Below, in pieces: positions 1-64,000 of a DNA stretch of 64,000 nucleotides. Position 1 is the first letter of the stretch. Each line of letters opens with the position of its first letter. Made by a program: the position numbers and the translations under genes. Below the pieces are notes generated by a model. It did not search any database, was not told where the DNA came from, and worked only from the letters and a program-made list of their open reading frames with translations. The stretch spans positions 142,857-206,856 of IMG/VR virus record IMGVR_UViG_3300028883_000032. One strand, given 5' to 3'.

Positions 1-114
1 ATATCGTTATTGGAAAGATAAAGACGGTAAAAGAATATCTGAACCCAAAATAACGGTACGTATGGAAATACATAAACCCACAGGAACAACAACAGGATAT
101 TGGAAAAAATACTA

Positions 115-360
115 ATGGAAAACAAATATATAAGTTTGGACATATGTTTAAATACTGGTTTTGAGGGAATGTATAATGGGGTTTATATATTCCCAAATAA
201 CAAGAAGGAAGACAACGCCAGGATCACTCCGGGAAAACTGCTTGGCCCAATACGCTCAACAAGGATATTAACCGTAGATGAGCGAGGAGCAAAAAATTTT
301 ATAAATGTTGCAGTTGAAGTTTTTGGAAAGGAAATATTGCATGGAAGTAGTAATAAATAG
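115..360 (+). CDS. hypothetical protein
   Basis: ORF; ATG at 115 overlaps the TAA of an upstream partial ORF (2-115). Confidence 0.55.
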   Translation: MENKYISLDICLNTGFEGMYNGVYIFPNNKKEDNARITPGKLLGPIRSTRILTVDERGAKNFINVAVEVFGKEILHGSSNK

Positions 361-763
361 ATGCTACGGTGGGTTTGGTCTTTCCCCAGAAGGTGAAAAA
401 TATTTTCTTAAGTTAAAAGGTAATGGATGCTATTTTTATAAAAGAGATTATACATCCAAAGAACCTAAATATGATCGTGTGGATAATGTAGAGAAAGATT
501 TAACATTCACGCTTCTTGTCACATCCACAGCAGATCTTGGAAATACAACAAGAGACATACCACAAAACTTCTATTTTTGTTCTTATCTACTGGAAAGGGA
601 TGACCCAGATTTAGTAAAAACTGTAAGAGAGCTTGGATCAGAAAGAGCCAGCTCAAGTTTAGCAAAATTAAAAATTGTAGAAATACCAGATGGAATTTCA
701 TATGATATACAAGATTACGACGGTATTGAATGGGTAGCGGAGTCCCATCGAACTTGGAACTAA
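341..763 (+). CDS. conserved phage hypothetical protein
   Basis: MEVVINRCYGGFGLS...RDDPDLV...YDGIEWV pattern recalled from phage proteins; start moved to ATG 341. Confidence 0.65.
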   Translation: MEVVINRCYGGFGLSPEGEKYFLKLKGNGCYFYKRDYTSKEPKYDRVDNVEKDLTFTLLVTSTADLGNTTRDIPQNFYFCSYLLERDDPDLVKTVRELGSERASSSLAKLKIVEIPDGISYDIQDYDGIEWVAESHRTWN

Positions 764-775
764 CCAATTAATAAA

Positions 776-997
776 ATGTATACAGAATTTGACGAGGTGA
801 AAACGTCCGAAGTAAAAGTATACCCTGTGAAAGTAAGAGCATATTGTCCTGAATGTGGTGACGAGCTTGATTTTACGGGATACAGCCATGTAAGGCAGTA
901 CACATCACATCAACATCGGTGCCATAAGTGTGAAAAATTGTACTCCCTGCGGCATCGGTACCCAATAATAGCTCACAGGGAAATAGACCAAATTTAA
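776..997 (+). CDS. small zinc-ribbon protein
   Basis: CPECG and CHKC pairs. Confidence 0.6.
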   Translation: MYTEFDEVKTSEVKVYPVKVRAYCPECGDELDFTGYSHVRQYTSHQHRCHKCEKLYSLRHRYPIIAHREIDQI

Positions 998-999
998 AC

Positions 1000-1329
1000 A
1001 TGAATTTTAATGAGTATCAATTTATGGCAACCGACTTAGCCGTATACCCTGATGCGGGGTCTAACTTATATTATCCCGCATTGGGGCTTGCAGGAGAATC
1101 GGGAGAAGTTTGTGAACGAGTAAAAAAACTTATTCGTAATAAAGATGGAGTTATGGATGAGTTTTTCAAAAACGGAATTAAGTTGGAACTTGGTGATGTT
1201 TTGTGGTACATTGCAAACATGGCCAGAGAAATAGGTGTTACCCTTGAAGATGTTGCACAATCAAATATTAACAAGTTAGTTGATCGCAGAAATCGCGGTG
1301 TATTAAAGGGTGAAGGTGAGAATCGATGA
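1000..1329 (+). CDS. mazG: MazG-like nucleotide pyrophosphohydrolase
   Basis: LGLAGESGEV...ELGDVLWY...NINKLVDR all-alpha NTP-PPase motifs. Confidence 0.9.
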   Translation: MNFNEYQFMATDLAVYPDAGSNLYYPALGLAGESGEVCERVKKLIRNKDGVMDEFFKNGIKLELGDVLWYIANMAREIGVTLEDVAQSNINKLVDRRNRGVLKGEGENR

Positions 1330-1589
1330 CGCAGAACGAAAGCGTTCAAAAAGCTCTTGATATAGCAAAAGACGCACTGCGAAAAGCTATGACTGGATAT
1401 ATTGGACAGTACACCGAAGAAGAAACACGGGAATTCCTTAAGCTGCTGTCTGAAAAAATTAAAGAAACTTCGGAAGAGTTAATAAACAACTTGGAAGTAT
1501 TTGGTTCAGTCGAAGTAGAGGCTGATTACGATAAAGAACAGGTAGTCATTACTTACCACATAAAGCTACTAGATGACTTTAAGGAATAA
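1326..1589 (+). CDS. hypothetical protein
   Basis: ORF coupled by ATGA overlap with mazG. Confidence 0.55.
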   Translation: MTQNESVQKALDIAKDALRKAMTGYIGQYTEEETREFLKLLSEKIKETSEELINNLEVFGSVEVEADYDKEQVVITYHIKLLDDFKE

Positions 1590-1593
1590 ACAC

Positions 1594-1983
1594 ATGAAAA
1601 TTGCTGTGGATTTACATGGGACAATTACTCGCTATCCTGAAAAGTTTATGTGGATGATGTCTAGTTGGATAACCGCGGGTGACGAAGTTTTTGTTTTGTC
1701 AGGACCACCAAAAGACGAAGTTCTGGCCGAATTGGAGTCCTTGGGATTTATAAGAGGTATCCACTTCAATCATGTGGTATCCATAGTAGACTACCTCATG
1801 AACGGTAAAAAAGTTCGCATGTGGCAAGATGAGAAGAATAGTTGGTGGTCTGAACCGGAACATTGGTGGTCTGCCAAAGCGGATTTGTGTGAAGAGTTTG
1901 GTGCAGATGTTCTCATCGACGATACCGCGAAATACGCTGAAAAGCTAGACACCAATAGAACCATGTTTTGGTTGGTTATTTAA
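1594..1983 (+). CDS. HAD-superfamily hydrolase-like protein
   Basis: IAVDLHGT motif I, VLSG motif II, conserved K, LIDD motif IV. Confidence 0.7.
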   Translation: MKIAVDLHGTITRYPEKFMWMMSSWITAGDEVFVLSGPPKDEVLAELESLGFIRGIHFNHVVSIVDYLMNGKKVRMWQDEKNSWWSEPEHWWSAKADLCEEFGADVLIDDTAKYAEKLDTNRTMFWLVI

Positions 1984-1995
1984 CCATATAATTTA

Positions 1996-2433
1996 GTGGA
2001 AAAAATAAATATCATTTTTGAGGACAATCTCACCGGGAATGAATATAAGTGCATTGCTTCAGAGTGCAACATTAGCCGCACTAAAGAAATATTTACAGAC
2101 CACTTCGGAGAACACGAAGTATGTGTGCCAGGAAGGACGCTTATATCTGGCAAGATAACAGGTCTTACCAATTTACCAATGGACGGAGTTTTAAACAAAT
2201 CATTTACATGTAATATAAACAACATTGTCCTCCACGACTTATCAATTGTTGAAGTACGTGATGAGACGCGTCTTTATCCTTATGGGTATTCAAGGAACAT
2301 TGAATTTGTTGCGTGTTCTATGGAAACTGTGGACCCAAAACCAGACTCCAAACAAAAAATAAGTATAGATGCGCTCGTAGACCTGTTTAAAACCATAGGA
2401 GTATTTTACCATGATTCGGCAATTCCGGGGTAA
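1996..2433 (+). CDS. hypothetical protein
   Basis: 145-aa ORF in operon, GTG start. Confidence 0.55.
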   Translation: MEKINIIFEDNLTGNEYKCIASECNISRTKEIFTDHFGEHEVCVPGRTLISGKITGLTNLPMDGVLNKSFTCNINNIVLHDLSIVEVRDETRLYPYGYSRNIEFVACSMETVDPKPDSKQKISIDALVDLFKTIGVFYHDSAIPG

Positions 2434-2842
2434 ATACAGCCCCTTTTCAAACTTTTCGTTTCATACTGTTGCTCTTGAAAACATTGTTTTTCCTACAGGT
2501 GAACATGCTTTTCAATGTTATAAGGCAAAAACGGAAGATGGTTTTGATGCTGTGTTGGAGGCACCAACCCCAAGTAATGCAAAGCGCATAGCTCGCCAAA
2601 TTGATATGCGTGACGACTGGGAAGAGGTAAAAGATGAAGTCATGTACAACGTCATTAAGGCAAAGGTAGAACAGCACCGAGATGTTAAGGAACTGTTACT
2701 TTCCACGGGAGACGAAGAAATACAAGAAGGAAATACTTGGGGAGACGAATATTGGGGAGTCTCCTTACCGTCTGGCAGGGGCCGAAACCAACTTGGAAAA
2801 ACGTGGATGCGGGTAAGAAGGGAGTTACAAAATGCCCAATAA
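2411..2842 (+). CDS. NADAR (YbiA-like) family protein
   Basis: FSNF...EHAFQ..K...LLSTGDEEIQEGNTWGDEYWG...GRNQLGKTWMRVR. Confidence 0.92.
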   Translation: MIRQFRGKYSPFSNFSFHTVALENIVFPTGEHAFQCYKAKTEDGFDAVLEAPTPSNAKRIARQIDMRDDWEEVKDEVMYNVIKAKVEQHRDVKELLLSTGDEEIQEGNTWGDEYWGVSLPSGRGRNQLGKTWMRVRRELQNAQ

Positions 2843-3314
2843 AATAACTTGCGCTACCTTCATAATACATGATGGTTCAGTGGGAAAAGAGGTGCTTCTT
2901 GTACAACCTACAGAAAAACCATTTTGGGAACCACCGAAGGGGATTAAGGATGTTGGAGAAAATATAAATGATGCAGCCATGAGAGAAGTTTTTGAGGAAA
3001 CCGGTATCCAACTTCAGCATGACGCATTAATCCATTTAGGAAGATACCCGTATTTAGTGGGAAAGGATATAGCGTTTTTTATGGCTTGTGGCTATAACGA
3101 GCTATTAAGGGCGCAGGAAAGGGTATGTAGAAGCTACTTCTATAAATTTGGAGAAGGGTTCATACCGGAAATCCAAAATTCTGCATGGTTTCAACTTTCC
3201 CAAGTAAAGCATCTTGTCACGGCAAACATGTTAAAAGCCATGAAGTTAATGGCGGAAAGTGTAAAACATCAAAATGAGAAAATTAGTAAGTATACAGAGA
3301 GTTTGGTCAGTTGA
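2832..3314 (+). CDS. NUDIX hydrolase
   Basis: Nudix box PKGIKDVGENINDAAMREVFEETG. Confidence 0.9.
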   Translation: MPNKITCATFIIHDGSVGKEVLLVQPTEKPFWEPPKGIKDVGENINDAAMREVFEETGIQLQHDALIHLGRYPYLVGKDIAFFMACGYNELLRAQERVCRSYFYKFGEGFIPEIQNSAWFQLSQVKHLVTANMLKAMKLMAESVKHQNEKISKYTESLVS

Positions 3315-3375
3315 ACCGATTGAGGGCTCTGACTTTATTGAAAAAATAAAAGTCCTTGGGTGGACTTTAGTGGCT
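3274..3375 (+). CDS. RNA ligase (DRB0094/Rnl5-like) exon 1, not in ORF track
   Basis: Translates MRKLVSIQRVWSVEPIEGSDFIEKIKVLGWTLVA, the typical N-terminus of DRB0094-type ligases; joins exon 2 in frame as GWTLVA|RKGEF. Confidence 0.88.
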
Positions 3376-3532
3376 TAATTCTGGGTCACTTTAAACTCGC
3401 TCAATTGCTGGAAAGCTAAACCGCAGCAAACACCGTGGTAGGCCGATCAGCAGCCAGAGGTTATGGCGACATAGTCAAATGGTTCAGAGACTTATCAAAG
3501 TACTTGGCAGAGGAAATGGTAGAATTGATAGA

Positions 3533-3808
3533 ATGAAAATGAAAACTTATAAACTAAAAGTACAGATTTTTGATAGTAAAAATCGCCCAAAATCAGATTT
3601 AAAGACAATTGCAAAATTTGATTCTAAATATGTATTAGCAAAATATATTGACACTTATAGTAAAGTAAAAAGGCTGACTGTAAATACTGTTCACACCGCA
3701 GATGGTAGCAAAATAATAAAAGGCCCAAAGCTTTTATACTTTGACGAAAATGATAATATACATGAGCTATCTATCGAAGTTCAGGAAGATGGTGGTTGTG
3801 ATGTATAG
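3533..3808 (+). CDS. intron-borne hypothetical protein 1
   Basis: ATG just after the 5' P7.2 arm; basic 91-aa ORF. Confidence 0.55.
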   Translation: MKMKTYKLKVQIFDSKNRPKSDLKTIAKFDSKYVLAKYIDTYSKVKRLTVNTVHTADGSKIIKGPKLLYFDENDNIHELSIEVQEDGGCDV

Positions 3809-4037
3809 TAAATTCATAGTTGTCTTGTTTAAAACAGAATATAGTTTTACTGTGCATGTTAACAAAGACTTTTTTACAGTTAGTTTTGAATGGGAATCTA
3901 AATATATTGATTGCTTCAAAGGGTATGACAATATTGTAGGGGTTGAATTAAATTTTAAGAACAGGTATTTCTCCGCATATTGTCATATAAAAAACAAAAT
4001 TTATAGCTTCACTTTTCCCCAAAATAATGAGGAATAA
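3801..4037 (+). CDS. intron-borne hypothetical protein 2
   Basis: ORF overlapping the previous stop. Confidence 0.45.
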   Translation: MYSKFIVVLFKTEYSFTVHVNKDFFTVSFEWESKYIDCFKGYDNIVGVELNFKNRYFSAYCHIKNKIYSFTFPQNNEE

Positions 4038-4069
4038 GATAGTAACCATAAAACTAACTGGGGTAAAAC

Positions 4070-4498
4070 ATGGCAGAGGAACAGGTGTTTTCTAACATTG
4101 GTAGAAAATGTTTGTTGGTGATCATGGTAATACTGTGCGGTGTTCAATTCGTGTATTCCCAGGATGCCATTAAAGTATCCGAAGATCGCGGCATAACCGC
4201 AGTGCAGTGCCTGTTGGCGTATCATGGGTATTTTACGTTCGCAGAATATGCAACTGGCAAATACAACAAAGTCACCGATTTGGCACTTAAACTCCACCTA
4301 ATAAAAAATGGCATTGATCCCCATGACGAGGTTATATGCCGGAGATTTATATACCAATCTGTCATGAAATACAAAGAATTTGTTGATTCGTCGCTAGTAT
4401 CGACAGCTTTTAAGAAAAGAGTTAACGAAAGTCTGCGAGGGGTTACTCCTTTCAACATCATAAGTGAAGAGTCTATTTGGGTTCTTGAGGAGGATTAA
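4070..4498 (+). CDS. intron-borne exported protein, possible peptidoglycan-binding domain
   Basis: Hydrophobic N-terminal signal/TM; ITAVQCLLAYHGY...GKYNKVTDLAL...NGI resembles PG_binding_1. Confidence 0.5.
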   Translation: MAEEQVFSNIGRKCLLVIMVILCGVQFVYSQDAIKVSEDRGITAVQCLLAYHGYFTFAEYATGKYNKVTDLALKLHLIKNGIDPHDEVICRRFIYQSVMKYKEFVDSSLVSTAFKKRVNESLRGVTPFNIISEESIWVLEED

Positions 4499-4499
4499 A

Positions 4500-4679
4500 G
4501 TGACTCTGGAAGAAAAGTTAAAGTCAGAGACTACGGGGATGCTTCAACAAATACTGTCTTCCATTAAATTCTGCATTCGAAACAACTTGTACTCTTGGAT
4601 TTCTCCAGGGCCTTACGGGTGTCCCACCATGGAGGACTGGTACTTGGAAGTCGAAGCAGAAGTTAATCAGAGGGCCTAG
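4500..4679 (+). CDS. intron-borne hypothetical protein 4
   Basis: GTG start preceded by GAGGAGG. Confidence 0.5.
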   Translation: MTLEEKLKSETTGMLQQILSSIKFCIRNNLYSWISPGPYGCPTMEDWYLEVEAEVNQRA

Positions 4680-4701
4680 CCCTCTTTTAACCAAAAAAAT
4701 C

Positions 4702-4998
4702 ATGAAAGTAAAGCACGAAACAATAATACCTATAGGTTCCCCATTAGTGATGACAGGTTTGCATGAAATCACCGGAGGTCCTTGGGAATGCACAGAAGAA
4801 ACATTTAACTCCGTTGCCCTGCAAATTATAAACAGACAACGCGAGAACTGCGGACTTGAATGTATTGACAAGCTTCCGGTATTAAGGGAAGTTGAAGATA
4901 TTCAAAAGGCTATTATTCCTCATGTGGATAAAAGGTTATTATATGAAGCTGACGGGTTAGTTGTCAGGTTTGATTTTGACTTGGGAAATTGGGAGTAG
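4702..4998 (+). CDS. intron-borne hypothetical protein 5
   Basis: ORF preceded by TAACCA leader motif. Confidence 0.55.
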   Translation: MKVKHETIIPIGSPLVMTGLHEITGGPWECTEETFNSVALQIINRQRENCGLECIDKLPVLREVEDIQKAIIPHVDKRLLYEADGLVVRFDFDLGNWE

Positions 4999-5030
4999 TT
5001 TCACTCATTTTTATTTAACCAAAAAAAGAA

Positions 5031-5411
5031 ATGGCAAAAAAAATAAATACCGAGCCTAGAACCATAACCGTAAAATTAAAAGAAAGTGGAGAAACAGTCC
5101 ACCATATTTTAGAGTGTGGCAGTATTGATGAGTCTATTGACTTTTTACAAGATATTAAAAATAAATATCCTGAAATGTTCAATATAAGAATAGAAATTGA
5201 AAGCGAACCTGATTATTATGACAATGTTTATCAATATGTTAATTTTTATGGATCTAGGCTAGAAACAGCAGACGAAGTTGCTAAAAGAATTGGAATTGAA
5301 GAAGAGGCTGCTCGAAAGATAAGAGACCAAAGAAAAGCTAAAAAGAAAAAAACTGAAGAAGAGCAGCGGGCACTGTATGAAAAACTAAAAGAAAAGTTTG
5401 GGGATAAATAA
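5031..5411 (+). CDS. intron-borne hypothetical protein 6
   Basis: ORF with charged C-terminal helix, TAACCA leader. Confidence 0.6.
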   Translation: MAKKINTEPRTITVKLKESGETVHHILECGSIDESIDFLQDIKNKYPEMFNIRIEIESEPDYYDNVYQYVNFYGSRLETADEVAKRIGIEEEAARKIRDQRKAKKKKTEEEQRALYEKLKEKFGDK

Positions 5412-5602
5412 TGTCAATAGAAATAAGTGATATTGCATTAGATATGATTATAGATAAGAAATTTGTTGGAAAAACATTAAAAGAAGTATTAAAAAGTACA
5501 CCAAAATATGAACACGAACACTTCTTAAAACATCTTGAGTACGCAGAAGAAACAGTTAATAATTGGCCTGAGTGGAAAAAAATGCATATGATGCTACAGT
5601 AG
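5411..5602 (+). CDS. intron-borne hypothetical protein 7
   Basis: TAATG coupling with previous ORF. Confidence 0.5.
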   Translation: MSIEISDIALDMIIDKKFVGKTLKEVLKSTPKYEHEHFLKHLEYAEETVNNWPEWKKMHMMLQ

Positions 5603-5733
5603 AAGAAAAAATATTTACGAAGAATAAATAATGGAAATTATCAATTAACACGGCGAGCTCTCGGTAGGTGCTGCCACACTGGTGACCGAGATGAAGGTAT
5701 AGTCCACGCCTGCATGAAAATGTAGGGTTAGTG

Positions 5734-6714
5734 AGGAAAGGGGAATTCAAAAAAGGTGATTTGTGTGTCTATTGCGAAATAGATTCCATCTTACCAGAAC
5801 GCGAAGAATTTGAATTCCTACGCAGCAAAAAGTTTAGAATAAAAACACAGAAGATTCGTGGGATATTGAGTCAGGGAATAGCTTTTCCCATTTCAGTGTT
5901 GAATAAAGGAAAAAGCGAAGTAATCGTGGAACTGGTATCCAGTGATGATTCCAAAGATCCAGACCCATATATACACGTAGATGACGATTCAGGCCATGGG
6001 TCGGGCTCCACTTTCTTCTTGGGTGACGACGTAACTGCGTATTTAGGGGTAAAAAAGTATGAAGTCCCTATACAGTTTAAACAAGGCCAGTCCGCGGGGA
6101 ACTTCCCAGCTTTTATACATAAAACAGATGAGACCCGCATACAGACCTGTATAGAATGCTTGGAGGAGCTACATGGTAAGCCGTATTACATAACCACAAA
6201 AGTAGATGGAACTTCAGGAACATTTTATAGGAAAGACGACCACTTTGGGGTATGCTCGAGGAATTTCGAGAAAAAAGAAGGACAAAGCGTGTATTGGGAA
6301 GTCGCAAAAAAATACGACCTCAAATCCAAGTTGGAGAACTACGGCAAGGACGTTGCTATACAAGGAGAACTTGCGGGGCCGGGAATTCAAAAGAACAGGC
6401 TTGGGTTGGAAAGCACATCATTGTTTGTATTCAACATACAGGATATTTCGAAAGGTTGCTTTTTATCCTTCAACGAGGTCAAAGACCTTTGTAATGCCCT
6501 AGGTATCAACATGGTTCCCATTCTAGAAGAAGGTGAACACTTCAATTATACTTTTGAGCAACTTTTGGAATTAGCAGAACACAAGTACCTCAATGGGAGT
6601 CATGCCGAAGGTATTGTGATAAGACCACAAGTGGAAGAATATTCTCGTACCTTACACGGTAGGCTATCATTTAAAGTTATCAACAATAAGTTTCTGTTAA
6701 AAGGCGGGGATTAA
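5734..6714 (+). CDS. RNA ligase (DRB0094/Rnl5-like) exon 2
   Basis: KTDETRIQ, motif I TKVDGTS, QGELAGPGIQKN, EGIVIR, SFKVIN; spliced product 360 aa. Confidence 0.9.
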   Translation, partial: RKGEFKKGDLCVYCEIDSILPEREEFEFLRSKKFRIKTQKIRGILSQGIAFPISVLNKGKSEVIVELVSSDDSKDPDPYIHVDDDSGHGSGSTFFLGDDVTAYLGVKKYEVPIQFKQGQSAGNFPAFIHKTDETRIQTCIECLEELHGKPYYITTKVDGTSGTFYRKDDHFGVCSRNFEKKEGQSVYWEVAKKYDLKSKLENYGKDVAIQGELAGPGIQKNRLGLESTSLFVFNIQDISKGCFLSFNEVKDLCNALGINMVPILEEGEHFNYTFEQLLELAEHKYLNGSHAEGIVIRPQVEEYSRTLHGRLSFKVINNKFLLKGGD

Positions 6715-6727
6715 TTGGAATAAGAAC
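6715..6727 (+). promoter_or_regulatory. putative phage-RNAP promoter motif TGGHATAAGA (representative copy)
   Basis: Related copies at about 4031, 7875, 9911, 16926, 17669, 19787, 22349, 22393, 48658, 58853, 63464, all + strand and at gene boundaries. Confidence 0.65.
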
Positions 6728-6844
6728 ACATCCGGGAAGTTTACCGCGTAGCTTTGTGTCCGGGGGTTGCGGAAACTTCCTACTCACTGATATTCTGCCG
6801 TGCGGACAGCGGCAGATGTTTTTTTGTAGTAACCAAAATTTGCC

Positions 6845-7192
6845 ATGTCGCAATATGTATATTTTATAGAAGCGACAGGACTTAATCGAGTTAAAATAGG
6901 CTATGCTACAAATCCAACAAAACGAATAAAGGACCTTGATACCGGAAGTGCGGTAAATTTGGAGTTGTTGGGAGTTGTTCCCGGCTCTTTGGCCAAGGAG
7001 CGCCAACTTCACCAAAAGTTCGCGCAGTATCGCATTAAAGGAGAATGGTTCAATTATAGCGACGAAATAAAGGATTACGTAAAAGAGAATACTTCGTTAG
7101 AGTTGCAACAGCCTAAAAAACCGCAGACATTTAATAAAGCTAATGCTGACATGTTTAAGGCGCTTGTAGCCTTGAGGATTCTCTCATCGTAG
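6845..7192 (+). CDS. T5orf172/MUG113 (GIY-YIG-like) domain protein
   Basis: YVYFI...VKIGYATNPTKRIKDL...ERQLHQKF...GEWF. Confidence 0.85.
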   Translation: MSQYVYFIEATGLNRVKIGYATNPTKRIKDLDTGSAVNLELLGVVPGSLAKERQLHQKFAQYRIKGEWFNYSDEIKDYVKENTSLELQQPKKPQTFNKANADMFKALVALRILSS

Positions 7193-7242
7193 ATCTTTGA
7201 TCTACCGACGAAACGACTAATTTTTTAAACCAATTAGTTGTT

Positions 7243-7845
7243 TTGAGAAAACTACTTATTAAAGGCAATTCAAAGATGGGTAAGCAGGTTTTGATTTTTA
7301 ACTTACCTCCAGGGCCACCTAAAATAGGTGGAACTTGTACCCCATCAAGATTTTGTAATGCTGAGTGTTATGCAAGAAAAGGACAACATAATTTACCAAG
7401 CGTAATAGAGGCGAACAAATGGAGGTTAGATGAATCAAAAAAGCCGACATTTGCAGATAGTGTTATTAATGAACTTAAAGCTTCCACTAAGCCTTACGTA
7501 CGCATTCATGCCTCTGGAGATTTCTATAATGTTAAGTATGTTAATAGTTGGATAAAGATTGCAAAGGCCTGCCCAGAAAAGAAATTTAGGTTTTTTACTA
7601 AAAGAAGGAAAGGTAAAATAAAGGAGGCAATTAAAGAATTGGCCTCTTTAGACAACGTGGTTGGAAGCGAAAGTTTAGATCCGTCTAGACCTAACCCGGA
7701 ACCTGATTTTCTTGACAGAACGGCAATGGTGGTCCCAGTTGGGTTTACCTCAAATATTGAAAAAGTATGTCCTGGAGGGTGTGATGACTGTGGTTATTAT
7801 TGCTGGAACCAGCCTCCAGGGAATTTGAATTTGCCTTGGCATTAA
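7243..7845 (+). CDS. GP88-family Cys-rich (radical-SAM-like) phage protein
   Basis: GNSKM...FNLP...TC....C...CYA...RIHASGDFY and C-terminal CPGGCDDCGYYCW. Confidence 0.75.
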   Translation: MRKLLIKGNSKMGKQVLIFNLPPGPPKIGGTCTPSRFCNAECYARKGQHNLPSVIEANKWRLDESKKPTFADSVINELKASTKPYVRIHASGDFYNVKYVNSWIKIAKACPEKKFRFFTKRRKGKIKEAIKELASLDNVVGSESLDPSRPNPEPDFLDRTAMVVPVGFTSNIEKVCPGGCDDCGYYCWNQPPGNLNLPWH

Positions 7846-7846
7846 T

Positions 7847-7875
7847 TTGACAATTCTTATTCTATGTTGTATATT
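7847..7875 (+). promoter_or_regulatory. sigma70-type promoter upstream of tmRNA
   Basis: TTGACA-17 bp-TATATT; similar promoters at 17254, 20084, 60386, 63314 (+) and about 30494, 48652 (-). Confidence 0.65.
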
Positions 7876-7947
7876 TGGAATAAGAATGTGACTAGGTGGT
7901 ACAGGACCTACCTACCACCGATATCATTTTTGTAGCCACTCCAGTCT

Positions 7948-8310
7948 GGGCTCGACTGGAATCGACGGGTGGATATTGAGAATTGGTTGCGTTACTAGTC
8001 CTGTCAAGGACGATAATCCATGACAATCGATAACTGGCGAAACTCCAGTCCTTAAGGCTGCCTAATCCTTCGGGATTATGCACATAAAAGCCACGTTGAC
8101 CGAATCCGATTCCCGTTAGGGTTCGAATCAACGTCGAAAATACGGGATGCTGTCTTACAGGCCTCGCTATAAGACATAAGATTTAGAGGATGGGTAGGGG
8201 TGATGAAAGTCTGGTGCCTGATCCCCGCCGAGATGAAATATCCAGACTAGGTAACGTAGACGCTAATTCTTGAGCCTCTCCGGACCCGGGTTCGAATCCC
8301 GGCGAGTCCA
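7948..8310 (+). ncRNA. ssrA: tmRNA, tag (A)GETPVLKAA
   Basis: Acceptor GGGCTCG/CGAGTCC-A with G3-U; GGAATCGAC 5' motif; T arm CCGGGTTCGAATCCCGG; ATAACT-GGC resume context, tag ORF 8036-8065 ending AA-stop. Confidence 0.93.
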
Positions 8311-8312
8311 CT

Positions 8313-8340
8313 AAGCCACTATTATTAGTGGCTTTTTTTT
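8313..8340 (+). terminator. intrinsic terminator
   Basis: AGCCACTA-tta-TAGTGGCT followed by T-run. Confidence 0.8.
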
Positions 8341-8382
8341 GTACTATTAACAAACCCTTAAAATAGATTAGGAGTCACAAAC

Positions 8383-9603
8383 GTGAATAACTACTTCGTA
8401 TTTCGCACGCTTAACCAAATAGCTCCGGGATTACGGGAGAATGTTCAAAAGGGCAACCCTGTTATAATATCGGGAACCATGCCACCAGCGGGGGCAACGT
8501 GGTTACAAGACAATTCCGATGAATGGCATCAAATAACACGAACCTGTCTTGATGAATCGTTGGAATTGTGCCCCTCGTTATTTGTATCCTTTAAAATAAA
8601 AAATGTAAGCGGTATATATTTTCAGCACCTCGAATATTATGATGAGAGAGAAATCTATACTATATTGTTTGGGGCTTCTGACGCCGAATATCGTGAAGTT
8701 ATAAACAAAATTCTAGACGAAGAGCACCAAACCGAGGTTGAAGAAGCAAAAGAAGCAGGGGATACGAGAGAGTGGGATAACACTATTCTTGATGAAGGCA
8801 CCAAGGAAGAAATTGATACAAAATTTAAAATATTTTTAGATTCGAAAGACATGTATGCAGATGAATTACGAGTTCCTTGGAAAATGGGAATGGTTTTTAT
8901 AGGCCCCCCAGGCAACGGAAAAACCCGATCAATTCGTGCGATATGTAAAAAGTATGGTTTAAGACTATCTTCCATATCTGAATATATTACCCCCAATGGG
9001 TTAAATCTCCCAAAGGCCATAGACGAGGGCAGTTCCACCGGCTTAATACCCATCATTGAAATAAATATTTGGGCAAAGTTATATGATGCCAAATATCCTG
9101 AATCTCCCAAACCTACTGTAATTGCCGCCGAGGATCTCGACAAAACATTATACGGTTCTGGAAGAGATGCCGCAACAATAAGACTTTCTGATTTTCTAAA
9201 TCAGGTGGATGGAATAAGCTCCACCCATGGAATAATACTAATTGCTACTACAAACCATCCAGGTGACTTGCCTGAAGCAATTTTCGGGAGACCGGGACGT
9301 TTTGACCATGTATGGGAATTTAATAAGCCCGGTAAAGAACAGTTACAAAAATACTTTGAATCCCGTAATTTCACGGTAAAAGGTGAGACAGATTTGGCTG
9401 AAGTCGTAAGTGAAAACGAGATGTCAATGGCTTTTGCAGAAGCCCTAATCATTTCAGCAAAAACTACTTACAAGAAAAATGAGTTCACTGATGAGGAAAT
9501 ACTTCCTCTTATTCAGAGGTTAAAAGACCATCAGGAACTTGCTAAAAAGTATTGCGCTGATATAGAAAAAAGACAAAAGGATGGATTTGGTTTTTCTAAT
9601 TAA
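8383..9603 (+). CDS. AAA+ ATPase
   Basis: Walker A GPPGNGKT, Walker B AAEDLD, SRH TTNHP...RPGRFD. Confidence 0.9.
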   Translation: MNNYFVFRTLNQIAPGLRENVQKGNPVIISGTMPPAGATWLQDNSDEWHQITRTCLDESLELCPSLFVSFKIKNVSGIYFQHLEYYDEREIYTILFGASDAEYREVINKILDEEHQTEVEEAKEAGDTREWDNTILDEGTKEEIDTKFKIFLDSKDMYADELRVPWKMGMVFIGPPGNGKTRSIRAICKKYGLRLSSISEYITPNGLNLPKAIDEGSSTGLIPIIEINIWAKLYDAKYPESPKPTVIAAEDLDKTLYGSGRDAATIRLSDFLNQVDGISSTHGIILIATTNHPGDLPEAIFGRPGRFDHVWEFNKPGKEQLQKYFESRNFTVKGETDLAEVVSENEMSMAFAEALIISAKTTYKKNEFTDEEILPLIQRLKDHQELAKKYCADIEKRQKDGFGFSN

Positions 9604-9608
9604 TTATT

Positions 9609-9887
9609 ATGGTAAATAAACAAACAAAAAATAAAACAGAATCTGAACCATCTGAAGGGAAAATATACTTTCAAGTATCTGAGGATACAGATAATCCTGA
9701 TAAAATAAATGTTTACATTAACCCCGACGACCCAGGACCCCCAGATATAATGGCTCAGATTTTAGGTAATGCCTCAAATTTTTACTTTGCGGCGTTTCAC
9801 AAACAAAATAAAAATAAGATCATACCAGCCACTCCGGCTGATATGGCAAAAATAAAATTACCACCTGTAAATCCGGGATTAAATTAG
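9609..9887 (+). CDS. hypothetical protein
   Basis: ORF followed by terminator AATCCGGG/CCCGGATT-T run (9869-9900). Confidence 0.55.
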   Translation: MVNKQTKNKTESEPSEGKIYFQVSEDTDNPDKINVYINPDDPGPPDIMAQILGNASNFYFAAFHKQNKNKIIPATPADMAKIKLPPVNPGLN

Positions 9888-9995
9888 CCCGGATTTTTTT
9901 ATCCCTAATTTTGGAATAAGAAAATAATAAGTTGTTGGTAAAAAGCTTGGCATCGGAAGGCCAACACCAACGATAAGTTTTCACGAGGAGGTGTA

Positions 9996-10214
9996 ATGAA
10001 GGGGACAGTTGCGTGGTTTCGAGAGGACCACGGGTATGGTTTTATCCAACCCGATGGCACAACTGAAAAGGAAAACCAGATCTTCGTACATTACTCCTCC
10101 ATCAAGAGTAAAAAGAAGTTCAAAGTGTTGGTCATGGGTCAGAGGGTCGAGTTTACCAAGGAAGTGTCTCCGAAGGGGGCATCGGCAGCTCATGTAGTTG
10201 TTATTGATCAGTAG
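9996..10214 (+). CDS. csp: cold-shock domain protein
   Basis: MKGTVAWF...GYGFI...IFVHYS; SD GGAGG. Confidence 0.92.
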   Translation: MKGTVAWFREDHGYGFIQPDGTTEKENQIFVHYSSIKSKKKFKVLVMGQRVEFTKEVSPKGASAAHVVVIDQ

Positions 10215-10224
10215 TATATTTGTG

Positions 10225-10758
10225 ATGTTTTGGAAAATAAGGTTAAAGGGCAACAATAGAAAAACCCCCGTACATATTTTCGTTGACTGGGAAAACGTAA
10301 AAGGCGTTGTTCCTCCTCACGGGCGCTTTTCCGCAGATTTTTGGTACGAAAGGCTTTCCTCTATTGTTGGCAGTGATACCTATCCTGACATGCGTGTTTC
10401 CATATATATGCCGAAATATACCAGACATTTTCCTGTGTGGGAAAAACAGAAAAAGTTTTTGACAGAAATACGAAACCACAAAAACATGAGAGCTGTTCTA
10501 GGATACCAACTTTACGACCATTACAGGTTGAGGGAGAAACTAGTTGACACAACTCTTGTGAGAGATGTTGTTGAACTAGCCATTACCTCAAAAACAAAAC
10601 TTGTTGTAATTATAGTATCCGGGGATGGTGATATGTACCCAGCTGTGGAAACTGCAAAAAAATATGGACACCGTGTAATAACGGCGTCCTCATCTTACTC
10701 CACAAGCAATTTAGTAAAAAAAGAAAGTGATTTACATGTCAGACTTGAGCTACCTTAA
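10225..10758 (+). CDS. NYN/LabA (PIN-like) domain protein
   Basis: IFVDWEN...EKLVDT...VSGDGDMYP. Confidence 0.85.
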   Translation: MFWKIRLKGNNRKTPVHIFVDWENVKGVVPPHGRFSADFWYERLSSIVGSDTYPDMRVSIYMPKYTRHFPVWEKQKKFLTEIRNHKNMRAVLGYQLYDHYRLREKLVDTTLVRDVVELAITSKTKLVVIIVSGDGDMYPAVETAKKYGHRVITASSSYSTSNLVKKESDLHVRLELP

Positions 10759-10772
10759 CAGGTAGCTTTTTT
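10748..10772 (+). terminator. terminator between convergent genes
   Basis: GAGCTACCT/AGGTAGCTT hairpin plus T-run. Confidence 0.6.
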
Positions 10773-13700
10773 TACCAGAATACTCCCTTTTCAGGATCAA
10801 ACTGTGTAGCAAACTCGTTTGCATATAAGTATGCTGGCATGGGGTCATAGCCGTGTATATTTGTTTTGCTTGCTTTTGCTGCAGAGTCTTGAATAACCAT
10901 TTTGATGTTATTACTAGTAACACGGCTTAACCAGTCGTCCCGTTCATGTGGTAAAACATTTATACTCTTGAAATAAGGTTTATATTCTATTTGTGGAAGC
11001 CCTTCTGCTTTTCTCTCTTTATTTTCCTTATCAACTACAGTTTTAAAAACTGTATCCCCCTTTATAAACCTTGAGTTATCTGGAGCATTTGTAATATAAG
11101 CGTTATCGCTTATACCCCTGATTATAGTTTCGAATGTACGCTTGTGGAATTTTCCGTCGTAAACGTTATCCATCCTATCCACAAGAGATTTTTGAGCAGT
11201 AATGAAGTCTGTTAATTCCGCTAATTCTTGCGGTTTTTTTGTACCAGTACTTATAGGTTCTCCACGAGTAACTATATCGTCTATTTTAACCAGCAAGTCT
11301 CTTCCTGGTTTTACGTGGTGAAGTTTTGGACTATTACCATCTCCCATAATGGCAACTTCCCAACCTCCCGCCATTCCGGGTTTTATATTTATTACCCTAC
11401 CTTCTATTTGTGCAAGTTCCGCTTTTCCTGGTAAAATTGCCGGGACCTTTACAGTACGCTCTAATTCTGGGAATCCCGCTGTCACTCCTCCACCGGCTAG
11501 AGCGCTTCCCCCAGAGTGGAAAGTTTGCATGGTCAATTGTGTTGCTCTTTCAGATACAGCCTGTCCGTCTAAAACTCCAGCATTATAACCAATTTGTGGC
11601 AATTTTCCTTCAGGGGTTAGCCCATAACAAAAAGCACACATACCTCGTTCTGTTTCACAAGTTAGAGGGCTTCTAACCTTTATTAAACTGTTACCCAGTT
11701 TTTTAACCAAGTCAGGGTGGATTAAAGCCGTAATAGTATCCCCTACTTCTACCACTCCCGGCACTCTTTGCTGGCTTATACGCCCTATAACGTTTTTGTC
11801 ACTAGCAGATAACTCTATTCCATTTGTTGTACCACAATCTTGTTCGGTTATAAGCACGTCCTTCAGATTAGTTAAAAGCGCCTTATTTAAGGCACCAGTA
11901 TCTTGTGTGTTTACGGCGCGATCAACGGTGCCTTTTCTTGCAGAATACATGTGGTTCCAGAATGAAAAGTCGTCTACTCCCTCTGCCCAGGATTTTTCAA
12001 CAGGAGTGGGGATTGGGCGCCCCTTAACATCCAAAAGAACCCCAGGCATGGTTAGTACTTGCCTAATACTGTCTGGTTTTCCCTGTGATCCAGAATCAAG
12101 CATGTGGAAAAACCTATTATCGCTTTTACGCGCATTTTCATATAATTCTTTTTGAACTTTCTTGGAAGCTTCGTTATATATTTCAGCACGTTCCAGTGGA
12201 GTTTGGACACGGTTTGCTTTTTTGTGAGCAATTTCCATAATAGGACCACGAGCACTACGGTCCATATCCAAGTCCGTTATACTCAAAGTTATAGGTTTAC
12301 GATAAGAGTATTCTTTTCCAAGCTCTTTAAAGTGGTTCATCACCTCAGCAAACTTTTTAGGATGCCTATCGCTTATTTCCTTCATTATACGCTTAACCGT
12401 GTCAGCATCAAATACTAATGTTCTGTCTTTTAAGTCCTCCGGAAGCTTTTCTAAAACAAGCTCCTTACCGTAAGTTGTACGCCCTACTCCTGTTAATTCA
12501 ACTTCCTCCGCTTCGTCAAGTTTGCCGTCTCTAACATCATCAGCCATTTTTTTGAATGTGCTATATTTTTTGCCATCATATTTTCTATCCACTTTTGTAA
12601 GATACCAAAGACCTTGTTGAAATATTTGACTAAATGAGCCAATGATGGGCATAACAGGATCATCAAAATGGGGCCCATGTTGATAAATGTTTTTAGAAGG
12701 AATCATGCCAAACGCTTCACGAACGGCATCAGTGGATACAGGCACATTAACTGACATGGCGTCACCGTCAAAGTCCGCATTAAAACCCTTAACAATAAGA
12801 GGATTTAATTTAATAGCTTGGCCATCAATGCGCTTTGGTATTGCAGCTTGTACACTATGTTTATGTAACGATGGAGCACGATTAAGTAGTACTGGTCTGT
12901 TCTCCATGGCCAAGTCTATTCCACGCAGGCCAAGTTCTGTTTCTTCTTGAATTTCCTTACGTGCAGTCAGGGGACTGTGACCACGTTTGGTCAGCTCCTG
13001 TACGGCAAATGGAAGATAAATTTCTTTTGCCATTCCTGTGGGAATTCCTACCTCGTCTACTCCCAAGTTTGGATCAAGTGTAATGGTGCTGCGAGCAGAA
13101 AGATCCTGTCGTTTGCTCCAGACATTACTTTGTATAAAACCTTCTTTAGGTTCGGACCCAGATAGTGTGCGTAAGGCCCCCTCGTATTTTTCTTTCCCAA
13201 AGTGGGTTAGTTCTGTTAATCCCTGTAACTCCTTAAAATGATCGTAAAGCGACTTACGCACTTCATCAACTTTTATTTTCTCTGTGCCAATTTCCTTATC
13301 GCTAGCTAGGCCATCGTTAAGTTTCGATATGTCCCTATAATGATAATTAATTGGACTTACCATTAAATCACCGGAAGGTAATGGGTAAACTGGCCTAAAT
13401 ACTGGAGGCATGACTGGAATTTTATTTGTGGTATAGGCTTCTTCCGCTGTCATTCCTAGTTTATCTAGAGCTTCTAAGTATCGTACGCGCTTATTAAGTT
13501 TATTTACGCGTGACTCCGGTGCGGTTTTTAATTCATTTTTTGATTCCTGTAATTCTTTTTTTACATCTATAGCACGTAGGTCAGTAATTATTTTATCTAT
13601 TCCACCCTCTTCCCCTTTAAGGCGCGCCTCATACTGAGGGCGGGTAATACCAAGCAATGATTGGATTGCTTTTTCATACATTGGAGAAGGCATGGTATCA

Positions 13701-16700
13701 GTTAATTCTATGTGGCTCCATTTTGTACCTCCATGTCCTCCGGTAATTTTTGAGTCAAACAACCCGCCTTTTAAAGTTGCTAAATTTTTACCCATTAGCA
13801 TTTGTCCGGCATCGTCTAATTTACCGGCACTAATTTCAGATATTTTTTTATCCGTCAAAGGCATTAACTGAATTTCATTACCCTTTTTTTCACTATCAAC
13901 CCCGGCGGCCTTCATGTAGGCTACCATTTTATCAAATACAAAAGATTTTTGGGGAGTTGGTAGTGGCAAACCTAATTGTATTGCTCTCCACAGCTCATCA
14001 TTCTTTTGTGATTTTATAGCAGTGAAATCTCTTAAATTGTGTTTTGCACCATGCGCTAGGAGAACATATGTTTGCATAGGATCGACGGATTGTCCCCCAG
14101 ACTCTCCTCTACCGGGAGCCTCATTTACATTGTAGGAACCATAACTACGGCTTTTTTCTTTATGTTCAACCACATGCATTAGTTTTAGTATGTACTGAGG
14201 ACCAGTAAATACTTTCGATTTAAGAGGCTTACCGTCTTTGCCATCTAATACCACCTCGTCAGGTTCAATTCCTTGTTTTTTAAGTTCGTTAAGGAGTATG
14301 TTTAATTTGTCCTTACCATCGAAATTACGAATGACGTAAGGTTTACCTGTTTTTTCAGCAATTTTAGCCGCTGCTGTTTCTAACAATTGTGAGGGATTCA
14401 TTCTAGAAGGTATTCCAAACGGAGACATTATCATGTCTACACGCTTACCACTAGCGGTATGTGGAGCCTCCTCGTCAGGTATGATCTTAACAACAATCCC
14501 TTTACCACCGTATCTGTTGGCTAGTTTGTCTCCCTCCACTAATGGGTGACTTACTTTCACACGAACTACAATTTTACGGCCCATTTTAGAAACATACATT
14601 ACTTCCCCGGGCTCATCAAAATCATATACAACACTCCGGTCGTCATATAATTTAGACACCTTACGGTTCATATTCTTTAGTATTCTCTGTTCGTCGGTCA
14701 TTTCTCTTGGTTCAAGGTGTGCTATGAGTACATCACCCTTTTTAACTCTTTCACCTTCTTTTATAATTCCTTCCGAATCAAGTTTATTATAACTTCCAGT
14801 ATTTATAAAGGCACCTGGATATTCAGCGGCAAGCTTATCCTTATTAAAAATACCATTAGTGGTTCTATGCGAAGTATAATTGTGCAGACTAGAATGTGTA
14901 AACTTTTTAGCAAACGAATCTGTTACCACCAACCCGTCTTCAAATGAATAGCCCTTGTAAGGCATATAAGCTACTTGGACATTTGCGCCAAGACCTAATG
15001 TCTTTTTTCCACCAAAAGGTGGCTCAGCTTCAAAGTTATTTTTTGCTAATTCTTGTTTGGCCTTAACTACATCACCCGGTTTAACAGTAGGAGTACTGTG
15101 CAAGAACGACTCTTGGTTCATTGGAAAATAGTTATACAGCCCTATTTTAAGGCTTTTTGACTCCCCTTCAGGTTTTATATGAATGTAGTCAGGTGTTACT
15201 TTAGTTACAACACCTGATTTAATGTCGTCGGGAACATATGGATTAAGATAGTCACCAATCGACTCATCAAAACTTTTATCGATTAATGGCCGACCAACTT
15301 GTACTAGAGGAGCTTCCCCATTATCAATGGTAAAAGCTTGTGAAGTGTTTTTAGCAGCCATTAGTGCCCTGTTTCCTTGGGTATGTTCTAAAAATGGCGT
15401 TAAGTTTGTTGGCCACCCAAACAGAGATTGAGGTTTAATGATGTAGCCATCAACATCTTTATGGGCAAAAACTTCTGCTTTTCCCTTATTATATCCCCGT
15501 ATTACCCTTTTTGTAAAGTCCCCGTCATGTGGTATTGGTTTTCCATTTTTTAAGACATACTGCTCACCAAAACCAACTCTCATGTTCCACAACTCATGCG
15601 GAGAGACGTACTTAATATCACCGTCTTTCATAATTACGGGAGTTGTCATCTGTCCTTTACTGTTTTTTTCAACAAACAGACTCAAAGGAAGAGAAATCCC
15701 CACTTTGGAACTATCCGGAGTTTGTACAGGATCAAGAAATCCAATATGAGACGGATGGACGTTACGGGTTTCCATGGTTACCTCATGCATGGAAGGTATT
15801 CCTCCCGTACCTAATACTGAAGTTTTTCTCCATTCTGATAATATTGAGACTGGGTTCGTTTGAGGAGGTGTCGCACTAAGGTCACTTGTAGTAAAGAAAC
15901 TTTTTATGGGCTTACTATAAGTATCTGGACTTATAATATCCCTAATCTGATCCTTTCTGTCCGTACGGAAACGTAAATTACCTGTAATTTGTTTGTCCTT
16001 TTTTTCAAGAAAGAACCCGAGTAGATCATCCACAGTCATGAGGGACTTAAATACTAGCGAGTCACGCTCATCAGGATCTGCATCACCGCGTTGGACAGCC
16101 AGTAACTTTTTACTAACATCCATTAACGTATCTTTATTAACTTTTTTGTGTGATGCACCCAAAGTTATCAGTGTTGTATCTGGGTCGACTGCGGTTGTCT
16201 CAAAGTACTCATATAACATCTTTTTTGCTTCTTGTGGGGTTTTTGGTTTTTGATGTAAAACCTTTTCCACAAGGTTGACCCACATATCGGGCTCTTCTCC
16301 TTTATCGCTATTTTTGGCATAAAGGTCCTTGCCCCACAACTCAAGCATTTCTTGGTCTGTTACACCCAACGCCTTAAGAATGTTGTACAGTCTATAATTT
16401 TGATTCCCAGCACGCAATAGAAAAATTCCTTTTGTCGGGTCTAAAGTAAGTTTAAAATTAAAACCCTTTGCAAGATTAAATTGGGATTCAAAGTCACCAT
16501 TATCTTTCATGCGTGTATATATACCAGACTTAAGGCGCAACTGATTTGTTGTTTGGTATTCATTGCCGTCAATAATAGCACTAAATCTTTGTGTTTGTTT
16601 AGGTATATTGGCTATTTTTATTTTAGGTTTTTCATCAACAATGTCCCCTGTTTTTTTGTCGACAAGTCTTAAATGTCCGTAAACTGGAACAGACCAAGTA

Positions 16701-16912
16701 CTACCACTAACTTTGGCTTTCTTTTGGGCTGGAAGATCGTTTGTGGGGGCGTCCTCGTCCCCTATGTCCAAACTAATCAATTCCAATTTTTTATTTTGTG
16801 CATCAATGGGGTATTGATTGGATATAAAATTACCAATTACATCATAAATTTTAGAATTTTGAACATTAGGATTTAATGAGTCTTTTAATTCTCTGTCTGC
16901 ATTCCTCATCAT
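10772..16912 (-). CDS. phage multisubunit-type RNA polymerase, fused beta-beta' polypeptide
   Basis: beta motifs GYSFEDG, GDKLANRYGGKG, PSRMN, LKLMH; beta' motifs NRAPSLH, NADFDGD, DCGT...CYG, TQLTMQTFHSGG, all in one 2046-aa ORF. Confidence 0.95.
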   Translation of the reverse strand: MMRNADRELKDSLNPNVQNSKIYDVIGNFISNQYPIDAQNKKLELISLDIGDEDAPTNDLPAQKKAKVSGSTWSVPVYGHLRLVDKKTGDIVDEKPKIKIANIPKQTQRFSAIIDGNEYQTTNQLRLKSGIYTRMKDNGDFESQFNLAKGFNFKLTLDPTKGIFLLRAGNQNYRLYNILKALGVTDQEMLELWGKDLYAKNSDKGEEPDMWVNLVEKVLHQKPKTPQEAKKMLYEYFETTAVDPDTTLITLGASHKKVNKDTLMDVSKKLLAVQRGDADPDERDSLVFKSLMTVDDLLGFFLEKKDKQITGNLRFRTDRKDQIRDIISPDTYSKPIKSFFTTSDLSATPPQTNPVSILSEWRKTSVLGTGGIPSMHEVTMETRNVHPSHIGFLDPVQTPDSSKVGISLPLSLFVEKNSKGQMTTPVIMKDGDIKYVSPHELWNMRVGFGEQYVLKNGKPIPHDGDFTKRVIRGYNKGKAEVFAHKDVDGYIIKPQSLFGWPTNLTPFLEHTQGNRALMAAKNTSQAFTIDNGEAPLVQVGRPLIDKSFDESIGDYLNPYVPDDIKSGVVTKVTPDYIHIKPEGESKSLKIGLYNYFPMNQESFLHSTPTVKPGDVVKAKQELAKNNFEAEPPFGGKKTLGLGANVQVAYMPYKGYSFEDGLVVTDSFAKKFTHSSLHNYTSHRTTNGIFNKDKLAAEYPGAFINTGSYNKLDSEGIIKEGERVKKGDVLIAHLEPREMTDEQRILKNMNRKVSKLYDDRSVVYDFDEPGEVMYVSKMGRKIVVRVKVSHPLVEGDKLANRYGGKGIVVKIIPDEEAPHTASGKRVDMIMSPFGIPSRMNPSQLLETAAAKIAEKTGKPYVIRNFDGKDKLNILLNELKKQGIEPDEVVLDGKDGKPLKSKVFTGPQYILKLMHVVEHKEKSRSYGSYNVNEAPGRGESGGQSVDPMQTYVLLAHGAKHNLRDFTAIKSQKNDELWRAIQLGLPLPTPQKSFVFDKMVAYMKAAGVDSEKKGNEIQLMPLTDKKISEISAGKLDDAGQMLMGKNLATLKGGLFDSKITGGHGGTKWSHIELTDTMPSPMYEKAIQSLLGITRPQYEARLKGEEGGIDKIITDLRAIDVKKELQESKNELKTAPESRVNKLNKRVRYLEALDKLGMTAEEAYTTNKIPVMPPVFRPVYPLPSGDLMVSPINYHYRDISKLNDGLASDKEIGTEKIKVDEVRKSLYDHFKELQGLTELTHFGKEKYEGALRTLSGSEPKEGFIQSNVWSKRQDLSARSTITLDPNLGVDEVGIPTGMAKEIYLPFAVQELTKRGHSPLTARKEIQEETELGLRGIDLAMENRPVLLNRAPSLHKHSVQAAIPKRIDGQAIKLNPLIVKGFNADFDGDAMSVNVPVSTDAVREAFGMIPSKNIYQHGPHFDDPVMPIIGSFSQIFQQGLWYLTKVDRKYDGKKYSTFKKMADDVRDGKLDEAEEVELTGVGRTTYGKELVLEKLPEDLKDRTLVFDADTVKRIMKEISDRHPKKFAEVMNHFKELGKEYSYRKPITLSITDLDMDRSARGPIMEIAHKKANRVQTPLERAEIYNEASKKVQKELYENARKSDNRFFHMLDSGSQGKPDSIRQVLTMPGVLLDVKGRPIPTPVEKSWAEGVDDFSFWNHMYSARKGTVDRAVNTQDTGALNKALLTNLKDVLITEQDCGTTNGIELSASDKNVIGRISQQRVPGVVEVGDTITALIHPDLVKKLGNSLIKVRSPLTCETERGMCAFCYGLTPEGKLPQIGYNAGVLDGQAVSERATQLTMQTFHSGGSALAGGGVTAGFPELERTVKVPAILPGKAELAQIEGRVINIKPGMAGGWEVAIMGDGNSPKLHHVKPGRDLLVKIDDIVTRGEPISTGTKKPQELAELTDFITAQKSLVDRMDNVYDGKFHKRTFETIIRGISDNAYITNAPDNSRFIKGDTVFKTVVDKENKERKAEGLPQIEYKPYFKSINVLPHERDDWLSRVTSNNIKMVIQDSAAKASKTNIHGYDPMPAYLYANEFATQFDPEKGVFW

Positions 16913-17021
16913 TTCTCCCGGATTTTTGGAATAAGAATATACATAAGGCTTTCAAATTCGAGCATTGGAAGCCCGCTTTGGGAGGGGGTATTGCCCTCTT
17001 CATAATATACAACACAGGAGG

Positions 17022-17201
17022 GGTTAATGCAAGTTCTAGCAGGCATTTCTTCAAGAGTACGGCGTGAACACAACAGGACACGTGTTGATTCCCCAGGAAG
17101 GCTACGAAGAACATCAAGTTCCCGTGGGCCGAGAGTGAGAATTAACGTTCCTGAAAACGTACACGCAATGTGCTTCCTGCTACAGTAAGAACTTCATTAC
17201 C
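17022..17201 (+). ncRNA. putative 6S-like rod RNA (alternatively a 53-aa ORF, 17027-17188)
   Basis: End-to-end pairings AAGTTCT/AGAACTT, TAGCAGG/CCTGCTA, GCGTG/CACGC, CAGGA/TCCTG, GTTGATTC/GAATTAAC; promoter motif at 16926; hairpin terminator about 17230-17263. Confidence 0.4.
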
Positions 17202-17306
17202 ACGGCTATTATATTATATTAAATTACTGGTGTGGAAAACATGTTTTCCACACTTGCTTTTTTACCTCAAAATGAGTATATTTGGGTAGGAAACCAAGTG
17301 TAAATT

Positions 17307-17645
17307 ATGGTAGACACAAAAAAAGAATTAGTAACTATAACAGAAACAGAGCTTTTACGTGAAGCATCGAAACTCATTCCTACTTCGCGGGTGGGAGATA
17401 TCGCTGATAAAAGGCCCACTTATATAACAGTATTTTCTGATTCGGATGCGGAATGCTTTTTAAAATTTTGCATACCAGAAACCATACCAGAAGCCAAAAG
17501 AATTGAAATACAGGAAGTCATGACAATATATTTTGAAAACATGATTAGCTTTCTAACATTTGGTAAATATAATAATAACTCTCTTTTAAGAGCTAAAAGG
17601 TATGTAGAAAGATCGGCCGACAACGGTAATGCCGTTCCAGAATAG
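17307..17645 (+). CDS. hypothetical protein
   Basis: Own sigma70-like promoter (17254) and terminator (17641-17667). Confidence 0.6.
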   Translation: MVDTKKELVTITETELLREASKLIPTSRVGDIADKRPTYITVFSDSDAECFLKFCIPETIPEAKRIEIQEVMTIYFENMISFLTFGKYNNNSLLRAKRYVERSADNGNAVPE

Positions 17646-17682
17646 TCGCTTAACAGCGACTATTTTTATGGTATAAGATTTT

Positions 17683-18501
17683 AAGCTGTTAGAGCTCGCC
17701 CCTTATCCTCTAAGGGAACCATAGTGATTCGCTATGGTAATGTACATTCAAACATAATTCAACACGGGCCTTTCGGCCCTATAACATGGTTATGTCCTCA
17801 AATTAGGATAGGATGATTTATAACGCCATCAAAGATGGCTATAATGCGATCCTAAAAATTCTGATCGCCTCCTTCCCCGCGCCCTTCCGGCGATGTAACA
17901 GCTTGTTCTAACCTGTCAATCTAACAGTTGACTACTGGTTTATAGATTATGGAGAGGGGCTACCTCTAGTTTTTATACACTAGAAAGATAAGTGTTACGC
18001 TTATCTTGTCCTTTGTTCATTCCATAGCAGCATAATTCCACTTCTCATCCCCTCGACTTCGGCCGCGTTGGCCTCGTCTCAAGGATTCGAATTGGAAGCA
18101 TTTACAATTTTATGCTGTTATGAATGAACTCGAGTTTTGCCCACCAGCACCCAGTTATTTTCTGGGATCACAATTGCACACGCAGGCCGACGGCCATGGT
18201 CCCTGGGCCGGCTGCCTAACTGCAGGTATAATTCAACGTTTTGAAACGGCGCCAAAATTTAAACAAATTAAAAAGTGGCTAACGCACAATCGATGAGGAT
18301 CCTCCGGATCCTTAAGGATCTAGCGCTAATGCATGCCTCTTTTACTAAAAAAAGCGCTCGCCCTCTCCAATAGAGTAACCTATGAACCGTCAGTTACAGA
18401 ACCATTTGTGTATATTTCCCAATACACAACTGGGTGTTTCGCCCAGAAAGTGAAAAGAGTACTGATTATGTGTAACTGAACCAACTTTGGTTGGTTTTTT
18501 T
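17683..18501 (+). ncRNA. long retron-type msr-msd ncRNA with extra 5' and 3' domains
   Basis: No ORF over ~830 nt; a1/a2-like TGGAGAGGG(17950)/CCCTCTCCA(18361) extended by GGTTTATAG/CTATGAACC; two msr-like hairpins 17965-18007; long hairpin 18015-18129; directly upstream of a retron RT. Confidence 0.75.
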
Positions 18502-18520
18502 AGTTAACCAATTTTAACAA

Positions 18521-19450
18521 ATGACTAAACAATCTATAAGCATATATAGTGTCCTTGATAAATCTCAAGAATATATAGAAGATATTATCTCTAACAAAGA
18601 AAAGCATTATATTACTTTTAGAATACCAAAACGTAATGGGCGTTTTCGTAAAATAGAGGCTCCTGACGACGCCTTAAAAGAGTTACAAACCACAATAAAC
18701 GAAAAAGTATTTTCTATTTATAAACCCCATCGTATAGCGCACGGATTTATTTCTAATAGATCGCCGAAAACAAATGCGGAAGCGCATGTGGGGGCAAAAA
18801 TAATCGTGGAAGTGGATATAAAGGATTTTTTCCCATCCATTAAAAAAGACAGGGTTATTAAAGTACTTGAGTACTTATTTGTTCAAAAAGCTGGAATGTT
18901 TAAATCTTCCGCCCATAAGCAGGAAGCAATAAAAGTCATATCAGAATTAATTACTCACCATGATAGGCTACCCCAAGGAGCCCCAACTAGTCCACCGTTT
19001 AGTAATCTATCGGTGCTAGGAATGGATAAAGACTTATTAAAATTAGAAGAGCCTTATGGTGCAACCGTAACTAGATACGCAGATGATATCACAATGTCAT
19101 CAGAATACAATGTACAATTGCCACAAGTTATCCCGGAATTACGTAAAATAGTGACCAAATATGGGTTTAAATTAAACAACGTTAAGACTCGAGTTATTCG
19201 ACAAAATCGTAGGATGTTGGTAACTGGAGTAGTAGTTAACGAAAAACCGAACATTAGAAAGGATGTTCGACGTAGTTTAAGAGCTAAATTACATAATTAC
19301 AATAGGGATCACACCCCTATCACCCAAGAAGAATACCAACGTATTCAGGGGCAAATTGCTTGGATTAAGTATTTAAACCCTCTCCATGGAGATAGGCTCG
19401 GAGAACAATTGGACCGCGTTCAACGAGAAGAACCCACAGTAGTCTTATAG
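18521..19450 (+). CDS. retron-type reverse transcriptase
   Basis: IPKRNG..RKIEAP, region X NAEAH, DIKDFFPSI, LPQGAPTSP, YADD, region Y VTG; no fused effector. Confidence 0.92.
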   Translation: MTKQSISIYSVLDKSQEYIEDIISNKEKHYITFRIPKRNGRFRKIEAPDDALKELQTTINEKVFSIYKPHRIAHGFISNRSPKTNAEAHVGAKIIVEVDIKDFFPSIKKDRVIKVLEYLFVQKAGMFKSSAHKQEAIKVISELITHHDRLPQGAPTSPPFSNLSVLGMDKDLLKLEEPYGATVTRYADDITMSSEYNVQLPQVIPELRKIVTKYGFKLNNVKTRVIRQNRRMLVTGVVVNEKPNIRKDVRRSLRAKLHNYNRDHTPITQEEYQRIQGQIAWIKYLNPLHGDRLGEQLDRVQREEPTVVL

Positions 19451-19538
19451 GCTATGAAAAAACATAAGTTCTGGTGGATGTACAAATTCACTAACAGCAT
19501 ATTGCTGATGGTCCAGTATTTATTTTATAGAAGAGAGG

Positions 19539-19784
19539 GTGGTATTGTTGCCTCATTTCAAAGCATTATTAACAATTGGGTTAAAAGAAACAGACCCGGA
19601 CAACACGAGAAGAAAAAGAATTAATTATACGAAGGGTAGGGATATTATAAAATGGTATCGTGCCCCTAGTATATCCGATGCAATGGGTATATCTCGTAAA
19701 ACGAGATACTCAAGGATTAAATATATCACTGAAATAAGTCACGATGATTATGTCAAAGGTGTAGCGCGCCACCACGAATATTAA
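19539..19784 (+). CDS. hypothetical basic protein downstream of RT (start uncertain)
   Basis: ORF track; an overlapping ~56-aa ORF from 19454 is also possible. Confidence 0.35.
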   Translation: MVLLPHFKALLTIGLKETDPDNTRRKRINYTKGRDIIKWYRAPSISDAMGISRKTRYSRIKYITEISHDDYVKGVARHHEY

Positions 19785-19921
19785 AATTGGCATAAGAATA
19801 TGTGGCGAGGGCGGTGCCCACCAGAAACCTCGTGTTTCTGGCCCTAAAATATGTGGGACATAAAAAACATTTAGAAACTATTGAAGAAGTATTTAGTGCA
19901 TTTAGAGAATATTAGATAAGT

Positions 19922-19994
19922 GTTACTGTAGCTCAATTAGTAGAGCGCCCCGCGATAAAACGGGGAGGTGTTGGAGCAAGGCCAACCAGTAATA
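19922..19994 (+). ncRNA. aberrant tRNA-like element
   Basis: Cloverleaf GTTACTG/CAGTAAT, GCTC/GAGC, CCCCG/CGGGG with 8-nt loop CGATAAAA, GTTGG/CCAAC with non-canonical T loop AGCAAGG. Confidence 0.6.
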
Positions 19995-20137
19995 GAGAGA
20001 TTGTCCGCCGGGTCTAGCAAATAGATATTCGTAAAGGCAAGCTAGTACTTCCCCGCTGGGGTGGTCTCTCATTTTTTAGCCTATTGATTTTTACTACGGA
20101 AATGTGTATATTAATATACAACAACCAAGTATTATAT

Positions 20138-21484
20138 ATGGCTAGAAAACCTAGAATTTTAGCATGGTGTGATACTCCCACAGTAACTACCGGTTTTGGA
20201 AATGTGGCAAAAAATTTGCTTAGAGATGCCCATAAAGAGTTCGATATTGATATAGTAGGTATTAATTACTGGGGGACTAAAAAATATGATACAGACAAGT
20301 GGTTCATTTATTCTACTGGACACAATATGGATCAGATGGGATACAAAGTTCTTCCACTAGCCATGGAAAGCAGTAAACCCGATCTTGTTTTTTTATTCCA
20401 AGACTTGTTTGCTATCGATTTAGCATACCCATTAATACGCAAAGTAGATAAAGATACTCCTGTTGTCATATATTTTCCGATAGATGGTGGACCATTCAGT
20501 CGTACATGGGGAAATGTTTTAGAAGACAAAGGCATAAAGAAAATATTCACCTATTCTGAATTTGCAAACAGAGAAATACTTAAAGTAGTTCCAGATCTAA
20601 ATAAAGAGTTAGAAATAATGTATCATGGAGTTGATGTGGATACATTTAAACTTCTTCCCAAAGAGGAGGTGGACGAATTTAACCGTAGTAGGGGCTGGGA
20701 TGGTAGGTTTGTAATGATGAATCTTAATAAATTTCAGCCTCGAAAAAATATCATGAACACAGTACTGGTGGGGTCACTGTTGGTTCATGGGTACAAGAAA
20801 TGCAGATGCGGGCACTATTATTTATCAAAATATGATACTTGCGATTTAAACGGTTGTGGTCAAGAGGACGTAATAGAAGAAGTTAAACCAAAACGTGATA
20901 TAACTTTATATATGCACATGAACATAATGGAGCGTATAATGGGACCATTAAGATCATGTGGGTTGTCTGCCATTGCATTAAATACAGGATGGACCGATGC
21001 CGATATAGACAAATATGGTACTTTGGCCCTTCTTGATCCTGAAAGGAATTTAGTATCAAACCCCTTCAGTGAAGAAGAATTAAATATGTTATATAACGCA
21101 ATAAGCGTAAATATAACAACAACTTTGGGAGAAGGGTGTGGTTTATCACTGTTAGAAAGTGCCGCCACAGGCACAACTAGTATAGCACCCAACCATAGTG
21201 CAATTCCAGAACAAATAGGTGACACCGGGCACCTTGTAAAAAATGCAGCATACTTCTCTATGCACAATGATAATTCTCACATGCGTCCAATAGTGAGTGT
21301 TCCCGCGATGGTTGATGCGGTTGAAATTGAATATAAGAAATGGCTAGACAATGGCAGGGAAAAAATAATAAATTATGCTGCAATAGAACGGGTTCATGAG
21401 AAGTTTTTATGGGACGATAAACGTGAACAATTAATGTCTGCTTTTAGAGAATTAACCAAAGATGTAAACAATGAAAAAGAGTGA
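20138..21484 (+). CDS. GT-B (family 4-like) glycosyltransferase
   Basis: TGFGNV, HGVD, RKN, EGCGLSLLES; Cys-rich insertion. Confidence 0.88.
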   Translation: MARKPRILAWCDTPTVTTGFGNVAKNLLRDAHKEFDIDIVGINYWGTKKYDTDKWFIYSTGHNMDQMGYKVLPLAMESSKPDLVFLFQDLFAIDLAYPLIRKVDKDTPVVIYFPIDGGPFSRTWGNVLEDKGIKKIFTYSEFANREILKVVPDLNKELEIMYHGVDVDTFKLLPKEEVDEFNRSRGWDGRFVMMNLNKFQPRKNIMNTVLVGSLLVHGYKKCRCGHYYLSKYDTCDLNGCGQEDVIEEVKPKRDITLYMHMNIMERIMGPLRSCGLSAIALNTGWTDADIDKYGTLALLDPERNLVSNPFSEEELNMLYNAISVNITTTLGEGCGLSLLESAATGTTSIAPNHSAIPEQIGDTGHLVKNAAYFSMHNDNSHMRPIVSVPAMVDAVEIEYKKWLDNGREKIINYAAIERVHEKFLWDDKREQLMSAFRELTKDVNNEKE

Positions 21485-22043
21485 ATTGTTAATTTATATA
21501 CTGGGTAGAGCTAATAAGATAGTAAACATTACATATGACAAAAATGTCGGCATAGAATATTTAGCACTCCAAGCCGCCATTGAATTATTTAATAGTTCTG
21601 ATATAGGTCATAAATATAAAGCATCATATCTGGTAATGAATCCTAGTGATATTGCTGAACTAAAAAATAAAATGGGGCATGTGGAAGAAAGTTCAATAGA
21701 AGATGAGGCATATCCAATATTATTTGGTATGAAGATTATTGAAACAAATGAAGTGTCTCCAGGATGTGTGATAGCTTCCGCATCAGAAGAATATTTGACC
21801 GAGTTTCCCAATACTGTTGCAAAAGCAGTAAAAGTTGATAAAAACAAAATTAGTAAGTTTTACACTAACGCCACTGCCGATGAGCATGATGGGGAGGAAA
21901 CTGACTTAATGGAAGTGCGTAATGTAATTTATTATCGTAAATTAGTTCCGCACAAGCCGGGATGGCGTGAAGTGATGATAGAAGGAAACCCTCCAAAGGA
22001 ATTGAATGGCTGGCCTTATCGAGTTTTTAAAAAACCAGAGTAA
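21471..22043 (+). CDS. hypothetical protein
   Basis: 190-aa ORF coupled to the glycosyltransferase gene. Confidence 0.6.
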   Translation: MKKSELLIYILGRANKIVNITYDKNVGIEYLALQAAIELFNSSDIGHKYKASYLVMNPSDIAELKNKMGHVEESSIEDEAYPILFGMKIIETNEVSPGCVIASASEEYLTEFPNTVAKAVKVDKNKISKFYTNATADEHDGEETDLMEVRNVIYYRKLVPHKPGWREVMIEGNPPKELNGWPYRVFKKPE

Positions 22044-22049
22044 CCAATT

Positions 22050-22343
22050 ATGCCTTTACCTTGTTGTGCACTATGTTATGAAAAATACTTAACTATTGAT
22101 GACGTAGATATGGAGAAGTATGGTTCAGAAGGATCATTACCTTTAGAAAAGCGTAGGGATTGGTATTTTAAGGAGCACTTAAAAAAAGATGGTGAAGACT
22201 TAACTTTTCACCAAGACCAGTTCGATGAAGCTTTAGCTAGATATCAGGAAAAATATGGCGATAGATACTGGGTCATGCACAAGGGCAAGAACGGGGTTTG
22301 TGACTGTGACTGTCATGTTCATGGGCTTAATTTACGGCATTAA
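22050..22343 (+). CDS. Cys/His-rich hypothetical protein
   Basis: CCALC...CDCDCH. Confidence 0.6.
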   Translation: MPLPCCALCYEKYLTIDDVDMEKYGSEGSLPLEKRRDWYFKEHLKKDGEDLTFHQDQFDEALARYQEKYGDRYWVMHKGKNGVCDCDCHVHGLNLRH

Positions 22344-22434
22344 TTTAAGGTATAAGAATTTGTGTAACCCCACTAATTGGTGGGGTTTTTTCGGTATAAG
22401 ATTGTATCTTATACATTTACTTCTTGGAGGTCAG

Positions 22435-22620
22435 ATGTCAAAGTTTCAACCACTGCCAGCTCGTTGCCCCAATAAGAAATGTAAGGGGCGAAAACGCAAG
22501 AAATCTACGCTCGTTTGGCATGGAATCGGCATGAAATACGATGGACACTGTACGTCGTGTGGTCATAACTTCAATATAACTCTAACCCATTCCCACCAGC
22601 AACGTTTAACAATGTGTTGA
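22435..22620 (+). CDS. small zinc-finger protein
   Basis: GGAGG SD; CPNKKC...CTSC. Confidence 0.55.
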   Translation: MSKFQPLPARCPNKKCKGRKRKKSTLVWHGIGMKYDGHCTSCGHNFNITLTHSHQQRLTMC

Positions 22621-22648
22621 GATTGGGTGAAAAAGAAAGTGAGGTCTC

Positions 22649-22990
22649 ATGGCGTCCAAAAAAAGGTGGTTGGAGGCTAGTGAAAAGATCGCTGTCCTCT
22701 GTGATAGAGAAAGTCAGCCGCGCATCTGCCCTTTTTGTTACCTTGCAAGGTACTCGAAAAATAGCTTTATTTGCGAGATGTGCGTCTATCAGTACATCTC
22801 TGAAGGGCTCGAAATAAACGAGAAGCCTGGGGTTAGCTCTCTTAACGGCTACCACCACATCTGCCTTCATGTCGGACCCGCACTATACACCATACCGCGG
22901 GGGATATGGCACCGTACCGTTGTGCAAGAGAGGATCAAGGCCATGCCTGACGAGCATCCGCTCTTCAAGGTGGGGAATGAAGAAACATGA
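22649..22990 (+). CDS. Cys-rich hypothetical protein
   Basis: CPFC, CEMC; GAGGT SD. Confidence 0.5.
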   Translation: MASKKRWLEASEKIAVLCDRESQPRICPFCYLARYSKNSFICEMCVYQYISEGLEINEKPGVSSLNGYHHICLHVGPALYTIPRGIWHRTVVQERIKAMPDEHPLFKVGNEET

Positions 22991-23162
22991 AGTTTTCGTA
23001 AGTAACCCGAAAGGGGAGAAAGGGGCCATAGGCTTAAAGCACAGTGTTTTATGCTTGGGATAAACGTCCGCCGGTAACCCCGCTGGGGCGCCCGAGAAAA
23101 ATTGATCTGCGCTTCCCTACGGCATAAGGGGAAGCCTAAGACCAAATCTTGCCTACCTTACG

Positions 23163-23192
23163 AAAAAGGCTCTCATATTTGAGAGCCTTTTT
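23163..23192. terminator. bidirectional terminator
   Basis: AAAAAGGCTCTCA-tatt-TGAGAGCCTTTTT between convergent blocks. Confidence 0.8.
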
Positions 23193-23377
23193 TAGTCTAA
23201 GTCTTCTTTAGCCCATTCCAAAAGAACATAGGCTTTTGGGTTGGTTCCTTGAGACATAAATATCCTTTTATCTAGAATAATAACTTCCGGATCGTTTATT
23301 AATGATTCTAACATTTGTTTTTGGTCGTCGATATCTATACAAAATTTATCTACGAAATGGACTAAATTATCATCCAT
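23192..23377 (-). CDS. hypothetical protein
   Basis: ORF with GGAGAG SD. Confidence 0.55.
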   Translation of the reverse strand: MDDNLVHFVDKFCIDIDDQKQMLESLINDPEVIILDKRIFMSQGTNPKAYVLLEWAKEDLD

Positions 23378-23379
23378 TT

Positions 23380-23541
23380 TTACTCTCCTTCGCGGACAGC
23401 TTCGGCGAGTTTAGTTTCCTCTTGGGTGTCAGGTTTCCATTCACCGGTTTTTTCTAGCTTTTTTTTCTCGGATGTAGAGACTTCTTTTTTTTCTCCTGTT
23501 TTGTCATTAACCATGACATTAACATCACCATATTTTTCCAT
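23380..23541 (-). CDS. small hypothetical protein (53 aa, not in ORF track)
   Basis: MEKYGDVNVMV...REGE; AGGAG SD; fills gap after portal. Confidence 0.55.
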   Translation of the reverse strand: MEKYGDVNVMVNDKTGEKKEVSTSEKKKLEKTGEWKPDTQEETKLAEAVREGE

Positions 23542-23553
23542 TGTTACTCCTGG

Positions 23554-25437
23554 TTACGGATTACCTTTTTTAGGGGCCGTATGTTTTTCTTGTTTAGCTT
23601 TAGCCACTTGTGCGTTAGCTTTTTGTTGATCTATGTCTTGCTTACGGGACTGCTGTTCAGCTTCTATCATTTCTGGCATTGCGGCCATCATTGCATTTTG
23701 TATCATTTGTGCACGCTTCATAACAGCAGATGCAAAGTAAGGAGCACTTTTCTGCATATTTACAACAACTTGCTGTTGTTGTTTTGGTGGCATCGCGATT
23801 AATTGCAAAGCATATTTATGTATAATTTCACTAGTATCCTCGCTTGTATTTCCGGTTTCAATTTTTGTCATTTCTTCTGCCAGCTCTTCATCTATCATCT
23901 TTTCGTCGATTCTTGCTTTCTCATCAAGATACGCCCACTCTGCTCCAGCTTGTGCCCTCCCTTGTTCAATGAAGCCAATTGAAGCTGCGGCAGCATCGCC
24001 CTCCGCCACTTTTGATTTTAGCTTATTTTCAAATTCAATGTCTTTTTCTTTTCTATCTCTATCTTTATCAGGATCAATACCAAATTCTTGTAGAAGAGCA
24101 GTATTGGATATTTTCCCGGCCTCGTTAAGTTCAAAATGAAGTCTCTTCGATTCAGAATCATCGTTCATTTTAAATTTTGTCATTCTTAAACTAATTTTAT
24201 TGTAGCTGAGAATCGCAGCTAGTCTTGGAATGAGAAATTGATTTATGAAATCATGTAAATCTTCACGGTAGGCAATAAAGTCGTTTTCAACAATACGCAA
24301 GGATATACTAGACCCTGTCCATGAAGCTCCCCCTTTAACAAATTCAATAGGAACACCAAAGGAGTTAATAACAGTTTCCTCCAAAAATTTCATTTCAGGG
24401 GTGGTCATTAAAGCTCTGGCATCTCCTCCAAGAGACTGATATCCAATTGGTATTGGGAAAATTCCTATATGGTTAGGGTCCCTTTTCCATTTCTTTATCT
24501 GCTCTTCAATTTGACTTCTCCACTCACCAAGGTTCATTCCTATAATTGGGTTATCTGAACCATTGCTGGCTGGGAATAGAGCTCGTAAAGGAACAACGTG
24601 TTCCATAGCTATCGCTTCATTACCGCGACGCAAAGTTTGCATGTAGTAAATAAGTCCAAGAGCGGGGAGAATCATTGGTTTCCCCCACGCCTCGTCGTCT
24701 TCGCTTAGTGTTGGTTGCTTGAAATGGTAAATATTTTTTGGGTCTAGTTGTATTTTCTTATTAGCCTCTATTGCCTTGATGAATAACCAAGGGGTTTTAT
24801 CTACTATTGGTATGGTTCCTTTTTTTACGTCTGCCTTTAATTCCGGTTTAACATTATAAAAATAGTCGGCTTCTCCTGTAAACTCATCATAATCAATTTC
24901 AATTCTTTCTGGCGCCAAAGCGACAACTTTTACAGAATCTGCTGTTTTTTGTGGAACATCATCCACACCAAACTCGTTAATCTGGGCTTTACATTTAGGG
25001 CAAGTCCCCGAATACTTAAATTGCCTAAATTTACGATCCTTTATTGAATGGAGTTGGTGCTTTTCTCCGCACGATGAGCATGTTAACCATCGTTTAAATT
25101 TAAGGTTAAGGAGTACAATACAGTTTCCAAACACCATAAAATCCAATCCAATTTTTTTCAATAGGGATTTTAGTTTGATTTCAAATTTTAAAAGATTCTC
25201 CCAATTCTCTTTTTCTTCTTGATCTGCGTATTTTTCTATTATTGGTTGTGTAATTGGATAACTTACCATTTTTCCTATTACACTTCTTAAAAATTCATTC
25301 CTATAAAAGAAAATTCTACAATGTTTAAAGAGAGTTTTAATATTCTTTGGCATATATGTTCGAGACATATCAAAGAATGGGCTAGGATATTTGTTACTGC
25401 TGTTTGATGATTTATCTATAAAATAACTAGTTGACAT
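23554..25437 (-). CDS. portal protein (putative)
   Basis: DFMVFGN, IYHFK..WGKP, FGVP portal-like pattern; CxxC insertion; coiled C-terminus. Confidence 0.65.
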   Translation of the reverse strand: MSTSYFIDKSSNSSNKYPSPFFDMSRTYMPKNIKTLFKHCRIFFYRNEFLRSVIGKMVSYPITQPIIEKYADQEEKENWENLLKFEIKLKSLLKKIGLDFMVFGNCIVLLNLKFKRWLTCSSCGEKHQLHSIKDRKFRQFKYSGTCPKCKAQINEFGVDDVPQKTADSVKVVALAPERIEIDYDEFTGEADYFYNVKPELKADVKKGTIPIVDKTPWLFIKAIEANKKIQLDPKNIYHFKQPTLSEDDEAWGKPMILPALGLIYYMQTLRRGNEAIAMEHVVPLRALFPASNGSDNPIIGMNLGEWRSQIEEQIKKWKRDPNHIGIFPIPIGYQSLGGDARALMTTPEMKFLEETVINSFGVPIEFVKGGASWTGSSISLRIVENDFIAYREDLHDFINQFLIPRLAAILSYNKISLRMTKFKMNDDSESKRLHFELNEAGKISNTALLQEFGIDPDKDRDRKEKDIEFENKLKSKVAEGDAAAASIGFIEQGRAQAGAEWAYLDEKARIDEKMIDEELAEEMTKIETGNTSEDTSEIIHKYALQLIAMPPKQQQQVVVNMQKSAPYFASAVMKRAQMIQNAMMAAMPEMIEAEQQSRKQDIDQQKANAQVAKAKQEKHTAPKKGNP

Positions 25438-25961
25438 TATTTAAGCTCCTCAAGCTGCATCATGCGGGTATATAGCAAAAGTTCCGCTAATCTTTGTGCT
25501 TGAGTCATGGTTGGAGTATCCGCGTCTACGGGTGTTTCTGGGTCCATTATAATTTTAGCTTTTTCGTAAATAGTTGAATCTGCATCAGGTAGCCTATCAC
25601 AACCGTAGGGGTAAAAAGAATGTATCGCCCCAGAATTAAAAACATGTTTAATATAAGATTGAACTTCCCACGAAAACTCAAAATTTGTTTTTAGTAATCT
25701 ACGCGCAAAGTCTATTGCATACCATATATGTTTTGGAGAAACCTCTTGAATTTCTGTGAAATCAACGGAAAGCCTGTTTATAGCTCTCACAATATTTTCA
25801 AATTGGTACATGTCCTCAAAAAAATATTGGGATTGCATAAGGGCCCTAGCAGCCATTACCCAAGCAAAATCTAGTTCATCTATATCAGGTGGAAGATTTA
25901 TACGAATAGTTTCGGGCTCAAGTTCCTCTGAAGTTTCAATAAGATCTCGAATAGTCATCAT
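25437..25961 (-). CDS. hypothetical virion-module protein
   Basis: Translationally coupled to portal. Confidence 0.6.
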   Translation of the reverse strand: MMTIRDLIETSEELEPETIRINLPPDIDELDFAWVMAARALMQSQYFFEDMYQFENIVRAINRLSVDFTEIQEVSPKHIWYAIDFARRLLKTNFEFSWEVQSYIKHVFNSGAIHSFYPYGCDRLPDADSTIYEKAKIIMDPETPVDADTPTMTQAQRLAELLLYTRMMQLEELK

Positions 25962-25963
25962 TA

Positions 25964-26287
25964 TTATTGGTTTTTACGTTCTACTAGCTTGTTAGATAAC
26001 AAATTAAATAGAGCAAATGACGCGGCAGTTGCCGGAACATTTTTAATTACTTTGGGTATAACACCTTGATACATAACTTTTGTTTTACCAAAAGCGCCGT
26101 TTGCTTTGCGAAGTTTCTTCTGAATAATATGCCAATTACCAGTTTGCTTCGCAGTAGCATAGGTATCTATTGGGTGAGATACAAGTGTGGCTCCAGCTCC
26201 AGCTAATCCACCAATTACAGCATTCTCGGTATCAGTTAGTTCCTTCTTTTTGGTACCAACCTTGTTAAAACCTAAATTCCTAAGCAT
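25964..26287 (-). CDS. single mitochondrial-carrier (Solcar)-like repeat protein
   Basis: GGLAGAGATLVSHPIDTYATAKQ...MYQGVIPKVIKNVPATAASFALFNLL. Confidence 0.6.
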   Translation of the reverse strand: MLRNLGFNKVGTKKKELTDTENAVIGGLAGAGATLVSHPIDTYATAKQTGNWHIIQKKLRKANGAFGKTKVMYQGVIPKVIKNVPATAASFALFNLLSNKLVERKNQ

Positions 26288-27408
26288 TATAGCTCCGAAA
26301 GCAATCCACTGCGTGTCGGCAAAGGTAAGGATTTTAACACATCTAGTCCTTCCGGCCCTGACAAGTCCTCAGCTGTATCTTTATCTACATAAGCACTAAT
26401 ATCTTTTTCAGATAGCTTCTGTAAATCTGCGGAAGTTACTAATTGCCCGTCCACGATAGCCTCGGCAATTTTTTCTGTCTTGAGAGTAGCAATTAACGGA
26501 TCTTCAATTCTGGTATTATAAAACTTTCTCCCGCCCCACTCTTCATCAAGTCTTTCTAAAAGTGCTGCTATTTTTATAGGACCAAATTCAGCCTTTTTCT
26601 CAATTAGTTTGTCATAGAGCCCCTGCACTTCGTGTTCTACTGGTGCGTATGACTTCCTTATATTGATGTGTTTACCAAAATTTTCGTTAAACTCATCAGC
26701 TATAAGATCGGAGTATTTATTAAATAAGCCTGCAATTTTGACGCCGTCTTCTTTAACTTCCTGCGCATCGACAGCCTTTGCCAAATTCATTGCAAATTCT
26801 AGCCTGTCTCCCAATTCTAATTCTATATAGTTATTATCAAAATAAGAATTGGCTGTTTTTACATATTCCGGGGAATCGAGTCTCCATCTTTTTTCTTTCG
26901 GTAATGCAAAGTCACTGCTGGCCTCCAAACCCGCATTTTTTTGCATTAGCGAATTATTACGACGCTTCTTAGCCCAAGCAACTTTGTCTATTTCATCAGT
27001 ATTTACAATGTTGCCATTATTGGGAATCTCCCCGACATACTGTTCAAGATCTTCAGGGAAGTCGAATCCCCAGCGTTTCGATGCCTTCTTTAAATAATAA
27101 GAAGCTGTTTTACATATCTCGTCTGGAAGACTATCGGCTTTTGCAGCTAAAAGTTTAGCATTTAATTCAGATAAATCTTTAGAAATATGTGCGAATTTAT
27201 TAAAACTCCCAACCCCCGGAATTCGTAGGACAAGAGCCACGTCATGTTTACCTAGCTCTTGTTGTTCTTCATCTGTAGGAACGTGTGCTTCTTTAATGGA
27301 ATCATCCATGGAGTCCATTACTCCGATAATAAGAGTGGTGTCCCCACTAGACAGTTCATCCACTACATCGTACCTAAGCGTTGCCAGTTTGTTCATTTGA
27401 TTCTCCAA
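26287..27408 (-). CDS. hypothetical (putative head/internal) protein
   Basis: 373 aa, repeated KxA motifs. Confidence 0.55.
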   Translation of the reverse strand: MENQMNKLATLRYDVVDELSSGDTTLIIGVMDSMDDSIKEAHVPTDEEQQELGKHDVALVLRIPGVGSFNKFAHISKDLSELNAKLLAAKADSLPDEICKTASYYLKKASKRWGFDFPEDLEQYVGEIPNNGNIVNTDEIDKVAWAKKRRNNSLMQKNAGLEASSDFALPKEKRWRLDSPEYVKTANSYFDNNYIELELGDRLEFAMNLAKAVDAQEVKEDGVKIAGLFNKYSDLIADEFNENFGKHINIRKSYAPVEHEVQGLYDKLIEKKAEFGPIKIAALLERLDEEWGGRKFYNTRIEDPLIATLKTEKIAEAIVDGQLVTSADLQKLSEKDISAYVDKDTAEDLSGPEGLDVLKSLPLPTRSGLLSEL

Positions 27409-28073
27409 CTGATAAGTTCATTCATAATTATGTTTCCGGGACAATCTGGTTTCTGGTCTTGTGCTTCACAATGCCCCTTCACATTAAGTTTACTAATAGA
27501 ATATCGATTTGTCAATAGGTCCAATAGGCGTTTTAGACTTCTTAATTGGGGAGGAGTAGGAACTTCTTTTCCTTTATAGCTAGGACCAGCAAAATCTCCT
27601 AACACTAGAACGCCTATCGCCGTGGAATTTTTACCTTTAGTGTGCCATACCAAGTCACTAACTTTGTTAGCTTGGTACAGCCTACCACTTTTACCAATAA
27701 CAAAATGGTAGCAAATATGTGGACAACCATCCGGACTTATATGGTTTCTCTCCCAAGCAGCTATTGTACCATCATGGTCTCTATCGTGTGTTGGAGTAAT
27801 GTGGTACTTATTAATAGCTTCTATTGTCCCTGTGGAGGCTGCTTGATGAACAATAATTGAATCTATGTTTGATACAGTCCTCTTACTCCACTTTCTTCCT
27901 TCTGGGTATTTTTCATTCCCGGAATGCCACGGCAATACATTTATAACATTATAAATGGTTGGTTCTAGATCCCTCTTTACTTTTGGTAAAGATGGTAGTT
28001 CTTGCATGGTCTGTTCATCTTCTTTCTTATTAAATAAAACTGACCACGGTCCTAACAAATTTCGTAAACTCAT
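27393..28073 (-). CDS. N-acetylmuramoyl-L-alanine amidase (endolysin)
   Basis: IIVHQ, CYHFVI, WHTKGKN, GHCE...DCPG (Amidase_2). Confidence 0.9.
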   Translation of the reverse strand: MSLRNLLGPWSVLFNKKEDEQTMQELPSLPKVKRDLEPTIYNVINVLPWHSGNEKYPEGRKWSKRTVSNIDSIIVHQAASTGTIEAINKYHITPTHDRDHDGTIAAWERNHISPDGCPHICYHFVIGKSGRLYQANKVSDLVWHTKGKNSTAIGVLVLGDFAGPSYKGKEVPTPPQLRSLKRLLDLLTNRYSISKLNVKGHCEAQDQKPDCPGNIIMNELISWRIK

Positions 28074-28085
28074 AACTCCCTTTGG

Positions 28086-28337
28086 TTAGTCGATAATGGT
28101 GTTTTGTTCAAAAACATCCATCTTGCGGTTGGCTAGTTTGGCAGTATCGTTTCTAGATTTATCAAGGAAAGAGTAACCTAAAAGGCTTGAAAAAATAAAT
28201 ACTAACGAGGTGTCTATAGCAATAGCTGGTAGAAAGGCTATGATTATCGATGAGATAAATACAGCCCACAGCATTACTCTAGCCAAACTCCATTTTTCTC
28301 CGTCTAATGTTAATAAATCTTTTATTAGTTTCTTCAC
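28086..28337 (-). CDS. putative holin
   Basis: Two TM segments, charged C-terminus, adjacent to endolysin. Confidence 0.6.
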   Translation of the reverse strand: MKKLIKDLLTLDGEKWSLARVMLWAVFISSIIIAFLPAIAIDTSLVFIFSSLLGYSFLDKSRNDTAKLANRKMDVFEQNTIID

Positions 28338-28349
28338 TGCTTACTCCTA

Positions 28350-29123
28350 TTATCTAAATATTGGATATGTATACTCTAGTTCAACTAAAGCCTGCTTATT
28401 AGTATTTAGTTCTAACATTAATTTGGCCCTCTGAAATTCGATACCACCTAGAGCACCGGCACCCCATATTTTGCCTTTATCCATCACCCACCCAAAATTT
28501 CCGCGGGCCCCAACAAAAAACCCCAATTGTTCCCGCCAAGACGGTTTATATGGGTTAACGGATATGTTTGTTTGTTCGAAACTTACTCCCGGTAAGTTAC
28601 TTTCTATATAACCTGTCCAAGTTTTATTCCTATTTTCACTCAAGGTGAAGGAGATAGGAATACGAGCGGAAATATCCTTCAAATATACTCCATATGGGTC
28701 TTCTATTTGAAAGGCCCCTCTTATACGATACACATTTTCGTGAGCAATGTCAAATGCCCTTATCGGAATAGTATCTGATAAAGTTTCGTATGTGGTGTCG
28801 GAGGAATCGATTGGTTGGGACGAAAACCAAGAATTTATGGTTTGCTTCATCTCTGCCATTGTTTGGGCTTGAGCTCTTATAGTTCCACCATTTTTAGCAA
28901 TATCATCCTTTGCTTCCTTTGTAAGAGCCTCGATATTACCAGCTTGAATTGCTAGTTTACTAATAACACCATCAGCGAGTTCTTGCTGTTCTTTTATTTG
29001 AGCAAGTTGGTTATATAACCCAATACGTTCACTATCTGCTTTTTTATTTTGGTAATACCCAATACCACCTTGAACTAATACTAGGCCTACCAATACAAGC
29101 ATTATTATATATTGTAATTTCAT
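28350..29123 (-). CDS. membrane-anchored coiled-coil protein (spanin-like)
   Basis: N-terminal TM, coiled coil, C-terminal beta-rich segment; lysis context. Confidence 0.45.
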   Translation of the reverse strand: MKLQYIIMLVLVGLVLVQGGIGYYQNKKADSERIGLYNQLAQIKEQQELADGVISKLAIQAGNIEALTKEAKDDIAKNGGTIRAQAQTMAEMKQTINSWFSSQPIDSSDTTYETLSDTIPIRAFDIAHENVYRIRGAFQIEDPYGVYLKDISARIPISFTLSENRNKTWTGYIESNLPGVSFEQTNISVNPYKPSWREQLGFFVGARGNFGWVMDKGKIWGAGALGGIEFQRAKLMLELNTNKQALVELEYTYPIFR

Positions 29124-29126
29124 ATT

Positions 29127-29630
29127 TTATGGATGGTTTACATACAACGTATCGTTATCATCTATGTAGAAAAACGCATTTTTATTTGAGTCATAATGAT
29201 AGCTTTTGCTATTATGCATCTCTTCTTTTAAGCCGTGCTTGCTTATTTTATAGTCTATAAGATTAAAGAGGTTTAACCCCAATGAAACAAGTAATACGAT
29301 TAATACTGACCAAAATTGACTATTAGCGCGTTTTTGGGCTTCTATTAATTGCGTACTTTCTGTTTTCCACAATGTATTATCTTTCCCAATCCCATCAAGT
29401 TTTACCTCAAGCGGAGAGTTAGCAACACTTAAATCGATTCCGGCATTTTTTAATGCTTCAGTTTGTGCTATCACAATAGCTTCTAACTTTGGCAAAACCG
29501 TTATCGCATTTTTAAGTTCATGCTGATTTTCAGTAATTTGTGCAATTAATCGAGCAACTCGATTACTAACTTCTATTGATTGCACAAGGTTTTGAGGATC
29601 TATTAATATGTGATTACTAGCATCCGCCAT
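29127..29630 (-). CDS. membrane protein
   Basis: TM FWSVLIVLLVSLGLNLF. Confidence 0.5.
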   Translation of the reverse strand: MADASNHILIDPQNLVQSIEVSNRVARLIAQITENQHELKNAITVLPKLEAIVIAQTEALKNAGIDLSVANSPLEVKLDGIGKDNTLWKTESTQLIEAQKRANSQFWSVLIVLLVSLGLNLFNLIDYKISKHGLKEEMHNSKSYHYDSNKNAFFYIDDNDTLYVNHP

Positions 29631-30438
29631 ATTTTAAAGATCCCTGTATTTGGTTATCCATATAAGCAATTAGCGACGACATCTCTTGAGATAATTTTGT
29701 TGGCGTATTATAAATACGTCTTCCAGAGATAGCTACGCCCCCGTTGTATTTATAGATCAGAAAATTGTAGTATCTCATTTTTTCTCCTTCTGCCGATTCC
29801 TTTAAACTTATAGGGAAGTTTGTTAACTCCCTTGATTTCCCCGTTAATAAAACTTGGGGTAAAAATTCAAGTAGGTTTTCTATTAAACTGTGCGTACATA
29901 GCGAATTTACTACATTCCATTCTCTGTTTTTAACGGAAACACGTGGCTTATCATCTACAAACTCTATAACCCCAAAAAGGTCTTCCATGTTTTCTACTAT
30001 GCTGTGTAATTTTTTGTTAGCATTTATTAATTCTTGTTCAGTTAATTTCTGTTCTGTTATGTCTTTAGAAATTACTACAAATAGACGCTCACCTCTTAAA
30101 ACAGTAGGATACGCCGACATATTAAATACCTTATCACCATTTTTACTATGATACTTATACTCTAAATTTTTAATTGGTTGACCTGTCTTTGACAGATTTT
30201 TTAAAGCTTGTTTTACTTTTGGGACGTCTTCCTCAAATACATGATCAAACGGGTTGATGTCATCGGAGTACCCTAGAATATTATGCAACGCTGGGTTACC
30301 CCATATGGTTTCCCCATTATTGTTACAAAAACTAACCAAGTCCGTAGAGTGTTCAAACAATATTTTAAAGTTATTGTTTATCTCTTCTGCAACATCTTCA
30401 AATTTTCTTACTTGTTGGGTTTCAAGCTCTTCTGCCAT
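29617..30438 (-). CDS. PAS-domain protein without output domain
   Basis: FKILFEHSTDLV...NPALHNILGYS...DITEQKLTEQEL (PAS/PAC). Confidence 0.8.
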   Translation of the reverse strand: MAEELETQQVRKFEDVAEEINNNFKILFEHSTDLVSFCNNNGETIWGNPALHNILGYSDDINPFDHVFEEDVPKVKQALKNLSKTGQPIKNLEYKYHSKNGDKVFNMSAYPTVLRGERLFVVISKDITEQKLTEQELINANKKLHSIVENMEDLFGVIEFVDDKPRVSVKNREWNVVNSLCTHSLIENLLEFLPQVLLTGKSRELTNFPISLKESAEGEKMRYYNFLIYKYNGGVAISGRRIYNTPTKLSQEMSSLIAYMDNQIQGSLKYGGC

Positions 30439-30498
30439 CTTAAAATTCTCGCACTGTTTATAATATATAATACACAATTTTAGTGTAAAAATCAAATA

Positions 30499-32481
30499 TT
30501 ATTTTGCTAAATACGCTATATACTGTGTCCCACTTCCTCGACCATGTGTTATCCACATCCTGTCTCCATCAAATGACATAGGTACCGTGTATCCTGGGGC
30601 AACTGTTCCAGCATACTTTGGGATATCGTAGCTATCTGCACATTCCAGAGTCCTAGGATTCACCACAAAAATTTTGTAAGCATCATACGTTGTTGGCCCA
30701 CCAACTGCATGCGCATAAACCCACAGATTTATACCGTCAAATCCTATATTTAACGGTTCGTAGGGAGTTGAGAGGCTCCCCAAATCTATGTATGAGTTAG
30801 AGAGTTTTTCTGCCACAGCCCCACCCACTAAATTACCTACAAATCTTCTTATATAATAACACGTTCCGGCCGCAGAGTCTTCGGTTATGCTCCAAATATA
30901 CTGTCCATCAAACACACACGGCGGAGGAATTAAAAATACCTCTGTTAAGTATGGCCCAACAAATGTTCCTGTAGACGTTTTTAAATGAAAAACTGATTTA
31001 CCGGCTCCCTCCGCAACTAACACCCATACAATTTGATTTCCAACATAAACTAGTTTTGTTATACTTGTAACAAGGGCATCAAAAGCGCTTGCAACTATAC
31101 TACCGTCAGTAATGTCAAACGTAGTGACTTCTCGCCTAGTTTGATCGTCGTTGTGCCATATTACGTACACATATTGGTCTTCCATATTAAATTGGATCAA
31201 CCTACCACCACCTACAGAGGCCCCCCCGCCCAAATCTATAGCTGAAAAATCGTCCCCACCGTATGTAGTGTCAAACTCCTGATTAAATGTGAGAGAACCA
31301 TCTGTGATATCAAAATCTTTAATACTGTCCATATCCAATACATACAAATGCTTTGTATTATCGGAAGTATTTATTCCATAACACAAGGAGTGAGGCCCGT
31401 TTAAAGCCCCTGCTCCATCTGGAGTGTAGTCGGTTTCAGATATTTCTCCAGTGACCCCATTTCTAGAAAATCTAACTATTTGGTCTGTATCAAAGGCTAC
31501 TCCCCAAATATACCCGTTACCATATCGTATTTCTTTTACCTCGTCACTTGCGGTTATAGCTGTGTAATCAGTTCCAAGTCCCAATCTTGATGTGGATCCG
31601 TATAACTCTACTGCCATTTCTGGAACTAATATAGACTTGTCGTCTCTGTTTTCTATTAATTTGCCGTATCTATTGAATATTTGTGAAGACGTATCTTCGT
31701 CTAATAAAACAGTTGATTTGACCCCTGTTCTGCTTCCAAGAGAACCTACTCCAATAGTTGTCATGTCTGTTTTTAACGAGTCCAAGTCCAAGAAATCGTC
31801 TTCATGGGGATTTGTTTGTGTAGTTAATGTTAAAACAGTCGAAGCCCCCCGATTAGAACCATCAGGAGCAATACCTACTAGTCTAAAATCGTATTCTGTG
31901 TCAAATTCAACAGGAGTTACCAATGTGTTGGTCTGTAATTTATCGTATATAGTTTCAAAAGTTGACCACGTTTCAGATGTTTTAAGTTTATATTGCACTC
32001 TTACAATTGTAACGTCTCCAGTTGGACTGGGAGACCAGGTAATTCTCACAGCAGGAGTTTCACCGTCTAACTCATCCTCCACACTTAACAATCTTGGCGG
32101 CGAGGGACGCAAATATTGAGAAACAACATTAAACAAATCAGGATTACCAATACTTATATTATACTGGTTGTTTCCTACCCACTTAATGTTTTTATAAATA
32201 ACAGAATAAATGCTATCCCTTAATCCTGTTACTGCGTATTGACCATTTTCCCCAACTGTGAAGGACCTGACGACTTGGCCAGACGCCTTTCCCGTAATAC
32301 GGTTATAAACTCGCCTTAAATTGTCAACAAGAGAGGCTTGAGCACCAGGAACTAACCCAGTAAACACATGTGAGTGAGTTTGAACTGGGTTAGTTGGGTT
32401 TAGTTTATTCGCAGCATCTGCCTGTACAACATGGTGGTCAGACCCCATTAAGGGATCTATTCCGCTAGGTGTAGTTGCCAT
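30499..32481 (-). CDS. tail fibre/receptor-binding protein (FN3 plus beta-propeller-like)
   Basis: FN3 pattern VRITWSP...DTEYDFRLVG; repeated FDG..W blades. Confidence 0.6.
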   Translation of the reverse strand: MATTPSGIDPLMGSDHHVVQADAANKLNPTNPVQTHSHVFTGLVPGAQASLVDNLRRVYNRITGKASGQVVRSFTVGENGQYAVTGLRDSIYSVIYKNIKWVGNNQYNISIGNPDLFNVVSQYLRPSPPRLLSVEDELDGETPAVRITWSPSPTGDVTIVRVQYKLKTSETWSTFETIYDKLQTNTLVTPVEFDTEYDFRLVGIAPDGSNRGASTVLTLTTQTNPHEDDFLDLDSLKTDMTTIGVGSLGSRTGVKSTVLLDEDTSSQIFNRYGKLIENRDDKSILVPEMAVELYGSTSRLGLGTDYTAITASDEVKEIRYGNGYIWGVAFDTDQIVRFSRNGVTGEISETDYTPDGAGALNGPHSLCYGINTSDNTKHLYVLDMDSIKDFDITDGSLTFNQEFDTTYGGDDFSAIDLGGGASVGGGRLIQFNMEDQYVYVIWHNDDQTRREVTTFDITDGSIVASAFDALVTSITKLVYVGNQIVWVLVAEGAGKSVFHLKTSTGTFVGPYLTEVFLIPPPCVFDGQYIWSITEDSAAGTCYYIRRFVGNLVGGAVAEKLSNSYIDLGSLSTPYEPLNIGFDGINLWVYAHAVGGPTTYDAYKIFVVNPRTLECADSYDIPKYAGTVAPGYTVPMSFDGDRMWITHGRGSGTQYIAYLAK

Positions 32482-32484
32482 AAT

Positions 32485-34617
32485 TTATAATGATGTGATT
32501 GCATCGTTAAGTGAACGAATATTATCAACAGTTGGTAGAGATGCAATTTGTTGTGATACATCCGATACTGCTTTGCTGACTTCTGTTTTCAAAGCTGTTA
32601 ATTCTGCTACTTTTGCAGTTCGTAAAACAACGGCTTCGGCATCTTTTAGATTTCTTAGCGTATTACCAGAAACATTATCAACAAGCGTGTTTGTAACTAT
32701 TTTAAACCCATTACTCCAAGGGCCCGCTACTCCAAGTTCGGATATGGCTTGGACAAAAACGATATAAACTTGATCTATATTTACATCTATCCACTGTGTT
32801 GTAGAACTTGTTGTACTTTGAAGCTCGGTGCGGTAGATAATAATTGTATCACCGGTCTGTATATCCGATACTGACATAACCAATTCTAAAGTAGTAGAAT
32901 CAACCACACTGGCTACAATATTTTTTTGAATTAGAGTGCCCGATCTATCAACTTGGACGTAATCCCCCACTCTGGCAATGGAACTAATTACAGTATCCAC
33001 TACTAAATATTTTGTTGAAGCCGTAACCGAGCTAACAGTGATGGTGGTTCCTTCATGCTGAAGCACCTTCTTTTTTTGAGCCTTTTCTGTTGTAAAGTTA
33101 TCAGTACGCAATACTGTACTGACCTCGTCATCTAAAAATGTAGCTGGCTCCTTTGTGCTTGGATCCACCTCTGTGGCTGAACCAACTAATTTACAAATTT
33201 TTACATTATAATATTCAATTTTCTCATTATCTATTAAAGTGGGTTGTCCCCAAGTAATTTTTACCCTGTATCGGGGTTTAGCGAGGTCGGGTTGTTCTTG
33301 TAAAAGTTCACTATTAGCAGTTATATCCGCAGCAAGTGCATCAAGGTCACTTCTTGCATTACTGGCTTCAGTTACTTTACTGTCCGCTTGTGTATCAACG
33401 TGAGTAATAATGTCCTCTATACTATCTTCGAGCATGTATAACCCACAAGCCTCCGCAGTAGCCCAACCCGCATCCACAATAGTTTGTGCAAATCCAGAAA
33501 TTGATAACTGGTCAGGCCCATATAAACTTGTCTGATCAGTCCATAGCTGATAACCACTAACTGATCCAGTATTTGCTGATCTCCAAGCTAATTGGTAGTT
33601 TCTTAGTCTGCGTAATTGTGTATTAGCTGTTGTTGCTTTTGTAAGATCAAATTCTTTGATTCTATGAGACGTAACTTTGTCTTGTAGAGATCTGGTAATT
33701 GTATCATCTTGCTGGACTTGATACAAGTGTCCTGAAATAGAGCTTACTTGGTTTGGCTCAGAGGGTACCTTAGTAGTGGTTATCCATCTATCACCTTCTC
33801 CATCAGAATAGTTTAAAATACCATGATTCAAGCAAAGGTTAAGAGCTGAAGCGGAAGCTTCTACATCTGAAGGATTAAAAGTATCTGTGGAATGGCTGTG
33901 TCTGTTGTCGTGTGCAAAGACCAGTCCTGATAAAGAAATATCGTAATCCGAGTCTAGTTGTCCTGCAAATGTAACAGAGTGGGCTTCTAGGCTATCGTTA
34001 ATAACCAGCCCATTCATGGTTAAAGTACCGGATACGGTAGTGTCTCTATCTGTTCTAACCACATCGTCTTCGTAATACAAGGCTTCGTTCCAACGCAATA
34101 GATTTGTATCGCGTAAATCAGTAGTAACATCCATGGTGGTGCCACTTACTGTAAATTCAGCTAGGGCCAATCCAGATATTCCCGGATCAACAGTAGTAAA
34201 ATCATAATAGTCTTCTGATCTAATCGGAGTACGAGCAGAGTCTTCTCCGTACTGTATGCCAGCCACTTTTTCCGTATATTCAGTATATATGGCTCTCGGC
34301 TTTATATATAAAGTATATGAGCCATTCGTAGTTAATGTGGCAGTTTTACCGGGAGCATAAACTGTGAGTTGGTGTCCTGAAGGTGTAATAGCCGATCCGG
34401 GGTTAATGAAAAGCTCATTATTCCCATCACCAACCTCTACCTTTAAAGCAGTCTCTGTGGCCGGAATAGAACCATTTCTATATTCTGCAACTACACCAAA
34501 TTCCTTGAAAAGTTTTTGGTATAGTCTTTTAAACTCACTATGAATATTATCTTGCAGATCAGAAATATTATCTGGCATGTTTTGTTTTGTACCGGTAGCT
34601 AAAATTATTCGGTCCAT
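32485..34617 (-). CDS. tail/baseplate structural protein
   Basis: INPGSAITPSG motif, FN3-like C-terminal part; module context. Confidence 0.55.
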   Translation of the reverse strand: MDRIILATGTKQNMPDNISDLQDNIHSEFKRLYQKLFKEFGVVAEYRNGSIPATETALKVEVGDGNNELFINPGSAITPSGHQLTVYAPGKTATLTTNGSYTLYIKPRAIYTEYTEKVAGIQYGEDSARTPIRSEDYYDFTTVDPGISGLALAEFTVSGTTMDVTTDLRDTNLLRWNEALYYEDDVVRTDRDTTVSGTLTMNGLVINDSLEAHSVTFAGQLDSDYDISLSGLVFAHDNRHSHSTDTFNPSDVEASASALNLCLNHGILNYSDGEGDRWITTTKVPSEPNQVSSISGHLYQVQQDDTITRSLQDKVTSHRIKEFDLTKATTANTQLRRLRNYQLAWRSANTGSVSGYQLWTDQTSLYGPDQLSISGFAQTIVDAGWATAEACGLYMLEDSIEDIITHVDTQADSKVTEASNARSDLDALAADITANSELLQEQPDLAKPRYRVKITWGQPTLIDNEKIEYYNVKICKLVGSATEVDPSTKEPATFLDDEVSTVLRTDNFTTEKAQKKKVLQHEGTTITVSSVTASTKYLVVDTVISSIARVGDYVQVDRSGTLIQKNIVASVVDSTTLELVMSVSDIQTGDTIIIYRTELQSTTSSTTQWIDVNIDQVYIVFVQAISELGVAGPWSNGFKIVTNTLVDNVSGNTLRNLKDAEAVVLRTAKVAELTALKTEVSKAVSDVSQQIASLPTVDNIRSLNDAITSL

Positions 34618-34620
34618 TTT

Positions 34621-35757
34621 TTATACCCCTACGGTTTTCATAAATAAATGTTTTCCTACAAACCTATCTATTGATTCGTCGTATAAAGTCGAATCATATC
34701 CAAACACCCCAGATATGGAAGTGGGTTCTGTAAATACTACGGTGTTTAATGTGTTCACTCCATATCCGTCGTCGTTTTCGATTATTAATCCACTATTACT
34801 AGTGTAATCATGAAGTTGCCAATTGTCAACAATTACTTCATATTGTTCTATTGTCCCTGAAGAACAGGCCTCCAGTACCCCATTTCCCGATTCAAAATAC
34901 ATAGTTTGGGAGCCGATGGTAATTTGGTCATGTGGCGTACCGGACAACTTTGTAAGAGTACCAGAATTATAAGAGAAAGGGTAACCCTTTGCAATACCAA
35001 TAGCATTTCTCACTGCCTTTAATGTTGGTTTTTGCTTTGACCAGTAATGTAAAGCCTTTATGATTTCTAGATAATGGTTGGCTCTATCCACATAACCATC
35101 GTAACCAGAAGTTGTTGTCCAAGTGTCATAGTTGGCATCTTTAAACATTTTTGTTGTCATGCCAACTCTAGCTCCCCACAAGGAAAATAGTACAGGGTTT
35201 ATTGATTCGGTTTTCCCTATATAGATCTGAGTTCTGTATAGGTTGGGGTAATCCAAACTTAAAGTAAATGGGTTGGTTGAATTTAAAAATAAAAGCGTAT
35301 TTAAGTCGTGTATTATGTAATCTACACCTTCCATTAAATCTTCTTCAACCCATTCATTACTTGCATCTTGCCAATATATATTTTTAACGTCAGTAACTCT
35401 TAATATATAAGCATTTAGCGGGAACCCGATAAATCCAGAGCCATCTGTAGCGGTGTATCCCGATACAGAAGAGTCATCAACCGTGTTGCAGTTTATCAAA
35501 CTTCCATACATATCGTCGTCTGTGGTGGCATAGATAACATCATAAAAGTCGTGCCTTGAATCCCATACAGCTTCTATGTCATTAATAAACATACTATTAT
35601 GAACTTGATCTAAATTACGACTTAATTCTGTTAAAACAGATTTATAACCATCCCACACGGCTTCAATGGCGGCTTTATCGGTAACACTAAAATTACCAAA
35701 TACCGTTCTGACATTGTTCCAAAGTTCCGAAACATTACTAAATGGGAAAGAAATCAT
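34621..35757 (-). CDS. baseplate wedge-like protein
   Basis: KPTLKAVRNAIGI..GYP; follows baseplate J-like genes. Confidence 0.5.
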   Translation of the reverse strand: MISFPFSNVSELWNNVRTVFGNFSVTDKAAIEAVWDGYKSVLTELSRNLDQVHNSMFINDIEAVWDSRHDFYDVIYATTDDDMYGSLINCNTVDDSSVSGYTATDGSGFIGFPLNAYILRVTDVKNIYWQDASNEWVEEDLMEGVDYIIHDLNTLLFLNSTNPFTLSLDYPNLYRTQIYIGKTESINPVLFSLWGARVGMTTKMFKDANYDTWTTTSGYDGYVDRANHYLEIIKALHYWSKQKPTLKAVRNAIGIAKGYPFSYNSGTLTKLSGTPHDQITIGSQTMYFESGNGVLEACSSGTIEQYEVIVDNWQLHDYTSNSGLIIENDDGYGVNTLNTVVFTEPTSISGVFGYDSTLYDESIDRFVGKHLFMKTVGV

Positions 35758-35759
35758 AA

Positions 35760-37601
35760 TTATCCTACTTTGGTTACACCATATAATTCAGTGGTGTCTG
35801 TAAAGAAAGCTTGAAGCCCGCTTAAGCTCACTGTATCAGTAAAAGCATTGTCCTCTAATAACAAAGTGCCAGTATAGTCATAGGCAGTATATTGTAAATC
35901 CAAACTTGTCAGATTTACGTAATCTACCCCATTATTATACAGGTGGTTAATTAAATCTGAGACTTCAATTGTGTCTTCTTTTGCATTTACCCAATTTTTT
36001 ATTGCCGTCTTAACTGCCTCCTCGGAAGCAGTGCCCCTATATTCCAAAGAATTGGCTGTAATAATCAGCGGAGGTCTTATTTTTAATAAGGTGTTAAGGC
36101 CGGGGTTACGGTGAGCCCTGTCAGTCAAGAAACTCTGAACTTCCGTTCCTTGGTCATAATACCTGTAAAGTACTCTAGCGGTCATTGGAGTCCAAGCATC
36201 ACTAAAGTTTATTTGAAGTGAGGCTTGGGAGCTAAACGCATATTTCGAATCAGACACACTTACGGTATAATCTGTGCCCCGTGTTAACTCGGCCCCAGTG
36301 GCGGCGGAACTAACTGAGATAATGTCCATAACTGGTAATGAAAAGCCGTTAGCCGAACTAACATTAACTGTACCAGAAGAATTTGGTACATCTATTGTAG
36401 CTTGTAATATCCTACTGGGGGCATTAACATATATATCGGACATTCCACCAATGTGTATTCCGTCCGTTTGTACATTGTCAATTTCAACATAATGGGTGTT
36501 AATTGTGCTTGAAGAGGTTGCTTCGGTAGGAACAGCAACCAAAGTAACATAGTTGTCACCATCAATGTATTCAGTTAGCTCATCGTAAGATGCTGTTATT
36601 TCTTGTTGTGAAGATGGGGAAGAAGAGGAAGCGGTATTCGATCCAACTAATTCCCAATTTCCGTCGGTGTTGTTCCATATAAATAGTTTTGCTCCCGTCC
36701 CGGACGTAACCCCATTATCGTAGGTTCCCCATCCGCGCCAATATACATGAAAAGGATCCCCAGCCGTAAACTTCGACGGGTCTGCATCTAGTTTCATTAA
36801 GGAAGACGGGTAGTCATTACCTAGTGAAGCCACCACTAAATCATTATAATACCAACGACTATTTTTAGTACCTAAAACAGATATTCCAAAGTTTTCTCCT
36901 GACGCATTGGGGGAGTACAATGGGTCTGATGAGCTCTTCTTCAATACATACCCATATTGATTATCGGGCGATCCCGTAACAGAATCTGCATCATAAGGAA
37001 GATCTACAGCTTGTGAGTAATTGGCACTATCGTCAAGTATCCATACCGTTACCTGGTAATTGGTGGTAATTTCTATAATAAATTTATACCAAGTGTTTAT
37101 TTCTATTATTCTGCGGCCAAATGTTAAATTATTATCACCGCCAATATAATTATTGATTCCGCCGTCCGCTAAAATTAAGTTTTCGCTGTTAATGAAAGTA
37201 TCTGTACTTAAAAAACTATTATCCACAATAGCTAAGTTGTAATTTAACACGGCAGCTCCCTCTTGACTAGTGGAGCCATTAATGGTAATATCTTCAGACG
37301 TATCTACTGCATCATACGAACTTGTCCCGAAAGTACTTTTTCTCCAAGCAAGTCCAAGCCCTTCTGGTCCAAAAACTTCTGAACTTTGTCTTCCGACCGT
37401 AATATAACTCATTACTCCGTTATCTGTACTATCATCCGTGTAAAATCTTCCACGTATTTGGATGTTACTCTTTCTTGCGATTGCTCGGTGAAATACAGGA
37501 TAGTAATTTCCGGCGTTGTCGATATTAATAGTCTGTTGTATAGACGATAATAGAGTAGTAACGCTTCGACTATCTGAAGCTGACATAATTGTAGAAGGCA
37601 T
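35760..37601 (-). CDS. baseplate J-like protein, C-terminal part plus beta-rich domains
   Basis: HIGGMSDIYV and IEVSDLINHLYNNGVDYV. Confidence 0.5.
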   Translation of the reverse strand: MPSTIMSASDSRSVTTLLSSIQQTINIDNAGNYYPVFHRAIARKSNIQIRGRFYTDDSTDNGVMSYITVGRQSSEVFGPEGLGLAWRKSTFGTSSYDAVDTSEDITINGSTSQEGAAVLNYNLAIVDNSFLSTDTFINSENLILADGGINNYIGGDNNLTFGRRIIEINTWYKFIIEITTNYQVTVWILDDSANYSQAVDLPYDADSVTGSPDNQYGYVLKKSSSDPLYSPNASGENFGISVLGTKNSRWYYNDLVVASLGNDYPSSLMKLDADPSKFTAGDPFHVYWRGWGTYDNGVTSGTGAKLFIWNNTDGNWELVGSNTASSSSPSSQQEITASYDELTEYIDGDNYVTLVAVPTEATSSSTINTHYVEIDNVQTDGIHIGGMSDIYVNAPSRILQATIDVPNSSGTVNVSSANGFSLPVMDIISVSSAATGAELTRGTDYTVSVSDSKYAFSSQASLQINFSDAWTPMTARVLYRYYDQGTEVQSFLTDRAHRNPGLNTLLKIRPPLIITANSLEYRGTASEEAVKTAIKNWVNAKEDTIEVSDLINHLYNNGVDYVNLTSLDLQYTAYDYTGTLLLEDNAFTDTVSLSGLQAFFTDTTELYGVTKVG

Positions 37602-37612
37602 ATTTAATATCC

Positions 37613-38869
37613 TTAAGTTACAGTAGAATTTACTGGTGGCAGACCAGCTATTTGGGTAACCATACTCATAATTTGATTAGCGTCTCCTAAAGTAATTATG
37701 ATTGGCTCGTCCGCTTTAATTATAGCTCCTGTGGAACTTCGCACCTGCCTACCTAGGCGAACTTCTCCGTCCAATACCTCAATTTCATTTGGGTGCTTTA
37801 GTTCACCGGAATCGGTGTTACTATCACTGTAGCTCCAAATGACACTGGTAGATGCTCCTGCAAAACTTTCATTTAACAAGTGCTCGATTCCGACTGTTTG
37901 GTAATAGGCATCATTGTTTTTCCAAACGGATCTATACCACGCATCACTCCATTCAATACTCCAGCTTGAAGGATCAGGTAAATCCGTAGCGACTAAACCG
38001 CTTCCAGTTGGAACTAAAATACTCAATAAACTCCAATAGCCTATGCTTCTATTTGCTGGCGGATCTATATACCCAGAAACAGCACCAAAAAAATCAGAAG
38101 TAGAAAAAGTTGTTGGTAGCATGTTTAGATTTTCAGAACTACCCGATACAGTATATGCAACATCTCTTGTCATTTCTTCATCTCCGACCCCCTTCACCAC
38201 AACATCAGTTAGGGTTGGAAAATTTCGCATTAAAGATGCACGTATACCATCTGATGAGGAGATGCTCTCGTTTATACCTGTTGTTAAAATTTTAGATTTA
38301 AGCTGGGTATTTGTATCTCTTGTGGTCCCTCCGGTTATACTAACTGGATTATCAACCAGAATATAACCAGTTTTTAACCCCTTTACAATTTTTATTGTGC
38401 CCGGGTTAGTTTCTCCCGAAGAACCATAAGATTCAGCTGTAATTGGAATAGATCCAGTAGAATATAAAGGATATCTTTCAATATTCTGACGCATCTGTTC
38501 TTCAGTTATACTGAAGGTTCTAGTGGGATGATACTTCTTACCATCTTCAGTTTCAAATGTTATATCTGTAGTGAATATTTCGGTTCGCGGAGATTGGTAG
38601 TATACATACACGTTACCGGTGGCCTTGCTCCCAACCGTACGATCAACGTAAAAGTTAGCGGAAAATTTATCCATGGCAGATTCAGATATCGCATTTTCAT
38701 CTTCCATGGTCATCTCACGCATTTTTTGCTCGTGATCTTCTTCATATGGTGCCAGTATTGTGCTTAATGGACTGACTTGAAGATCTATCAGAGGGGATGA
38801 CTCGGTAACACTTATAGTGCTATCGTGTTCTTTTAGCTTCTTTTTTACATACTGTACTATATTGTTCAT
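37613..38869 (-). CDS. baseplate J/gp6-like protein, N-terminal part
   Basis: R..GSKATG, AESYG..G, NPVSITGGTTRDTN. Confidence 0.7.
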   Translation of the reverse strand: MNNIVQYVKKKLKEHDSTISVTESSPLIDLQVSPLSTILAPYEEDHEQKMREMTMEDENAISESAMDKFSANFYVDRTVGSKATGNVYVYYQSPRTEIFTTDITFETEDGKKYHPTRTFSITEEQMRQNIERYPLYSTGSIPITAESYGSSGETNPGTIKIVKGLKTGYILVDNPVSITGGTTRDTNTQLKSKILTTGINESISSSDGIRASLMRNFPTLTDVVVKGVGDEEMTRDVAYTVSGSSENLNMLPTTFSTSDFFGAVSGYIDPPANRSIGYWSLLSILVPTGSGLVATDLPDPSSWSIEWSDAWYRSVWKNNDAYYQTVGIEHLLNESFAGASTSVIWSYSDSNTDSGELKHPNEIEVLDGEVRLGRQVRSSTGAIIKADEPIIITLGDANQIMSMVTQIAGLPPVNSTVT

Positions 38870-39285
38870 AGCTTAATAACCTCAACCTTATTTGCCTCTG
38901 TTAAGACAGCTAAAATAACTTCCCAAGCTAAATTATTAGGATCGTGTCTAATGTTCACTATTTCAATTCTTCTTAATTTTTCTTCGGGATCTATGTTTTG
39001 AGTTTTTTGTTCACGCAATATTTGCTCTTCAACTTCGTCTATTGCTAAAGCTATTTCCACACGAAATATCTCTTCTTGGTCCGGCGTGTACGCTAAACCA
39101 ACCATATCGCCAACCCTATTGCCGGTGGAAGGGAAATCTTTATTAGAGCCTTTAGCACTTAATAGGTTTAGATACAATTTTTGTAATAAACTTATTTTAT
39201 TATTTGACCTTTTTTGACCCTTTTGGTAGTCAAGGGTTACCTTTTTAGTAACCGGGTCAATGCTGATAATGTCAATATCTTTCAT
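38866..39285 (-). CDS. baseplate wedge gp25-like protein
   Basis: LLSAKGS...FPSTG; size and position before baseplate J. Confidence 0.6.
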   Translation of the reverse strand: MKDIDIISIDPVTKKVTLDYQKGQKRSNNKISLLQKLYLNLLSAKGSNKDFPSTGNRVGDMVGLAYTPDQEEIFRVEIALAIDEVEEQILREQKTQNIDPEEKLRRIEIVNIRHDPNNLAWEVILAVLTEANKVEVIKL

Positions 39286-39288
39286 TAT

Positions 39289-41250
39289 TTACGCCAATTC
39301 CGGTGTGTTTGCTAACCAAGGTGATACAGAATCCTCATTACTATCTTCAGAAAATTCAAAACCGGCATTTGGGTCTTCATCTGAAGTAAAAGACTCATTA
39401 ATAGCAGTAGCCCTGTTTGATGCCAACTCATCTTGTTGTGCTAGCGCAACATTTTCTACTTCTGGAGTATGGTCTGCCATTTGCGATGCCGCTGCCTGAC
39501 TTTTATTTCTAGAAGATAAATAGCATGTCGCATCAGCGGCAGCTTCCCCTATACTAACAATTTGGCCAGCTAGAGACATAGAAGCGGACATTACATTTAC
39601 AGCGGTTCCAATAGCATTTCCCAAATCTCCGCTTGAAATAAATTTACCAACAGAACCTCCCATGCTTTCTAAAAATGCAATTGCTTCTCGTATTAGGGGG
39701 CTGTTTTCATCGAACTTATTCAAATAACTTAAAGTAACCTTATCTTGATTAATTCCGGCTTCTATAACCCTTCTTAAATCTGACATCCTAACGACAGCAT
39801 TTATTAGGGCTTGTTTTCCCAGCCCTTCTGTCACATTACCTTTTACATTTGATACTACTGTGGATATTAAGTCTATTATTGAACTTAAAAACATTGCTTT
39901 AAGAACATGATAATTATTATCAAAATCGTTTTGCGACTGCAAATACTTAATTATTTCTTTAAATTGCGCAGCTTGCTCTTGCACCGCAGCAAGATCGGCT
40001 GCCGCTGCACCGATAAACCCACCACTTTGTCCTGTTTGCCATATAGCTTCTAAAGCAATAGTCCACCCTGGAATAGCTAAAGCAGCCTCTGTCTTTTTAG
40101 GGGGTACAGATTCTGTTTTATCTTCCATCTCTTCTCTAACGTCTTTTACTGTTCCTCTTTCTCTAATAATGAAGTTAAGTAACAAATTCATTGTTGTGCT
40201 TAATCCACTAATTGTGGCATCAAGGTTTTTCATAGAGTTTAATGTTAAGTTAACAGCTACGCCTTGGGCTTCCAAACTTGGCTCGCGGGTTTCTACTGTA
40301 ATTTCGTTTAATTTATATTCTCCAGTATCCGTGATTGTCCAACTTTTGCCACCGCTTGCAAATTGCCATGTACCATCAGAAAAAAACGACTGAACTGACA
40401 TATCAGGATTTGATGGTCTGTCAACAGTTAGTTTCAATAGGTTAATAACGTCTGGAGTGGGAGTAACGCGATATGTTGCTCCTAAAGCTGCCAATCCCAT
40501 CAATTTTACTGTGTCATTTAGTCTCCTAATATATTGTTTATAGTGCTCGTCTAGGAATTTTTTAGTATATGCCCAGTTTGTTTTTATATTTGGGTCTCCC
40601 TCGTCGTTATCTGTAAATTCATTAAAACCGCTCTTTAGAGTTCCTTGTATGGTATCTCCGCCCGTTTGTGTGCGTGCCCTACCTGTCCCGCCATTAAGAA
40701 AGTCAATGGCTGAACTTACATTATCCATTGCGCTACTGTGCAAACTCGAAGCAAAAATACCGGTTGTGCGAGCTCTCTCGTATACGGCCGAAATTGTTTT
40801 TTCTGCCGATTTAAGTTTTCTCTCAGCAGCTCTTACGCGATCAATAATGTTGGTTGCCCCATCAAAGGTTCCAAGATAGGCTAATTCACTTAATGCCCCT
40901 ATTAGTGCATTCACCATTACAATTGCATCTTCCGCCGTGCTAATTCTTTGTTGTACCTGTTGCTTCGCAACTCGGTTAGCTAGTGCAAATAATGCTAATT
41001 TCATTTGTGGTAACAAAGTCATGGCCATAGCAAACATTGCAACCCCTCCGGATATTATTTGGCCTAATCCGGTTTCTGTTAAAACTGTTTGTATAGCTTG
41101 AGATAGTAAAGTAGATGCAGCACTAGAAAGTAGACCCAACAGAGCTTCAACTCCTAACCACCCATTATCAGCAGCATTCGCTAAAAGGGAAGCTTCTCTA
41201 TCACTCATGTACTCTGCATATCTCTGATTTAATCTGTCTTGGCAGGACAT
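39289..41250 (-). CDS. hypothetical virion protein
   Basis: 653-aa helical Ala-rich ORF. Confidence 0.55.
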   Translation of the reverse strand: MSCQDRLNQRYAEYMSDREASLLANAADNGWLGVEALLGLLSSAASTLLSQAIQTVLTETGLGQIISGGVAMFAMAMTLLPQMKLALFALANRVAKQQVQQRISTAEDAIVMVNALIGALSELAYLGTFDGATNIIDRVRAAERKLKSAEKTISAVYERARTTGIFASSLHSSAMDNVSSAIDFLNGGTGRARTQTGGDTIQGTLKSGFNEFTDNDEGDPNIKTNWAYTKKFLDEHYKQYIRRLNDTVKLMGLAALGATYRVTPTPDVINLLKLTVDRPSNPDMSVQSFFSDGTWQFASGGKSWTITDTGEYKLNEITVETREPSLEAQGVAVNLTLNSMKNLDATISGLSTTMNLLLNFIIRERGTVKDVREEMEDKTESVPPKKTEAALAIPGWTIALEAIWQTGQSGGFIGAAAADLAAVQEQAAQFKEIIKYLQSQNDFDNNYHVLKAMFLSSIIDLISTVVSNVKGNVTEGLGKQALINAVVRMSDLRRVIEAGINQDKVTLSYLNKFDENSPLIREAIAFLESMGGSVGKFISSGDLGNAIGTAVNVMSASMSLAGQIVSIGEAAADATCYLSSRNKSQAAASQMADHTPEVENVALAQQDELASNRATAINESFTSDEDPNAGFEFSEDSNEDSVSPWLANTPELA

Positions 41251-42023
41251 TAAAAGTATTCCATATGGTTTTCTACATCAACAGCTATTTGACTTCGTAT
41301 TTTTCGTACTTGCGATTCAGGCATGTTCAGTCTGTCTGCTATTTCAGCGGTCGTCAATTGTGGATTACCTCCCCAACCAAAGGTATACTCCATTATTTTC
41401 TTTGTTTTATTGGGGGCCGTGTGATAAATAAGTCTAGCTATTTCCAGAGCTTTATTTTTAGAATGAAATCCTGCATCAAAGAAAGAACTGGTATCTTCTT
41501 TTCCGGTTCCTATGCTCAAATCTTGCCTTAATTCGGCATTCATTCTTTCGACTTCTTTCGGGGACCAAGCCAAGGCGTCAGCTATTTCGTAAGTTGTTGG
41601 AGGCCTGTTTAACTCATCTTCTAGATTTGATTTAATGTTCTGAAATCTAGAAATTGCAATCCCACGATGTTCAGGTATTTTTCCGACATTTTGATATTGC
41701 AAAACGTATCTTTGAAGATGCTTTAAGTGATTAGTTACGTGTGTATTTAAAGCTGCACCTTTATTAGGATCGTAGGTATCAAAACTTTTTACTGTAAGTC
41801 TTCTCGCCTCTGATTCTAATGCAGGTCTTGGTAATGGCGCACCAGTAAATTTATTTACATTACTTTGTATAACAGGATCGAGGCTTTTTAATAGATAAGG
41901 CACAACGGCTTTATCACCCATATGATACTGCTTCCAGAGATCAACTTCGCGTTCTTTGAGCTGGGATCTAGACAGATCCACCGGTATTTGAAAGCTCTTC
42001 ATAAATTCTATTTCCTTCATCAA
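41250..42023 (-). CDS. sigma70-family sigma factor
   Basis: YDPNKGAALNTHV (region 2), LNRPPTTYEIADAL (region 3), TTAEIADRLNMPESQVRKI (region 4 HTH). Confidence 0.85.
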   Translation of the reverse strand: MMKEIEFMKSFQIPVDLSRSQLKEREVDLWKQYHMGDKAVVPYLLKSLDPVIQSNVNKFTGAPLPRPALESEARRLTVKSFDTYDPNKGAALNTHVTNHLKHLQRYVLQYQNVGKIPEHRGIAISRFQNIKSNLEDELNRPPTTYEIADALAWSPKEVERMNAELRQDLSIGTGKEDTSSFFDAGFHSKNKALEIARLIYHTAPNKTKKIMEYTFGWGGNPQLTTAEIADRLNMPESQVRKIRSQIAVDVENHMEYF

Positions 42024-42870
42024 TGGCCGCAGTTATATCTTCAAGATATGCTGCTTGTAGGTCTTCATTTTCAAAAATAGTTTCTCCGCCGCTTGTAAAC
42101 GTGGAGGAAACGACCTGTCTCCAATTAGATGTCAGTTCTGCTGACTGTTTTTCTAAATATGTAATCTGCGCATCATACCCTATTATACTATGTATCAATT
42201 GGTTTATTAATTGCGCATCCTGTTGTCCTTTACTTTTCTCTTCTTGCAGCCTATCGTCTTCCTCCGCCCTAGCTTTAATAATATCAGGAAGTAACAAATC
42301 CTTTGAGACATCAATACCAAATTGGTACATCATGTATAATTTTTCATTATGCAGTACTTTATGTTTTGTAACAATCATTTGCATATTGAAAGACGATGTG
42401 TGAGGAGAAGCAGCAACCTTGTTAATACTAAAATTAGTTGGGTAGAAATAAATTAAGTTCTCCCCTACTACTAATATAGCAATTTTTTTCTTTCTTGCAA
42501 GTTGTGTTCCACGTAAATGTTTATCCCAAAACTCTCTCCACATGGATTCCCACCTATATTTATTATGCGGTTTAGCTTCAAGAAGTGTTCCCGACAACCC
42601 ATAAACTTTTGTTTTCTCATCAAAGAAAGATAATACAGATGTGCCACTAAATGTTTCCATAACTTGAACCTTCTCTATATGCGTTTCTTGAAATTGCTGC
42701 AAAATAAAATGGTCAGTTAGGAGGATTTCAGTAGATGGCATGTCCTCTGTTACAAAAGCAGGATTTGGTACTACCAGTATCATAGCTGGTTTTTTTATCA
42801 AAGATATATTGGATAATGAAGGTTTGGAATCCCACCCATCTTGAATTGAACTTAATGGTAGGTTAGACAT
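41968..42870 (-). CDS. tail/baseplate protein
   Basis: EKVQVMETFSG...FFDEK..VYGLSGTL; context. Confidence 0.5.
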   Translation of the reverse strand: MSNLPLSSIQDGWDSKPSLSNISLIKKPAMILVVPNPAFVTEDMPSTEILLTDHFILQQFQETHIEKVQVMETFSGTSVLSFFDEKTKVYGLSGTLLEAKPHNKYRWESMWREFWDKHLRGTQLARKKKIAILVVGENLIYFYPTNFSINKVAASPHTSSFNMQMIVTKHKVLHNEKLYMMYQFGIDVSKDLLLPDIIKARAEEDDRLQEEKSKGQQDAQLINQLIHSIIGYDAQITYLEKQSAELTSNWRQVVSSTFTSGGETIFENEDLQAAYLEDITAAIDEGNRIYEELSNTGGSV

Positions 42871-44890
42871 TATATACGTTTCCTTGTATTATAGCTTGAT
42901 ACACTCGATCCTGTCTTTCCTTAACAAAAGGCTTTCCTTCGGCCTCGTTTCCCCAGGAGTTATAATCCCCATCATCCACAGGAGAATCGCCAAGAGAGGT
43001 GGCCATGTATGTATGTTCTTCTGAATTTAATGGTTTAGTTGGATCGGCTAGCACAAAATTCCAAAAATCTGATTCCTTTACCAAACTTCGTTTTAACAAT
43101 GGTTTTATTGTTCTGTTAATATCTGCTTCAGATACTCCTTGAGTAATTGTTTTAATATAAGTTACAAAAGCTTGCATAACTTTCGTAGGATCATTTGTTT
43201 CTTCTGTTACTTTATCTAAGTAGTCTTTTAAGTTGGAATCCTCTAATTCTCCAGTAATTTGTGGATAAGTTTCACTGTAAATTTTGGATGCCCCATATTT
43301 TGAGTCGTCAAACAAAGCAGGAAATGAGGGTATGTAGTCATTGTAATATAACCCAACATTTTTAGTTTGTGAAGAGCCTATAACAGCATTCTCGCTTACT
43401 AGTTTTGGTGCTCTTATGCTAAGTGTTTGAGTTGCTGTTCCTCCAGCACTTATTATAGTAGTAATCCCAGCAATGGTGCCATATACAGAAGGGAATATGG
43501 GGTCAACTATTAAAGCGGGAAAGCCAACTAGCCTGTGCGGGCTATAAACGGTTGTAATATCAAAAGTTCTGTATCTATACCTTTGGTCAAAAAATTTCAA
43601 ATCAACCATTTTTTGGATAACCCCATCTCCTGCTTTGGAGTCATCTTCTCCAGTAAAAATGTCATCAATGATGGTTAAATCATTTATACCTAGTATTGGG
43701 CCTTCGGGATCTTCTGTTGGTTCCTGATTGTTTTTCTTTGCAGAATATACATCTGCCAAAGTATACGCTAATCCGCTGGATGCCTTTGCCCTTGTGGCAT
43801 TGATTCCTCTTATCTTTTCTTCGTCGGTCATTTTTCCACTTAGCTTGTTTTCGGATTCTCTAAAAATTAACTTTGGGCTTACCCACTCATGTAAACCAAA
43901 AGCATTTTCTGCCGCTCCAAGCGATATTTGGAGTGGGTCAAGACGCATTATGTGACGAGTTGGCTCACTAGCCATATTCCGCGCATAAGACATGCGTACG
44001 ACTTCGTTTGGTAAGACTACATTGCATAAGGCAGGTAAAAAATAATCAGTTCTTGGTTTTATGAACAAGCTTATTGGCGCTTTATTTCCTGTATCATCAT
44101 CTGTATAACTTGGTGCTGCTACTGCATTGAATTCATAATTAAGAAACGATGTTAATTCTGTTAATATGGAATTTAATGGCACGTAAACTGGCCATCTAAC
44201 CACATTATCTTTTAACAATTTATTTAGTGCTGCTTGACTTATATTATCATTTCCTATATTATTGTCTAAAGTTATAATTCTATTAGAGATCTTTAGTGAT
44301 TTATCCAGTAACTTTGGATAAGGGTTGTTCGCTAGAACTAGTGGTATTAAACCGTTTTCTCCTGTAAAGAATTCTTTTAGTGTTGACCCTTCATTAAGAG
44401 CGGTTACTAAAACAGATGTGGCTGTATTAGTAGGCACTTCATCTGACATCACTAGTTTTTTAGGGGGTCTGGATCTTTTGCCTCCGTCTACTCCCCCGGA
44501 ATCCATATCCCCATTCATAACAACCATGTGGCCATCAAAGGTAGCTGGATTTTGAATTGTTCCCTTTTTCAAGTAAGCTCTATTTAACTCATCTACCAAA
44601 CTAGTAAATGTTGCCTCAATACCCCTGTTGGATCCAGAACGAGAAAAACTTATACCGGCTAAACTCCCCTCAAAAATCAGGTAGTATTCCGGCTCTCCCC
44701 CATCGCTGGTAGCATCGCTATAAAATACATGCGCTAGTGTCTTTGGTAGCATGTATAAAAACGCATCGCTAAGAGGTAAAGATACAACAGCTGATGGCGG
44801 GCCACCAGTGCTCTCCTGAATAGAAATACTGTTAAAGGGTACTTCCAACCCTTCCAAATATAATTTACATTGTATATAACTTGCTGACAT
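42863..44890 (-). CDS. baseplate hub-like protein
   Basis: KLYLEGLEVP...IFEG; follows tape measure. Confidence 0.5.
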   Translation of the reverse strand: MSASYIQCKLYLEGLEVPFNSISIQESTGGPPSAVVSLPLSDAFLYMLPKTLAHVFYSDATSDGGEPEYYLIFEGSLAGISFSRSGSNRGIEATFTSLVDELNRAYLKKGTIQNPATFDGHMVVMNGDMDSGGVDGGKRSRPPKKLVMSDEVPTNTATSVLVTALNEGSTLKEFFTGENGLIPLVLANNPYPKLLDKSLKISNRIITLDNNIGNDNISQAALNKLLKDNVVRWPVYVPLNSILTELTSFLNYEFNAVAAPSYTDDDTGNKAPISLFIKPRTDYFLPALCNVVLPNEVVRMSYARNMASEPTRHIMRLDPLQISLGAAENAFGLHEWVSPKLIFRESENKLSGKMTDEEKIRGINATRAKASSGLAYTLADVYSAKKNNQEPTEDPEGPILGINDLTIIDDIFTGEDDSKAGDGVIQKMVDLKFFDQRYRYRTFDITTVYSPHRLVGFPALIVDPIFPSVYGTIAGITTIISAGGTATQTLSIRAPKLVSENAVIGSSQTKNVGLYYNDYIPSFPALFDDSKYGASKIYSETYPQITGELEDSNLKDYLDKVTEETNDPTKVMQAFVTYIKTITQGVSEADINRTIKPLLKRSLVKESDFWNFVLADPTKPLNSEEHTYMATSLGDSPVDDGDYNSWGNEAEGKPFVKERQDRVYQAIIQGNVYNV

Positions 44891-44891
44891 A

Positions 44892-47813
44892 TTAGTACAT
44901 ACTGCCTTCTGGAGACACGTAATTTTTGGTTGTTTGAGCCCATGGGGCGCGTTTAAGAATTGATATTAAATCTTCCAATTGCATGCTAAGAGTAAATTGC
45001 ATTTTACCTGCTGCATCCAAATCTGCATTTTTTAATTGGTCCGCTAAAGAACCTTTAGCGGCATCTTCTGGAAGAGACTGAACCAAGCTATCAAATCTAT
45101 TCAAGGATGAAAATACTGTTTCTGCTTGCGAGGTTAGTTTTTCTGTATCTCCGTAAGCTGCTTTTATTGCAGATCTAGTTTGTTCGTCCGTTTGTAATAT
45201 AGCTTTGTTGCTCTGATTGTTTGCTGCCCCAATGGCAAATTCAGCTAGCTGCTGTCTGGCATCTGCTCTGTTTTCATAAGTAAGGCCTATTTTGCCGAAG
45301 GCATCTGGGTTGTTAAAAGTTAGGTTTGCTGTTTGTACAAGCCTATCATAATCTTCTTTTGTTTCCGTTTTGGCTATTGTATCCATCATAGTCATGCCAA
45401 TACTTGAATTTACATCAAATGCTGACATACCAACATCAATAGCTGCCGCAACTTCCAAATTTGCCAAACTTTGTTGGGTAGATTGTACCGCTAATTTGGG
45501 AATAACTTTACTTCGCCCCTTAGCCCACCTTGGCAGATTCGCATCTTTTACATTAAATTCGCCGGCTGTCCAATAATTGTATAATTGTGTACCAAGAGTT
45601 TCTTGATCACTAAATTTTTCTAGGAAAGATTCTTTAGTCAAATTTCCCTGCATTACCGCATCTTGTAATTCTCTTAAAGACCCACCAGTTAAATTCTTAA
45701 ATTCCCTGTTTGTTATATTGTTTTCATTAAGTATAAGTTCTGACCAGCTTTGTACAGTATCTCCACCTATGGTCGCCAAATTATCTAATTTATCTCTATC
45801 TGCGGATGAGCTCCATACGGATACAGCTGCTCGACGGGCTGCTTGTTCGGATGTACTTAAATCTCCATATGATCTGGAAACCCTTAAATTATTTACAGTC
45901 GTATCACCAGTAAACCAGTCAGAAATATCTTGTGCCATTTCTCCTATTGCGGAACGAGGACCCCTAGTTGCCCTTTCAACAAATTCCCCTGTTGGACGAG
46001 TAATATGTTGTCCAACAGTTTCATCCCAACCAATGGCAAAGTTTCTCCAGATTCTTTCTAGTCCACCTACTCTACCTCTAGCATTTTGTGCAACTTCCAT
46101 CAAGTTTGGAGCTAAATCCATTAAGGAGTCTCTATACTCCTCTGGATTTGCAGCTATTGCGGACCATCTTTCTGCTTGTGAGGAATTTATTCCTTGGGTC
46201 AGTAAGAAGCCTTTAAAGGCTGTTTGGTTATATTCCCTACCTCCAGAAGCCCAAGAAGCTAGTTGCATGTATTGACTTAAATTTTGGGCGTCATATATAG
46301 TAGATGGAGTTGTATTTATGATGTCTTCTTGCCCACCCACTGCTGTTAAATACCCCATCATTCCAGTACGGCCTATGAAATTTGATGCGGTATAAAACTG
46401 ATCTACTACTCCGGCTCCGGCCATTCCAGGACCACCGGCCATCATTGCCGTATTCATTGCAAAACCGGAAGAGCTGCGCGCAAAATTTAATGCAGACCTC
46501 TCCATGTCAAGAGCCATTTGGGAAACCCCGCCACTATTTCTAATAACATTCGGGTCTATCAATCCTTGTGCGGCCATCCCATGAATAGCGCCAGCTGCGG
46601 TTAATGCTCCTGTAAAAGCCGCCCCCATGCTTAAACCGGTACCTTGCACTATATTGGTAGCGGATCGTCCCATTTGCAGAGCTTCACCTGGTGTAAGTCC
46701 CATAGTAGTGGGGGCGTTTCCTAATAAGCTCGTTATACTAGTAATGGTTCCAGCATCTGTCACTCCAAGACTTGACATCTCCCCCATAAAGTTTGAAGCC
46801 TCTTTTGTGGACATATGTAAAGTATGCATGACCGTGCGGGCATTTTCTATCAGATTGTCGATGTTTCGCTTAAACTCGTCTGCGGTTCGGCTGTAATCAA
46901 ATCCTCCAGCTGCTGCAAACTCATTTACCATTGTGTCTATTTCTCCTGGACGGAAACCTTGTTCGATTCCCATTCCTGAATATTCCCACTCCCCCATTCT
47001 GGTTGCTAATTGTCTTGATTCAAATTGATCAAGAGGACCTCCTACCGATCTAAAAGATATGTTTTGTAGATAGTTGGCTCTTTGTAAAACTCGTTTATCT
47101 TCGTGATAATCGGGTCTGAATATAGCATCAGCCCCTAGCCCAGCGGCCAGTCCTGCTACAATTCCAAGAGGCCCGCCTATTGACCCACCAAGCGCTGAAG
47201 CCAATGGAGCCGTTATTCCTAAACTTAATACGTCATAAGCCAATTCTTGTCCAGCTATGCTTCGCATTCCTCGATCTCCGTGAAGTGTGGTGAATTCTTC
47301 ACGGCTTAATGGCATTGACGGGTGATAACCTAACCCAAGAGCTCCTGTAAGCGTGTTCCCCATTACTGTGCCCGATTCTGCCCCGAGCCTTATTTGGTTC
47401 CAATAATCTACTCCAGCCATATTAGAGCCAATGCCAACAGTATTTAAATCAGAGGTGCTTACGTATGGGGCAGGAGTGAGTAGACCACTCATCTCCATTG
47501 CACTGCTAAACTTTTCGTAACCCAATCTTGCACGATTGATCATTGAATCAAACTGATTTGCAATGCTCGTCCCCATGTCGGGTGAAAACGAAGGAGAAAT
47601 TTGTGGAGGGGGCCCAATTGGAGCCGCTACGCCGCCTCCTATGTCTCCACCGCTAAATGGGTTAAAAGTAAAAGCAGTAGGATCAAGTCCCATGCCGCCA
47701 AAAGCAGACGCTCCGGATTCAAGCGCTACTTGATCCCGAAGTGCCTGTAATTGACCAGCAATATCAGATGCGTCTAGTTCTACTTTATAGGTTAGTTTAT
47801 CTTCTACCGGCAT
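44892..47813 (-). CDS. tape measure protein (putative)
   Basis: 973 aa, Gly/Ala/Met-rich, follows the chaperone pair. Confidence 0.7.
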   Translation of the reverse strand: MPVEDKLTYKVELDASDIAGQLQALRDQVALESGASAFGGMGLDPTAFTFNPFSGGDIGGGVAAPIGPPPQISPSFSPDMGTSIANQFDSMINRARLGYEKFSSAMEMSGLLTPAPYVSTSDLNTVGIGSNMAGVDYWNQIRLGAESGTVMGNTLTGALGLGYHPSMPLSREEFTTLHGDRGMRSIAGQELAYDVLSLGITAPLASALGGSIGGPLGIVAGLAAGLGADAIFRPDYHEDKRVLQRANYLQNISFRSVGGPLDQFESRQLATRMGEWEYSGMGIEQGFRPGEIDTMVNEFAAAGGFDYSRTADEFKRNIDNLIENARTVMHTLHMSTKEASNFMGEMSSLGVTDAGTITSITSLLGNAPTTMGLTPGEALQMGRSATNIVQGTGLSMGAAFTGALTAAGAIHGMAAQGLIDPNVIRNSGGVSQMALDMERSALNFARSSSGFAMNTAMMAGGPGMAGAGVVDQFYTASNFIGRTGMMGYLTAVGGQEDIINTTPSTIYDAQNLSQYMQLASWASGGREYNQTAFKGFLLTQGINSSQAERWSAIAANPEEYRDSLMDLAPNLMEVAQNARGRVGGLERIWRNFAIGWDETVGQHITRPTGEFVERATRGPRSAIGEMAQDISDWFTGDTTVNNLRVSRSYGDLSTSEQAARRAAVSVWSSSADRDKLDNLATIGGDTVQSWSELILNENNITNREFKNLTGGSLRELQDAVMQGNLTKESFLEKFSDQETLGTQLYNYWTAGEFNVKDANLPRWAKGRSKVIPKLAVQSTQQSLANLEVAAAIDVGMSAFDVNSSIGMTMMDTIAKTETKEDYDRLVQTANLTFNNPDAFGKIGLTYENRADARQQLAEFAIGAANNQSNKAILQTDEQTRSAIKAAYGDTEKLTSQAETVFSSLNRFDSLVQSLPEDAAKGSLADQLKNADLDAAGKMQFTLSMQLEDLISILKRAPWAQTTKNYVSPEGSMY

Positions 47814-48120
47814 TTGAAGTTCCTACAGACAGTTTAAATTCTTTTGATCTATCTATCTCTTTAAACTTAAATTTCTTATTTTTTAGTTTGTGCTGAATTT
47901 TTTTAAATTCTGCAAATTTAGCTTGGCTTTCTTCCACAAAATCTTTTCGTTCTAGTGCCATGTGTGGTTCAAACCAATTTTGGTATTCTAGTAAAATTTG
48001 ATTTAATTTTTCGATCTTTTCTTGAGAATCTGGAGCCGAAGAATACAGATCCAATTGTGCCTTATATGCATCTAGCATTTCCAGTCGTTTATGTGCGAAT
48101 GCCAAGCCTTTTTCAAGCAT
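47797..48120 (-). CDS. tail assembly chaperone, T segment (expressed via -1 frameshift)
   Basis: -1 frame open from slippery site 48204-48197 into this ORF. Confidence 0.6.
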   Translation of the reverse strand: MLEKGLAFAHKRLEMLDAYKAQLDLYSSAPDSQEKIEKLNQILLEYQNWFEPHMALERKDFVEESQAKFAEFKKIQHKLKNKKFKFKEIDRSKEFKLSVGTSNAGRR

Positions 48121-48167
48121 AGAGCCGGGTTCAGCTTTATATTCTAGAGCCCCTCTTAATATAAGAT

Positions 48168-48587
48168 TTAGTCGCTGGAGGACGAGGGGCTCTCTGAAAA
48201 ATCCTCTGCCATCTCCAAAATATCGTGGACATATTTGTGTAGTTCTGTTTGTTTTTGTACTAATTTATCAACTAAATGATCGCCGCTATTTCTTATAAAT
48301 ATGTCGGCATCTTCAGGCTTGTCAAAGGCAATATCATTAAATTGTTTTAAAGAGTATTTTAGCAACTGTACCTGAAATTCATTAGCTAATAAAGCCCCAA
48401 TAGCTTTGGGATTTACTTCGGACATTTCCTCTTTTGCTGCTAAGTTTTCCCTAACCGTAATTGTTTGAAGCACTACTGGGACATCAAGAATTTTATATTC
48501 CTTTTGAATCCGACCGTTTAGCATGTACTCCATAAGGGTTGCTTTATCCTCAGGAGTGAGTTTCGTTTTCTTTTCTGTTTCTGCCAT
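48168..48587 (-). CDS. tail assembly chaperone G
   Basis: Position before tape measure; ends over a slippery site and hairpin. Confidence 0.65.
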   Translation of the reverse strand: MAETEKKTKLTPEDKATLMEYMLNGRIQKEYKILDVPVVLQTITVRENLAAKEEMSEVNPKAIGALLANEFQVQLLKYSLKQFNDIAFDKPEDADIFIRNSGDHLVDKLVQKQTELHKYVHDILEMAEDFSESPSSSSD

Positions 48588-48672
48588 AATTCTTTCTTTG
48601 GTTTATAGTTTAGGCTCTAGTATAGTATACTATTCCTTGAAACGAATTTCAAGGTTTTTGGTATAAGATTAC

Positions 48673-49068
48673 ATGGATTTAACAGTTTATTGTGACGGAG
48701 GGTCTTTGGGAAACCAAGGGCCTGACCGTAAAGCGTATTATTCTTTTAAGATATACGACGGTGGCATAGAGGTAAAGCATGTAAATAAAAAAGACATTCC
48801 TGGAAATGCGACAAATAACGAAGCCGAGTATCAAGCTCTTATTCAAACTGTAGAGTATCTTCTACATTTGGAAACAAAAATTAACTCTCTAACCATATAT
48901 ACCGATTCTCAACTTGTTGTTAAACAGCTATCCGGAGAATATAAAGTAAGAAATCCTAATCTCTTAAAACTACATGAAGCCTTTAAAAATAAGTGTAAAG
49001 AACTAGGAACCCATGTTACTATTGTTTGGGTTTCCAGAGATGTAACAGAAAAGGAACTAGGACACTAA
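48673..49068 (+). CDS. rnhA: ribonuclease HI
   Basis: YCDGGS.GNQG, TNNEAEYQAL, TDSQLV. Confidence 0.9.
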   Translation: MDLTVYCDGGSLGNQGPDRKAYYSFKIYDGGIEVKHVNKKDIPGNATNNEAEYQALIQTVEYLLHLETKINSLTIYTDSQLVVKQLSGEYKVRNPNLLKLHEAFKNKCKELGTHVTIVWVSRDVTEKELGH

Positions 49069-49532
49069 TGATTGTAATAAAGCCACCAAAAGTTGTATTA
49101 AATGCAACGGAAGAATTTACAGTATTCGCAGCCGGTAGTATAGAAATGGGCAAAGCACGAAATTGGCAGGAAGAATTAGCAGAACAAGTAAGTGATGTTG
49201 ATGGATATTTACTAAATCCCCGAAGAGACGACTGGGATTCTAGTTGGGAGCAGGATATTAGTAACAAGTTTTTTAAGGATCAGGTAGAGTGGGAATTAAA
49301 GGCATTGGAAGAAGCAAGTCTAATTGTAATGTACCTTCAACCTGGTACAATGTCTCCTATATCTCTTTTGGAGTTGGGAAAATTTGCAAAACCGGAAAAA
49401 CTATTTGTTTGCTGTCCTAAAGGATTTTGGCGTAAAGGTAACGTAGATATTTTTTGTAAAAGGTATAAGATATTTAATACTGATAATTTTGACCAGCTTT
49501 CATCTGTAATAAGAACATTCAAAGACAACTAG
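49068..49532 (+). CDS. nucleoside 2-deoxyribosyltransferase-like protein
   Basis: VFAAGSI...WQ...NPRR...QVEWE...SPISLLELG. Confidence 0.85.
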   Translation: MIVIKPPKVVLNATEEFTVFAAGSIEMGKARNWQEELAEQVSDVDGYLLNPRRDDWDSSWEQDISNKFFKDQVEWELKALEEASLIVMYLQPGTMSPISLLELGKFAKPEKLFVCCPKGFWRKGNVDIFCKRYKIFNTDNFDQLSSVIRTFKDN

Positions 49533-49542
49533 TAACACCTTC

Positions 49543-49890
49543 ATGGAGAGACTCGTGGAACATAAAGACAATCCAGAAAAAGAAAATAGGAGCAATCCTG
49601 ATATTCTTGCTCAGATTTCAACGGCATTCGCTGCCCTGGGCGCTCTTGATTTAAGAATTTGTCAAGTATTTGAGGGTTTGAGAACTCAAAAAGGCGGTGA
49701 TTTGTTTTATGTCGAAAATAGCGAGTTAGCAAAACTCATAATTGAATATTATGGGGATTTGTTAACGCCGACTATAAAACAGGTTGTGTCTGGAGAATTA
49801 AGATACCGAGATTTAATTGAAGAAAAAGACGAAGTTACCCTAAAAAAGATGGCGGAGGAAATGGCAAATGGACCTTTACGAAATAGCTGA
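49543..49890 (+). CDS. hypothetical protein
   Basis: ORF in operon. Confidence 0.55.
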   Translation: MERLVEHKDNPEKENRSNPDILAQISTAFAALGALDLRICQVFEGLRTQKGGDLFYVENSELAKLIIEYYGDLLTPTIKQVVSGELRYRDLIEEKDEVTLKKMAEEMANGPLRNS

Positions 49891-50974
49891 GTTCTTTTCT
49901 GATAAACCTGATGGGGTTTATACAAAAGGTGAAAGCCCAATTCCGGGAGTACATTTTCATAAATCTAGGCATCTGGTCAAGGGAAACTACAGTGAAATAG
50001 AAGTGTGGGAGGGGATTGGATGGACTCCGGACGTCATGCAGTGGCGTGGGCACGTAGTGTACACGGAAGGCGCGTATTATGGTACTTATGCTGCTCAACC
50101 CTTTGACAAATTTTTTAATTATGGTGAAGAGACGGCAGATGCCAGATATGTGAATAAGCTAATGGATGCGTGTGCATCAATGTGGAAACTTGAAAAAGTA
50201 AACGGCACCTTGATTATATTTTTCTATGACCAAATCGACAAAAGATGGAAAGCCAGCACACGTGGAAGATTAACATCATACCTACCTGAAAAATATACGG
50301 ATTTCATTACCATAGCTGAAAAAATAGGTAAAAGTTTTTCAAACCACCTCAACGTAAATAACACATATCTGTTTGAACTAGTAACTCCGGAGGAAGACCA
50401 TATAACAGATTATGGTGATACTGAAGAACTAGTTTGGATAGGCATGCGTGAAGAAAACGGAAACGACCAACTAATCACGGACTTCGTTCATGGTGCATTC
50501 GCACGACGCATGGGAGTTAGGATAGCAAAGAATGAAAGAATCACTGACATAAATGTCGATGAATTAACTGGTTATTCGGACGGCTGTGCAAGCGAAGGAT
50601 TTGTAGTTGCATTTGTTGATCCACATGGTTATATTATGGACAGGGTCAAGATAAAAACAGATCAATACAGAGCCCTTCGTCAGTTTAGAGACAAGTCGGG
50701 AAATCACAACTATCTCCTAAAAACTTTACAACGAGAAGACGGGTTTGAACGATTATTCCTTTTTGTAGCGGAATGCCCGGATAAATGGAGACCAAAAGTA
50801 GCTAAATGGTTTGGAGAAATACTAATAAAGATGGGAAGTGCTTTAGAACACTACTCTCTCTATCATGATACTTCAAGAAAAGAGTACGCTTTATTATGTC
50901 AAAACAGGGATTGGAGTGGGCTGGCATTTATGCTACTAGACGGAAAAAACCTCAAAACAAGTTTTGATAAATGA
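49868..50974 (+). CDS. RNA ligase, T4 Rnl1-like
   Basis: PFDKFFNYGE, EKVNGT, STRG, YLFEL, EGFVV, VKIKT. Confidence 0.85.
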   Translation: MDLYEIAEFFSDKPDGVYTKGESPIPGVHFHKSRHLVKGNYSEIEVWEGIGWTPDVMQWRGHVVYTEGAYYGTYAAQPFDKFFNYGEETADARYVNKLMDACASMWKLEKVNGTLIIFFYDQIDKRWKASTRGRLTSYLPEKYTDFITIAEKIGKSFSNHLNVNNTYLFELVTPEEDHITDYGDTEELVWIGMREENGNDQLITDFVHGAFARRMGVRIAKNERITDINVDELTGYSDGCASEGFVVAFVDPHGYIMDRVKIKTDQYRALRQFRDKSGNHNYLLKTLQREDGFERLFLFVAECPDKWRPKVAKWFGEILIKMGSALEHYSLYHDTSRKEYALLCQNRDWSGLAFMLLDGKNLKTSFDK

Positions 50975-51171
50975 AGGAAGCAACAGCATACGACGTAAAT
51001 AGCTTGGTTTCAGAACTAGAAAGCAGCTTACGAGCATACTTGGAAAATGTTTCAAAAGCAACACTTAAGCAACTTCGAGTATCTTATTGTAGGCTGGTTG
51101 AGTTGGAACCAGCAACAGCAGATATGAGACTTGGATACATTAAATTGCACGTACCAAGTTTTTCACCTTAA
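50971..51171 (+). CDS. hypothetical protein
   Basis: ATGA-coupled ORF. Confidence 0.5.
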   Translation: MKEATAYDVNSLVSELESSLRAYLENVSKATLKQLRVSYCRLVELEPATADMRLGYIKLHVPSFSP

Positions 51172-51183
51172 CCAAGATTAGTA

Positions 51184-51993
51184 ATGCAACATATTGATAT
51201 TAGCATCATTATGCCTATATGGAATGGTGCGGACACGTTGGATAGGGCAATTCATTCATTAATAGATCAAGAATACTTTAAAGCAATTCCGCTGCCACAA
51301 GTAGAATTGGTCATGGTTGACGATTATTCGAATGAACAAACTCGATCCAAAATTAAGGATTGGGTCCGCAGACTCAAAGCCGGCATCACAAGTAATCTTC
51401 ACGTAACAGCCTTAAGACATCTCCGTAACGAGGGCACATCAGTAGCTAGAAACACAGGTATTGATGCGTCCTCAGGGGATGTTATTGGTTATTTGGATGT
51501 AGATGATGAGTATGACCCCTTTCGTATTGTTGACGGCTATTTAGCACTTACAAAGTATTCAAATGCCGACATTTGTTTGAGCCCTTATAGGCTAGACGAC
51601 GGGTCGAAATTGGGAGAATGGCACCCGGAAAGAATTGAAAATATTAATGGTAGGGAACGTGAATTTTTACAAGTATCAAGTATAACAATACCCATCGGTT
51701 TAATGCACACGAGAAAAATATTTGATAAGTGTGTAAATAAATTTGGACATGGGTTTCCACCAGGAATAGTATGTGGTGAAGATGGAGTATTAGTTCGTAG
51801 AATGGCAGATTTGGGTGCAAAATTTACATATACACAATCTCTAGCTGGAACTTACCATATTTCTCAATTTGGTCAAAGTAGAACCCAAAGAAGGCCAGAC
51901 AGCGGTTTGGGTTATGCCTATGATAACCAAGACCCAAATGGAAGTAACGGACAGTACCTAGATAAAATAGCCTTGGAGGCAAAAAATGGTTGA
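51184..51993 (+). CDS. GT-A (family 2) glycosyltransferase
   Basis: ISIIMPIWN, VDDYS, ARNTGI, LDVDD, GED. Confidence 0.9.
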   Translation: MQHIDISIIMPIWNGADTLDRAIHSLIDQEYFKAIPLPQVELVMVDDYSNEQTRSKIKDWVRRLKAGITSNLHVTALRHLRNEGTSVARNTGIDASSGDVIGYLDVDDEYDPFRIVDGYLALTKYSNADICLSPYRLDDGSKLGEWHPERIENINGREREFLQVSSITIPIGLMHTRKIFDKCVNKFGHGFPPGIVCGEDGVLVRRMADLGAKFTYTQSLAGTYHISQFGQSRTQRRPDSGLGYAYDNQDPNGSNGQYLDKIALEAKNG

Positions 51994-52267
51994 TAACCCC
52001 GCCCAACACCCAATCAATGTTCAAAATTTCCTGCGAATCCTTGCCGTTCACGGGTCATATAAGACATTCAAAAAGTTTATGAAAAACCCTGAAGGTTGGG
52101 CAAAAGCAAGAACACATGAAATATGCAGCGGTAACCCAGAGTTAACACGAGCAAATTTGATAGTATTGGCAAGAACGGCAAAAAGATATATAACTGACCC
52201 GGAAGGGTTTTCGATACCACAATCCAGTTATAATAATATGTTTGATTCCCTTAAAACCAAATTTTAA
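51986..52267 (+). CDS. hypothetical protein
   Basis: ORF with GGAGG SD. Confidence 0.55.
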   Translation: MVDNPAQHPINVQNFLRILAVHGSYKTFKKFMKNPEGWAKARTHEICSGNPELTRANLIVLARTAKRYITDPEGFSIPQSSYNNMFDSLKTKF

Positions 52268-52268
52268 T

Positions 52269-52550
52269 ATGTTTGACGAGTTTCAAAAGTCTTTTACAGA
52301 AAGAGATTACTTCGATCAAGAGGAAACTCTTTTTGGTGATGGATTTGAACCTATCCTGATAGCTTGGTATAACGTAGAAAATAAAGATTTGAGAGTGTCT
52401 ACTCCTCCATTTGATGATGGTGTGATATTGACTACTGAATCCATAGTTGCAGTATTAAAAGCCAGTTTAGAAGAATTTGAAAATAAACTTAGTAGTCAAA
52501 AATCAGACAAAGATTCTGAAGAGTCAGATTCCGAATCACCAAAGAGCTAA
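52269..52550 (+). CDS. acidic hypothetical protein
   Basis: ORF in operon. Confidence 0.5.
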   Translation: MFDEFQKSFTERDYFDQEETLFGDGFEPILIAWYNVENKDLRVSTPPFDDGVILTTESIVAVLKASLEEFENKLSSQKSDKDSEESDSESPKS

Positions 52551-53958
52551 AATACGGGATGATCTAACACTAACTAATCCAAAATATGTCGACTCAATAA
52601 AACTTGATAAGTGGTTTAAGCCTTCCCCAAAATTAAAGTTTTATGAAGAAGACCATGATTTTATGTATTTGCCAGTAGGTTATACTTCAAAATTAATAAG
52701 TATTTTGGGTAAAGACAATATTGTTATTAGTGATGAGAGAACAGTATCGGATCTTGATATAAGTTTTACCACAAATATAACCCTTCGTGACTATCAGGAA
52801 AAGGCCGTATCCGAATTACTAAAAAGAACCTGTGGTATAGTGGAGGCTCCGACGGGTACGGGTAAAACCTACATCCTCATAGAAATGATAAAAAGGAGAA
52901 ATCAGAACACATTAATTTTGGTCGATAGTTATGAGTTAGCCGAAGACATGATTCGCAAACTTGTAGAAACAACCAATTTAACAGAAAAGGATATTGGAAA
53001 ATTATGGGGCGGTACACGCTGGAATATAGGACATCAGGGACATCAGGCTCAACACGGACCTTCGGTTACGGTGGGATTGCTACAGACAGTCCGCCTACTA
53101 TCAACGCAAGAGCTAAACCATTTAAACCAAAAATTCGGCCAAGTTCTTGTGGACGAGATACACATCATTGCCGCTCCGACTTATTACGACTGCATGAATC
53201 GGTTGCATATGAGGTATCGGTACGGATTTTCCGCCACACCAGAAAGAACTGACGGGTTAACACCGGTACTTTTCTTTATCACTGGACCAAAAGCAATAAC
53301 TGTAACTAATGAAGAAACACAGGATGTTACGGTGCAACCCACTATTACGGTGATAAACACAGATTTTACGTGGCCACTCATTGACACTGAAGAATACTCA
53401 TACATGGTAAGTGACCTCGGAGTGGATAAAAACAGGAATAAGTTAATTGTTGATCATTATAATTCCATGGGATTTGAGAATACAATGACAGTATTTTTGT
53501 GTTCGAGGCGGAGTCAAATATATGAGCTATGGACCATGCTGGGGAAAGATGGTGGGGTTTTAATATCTAGAATGGATGCGGATGCAAAGCAATCTATGAA
53601 AGAATACTGCGGGTTATCTGACGAAGAAATAATGGAATTCAATAAGTTTTGTAATAAGTCTCACCGTAAAAAGATATTAAGTCATTTACAAACTGGAAAA
53701 ATTAATAAGATTTTTGCCACCATAAAAAAGTTTAACAAAGGAATTGATGCAGATTTACTAGAAAAGATGTATATATGCGGTCCTACAAAATCTCCCATTT
53801 TGCTGCGACAATCAAAAGGTCGTCTTGTGAGAAAATTTAAAAATGGTACTGAAAAGCACCCAGAGATTTTCTTTTTTCATGATATAAAACAATCCCTATT
53901 AAAAACTCAGGGATATCAAGCTATACGGATATTAAAAGAAGCCGTAAAGACACAATAG
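52477..53958 (+). CDS. SF2 (DExH, UvsW/XPB-like) helicase
   Basis: LRDYQ, APTGTGKT, DEIH, SAT, QSKGRLVR. Confidence 0.9.
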   Translation: MKINLVVKNQTKILKSQIPNHQRAKIRDDLTLTNPKYVDSIKLDKWFKPSPKLKFYEEDHDFMYLPVGYTSKLISILGKDNIVISDERTVSDLDISFTTNITLRDYQEKAVSELLKRTCGIVEAPTGTGKTYILIEMIKRRNQNTLILVDSYELAEDMIRKLVETTNLTEKDIGKLWGGTRWNIGHQGHQAQHGPSVTVGLLQTVRLLSTQELNHLNQKFGQVLVDEIHIIAAPTYYDCMNRLHMRYRYGFSATPERTDGLTPVLFFITGPKAITVTNEETQDVTVQPTITVINTDFTWPLIDTEEYSYMVSDLGVDKNRNKLIVDHYNSMGFENTMTVFLCSRRSQIYELWTMLGKDGGVLISRMDADAKQSMKEYCGLSDEEIMEFNKFCNKSHRKKILSHLQTGKINKIFATIKKFNKGIDADLLEKMYICGPTKSPILLRQSKGRLVRKFKNGTEKHPEIFFFHDIKQSLLKTQGYQAIRILKEAVKTQ

Positions 53959-53964
53959 AGGAAA

Positions 53965-55104
53965 ATGATAATGTTACGTTGGCAAATTAACATAGTTTTA
54001 CACGACAACTCCGAATACTTGTTTTTTGATAATTTTGCGAATACGTTTAGTAAGATAGCAATTGCAGATTTTTATTTTAGACATGGGGTAACTTCGAACA
54101 TCTCCCATGATCTTGGTAGGACAATTCGTGGTGTAGAAATAAAATATGTTACAGTAACCAAACCTTCGTGACAAAGGCGGTAAATCATGTCTAGAAAGCA
54201 CACGTCAAAATTTTGGCAAGTCACTCTTTGGTTCAAGTATAACCGTCCACCAATAACGTATATTGCCGAAATGGATTACGGGTATTCGAATCCGAAATTA
54301 GTAGCCCAAAGTATTATAGACATTGGGGCAAAAGTTAAAACATCCTCCGGTGCGGGCGGCTACACGCTCTTTTCAGGAAGTTTAATTGATAAGTTAAAGG
54401 TATGTAAACTTATTAGTAGGAGAATAACATGACTAAATCCCGTATGAGATCGGAAATATGGGAAATAGAAGTCGAATTCTATCCTGAATTTATGCGGCCG
54501 CCGATGACATATAGAGATACATTTCCAGTGGGCATGACTTCAAAAGAAGTAGCCCAAGAGGTGGTGGACGGTGGGATATTTACCCGCTATATTGATTATC
54601 CGGGTTCTGACATTGAACGACTATTTGTAAAGAGGGTATCATGATAAGTAATGTTTTTAGAATTCGAATACGCCGTATTATCGGTACAGGCGATTATACT
54701 ATATATGTAGTTGTACCAATAAAAATATCAAAACTAGAATTAGCGGAACTTATTTTTGAAAGTGGGATAGTTACACAACAAAACATACACATTAAAGCCA
54801 GTAATATTAAATTGATTAATATTACAAAAAAAGCTGAAATATTGGAGGGCTAAAAGATACTATGAGTACTATGAATAGGTGGAAAATAACGGTGATAATA
54901 AAGGACGATAGTGTGGGTGAACGTCCTTTAACTTGGACATCAGAATTTCCAAGTGGTTACACTAGATCGGAAATAGCCCAAAGCATTGTAGATGAAGGAA
55001 TAAGGTTAACTTTAAAAAAGTCAAGAAAGGTCTTTAACTGTAATAAGGATAATATACTTAGGATAACAGTGAAGAATGATGGGGTTGTGTTTTTAGGTGA
55101 CTAA
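53965..55104 (+). other. tandem array of five ~70-80-aa paralogous ORFs (53965, 54187, 54429, 54641, 54862)
   Basis: Shared W.I...P.T(Y/W)...(E/L)(I/V)AQ.I(V/I)D.G...I..I.V pattern. Confidence 0.65.
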
Positions 55105-55106
55105 TA

Positions 55107-55526
55107 ATGAATAAACTACAGATAGACGATCCAGTTAGTAGGTTGTTAAAAGTACAAGAACTTGCTGATGAATCTAAGGATCTTCCACCAACTAGCCCAA
55201 AAAGAACAGAAGAACACCCTTTAAAACCCAAGGATGGGAATGATAAAAGACCTAATTTTAGAATAGTTAGAACGTGCTTAACTTGTAAGCATGGTGTAAC
55301 CTCTGGTCCAAGTGCTGTAAGAATGGCTTGCGCTTGGCCTTATACTACAATAACAATGAAGAAAAAGTTAGGTTGGGAAGGACGAGTAACAAAAAAGTTT
55401 CTTGCCCTTTTAGCCCCAACACACGCAAGCTGTGTTTGCAAAGCTCATAAATTTAGAGGAACCGCAATGAACGGTATTAAGAGAATAGAGCTTTACTGTG
55501 GTGCAGCATATTACGGAGACGACTAG
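55107..55526 (+). CDS. Cys-rich hypothetical protein
   Basis: CLTCKH...C...CVC. Confidence 0.55.
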   Translation: MNKLQIDDPVSRLLKVQELADESKDLPPTSPKRTEEHPLKPKDGNDKRPNFRIVRTCLTCKHGVTSGPSAVRMACAWPYTTITMKKKLGWEGRVTKKFLALLAPTHASCVCKAHKFRGTAMNGIKRIELYCGAAYYGDD

Positions 55527-55528
55527 TA

Positions 55529-55930
55529 GTGTTTAGTATAATTTTTGGTATTTTAGGTATTGTTTCTTTTATAGGGGCAGGAGTGCTTTTTCTCATAATA
55601 AGAAAAAAGATAATAGCACAAAAGTTGGAAACACAAAAAGTATTAAGTAGAGTTAGAAGTAGTGAAGTTCGTACTGGCCTCATTACTGAAAAATTTATTC
55701 CTCTTTTCAAGGAGTTCCCGTTCAACCCGGGCGATGAGGGGGTATCGGTGGTACCCATTTGGCAACCTATCGATGTCATAGGGTTTTTGCCAGAAGAAAT
55801 TGCCTTTGTGGAAGTAAAGACTGGTAATTCCAGACTCAGCCCTTCACAAAGGAATATTAAGAGATTAGTAGAGGAAAAGAAAGTCAAATGGTATACGGTG
55901 AGATTAAAAGGCGAATCCCCGAAGGATTAA
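55529..55930 (+). CDS. Holliday-junction-resolvase-like PD-(D/E)xK endonuclease with N-terminal TM
   Basis: G...EKFIP...PIDVIGF...FVEVKTG.S.LS..QR. Confidence 0.85.
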   Translation: MFSIIFGILGIVSFIGAGVLFLIIRKKIIAQKLETQKVLSRVRSSEVRTGLITEKFIPLFKEFPFNPGDEGVSVVPIWQPIDVIGFLPEEIAFVEVKTGNSRLSPSQRNIKRLVEEKKVKWYTVRLKGESPKD

Positions 55931-58728
55931 GCGTAGCGTTCATACGTAGGATGTTTGTTCACAGGGATGACGTTTTTGCGGTTCAAAAAAGCGACGGAAG
56001 CTATACTGTATTACGGCGACCATTTACCGATCAAGATATTATAGACCACTTAAGAGGACAACACACAATTGGACTATATTGCCTCAAACACGACGGCGAT
56101 GAATCCACGTTAAAGTGGGCTGTGCTCGATATAGATATACATAAAAGTGTGTGGTCAAAAGTTGGATACAAAGAGTCTGATTGGAAAGAGCAGCTGGATG
56201 AACAAGTAGCAAGAGCTCAAACCGAACTGTCCCAATATGGGATTTATAGTTATGTAGAAGAATCAGGTAACAAGGGCAGACATATATGGGTATTTTTTGA
56301 TAAGCCTATAAACGGTATGTTGGCAAAACGTTGTATGGAAGCAATGTTTGGTAGTATGCGAAGTGTTGCTCCCGGCACAATCGACTGGGAAATTTTTCCA
56401 AAACAAGGTAAATTAGTTAACGAAGACAGCCTTGGCAACTTAGTAAAACTTCCTTTTGGTGTCCATCAAAAGTCGCAGAGAGAGTCAGTATTCCATGAGT
56501 TGGAAGACTTTGTTTCCCAGCCAAAATTTGCAACAGAGCAACAACTTACTTCTGCTTTAAATCCAATGGACGCAATATTTCAAAGATGTGAAGCCTTTAG
56601 AATGTTGCGTGATAAAGGTCTGTCAGGTAAGAAGCACTTAATACATGATGAGCGTTTAGCTCTTGCATACATATTTTGGAACTTACCAGATTCTGAAGTA
56701 AAGGAGTATGATGCGCATGAGGGGGCTAAATATATAGAAGAAAAGATATTTAGCAAGCTGTCCGACTATGACCCAAAGATAATTAGAGATTACTACCAGC
56801 ACCACAAATTGGAAAAAACTGATGATAGCGGTGGTATAAAACAGGGTTACAGTCCTATAACTTGCGCAAAATTACAGGAGCAGAAAATATGCCCAGGACC
56901 ATGTGCTGCAATAGGAAACTCAAAATCTCCGATCGCCTTATATTATAAGGCTCTTGGAAAAGAGCGTAAAGAGGACGACTATGACTTTTCTAGAGCCATA
57001 TATAGACCAGATAGATATTTTATTGCCGGTAGAAGATACATGCTGCGCGGAGAAAGAAAGAAAAATCAAAAGACGGGATCCTATTTTCTTGAAGATGATA
57101 CAGTATTGAGTAATTTTGTAATTCGCTGGGACAGGCATATTCGTTATGATGACGGGATTGTGACAAATTCTGAGTTTGAAGGAGTCGTCATGACTCCGGA
57201 GCATGATAGGCCCATACCAATACGGATAGAAGCCGAGAAATTTGCGAATGAGCTTAAATTCCGTACAGAATTGTATAACATTATTGGTACGAGTGTCTAT
57301 ATTGAAAATGATAAAAAACTTAGAGAGGCAGTTTCATCGCTTACAAATCCAGAAACCATTGAAGTAAGAAAGATGTTTGGATATAATGAGGAGTTAACTA
57401 CCTACTATTCACCAAGTGTGATGGTTACCGCAGATTTTGTTAGAGAGAATGATGAATTAACAATTGATCTTTCGGGCACACAAAAGGCAGAACACCTTGA
57501 CTTGGTATTGTTGAAAGATGTTGATTTTAGAAATCTTGTTCAACACATCAAGGACGATGTACTTCAAATACACAACCAATGGTTTATAGGTCATACAGCT
57601 TTCGCGCATGCTATGATGCCAATAATAGCTCCATTTTTAGAGGGAGAAGGAAATCGTTACATATTCCATTTAAAAGGATTAACTGGTTCTGGAAAAAGTT
57701 TTGTAATGAAGCATATGCAGAATTTTTATGGAAATTACAAGGAAAAATCTGTAAGTTTTACATCAACTCCCAACTCAATCCAATATCAGGGGTACTACTT
57801 TAAAGATGCAGTTTACTTGGTTGATGATTATAAAGAAGGAAATATAAAAAACATAAAGGACCTAAGGGGCGTATTACAGAATTATACAGATGAGGGATCT
57901 AGAGATAGACTAAATGCTGATGCAACTGGAAAACCCTCCAGATGGATAAGAGGGTGGTTATGTATGACTGGAGAAGATACAGTAGAAGGAGAGGCTTCAA
58001 ATCTTGCACGAATGATAACTATCACCATACCCAATGCTAAAAAGCGGATGGATAAAGGTAATAGGATGAGGATGAATAGGCATATGTATCCCGGTTATAC
58101 GGCTCGATATATACAGTATATTTTAAATCATAATCGTCACGAAATATCAAAAGTATTTAATGACTACATTCCGTTTTTCTATAAGTTCGTTGAAGGAATG
58201 CAAAACGATGCCAGAATGGCGCAAAATGTAAGCATGCTGATGACATCGTATAAATTTGCGGTATCGTTTCTTTACGACGATAACCGTGAAGTTGTCGATG
58301 AATTGGTGGCACGCATGGAAGAGTTTTTAAAGGATCTTATGCTAAGCCTAATTGAAGAGGCTGCTGGAGAAAGTGCGGCGGAACTATTCTGGGACCAATT
58401 AACAACAATGCTTGCAAAGGATCAAATCTATTTTCAGAGTGGCGCAATCGCCCCTTCTGACGCCATGCCTAAACGCGGAGAATGCATTGGATACTCTGAT
58501 AAGAGGGGAAATTTGTTTATACTTGGCCGTGAAAGCTTTGACATGGTTAAGCGCCGATTGAGAATGGCTGGAAGAGATATAGAACACTCGCAGAGATCGG
58601 TTTTTGAAGATCTTTATAATGACGGCAAAATAATGAGCAACAAGGCTGTTCCTAGAAAAATGAATGGTAAAAGTGTAAAAGTTTATCAATTATCAGAAGG
58701 AATATTGGATAGCCTTGAGGACGAATAG
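55888..58728 (+). CDS. AEP primase - PriL-like - helicase fusion
   Basis: LDID, SGNKGRH, KLP AEP motifs; Cys cluster C...C..C; P-loop GLTGSGKS and VDD. Confidence 0.85.
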   Translation: MVYGEIKRRIPEGLSVAFIRRMFVHRDDVFAVQKSDGSYTVLRRPFTDQDIIDHLRGQHTIGLYCLKHDGDESTLKWAVLDIDIHKSVWSKVGYKESDWKEQLDEQVARAQTELSQYGIYSYVEESGNKGRHIWVFFDKPINGMLAKRCMEAMFGSMRSVAPGTIDWEIFPKQGKLVNEDSLGNLVKLPFGVHQKSQRESVFHELEDFVSQPKFATEQQLTSALNPMDAIFQRCEAFRMLRDKGLSGKKHLIHDERLALAYIFWNLPDSEVKEYDAHEGAKYIEEKIFSKLSDYDPKIIRDYYQHHKLEKTDDSGGIKQGYSPITCAKLQEQKICPGPCAAIGNSKSPIALYYKALGKERKEDDYDFSRAIYRPDRYFIAGRRYMLRGERKKNQKTGSYFLEDDTVLSNFVIRWDRHIRYDDGIVTNSEFEGVVMTPEHDRPIPIRIEAEKFANELKFRTELYNIIGTSVYIENDKKLREAVSSLTNPETIEVRKMFGYNEELTTYYSPSVMVTADFVRENDELTIDLSGTQKAEHLDLVLLKDVDFRNLVQHIKDDVLQIHNQWFIGHTAFAHAMMPIIAPFLEGEGNRYIFHLKGLTGSGKSFVMKHMQNFYGNYKEKSVSFTSTPNSIQYQGYYFKDAVYLVDDYKEGNIKNIKDLRGVLQNYTDEGSRDRLNADATGKPSRWIRGWLCMTGEDTVEGEASNLARMITITIPNAKKRMDKGNRMRMNRHMYPGYTARYIQYILNHNRHEISKVFNDYIPFFYKFVEGMQNDARMAQNVSMLMTSYKFAVSFLYDDNREVVDELVARMEEFLKDLMLSLIEEAAGESAAELFWDQLTTMLAKDQIYFQSGAIAPSDAMPKRGECIGYSDKRGNLFILGRESFDMVKRRLRMAGRDIEHSQRSVFEDLYNDGKIMSNKAVPRKMNGKSVKVYQLSEGILDSLEDE

Positions 58729-59025
58729 TAGGGGAAGTAGTAAAGTAGTAAAACGGTAGTATTTCGAGGGTTTGCAACTTACTGTAAATCCTCGATTTAT
58801 TTTGTAGTTACTACTTTACTACCAAAACTACTTTAAAAATATGTAGAGTCTGTGGAATAAGAGTATGCAATTAGGTTTACTGGTACACAACTCACGCGAG
58901 TATATAAAAATAGTAGTAGTAAAGTAGTAAAGTAGTAAGTAGTAGTATAAGTATATATAATATAATATATTAACCCCCTAAATTTTTACTACCTTTTATA
59001 CCGAAAATACTACCTTACTACCTTC
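58728..59025. repeat. AGTAGTAA/TTACTAC direct and inverted repeats with AT-rich tract, putative replication origin
   Basis: Many GTAGTA/TACTAC units in two inverted clusters right after the primase-helicase gene. Confidence 0.6.
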
Positions 59026-59046
59026 AACCTAAAACCGGGAGAATGT

Positions 59047-59274
59047 GTGAAAGATTTTTACGACTTGAATCCGGGTGATCCAATGCTTAATTGTCACACT
59101 GGAAAGATTTTGGTTATCAGGGAATTAGTGACGGAACACGATGAATTCGGTAATCCTATATGCAATTACATTATTACAAATGAGGGTACGTTTTTACCCA
59201 AGGAGTTAATTTATGTCAATGAAGCTCAACGACTTAGTAGTACAAGTGGAAAAGATGGAAATGATTTTAGCTGA
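59047..59274 (+). CDS. hypothetical protein
   Basis: GGAG SD, GTG start. Confidence 0.5.
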   Translation: MKDFYDLNPGDPMLNCHTGKILVIRELVTEHDEFGNPICNYIITNEGTFLPKELIYVNEAQRLSSTSGKDGNDFS

Positions 59275-59623
59275 CCAAGAGTCGTTGCTACAGTTTTTAT
59301 CAGAAGAAACAGATTCTGTTAATGAACTATTAGAAGAAATATCAGACCATATAGATAGGAAATTAGTACTGCAAACTTTGCTACTAGATACTGATGTCGA
59401 GTTGGCAGAGGAGAAATTTTCTATCTTTGAAGCAATGCTGAAATTAGATCATTTAGATTTACTAATTTTAGTTGAAGCACAAAGTGGAAGAAGAGACAGC
59501 ATACCAGGACTAATTCAGTATGCAACAGCATTGAAATCTATCGTAGATAATGCAATGCTGACTACAGAAGTTCCAGTATTTGACAAAGACGACGAAGGGG
59601 GTGATGCATATAGTAACCAATAA
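59213..59623 (+). CDS. acidic hypothetical protein
   Basis: AGGAG SD; helical. Confidence 0.6.
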   Translation: MSMKLNDLVVQVEKMEMILADQESLLQFLSEETDSVNELLEEISDHIDRKLVLQTLLLDTDVELAEEKFSIFEAMLKLDHLDLLILVEAQSGRRDSIPGLIQYATALKSIVDNAMLTTEVPVFDKDDEGGDAYSNQ

Positions 59624-59629
59624 AACACT

Positions 59630-60382
59630 ATGCACATATTACCAATTGCATCGTCGTCAGAAGGAAACAGTTCTTTCATTTATACAGACGAGGTAAATAT
59701 AGTTATTGATGCGGGTGTACCACTTAAACGTGTTCTCCCGCACATTACAAAATTGAATGCAATTTTTGTTTCGCATGAACATTCTGATCACATAAAGAAT
59801 GCCGGGGTATTTGGGAGAAAATTTAAGTGTCCTGTATACATCCATGCTCGCACGAAAAATAAAACAAAACACCTCGAAGATACTTTAAAAGGATGTGAAA
59901 TTAGAGAGGTACTACCTGGAACTCGAGTATCAATAGGAGACTTGGAGGTATTCCATTTTTCTACTAAACACGATGTTCCAAGTTTCGGATACCTGATAAA
60001 ACAAAAAAATGGTCCAACTCTTTGCTATCTTACAGATTCTGGGATGCTTACCAAAGTAATGGTAAATTATGCCAAGAAAGCAGACGCCCTACTCATAGAA
60101 GCTGATTATGACGAACAGTCTTTAAGTAATTACGAAGGATACGACGACTACTTGAAAGGCCGTATATCGGGCCTAACTGGGCACCTATCCAATCAACAGA
60201 CGATACAGTTCATAGAAACGCTGGGAGTTGATCGTTTTACAAATATTATATTTGCACACCTATCACCGAGAACAAATTCTCCGGAACTACTCAAAGAGCA
60301 AGTTTTAGAGAAATTAGGTGGGCTACAGAAAAAAATGTATATAGCCCCATTTGATACCCCATTGGAAATTATCCAAAGGTAG
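59630..60382 (+). CDS. MBL-fold metallo-hydrolase (YycJ/WalJ-like exonuclease)
   Basis: ASSSEGN, SHEHSDH, HD, TDSG, GHLSN, AHLS. Confidence 0.9.
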   Translation: MHILPIASSSEGNSSFIYTDEVNIVIDAGVPLKRVLPHITKLNAIFVSHEHSDHIKNAGVFGRKFKCPVYIHARTKNKTKHLEDTLKGCEIREVLPGTRVSIGDLEVFHFSTKHDVPSFGYLIKQKNGPTLCYLTDSGMLTKVMVNYAKKADALLIEADYDEQSLSNYEGYDDYLKGRISGLTGHLSNQQTIQFIETLGVDRFTNIIFAHLSPRTNSPELLKEQVLEKLGGLQKKMYIAPFDTPLEIIQR

Positions 60383-60441
60383 GGTTTGACTTTTTGGTGA
60401 TTTTTGTGTATGTTATACATAACAGCCTAACCAACAAAATT

Positions 60442-61134
60442 ATGGCTAACACCTCAATTACTTTTGACATAGAAACAGTTCCAAAACAAACACCATATAC
60501 AGATCATGAGCAAGTTTTCTTTGAGCGTAAGTTTGGCCAAGAACTCAACTATCAAAAAATTGATACAAAAACAGCCAGCCAAGAACAACTTGATGATATT
60601 GCTAGAATGGTAAAAGCTACGAACCCGTATCTTGGTGAAATAGTTTGTATTGGCATGTATGATAGTGGGTCAGATAAACAATATGCTTTATCAGGTAGCG
60701 AAAAAGAAATATTAGAAGAATTTTGGAGAATACTTGAACCACATAATTGGTTCATATCATTCAATGGGTTAAATTTTGATATCCCATGGATACTGATAAG
60801 GTCTGCAAAATATGATCTAAATCCACCTAGACCCGGTAATGAAAGCCATCCGTTTCTAAATAGAAAACGCTTTCAGCTCAAACCACACTTTGATTTATAT
60901 CAGTGGATGTGCGATTGGTCAGCAAGGATGGCCGTTACTCTAGAAGTTGCCGCCGAACATTTAGGGTTCGACTCACCTAAAAGCGGTACTGTTGAAGCGG
61001 CTTCCGTAGAAAAAGCCTTTAAAGATGGTCGTATAGAAGAAATAAAGAAGTATTGCTTAAGGGATATAATGACCACTTTTAAAGCTTCACAGAAATATGT
61101 GAAATTTGTATACCAACCATATTATATTACGTGA
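60442..61134 (+). CDS. DnaQ/PolB-like 3'-5' exonuclease
   Basis: FDIET, FNGLNFDIP, YCLRD. Confidence 0.88.
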   Translation: MANTSITFDIETVPKQTPYTDHEQVFFERKFGQELNYQKIDTKTASQEQLDDIARMVKATNPYLGEIVCIGMYDSGSDKQYALSGSEKEILEEFWRILEPHNWFISFNGLNFDIPWILIRSAKYDLNPPRPGNESHPFLNRKRFQLKPHFDLYQWMCDWSARMAVTLEVAAEHLGFDSPKSGTVEAASVEKAFKDGRIEEIKKYCLRDIMTTFKASQKYVKFVYQPYYIT

Positions 61135-62090
61135 GTTTATTTCAAAAAGCAGAAGAAGCAAGTGTAAGACTTAAGACCTGTATCTATGGAAAAAGTGGTA
61201 TTGGTAAAACATTTGCAGCTTTACAATTTCCTAACCCTGTAGTGATAGATTTTGAAAAAGGAACTGTTGCCTACGGCGGTCAATTTGAATTTAGTGTGTT
61301 AAAAACCCAAGATCCAAAAGTTGCCGAAGACGCCGTTAAGGAATTATTGGAAGACCCTCAGGGTTATAAAACAATTGTAGTAGATCCAATAAGTATATAT
61401 TGTGATTTGGTAACCGAAGCGCAGTTGAGAAAGCTTCGAAAAATGCACGGACAAGCTTATGAACTACGTCCTCCAGATTACAGGCCAATAAAAAATAGAA
61501 TTCGTAATTTTGTACGCAACTTGTTGGCTCTTGATATGAATGTGGTGGTTACTGCAAGAACAGCAGAAAAATATGCCGAGGGCGAATTCATGAAAGTCAT
61601 AGGTGCTCGCCCCGACATGCATAAAGAAATACCATACATGTTCGATACCGTTATTTACCTTTCTCGTAAAGGCGGTAAAAGGTGGGCAATAACCGATGAA
61701 GACGCAAGCCCAGATTTTGACATAATAGCCAAGGATAGAACAAGGCTACCTGCTGAATTTGAGTTTAGTTATAGTGAATTGGTAAAACACTGGGGAGAAG
61801 CCGGACTAATAAGGGATGCTGAACCAGTGACTACCGAACAAGCGCCGCTTGATGAGACTGTTTTAGAGAGGGACGTTGAAATAGAATTAGCAAATGGTTC
61901 AACTCTGCTAACTGCCGGAGTAACCGGAGAACAAGTTGATGCAATTCAAGAGGCAGCTAAAGATAGTAAAATAAAAGCTGATATAAAAGCTTACATAATG
62001 GAAAACTACGGTATTGACTCCGTTCTAGATTTGCGCGAAGATGAAGCGGAAGAAATGCTAACAGCATTAGGATTAGTACAAACCAATTAA
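61131..62090 (+). CDS. Sak4/AAA_24 ssDNA-annealing ATPase
   Basis: YGKSGIGKT, IDFEKG, TIVVDP; adjacent to SSB. Confidence 0.8.
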   Translation: MSLFQKAEEASVRLKTCIYGKSGIGKTFAALQFPNPVVIDFEKGTVAYGGQFEFSVLKTQDPKVAEDAVKELLEDPQGYKTIVVDPISIYCDLVTEAQLRKLRKMHGQAYELRPPDYRPIKNRIRNFVRNLLALDMNVVVTARTAEKYAEGEFMKVIGARPDMHKEIPYMFDTVIYLSRKGGKRWAITDEDASPDFDIIAKDRTRLPAEFEFSYSELVKHWGEAGLIRDAEPVTTEQAPLDETVLERDVEIELANGSTLLTAGVTGEQVDAIQEAAKDSKIKADIKAYIMENYGIDSVLDLREDEAEEMLTALGLVQTN

Positions 62091-62094
62091 ATTA

Positions 62095-62529
62095 GTGGCA
62101 CGTAATCTTAATTTTAAAAAGGCTTCAGAAGAAAAACCGGAATTCAAACCTCTGCCTTCTGATGCATACAATGTAGTTGTGGATGAAGCAAAAGCGGATA
62201 AGTCCAAAAAGAAAGAGGACATGGTTACCATAACTTGGAAAGTTGTTGATGGTGACTACAAAGGCCGCCTCCTATGGGATAGGATTCTATGGAATGATAG
62301 CCTCATTTGGAAATTACAAAATGTTTTAATAGCTGGTGGGTTGGAAGAACTAGCAGAAGACGAAGATTTGTCAATGGCAGGATATATTAAGGCATTAAAT
62401 GATGGCTTGAAAGTAACGGTTTACGTAGAGCAATCTACTTACGACGGAAATCCAAGCAACAACATTAAAACGTATAGACCTTTTGAAGGTGAAAACGAAG
62501 AGTCTTCTAACGGTGGAGAACTCTTTTAA
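62095..62529 (+). CDS. DUF669-like ssDNA-binding protein
   Basis: FKPLPSDAY...GDYKGRLLWD; acidic tail ending in F. Confidence 0.75.
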   Translation: MARNLNFKKASEEKPEFKPLPSDAYNVVVDEAKADKSKKKEDMVTITWKVVDGDYKGRLLWDRILWNDSLIWKLQNVLIAGGLEELAEDEDLSMAGYIKALNDGLKVTVYVEQSTYDGNPSNNIKTYRPFEGENEESSNGGELF

Positions 62530-62558
62530 TCAGAGCCCTCAGTAGAGGGCTTATTTTT

Positions 62559-62631
62559 GTAGGTATAACACAGCTGGCTAGTGTGTCGGGCTTCCAACCC
62601 GGTTACGCGGGTTCGAATCCCGCTACCTACT
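62559..62631 (+). tRNA. tRNA-Gly(TCC), CCA not encoded
   Basis: Acceptor GTAGGTA/TACCTAC-T, anticodon loop CTTCCAA, T arm GCGGG-TTCGAAT-CCCGC. Confidence 0.88.
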
Positions 62632-62652
62632 CTTAACTACATTGGAGATGAA

Positions 62653-63033
62653 ATGGCGCACAGACGTAGTAACTGGAGGTCCTCACAAGGAGGATCGAAG
62701 AAAGTTTCCCGTCAGACACGAGATGGCTCTGGTAGAGGCACATTAAGAGATCATGCTCTTCCAAAAGGTGTTGATTATGTAATGAAAGGGTCCGCAACTC
62801 GCCGTAACAGGCGAAAAGATGCGGAAGCAAGACAAGTAGAATATGAAAAACTAACCACTCAACAAAAACTCGAAAAGCTAGATGCCGGCGGTTTTACGGC
62901 TACTAAGCAACGAGCAAGATTGGGACGTGAGCTTGATAAACCTATTACAATTGGCCAAGAGCCGGAACCTGTTTTAAAGACAGCGCCAAAGAAATCTCGG
63001 TGGAAAAAACATCGTAAGAAAATGAACCCATGA
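62653..63033 (+). CDS. highly basic hypothetical protein
   Basis: GGAG SD; Arg/Lys-rich; terminator TGCCCGAGTT/AACTCGGGCA follows. Confidence 0.6.
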   Translation: MAHRRSNWRSSQGGSKKVSRQTRDGSGRGTLRDHALPKGVDYVMKGSATRRNRRKDAEARQVEYEKLTTQQKLEKLDAGGFTATKQRARLGRELDKPITIGQEPEPVLKTAPKKSRWKKHRKKMNP

Positions 63034-63495
63034 CGACCTCCATGGCATAGTTTTGCCCGAGTTCTATGATAAAAAAACTCGGGCACTTTTCTGTTTCGAA
63101 AAGAGTAATTTTATTAAAATTACCGCCAATAAGTGCAATAGATAAAGGAGAAGGAAGTGGGTTGGATAATAGCCATAATCATACTTGGGATACTAATATT
63201 ACTAACAATTCCTCCAACCAAAATGCTTATTTTAGCGATTGTTGAAGACTTGTTATACCGCATTGGTAATCTTTTGGATTAATGGGCCTAACCCATTTTT
63301 TTAACCACTGGTATTGACTATGGTAATACAATTGTGTATATTTATATTAGGAGGTGATATTTTGACGTCTAGTCGGGCGGAGTGCACTACCTCCTAAATC
63401 CGATCGGTTATATCACAACCTTACCGAACCCCAGTCAGCCTGACGCTGGGGTTCGTACTTTTATGGAATAAGATCAAGACTAACCATTTAATCCA

Positions 63496-63819
63496 ATGAC
63501 TACTAAATTTAAAGAAGGTGATAAGATATTACAAGTATCTGGTTATCCAAATGCGATATGTTACTCACCATATACCACGAAACCGGCGGTAGCAACTGTA
63601 GAAAAAATTACGCCGAAAATGTATCGATTAAACGTCGATGAAGGTATTGACACAGCAGAAATACAAGATGTTAGAATAGAAGAAGTTGAGCGAGACTTTT
63701 GTTTTTACACTATTGATAGGTTTGAGGAATTGAGCAAACTATATAACTCACTTCGTAGTCAATGGAGCACACTTTACCTTTTACAGCTCAACTACCACAT
63801 GGAAGACAAGGTAATGTAA
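63496..63819 (+). CDS. hypothetical protein
   Basis: Preceded by promoter motif (63464) and TAACCA. Confidence 0.6.
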   Translation: MTTKFKEGDKILQVSGYPNAICYSPYTTKPAVATVEKITPKMYRLNVDEGIDTAEIQDVRIEEVERDFCFYTIDRFEELSKLYNSLRSQWSTLYLLQLNYHMEDKVM

Positions 63820-64000
63820 ACAGGTCTTTCGTTTAGTACCACCCGACACGCCATGTCGGGAACATGGGGTGGTTCCCCCCCCCATCACCTCAGAGCACTC
63901 TACTTTACATGAATTTTTCAAAGGAGAGCGTCATGTCTAGAATTAAAGAGGCCATTAGCGGAATTATTGAAGACATCGAACCAGATTTTGTTTTAATTGA

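What the first reader, a model, noticed from the sequence alone, without database searches (positions are those of the whole stretch)
10772..16912. Compact single-chain beta-beta' RNA polymerase lacking the beta' N-terminal zinc ribbon
Seen: both catalytic double-psi-barrel halves in one 2046-aa ORF, far shorter than cellular beta plus beta'. After GGLFDSKITGG it runs directly to SHIEL, without the Cys-rich zinc-binding domain found at this position in bacterial beta'. No alpha subunit in the window; a sigma70-like gene lies 25 kb away. Established: phiKZ-like RNAPs are split into several subunits, whereas this enzyme is fused and bacterial-like. Inference: a minimal two-component RNAP.
Basis: partly seen in the sequence, partly recalled or inferred. 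Interest (0 to 1): 0.6.

Follow-up and report, generated by a model that had tools for sequence, protein, structure and literature searches.

The report
Single-chain phage RNA polymerase with own sigma
A 207-kb phage from marine sediment encodes a bacterial-type RNA polymerase whose two catalytic subunits are one protein lacking a usual zinc domain; it belongs to a large, mostly undescribed phage family that carries its own sigma factors but no assembly subunits.

Summary
Window 10772-16912 (-) is an intact 2046-aa ORF that carries a full bacterial beta module and then a beta' module. It has the catalytic NADFDGD motif, the beta lysines, the bridge helix, the trigger loop and the second zinc site. 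The beta' N-terminal zinc ribbon is replaced by a six-residue Gly-rich loop, and the protein's only four cysteines are the ligands of the second zinc site.

The fusion is not an artefact. More than 70 intein-free homologues of 1975-2110 aa, and 59 of 80 related IMG/VR loci, have the same single ORF, and none has the zinc ribbon. In relatives whose gene is split, the break lies inside beta' (at about residue 1100 or 1475), never at the beta/beta' boundary.

The complete 206,856-bp phage genome has no alpha or omega gene and has two sigma-70-family genes. The sigma in the window (41250-42023) sits among tail genes. It is conserved in 19 of 20 related phage genomes and is the orthologue of Salmonella phage Arash Gp10. 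Published mass spectrometry of Arash particles found Gp10 together with that phage's polymerase.

The most likely reading is a phage-owned, probably virion-delivered polymerase. Independence from host alpha is inferred, not shown. It is a new variant of a known kind (mReC-type phage polymerases).

The parts
10772..16912 (-). Single ORF of 2046 aa (P0001): fused beta-beta' RNA polymerase catalytic chain
   Evidence: PDB phmmer to bacterial beta' gives E 1e-90. The AlphaFold model of residues 940-2046 has pLDDT 88.2 and pTM 0.84. Foldseek TM to B. subtilis and S. aureus beta' is 0.82-0.83.
13877..16912 (-). beta-like module (residues about 1-1012): lobes, Rif-pocket region, flap, beta double-psi barrel, C-terminal clamp part
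   Evidence: The family HMM aligns with Salmonella RpoB 50-234, 421-933 and 1048-1340. SI1, SI2 and RpoB 1138-1190 are absent.
15797..15898 (-). Rifampicin-pocket region (residues 339-372) with substitutions at the positions of E. coli D516 (Pro) and H526 (Glu)
   Evidence: Across the family, D516 is P/E/A and H526 is E/G/V. Insensitivity to rifampicin is an inference from known resistance positions.
14648..14701 (-). beta flap-tip helix (residues 738-755), the docking site of sigma region 4 in bacteria; retained
   Evidence: It aligns with RpoB about 893-910.
14498..14533 (-). beta barrel motif GDK..R.GGKG with the two catalytic lysines (K796, K804)
   Evidence: (invariant in the family)
13841..13927 (-). 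Junction (residues 996-1024): the end of beta runs without a linker into beta' at about E. coli residue 17-20
   Evidence: The HMM matches RpoB up to residue 1340 of 1342 and RpoC from residue 22.
13703..13768 (-). Site of the missing beta' zinc ribbon (residues 1049-1070): GGLFD..ITGG, a 6-residue loop, then KWSHIEL
   Evidence: All 71 family members have 0 Cys here. In the model the segment is a confident loop with pLDDT 81-94.
13220..13357 (-). beta' clamp helices (residues 1186-1231), the docking site of sigma region 2; retained
   Evidence: The model shows helices 248-269 and 273-291.
12761..12781 (-). Catalytic NADFDGD (residues 1378-1384)
   Evidence: It is invariant in the family.
11621..11845 (-). 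Second zinc site of beta' (C1693, C1752, C1759, C1762), the only cysteines in the protein
11507..11962 (-). Bridge helix (residues 1651-1680) and trigger loop (from residue 1783); no SI3 insert
41250..42023 (-). Sigma-70-family gene (257 aa) inside the tail/baseplate gene block; orthologue of Arash Gp10
   Evidence: Pfam gives Sigma70_r3 at 43 bits and r4 at 22 bits. PHROG 351 (sigma) matches at 1.5e-10. It is 36% identical to Arash gp10, E 4e-27. The model has pLDDT 85, and the top 50 PDB matches are almost all SigA/sigmaS-type sigma chains, aligned over about 265 columns. It is present in 19 of 20 related phage genomes.

Best explanation
The ORF encodes the catalytic core of a phage-owned, bacterial-type RNA polymerase made as one chain. 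A complete beta module is joined directly to a beta' module that has lost its N-terminal zinc ribbon. Catalysis should work as in bacterial RNAP, through two double-psi barrels, Mg2+ bound by NADFDGD, the bridge helix and the trigger loop. Promoter recognition is probably supplied by the phage's own sigma-70-family proteins, which would dock on the retained clamp helices and flap-tip helix. By homology with phage Arash, the polymerase and the sigma encoded among the tail genes are probably packed into the virion and delivered with the DNA. The second, RpoD/RpoS-like sigma (outside the window) would then direct another gene class. The permanent covalent beta-beta' link plausibly replaces the alpha-dimer assembly platform and omega. 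Shown: identity, fusion, zinc-ribbon loss, family-wide conservation, co-occurrence with sigma, and absence of alpha and omega genes. Inferred: binding of sigma, virion delivery in this phage, independence from host alpha, and insensitivity to rifampicin.
For: Identity and intact catalytic motifs.

Fusion as a family trait: 296 homologues at E<=1e-10, of which more than 70 are intein-free chains of 1975-2110 aa. Among 80 IMG/VR loci, 59 have a single ORF. Where relatives are split, the break is at about residue 1100 (L194) or about residue 1475 (Arash, D69 and 13 loci), so the beta/beta' boundary is always covalent.

Zinc ribbon: absent in all 71 aligned members, and the protein has only 4 Cys.

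Alpha and omega: none in this complete genome, and alpha is found in 0 of 20 related genomes.

Sigma: the window sigma is conserved in 19 of 20 related genomes and in 13 of 13 that are at least 90% complete. Its Arash orthologue Gp10 and the Arash polymerase Gp206/Gp216 are among the proteins with the most spectra in purified particles (PMC10585845).

Phylogeny: phage polymerases form one strongly supported group apart from 14 cellular ones.

Promoters: a phage-specific promoter-like 10-mer occurs 24 times, 23 of them on the + strand, mostly in intergenic DNA 20-70 nt upstream of genes.

Docking: the sigma to clamp test gave weak support, score 0.43 against a best control of 0.01.
Against: Nothing here tests whether host alpha or omega joins the enzyme. 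The Arash MS used a phage-only database, so host alpha could not have been seen. That MS also listed 116 proteins, including metabolic enzymes, so some 'virion' proteins may be carry-over, as its authors themselves note. In this genome the polymerase gene is not next to the portal gene as it is in Arash, and no virion data exist for this phage. Canonical TTGACA-N17-TATAyT sites upstream of several genes could mean that host RNAP also transcribes part of the genome. The complex score is weak and may reflect memory of solved sigma-beta' complexes.
Confidence: 0.65

Rival explanations
1. Hybrid enzyme: the fused chain is the catalytic part but still assembles on the host's alpha dimer, and perhaps omega, so it is not self-sufficient.
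For: All cellular RNAPs need alpha-like subunits (PMC7598289). Most of the bacterial scaffold is retained. No experiment on any relative excludes host alpha. Natural Helicobacter fused beta-beta' enzymes are cellular RNAPs; that they still use alpha is my own knowledge, and the fusion itself is described in PMC1557499.
Against: These phages infect unknown and probably diverse hosts, yet the polymerase is only 27-30% identical to any cellular one, so conserved alpha contacts are unlikely. A virion-delivered enzyme (by the Arash homology) would have to be packed with alpha or find it after entry. The phiKZ and AR9 enzymes show that phage multisubunit RNAPs can work without alpha. The beta' C-terminal tail that omega wraps is replaced.
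Confidence: 0.25
2. Not virion-delivered: the enzyme is made after infection and serves only middle or late transcription, while host RNAP reads the early genes.
For: Canonical sigma-70-like -35/-10 sites lie upstream of several genes. The polymerase gene here is not embedded in the structural block. The Arash authors allow that abundant enzymes may contaminate particles.
Against: Arash Gp206 has the highest spectral count of all particle proteins and Gp10 has 100% coverage. The Gp10-like sigma gene sits inside the tail/baseplate block both here and in Arash.
Confidence: 0.3
3. The fusion is an assembly or frameshift artefact, or a recently captured cellular rpoBC.
For: None beyond the prior that metagenome contigs can be chimeric.
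Against: The same architecture is found in hundreds of independent contigs from JGI, ENA, NCBI, Logan and Tara. A second assembler gives the identical sequence. The junction residues are conserved. The tree separates the phage clade from all sampled cellular lineages with full support.
Confidence: 0.01

Closest known systems
mReC phage RNA polymerases (Weinheimer & Aylward 2020, PMC7481178)
   Same: They are tailed-phage contigs from metagenomes (IMG/VR) whose RNAP is readily recognised by cellular beta and beta' models but branches apart from all cellular lineages. The module sizes are compact (beta about 1000-1100 aa, beta' about 890-1010 aa). Some source samples are the same ones.
   Different: Every mReC entry I read in their tables (one of 14 parts of Supplementary Data 2) has separate beta and beta' genes, and the paper applies 'fused' only to crAssphage. 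Here the whole core is one ORF. A split relative I examined (L194) breaks about 90 residues inside beta', so its 'beta' gene carries the beta' N-terminus; the paper does not mention this feature. T4-type capsid PF07068, reported for mReC, was not found here, but that search was uninformative. I had no mReC sequences to place in a tree.
Salmonella phage Arash Gp206/Gp216/Gp10 and Vibrio phages D69/D181/D148
   Same: These are the closest cultured relatives, about 29-31% identical. They share the beta to beta'-N fusion, the same sigma orthologue among structural genes, and a second sigma. In Arash the polymerase and Gp10 were found in particles by MS.
   Different: Their polymerase is in two genes, about 1525 aa plus about 606 aa, split at about residue 1475 of this protein, with several genes in between. 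The records annotate them simply as beta and beta' or as hypothetical proteins. The fusion, the zinc-ribbon loss and the lack of alpha are not discussed in the Arash paper.
Bacterial RNAP core alpha2-beta-beta'-omega with sigma-70
   Same: The fold is shared (TM about 0.8 to beta'), as are all catalytic elements, the second zinc site, the clamp helices, the flap-tip helix, and the use of sigma-70-family factors.
   Different: It is one chain, with no zinc ribbon, no SI1, SI2 or SI3 inserts, a replaced beta' C-terminal tail, and no alpha or omega genes. Key rifampicin-pocket residues are changed.
Fused rpoB-rpoC of Helicobacter and Wolinella (Zakharova et al. 1999, cited in PMC1557499)
   Same: A natural covalent beta-beta' chain.
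   Different: Those are cellular enzymes of about 2900 aa. That they keep the zinc ribbon and use alpha and omega is my own knowledge, not tested here. The phage clade is not nested in any sampled cellular lineage.
phiKZ/AR9 virion and non-virion multisubunit RNAPs
   Same: They are phage-encoded two-barrel enzymes without alpha or omega, and one set is packed in the virion. According to PMC7824862 the non-virion form has the beta' N-terminal Zn ribbon; that the virion form lacks it is my reading of that sentence, not a statement in the paper.
   Different: They are split into 4-5 polypeptides, are very divergent from cellular enzymes, and their genomes have no sigma factor.
crAss-like gp66 and YonO single-chain two-barrel RNAPs
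   Same: Both barrels lie in one polypeptide, and some are virion-delivered.
   Different: They are so divergent that cellular beta and beta' models do not detect them. The present chain is detected at E 1e-62.

Membership tests
Bacterial-type multisubunit RNAP catalytic core (beta + beta') | beta' double-psi barrel with NADFDGD | tested here: met
   Residues 1378-1384 are invariant in 40 aligned homologues.
Bacterial-type multisubunit RNAP catalytic core (beta + beta') | beta double-psi barrel with two catalytic lysines | tested here: met
   K796 and K804 lie in the GDK..GGKG motif and are invariant.
Bacterial-type multisubunit RNAP catalytic core (beta + beta') | Bridge helix, trigger loop, and overall beta' fold | tested here: met
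   The model has pLDDT 88. Foldseek TM to Firmicute and E. coli beta' is 0.78-0.83.
Bacterial-type multisubunit RNAP catalytic core (beta + beta') | beta' N-terminal zinc ribbon (4 Cys) | tested here: not met
   It is replaced by a 6-residue loop. All 71 homologues have 0 Cys there.
Bacterial-type multisubunit RNAP catalytic core (beta + beta') | beta' second zinc site (4 Cys) | tested here: met
   C1693, C1752, C1759 and C1762 are conserved.
Bacterial-type multisubunit RNAP catalytic core (beta + beta') | Separate beta and beta' polypeptides assembled on an alpha dimer, plus omega | tested here: not met
   It is one ORF. No alpha or omega gene is present in this genome, and alpha is absent from 20 relatives. 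Use of host alpha cannot be tested with these tools.
Bacterial-type multisubunit RNAP catalytic core (beta + beta') | Sigma docking elements (clamp helices, flap-tip helix) | tested here: met
   Both align with the Salmonella elements. The docking test gave only weak support, 0.43 against a control of 0.01.
mReC phage RNAP lineage | Tailed-phage genome whose RNAP is detectable with cellular models yet clusters apart from cellular lineages | tested here: met
   Baseplate, endolysin and spanin genes are present. Pfam hits are strong. In the tree, phage and cellular groups are each 100*. The cellular sample was limited and contained no archaea or eukaryotes.
mReC phage RNAP lineage | beta and beta' as separate genes | tested here: not met
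   It is a single ORF, whereas the mReC tables list two proteins per contig.
mReC phage RNAP lineage | T4-like major capsid protein (PF07068) | tested here: inconclusive
   No match at E<=0.01, but no control genome matched either, so the search is uninformative.
phiKZ-like jumbo-phage multisubunit RNAP | Core split into 4-5 polypeptides; no sigma factor in the genome | tested here: not met
   It is one chain and the genome has two sigma genes.
Sigma-70 family (for ORF 41250-42023) | Regions 2, 3 and 4 in order | tested here: met
   Region 3 scores 43 bits, above the cut-off. Region 4 scores 22 bits, just under the 24.1-bit cut-off. Region 2 is not seen by Pfam. The three-domain model aligns over its full length with SigA and sigmaS chains at E 3e-9, and has a disordered 3.2-like linker at 167-188. 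Residues of the -10 reading helix differ from the bacterial consensus.

The most novel reading that the evidence does not exclude
A naturally minimal, self-sufficient bacterial-type transcription machine consisting of one catalytic chain plus one sigma, with no alpha, no omega and no zinc ribbon, packed in the phage head and injected with the DNA. In this whole phage clade the covalent beta to beta' link would be the ancestral substitute for the alpha assembly platform. That would explain why every secondary gene split lies inside beta' and never at the canonical subunit boundary. Loss of the zinc ribbon would be tied to passage through the tail or to freedom from host termination and antitermination control.
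Probability: 0.35. Interest if true: 0.8.

Novelty: new variant of a known kind. Interest (0 to 1): 0.6.

Why it matters
All cellular RNA polymerases need alpha-like assembly subunits. The only known exceptions, the phiKZ and AR9 enzymes, are fragmented and hard to relate residue by residue to the bacterial enzyme. This chain is close enough to bacterial RNAP to align throughout, yet it is a single polypeptide with its own sigma factors. It therefore offers a tractable minimal model for studying assembly, sigma docking and the role of the zinc ribbon in RNA exit and termination. It could also serve as an orthogonal, probably rifampicin-insensitive transcription system. Cultured relatives (Salmonella phage Arash, Vibrio phage D69) make the key questions testable at the bench. 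For phage biology it defines a widespread group of 165-220-kb phages that likely bring their own transcription machinery.

Tried and rejected
- The search for related loci with the single protein found nothing in IMG/VR. The alignment-based scan worked.
- The PF07068 (T4 capsid) search of the genome was uninformative, because no control genome matched.
- I looked for this contig's relatives in the mReC supplement. Sample numbers overlap, but no listed contig is identical and no fused entry appears in the parts I read.
- Seven literature searches found no description of a fused bacterial-type phage RNAP.
- Apparent 'separate beta' proteins' of about 985-1095 aa at 43-45% identity are, for those examined, N-terminally incomplete pieces that start inside the fused chain. 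P0127 matches the ORF break expected at an in-frame TGA, as in L014.
- I found no late-promoter motif shared by the polymerase gene and the structural operon.
- Only one public run holds the sequence (marine sediment, probably the source), and no RNA run does, so expression could not be examined.
Full report
**1. What is there**

Window 10772-16912 (-) is one open frame of 2046 codons under the standard bacterial code, preceded by a GGGAGA ribosome-binding site. Pfam finds the beta domains Rpb2_3 and Rpb2_6 (E 1e-62), followed in the same chain by the beta' domains Rpb1_1, Rpb1_2, Rpb1_4 and Rpb1_5.

The window is the last 64 kb of a 206,856-bp IMG/VR virus record that CheckV rates as 100% complete. 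Its last 126 nt repeat near its start. The only public run that holds it is a marine sediment metagenome. The genome holds no second polymerase.

**2. Anatomy**

A profile of 71 homologues aligns with Salmonella RpoB residues 50-234, 421-933 and 1048-1340 (of 1342). It aligns with RpoC residues 22-64 (weakly), 160-945 and 1130-1347. The following are therefore missing:
- the lineage-specific inserts SI1, SI2 and SI3;
- RpoB 1138-1190;
- RpoC about 65-159;
- the RpoC C-terminal tail, which is replaced by an unrelated 25-residue end.

The following are retained:
- the beta lysine motif and NADFDGD;
- the bridge helix and trigger loop;
- the second zinc site;
- the clamp helices and the flap-tip helix.

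Beta ends and beta' begins (at about E. coli residue 17-20) without a linker, at residues about 1010-1015.

At residues 1049-1070 the conserved GLF motif is followed by a six-residue Gly-rich loop and then the conserved HIEL strand. The roughly 32 residues that form the zinc ribbon in bacteria are absent. The protein has four cysteines in all, and they are the four ligands of the second zinc site.

An AlphaFold model of residues 940-2046, built on 40 homologues, has pLDDT 88.2 and pTM 0.84. It models the ribbon site as a confident short loop. Its best PDB matches are Firmicute and E. coli beta' chains with TM 0.78-0.83.

**3. Not an artefact, but a family**

The word-index protein search returned 296 homologues at E<=1e-10. 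More than 70 are 1975-2110 aa long at 33-48% identity, and they come from JGI, ENA, NCBI, Logan and Tara contigs of up to 228 kb. Many others are longer because they carry inteins. All 71 aligned members lack cysteines at the ribbon site and share the same loop motif.

Of 80 related IMG/VR loci:
- 59 have one ORF spanning the whole protein;
- 2 are colinear but interrupted only by TGA codons;
- 13 are split at about residue 1410-1478;
- 6 are cut by contig ends.

A second assembler reproduces the sequence exactly.

**4. Gene architecture in the clade**

Salmonella phage Arash and Vibrio phages D69, D181 and D148 are the closest cultured relatives, at about 29-31% identity. They have a gene of about 1525 aa (beta plus the N-terminal half of beta') and a gene of about 606 aa (the rest of beta'), separated by several genes.

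Searching the beta' half alone, as the operators advised, turned up proteins of 915-1011 aa that begin at about residue 1095-1154 of this chain. For one of them (L194), the upstream 1096-aa 'beta' gene aligns with residues 13-1100 here. That includes the ribbon-less beta' N-terminus. It overlaps the next gene by 4 nt.

So in every architecture examined, the canonical beta/beta' boundary is covalently closed, and secondary breaks lie inside beta'.

The published mReC tables list beta of about 1000-1100 aa plus beta' of about 890-1010 aa as separate proteins, and list no fused entry in the parts I read. The paper uses 'fused' only for crAssphage. The sizes suggest that many mReC enzymes are of the L194 type. 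I could not test this because I had no mReC sequences.

**5. Phylogeny**

I built a quick maximum-likelihood tree (LG+G4, 2021 columns, 36 rows). It puts all 21 phage chains on one side of a fully supported branch and all 14 cellular beta plus beta' concatenates on the other. The cellular set comprised Patescibacteria, Planctomycetota, Cloacimonadota and Salmonella. The Arash-type split forms are one supported group among the fused ones.

The sampling is limited and the tree is unrooted. It excludes a recent capture from the sampled phyla and shows nothing beyond that. The top 'genome' hits (L114-L122) are whole-phage-sized contigs binned into unrelated MAGs, so they give no host clue.

**6. 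Partners**

The genome has no alpha (PF01000, PF01193) or omega (PF01192) gene, while all 14 control genomes matched. Alpha is also absent from 20 related phage records, 13 of which are at least 90% complete.

There are two sigma-70-family genes:
- One lies outside the window (G000:67465-68268) and has regions 1.2, 2, 3 and 4. It matches Arash gp196.
Its region 3 scores above the Pfam cut-off and its region 4 just below. Its model (pLDDT 85) aligns over its full length with SigA and sigmaS chains and has a disordered 3.2-like linker.

The window sigma is found in 19 of 20 related genomes. It is the orthologue (36% identity, E 4e-27) of Arash gp10, which occupies the same position among structural genes.

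In Arash particles, Gp206 had the most spectra of any protein (3516). Gp216 had 1210 spectra, and Gp10 had 100% coverage (PMC10585845). The authors note that this may reflect either packaging or carry-over. They searched only a phage protein database, so host alpha could not have been detected.

I ran a docking test of the sigma alignment against residues 1095-1425. It gave weak support, with a score of 0.43 against a best control of 0.01. That mark was reached by 58 of 80 solved complexes and 2 of 110 mismatched pairs. A score of 0.60 or under was seen in only 7 of those 80 solved complexes and in both mismatches that passed. The runs agree in at least 69% of contacts, and the partner pLDDT is at least 66. 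Because sigma to beta' complexes are solved, the pass may reflect likeness only.

**7. Promoter-like signals**

The 10-mer TGGAATAAGA, usually followed by (a/t)nGTA, occurs 24 times in the genome. Of these, 23 are on the + strand, mostly in intergenic DNA 20-70 nt upstream of + strand genes and often just after a hairpin and T-run.

Several - strand genes are preceded by near-consensus TTGACA-N17-TATAyT sites.

The structural block and the polymerase gene have neither motif. This fits a programme with several promoter classes, but which polymerase and which sigma read which class is unknown.

**8. Rifampicin pocket**

At the positions of E. coli D516 and H526 this chain has Pro and Glu. Across the family these positions are P/E/A and E/G/V. 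Changes at these positions give resistance in bacteria (established knowledge), so insensitivity is predicted. That gives a simple test of host-polymerase independence in the cultured relatives.

**9. Verdict**

The enzyme is a single-chain, ribbon-less, bacterial-type polymerase of a large phage clade, co-conserved with its own sigma and lacking alpha and omega genes. Self-sufficiency and virion delivery in this phage are inferences. The kind (phage polymerases of cellular type, mReC; phage Arash) is known. The full fusion, the invariably closed beta/beta' boundary, the family-wide loss of the zinc ribbon and the conserved structural-module sigma were not described in anything I could find.

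Noticed in passing
window 4031, 6717, 7877, 9913, 16928, 58854, 63465 (+ strand) and 17 more sites in G000: A promoter-like 10-mer, TGGAATAAGA (then a/t-n-GTA), occurs 24 times and 23 of them are on the + strand. Most copies lie in intergenic DNA 20-70 nt upstream of start codons, often right after a terminator-like hairpin and T-run. It resembles an extended -10 element with an AATAAG hexamer.
   Followed up: partly
upstream of window 48587 (-) and G000 78329, 88248, 91251, 110562, 126172 (-): Near-consensus TTGACA-N17-TATAyT promoters lie upstream of several minus-strand genes. Some are arranged back to back with the 10-mer motif. They could be read by host sigma-70 RNAP or by the phage RpoD-like sigma.
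   Followed up: partly
L014 10190-15965 and L049 10133-14312 (IMG/VR relatives, 102 and 210 kb): The polymerase ORF of two relatives is interrupted only by TGA codons (5 and 3). Seven of these 8 TGAs align with Trp that is conserved in the family or present in the nearest relatives, suggesting TGA=Trp recoding in these phages or their hosts. Standard gene calling cuts their polymerase into pieces that look like separate subunits.
   Followed up: partly
homologues P0018-P0119; loci L054, L057, L077, L086: Many family members carry one or more inteins (LAGLIDADG and intein-splicing Pfam hits), which stretch the ORF to as much as 3597 aa. Vibrio phages D181 and D148 have a homing endonuclease within the polymerase region.
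   Followed up: no
L194 2714-9400: In one relative the polymerase is split about 90 residues inside beta', with a 4-nt gene overlap. A 127-aa protein with only a weak sigma region 4 hit lies directly downstream of beta'.
   Followed up: partly
L136 2800-9753 (contig binned as 'uncultured Bacillus sp.'): A 2317-aa single ORF holds beta plus beta' and sits on a long branch on the cellular side of the tree. It may be a second, independent fused lineage.
   Followed up: no
window 5731-6714, 8383-9603, 10198-10758, 18521-19450, 20084-21484: The polymerase gene is flanked by an RNA ligase, an AAA ATPase, a NYN-domain nuclease, a gene matching a PHROG 'polymerase'/reverse-transcriptase family (6.5e-66), and a glycosyltransferase. 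Together these form an RNA-metabolism-rich neighbourhood.
   Followed up: no
window 16866-17117 (-): An 83-aa ORF overlaps the polymerase start. It has no family hit and contains a + strand copy of the promoter-like motif, so it is probably not a gene.
   Followed up: partly
G000 6-131 and 206731-206856 (window 63875-64000): The last 126 nt of the record repeat near its start, and the two copies differ in the length of a poly-C run (C10 against C9). This explains why the record is classed as linear even though it looks complete or circular.
   Followed up: partly
window 27393-29123 (-): An amidase-type endolysin and a weak Rz-like spanin match lie at the end of the structural block. A spanin would suggest a Gram-negative host.
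   Followed up: no
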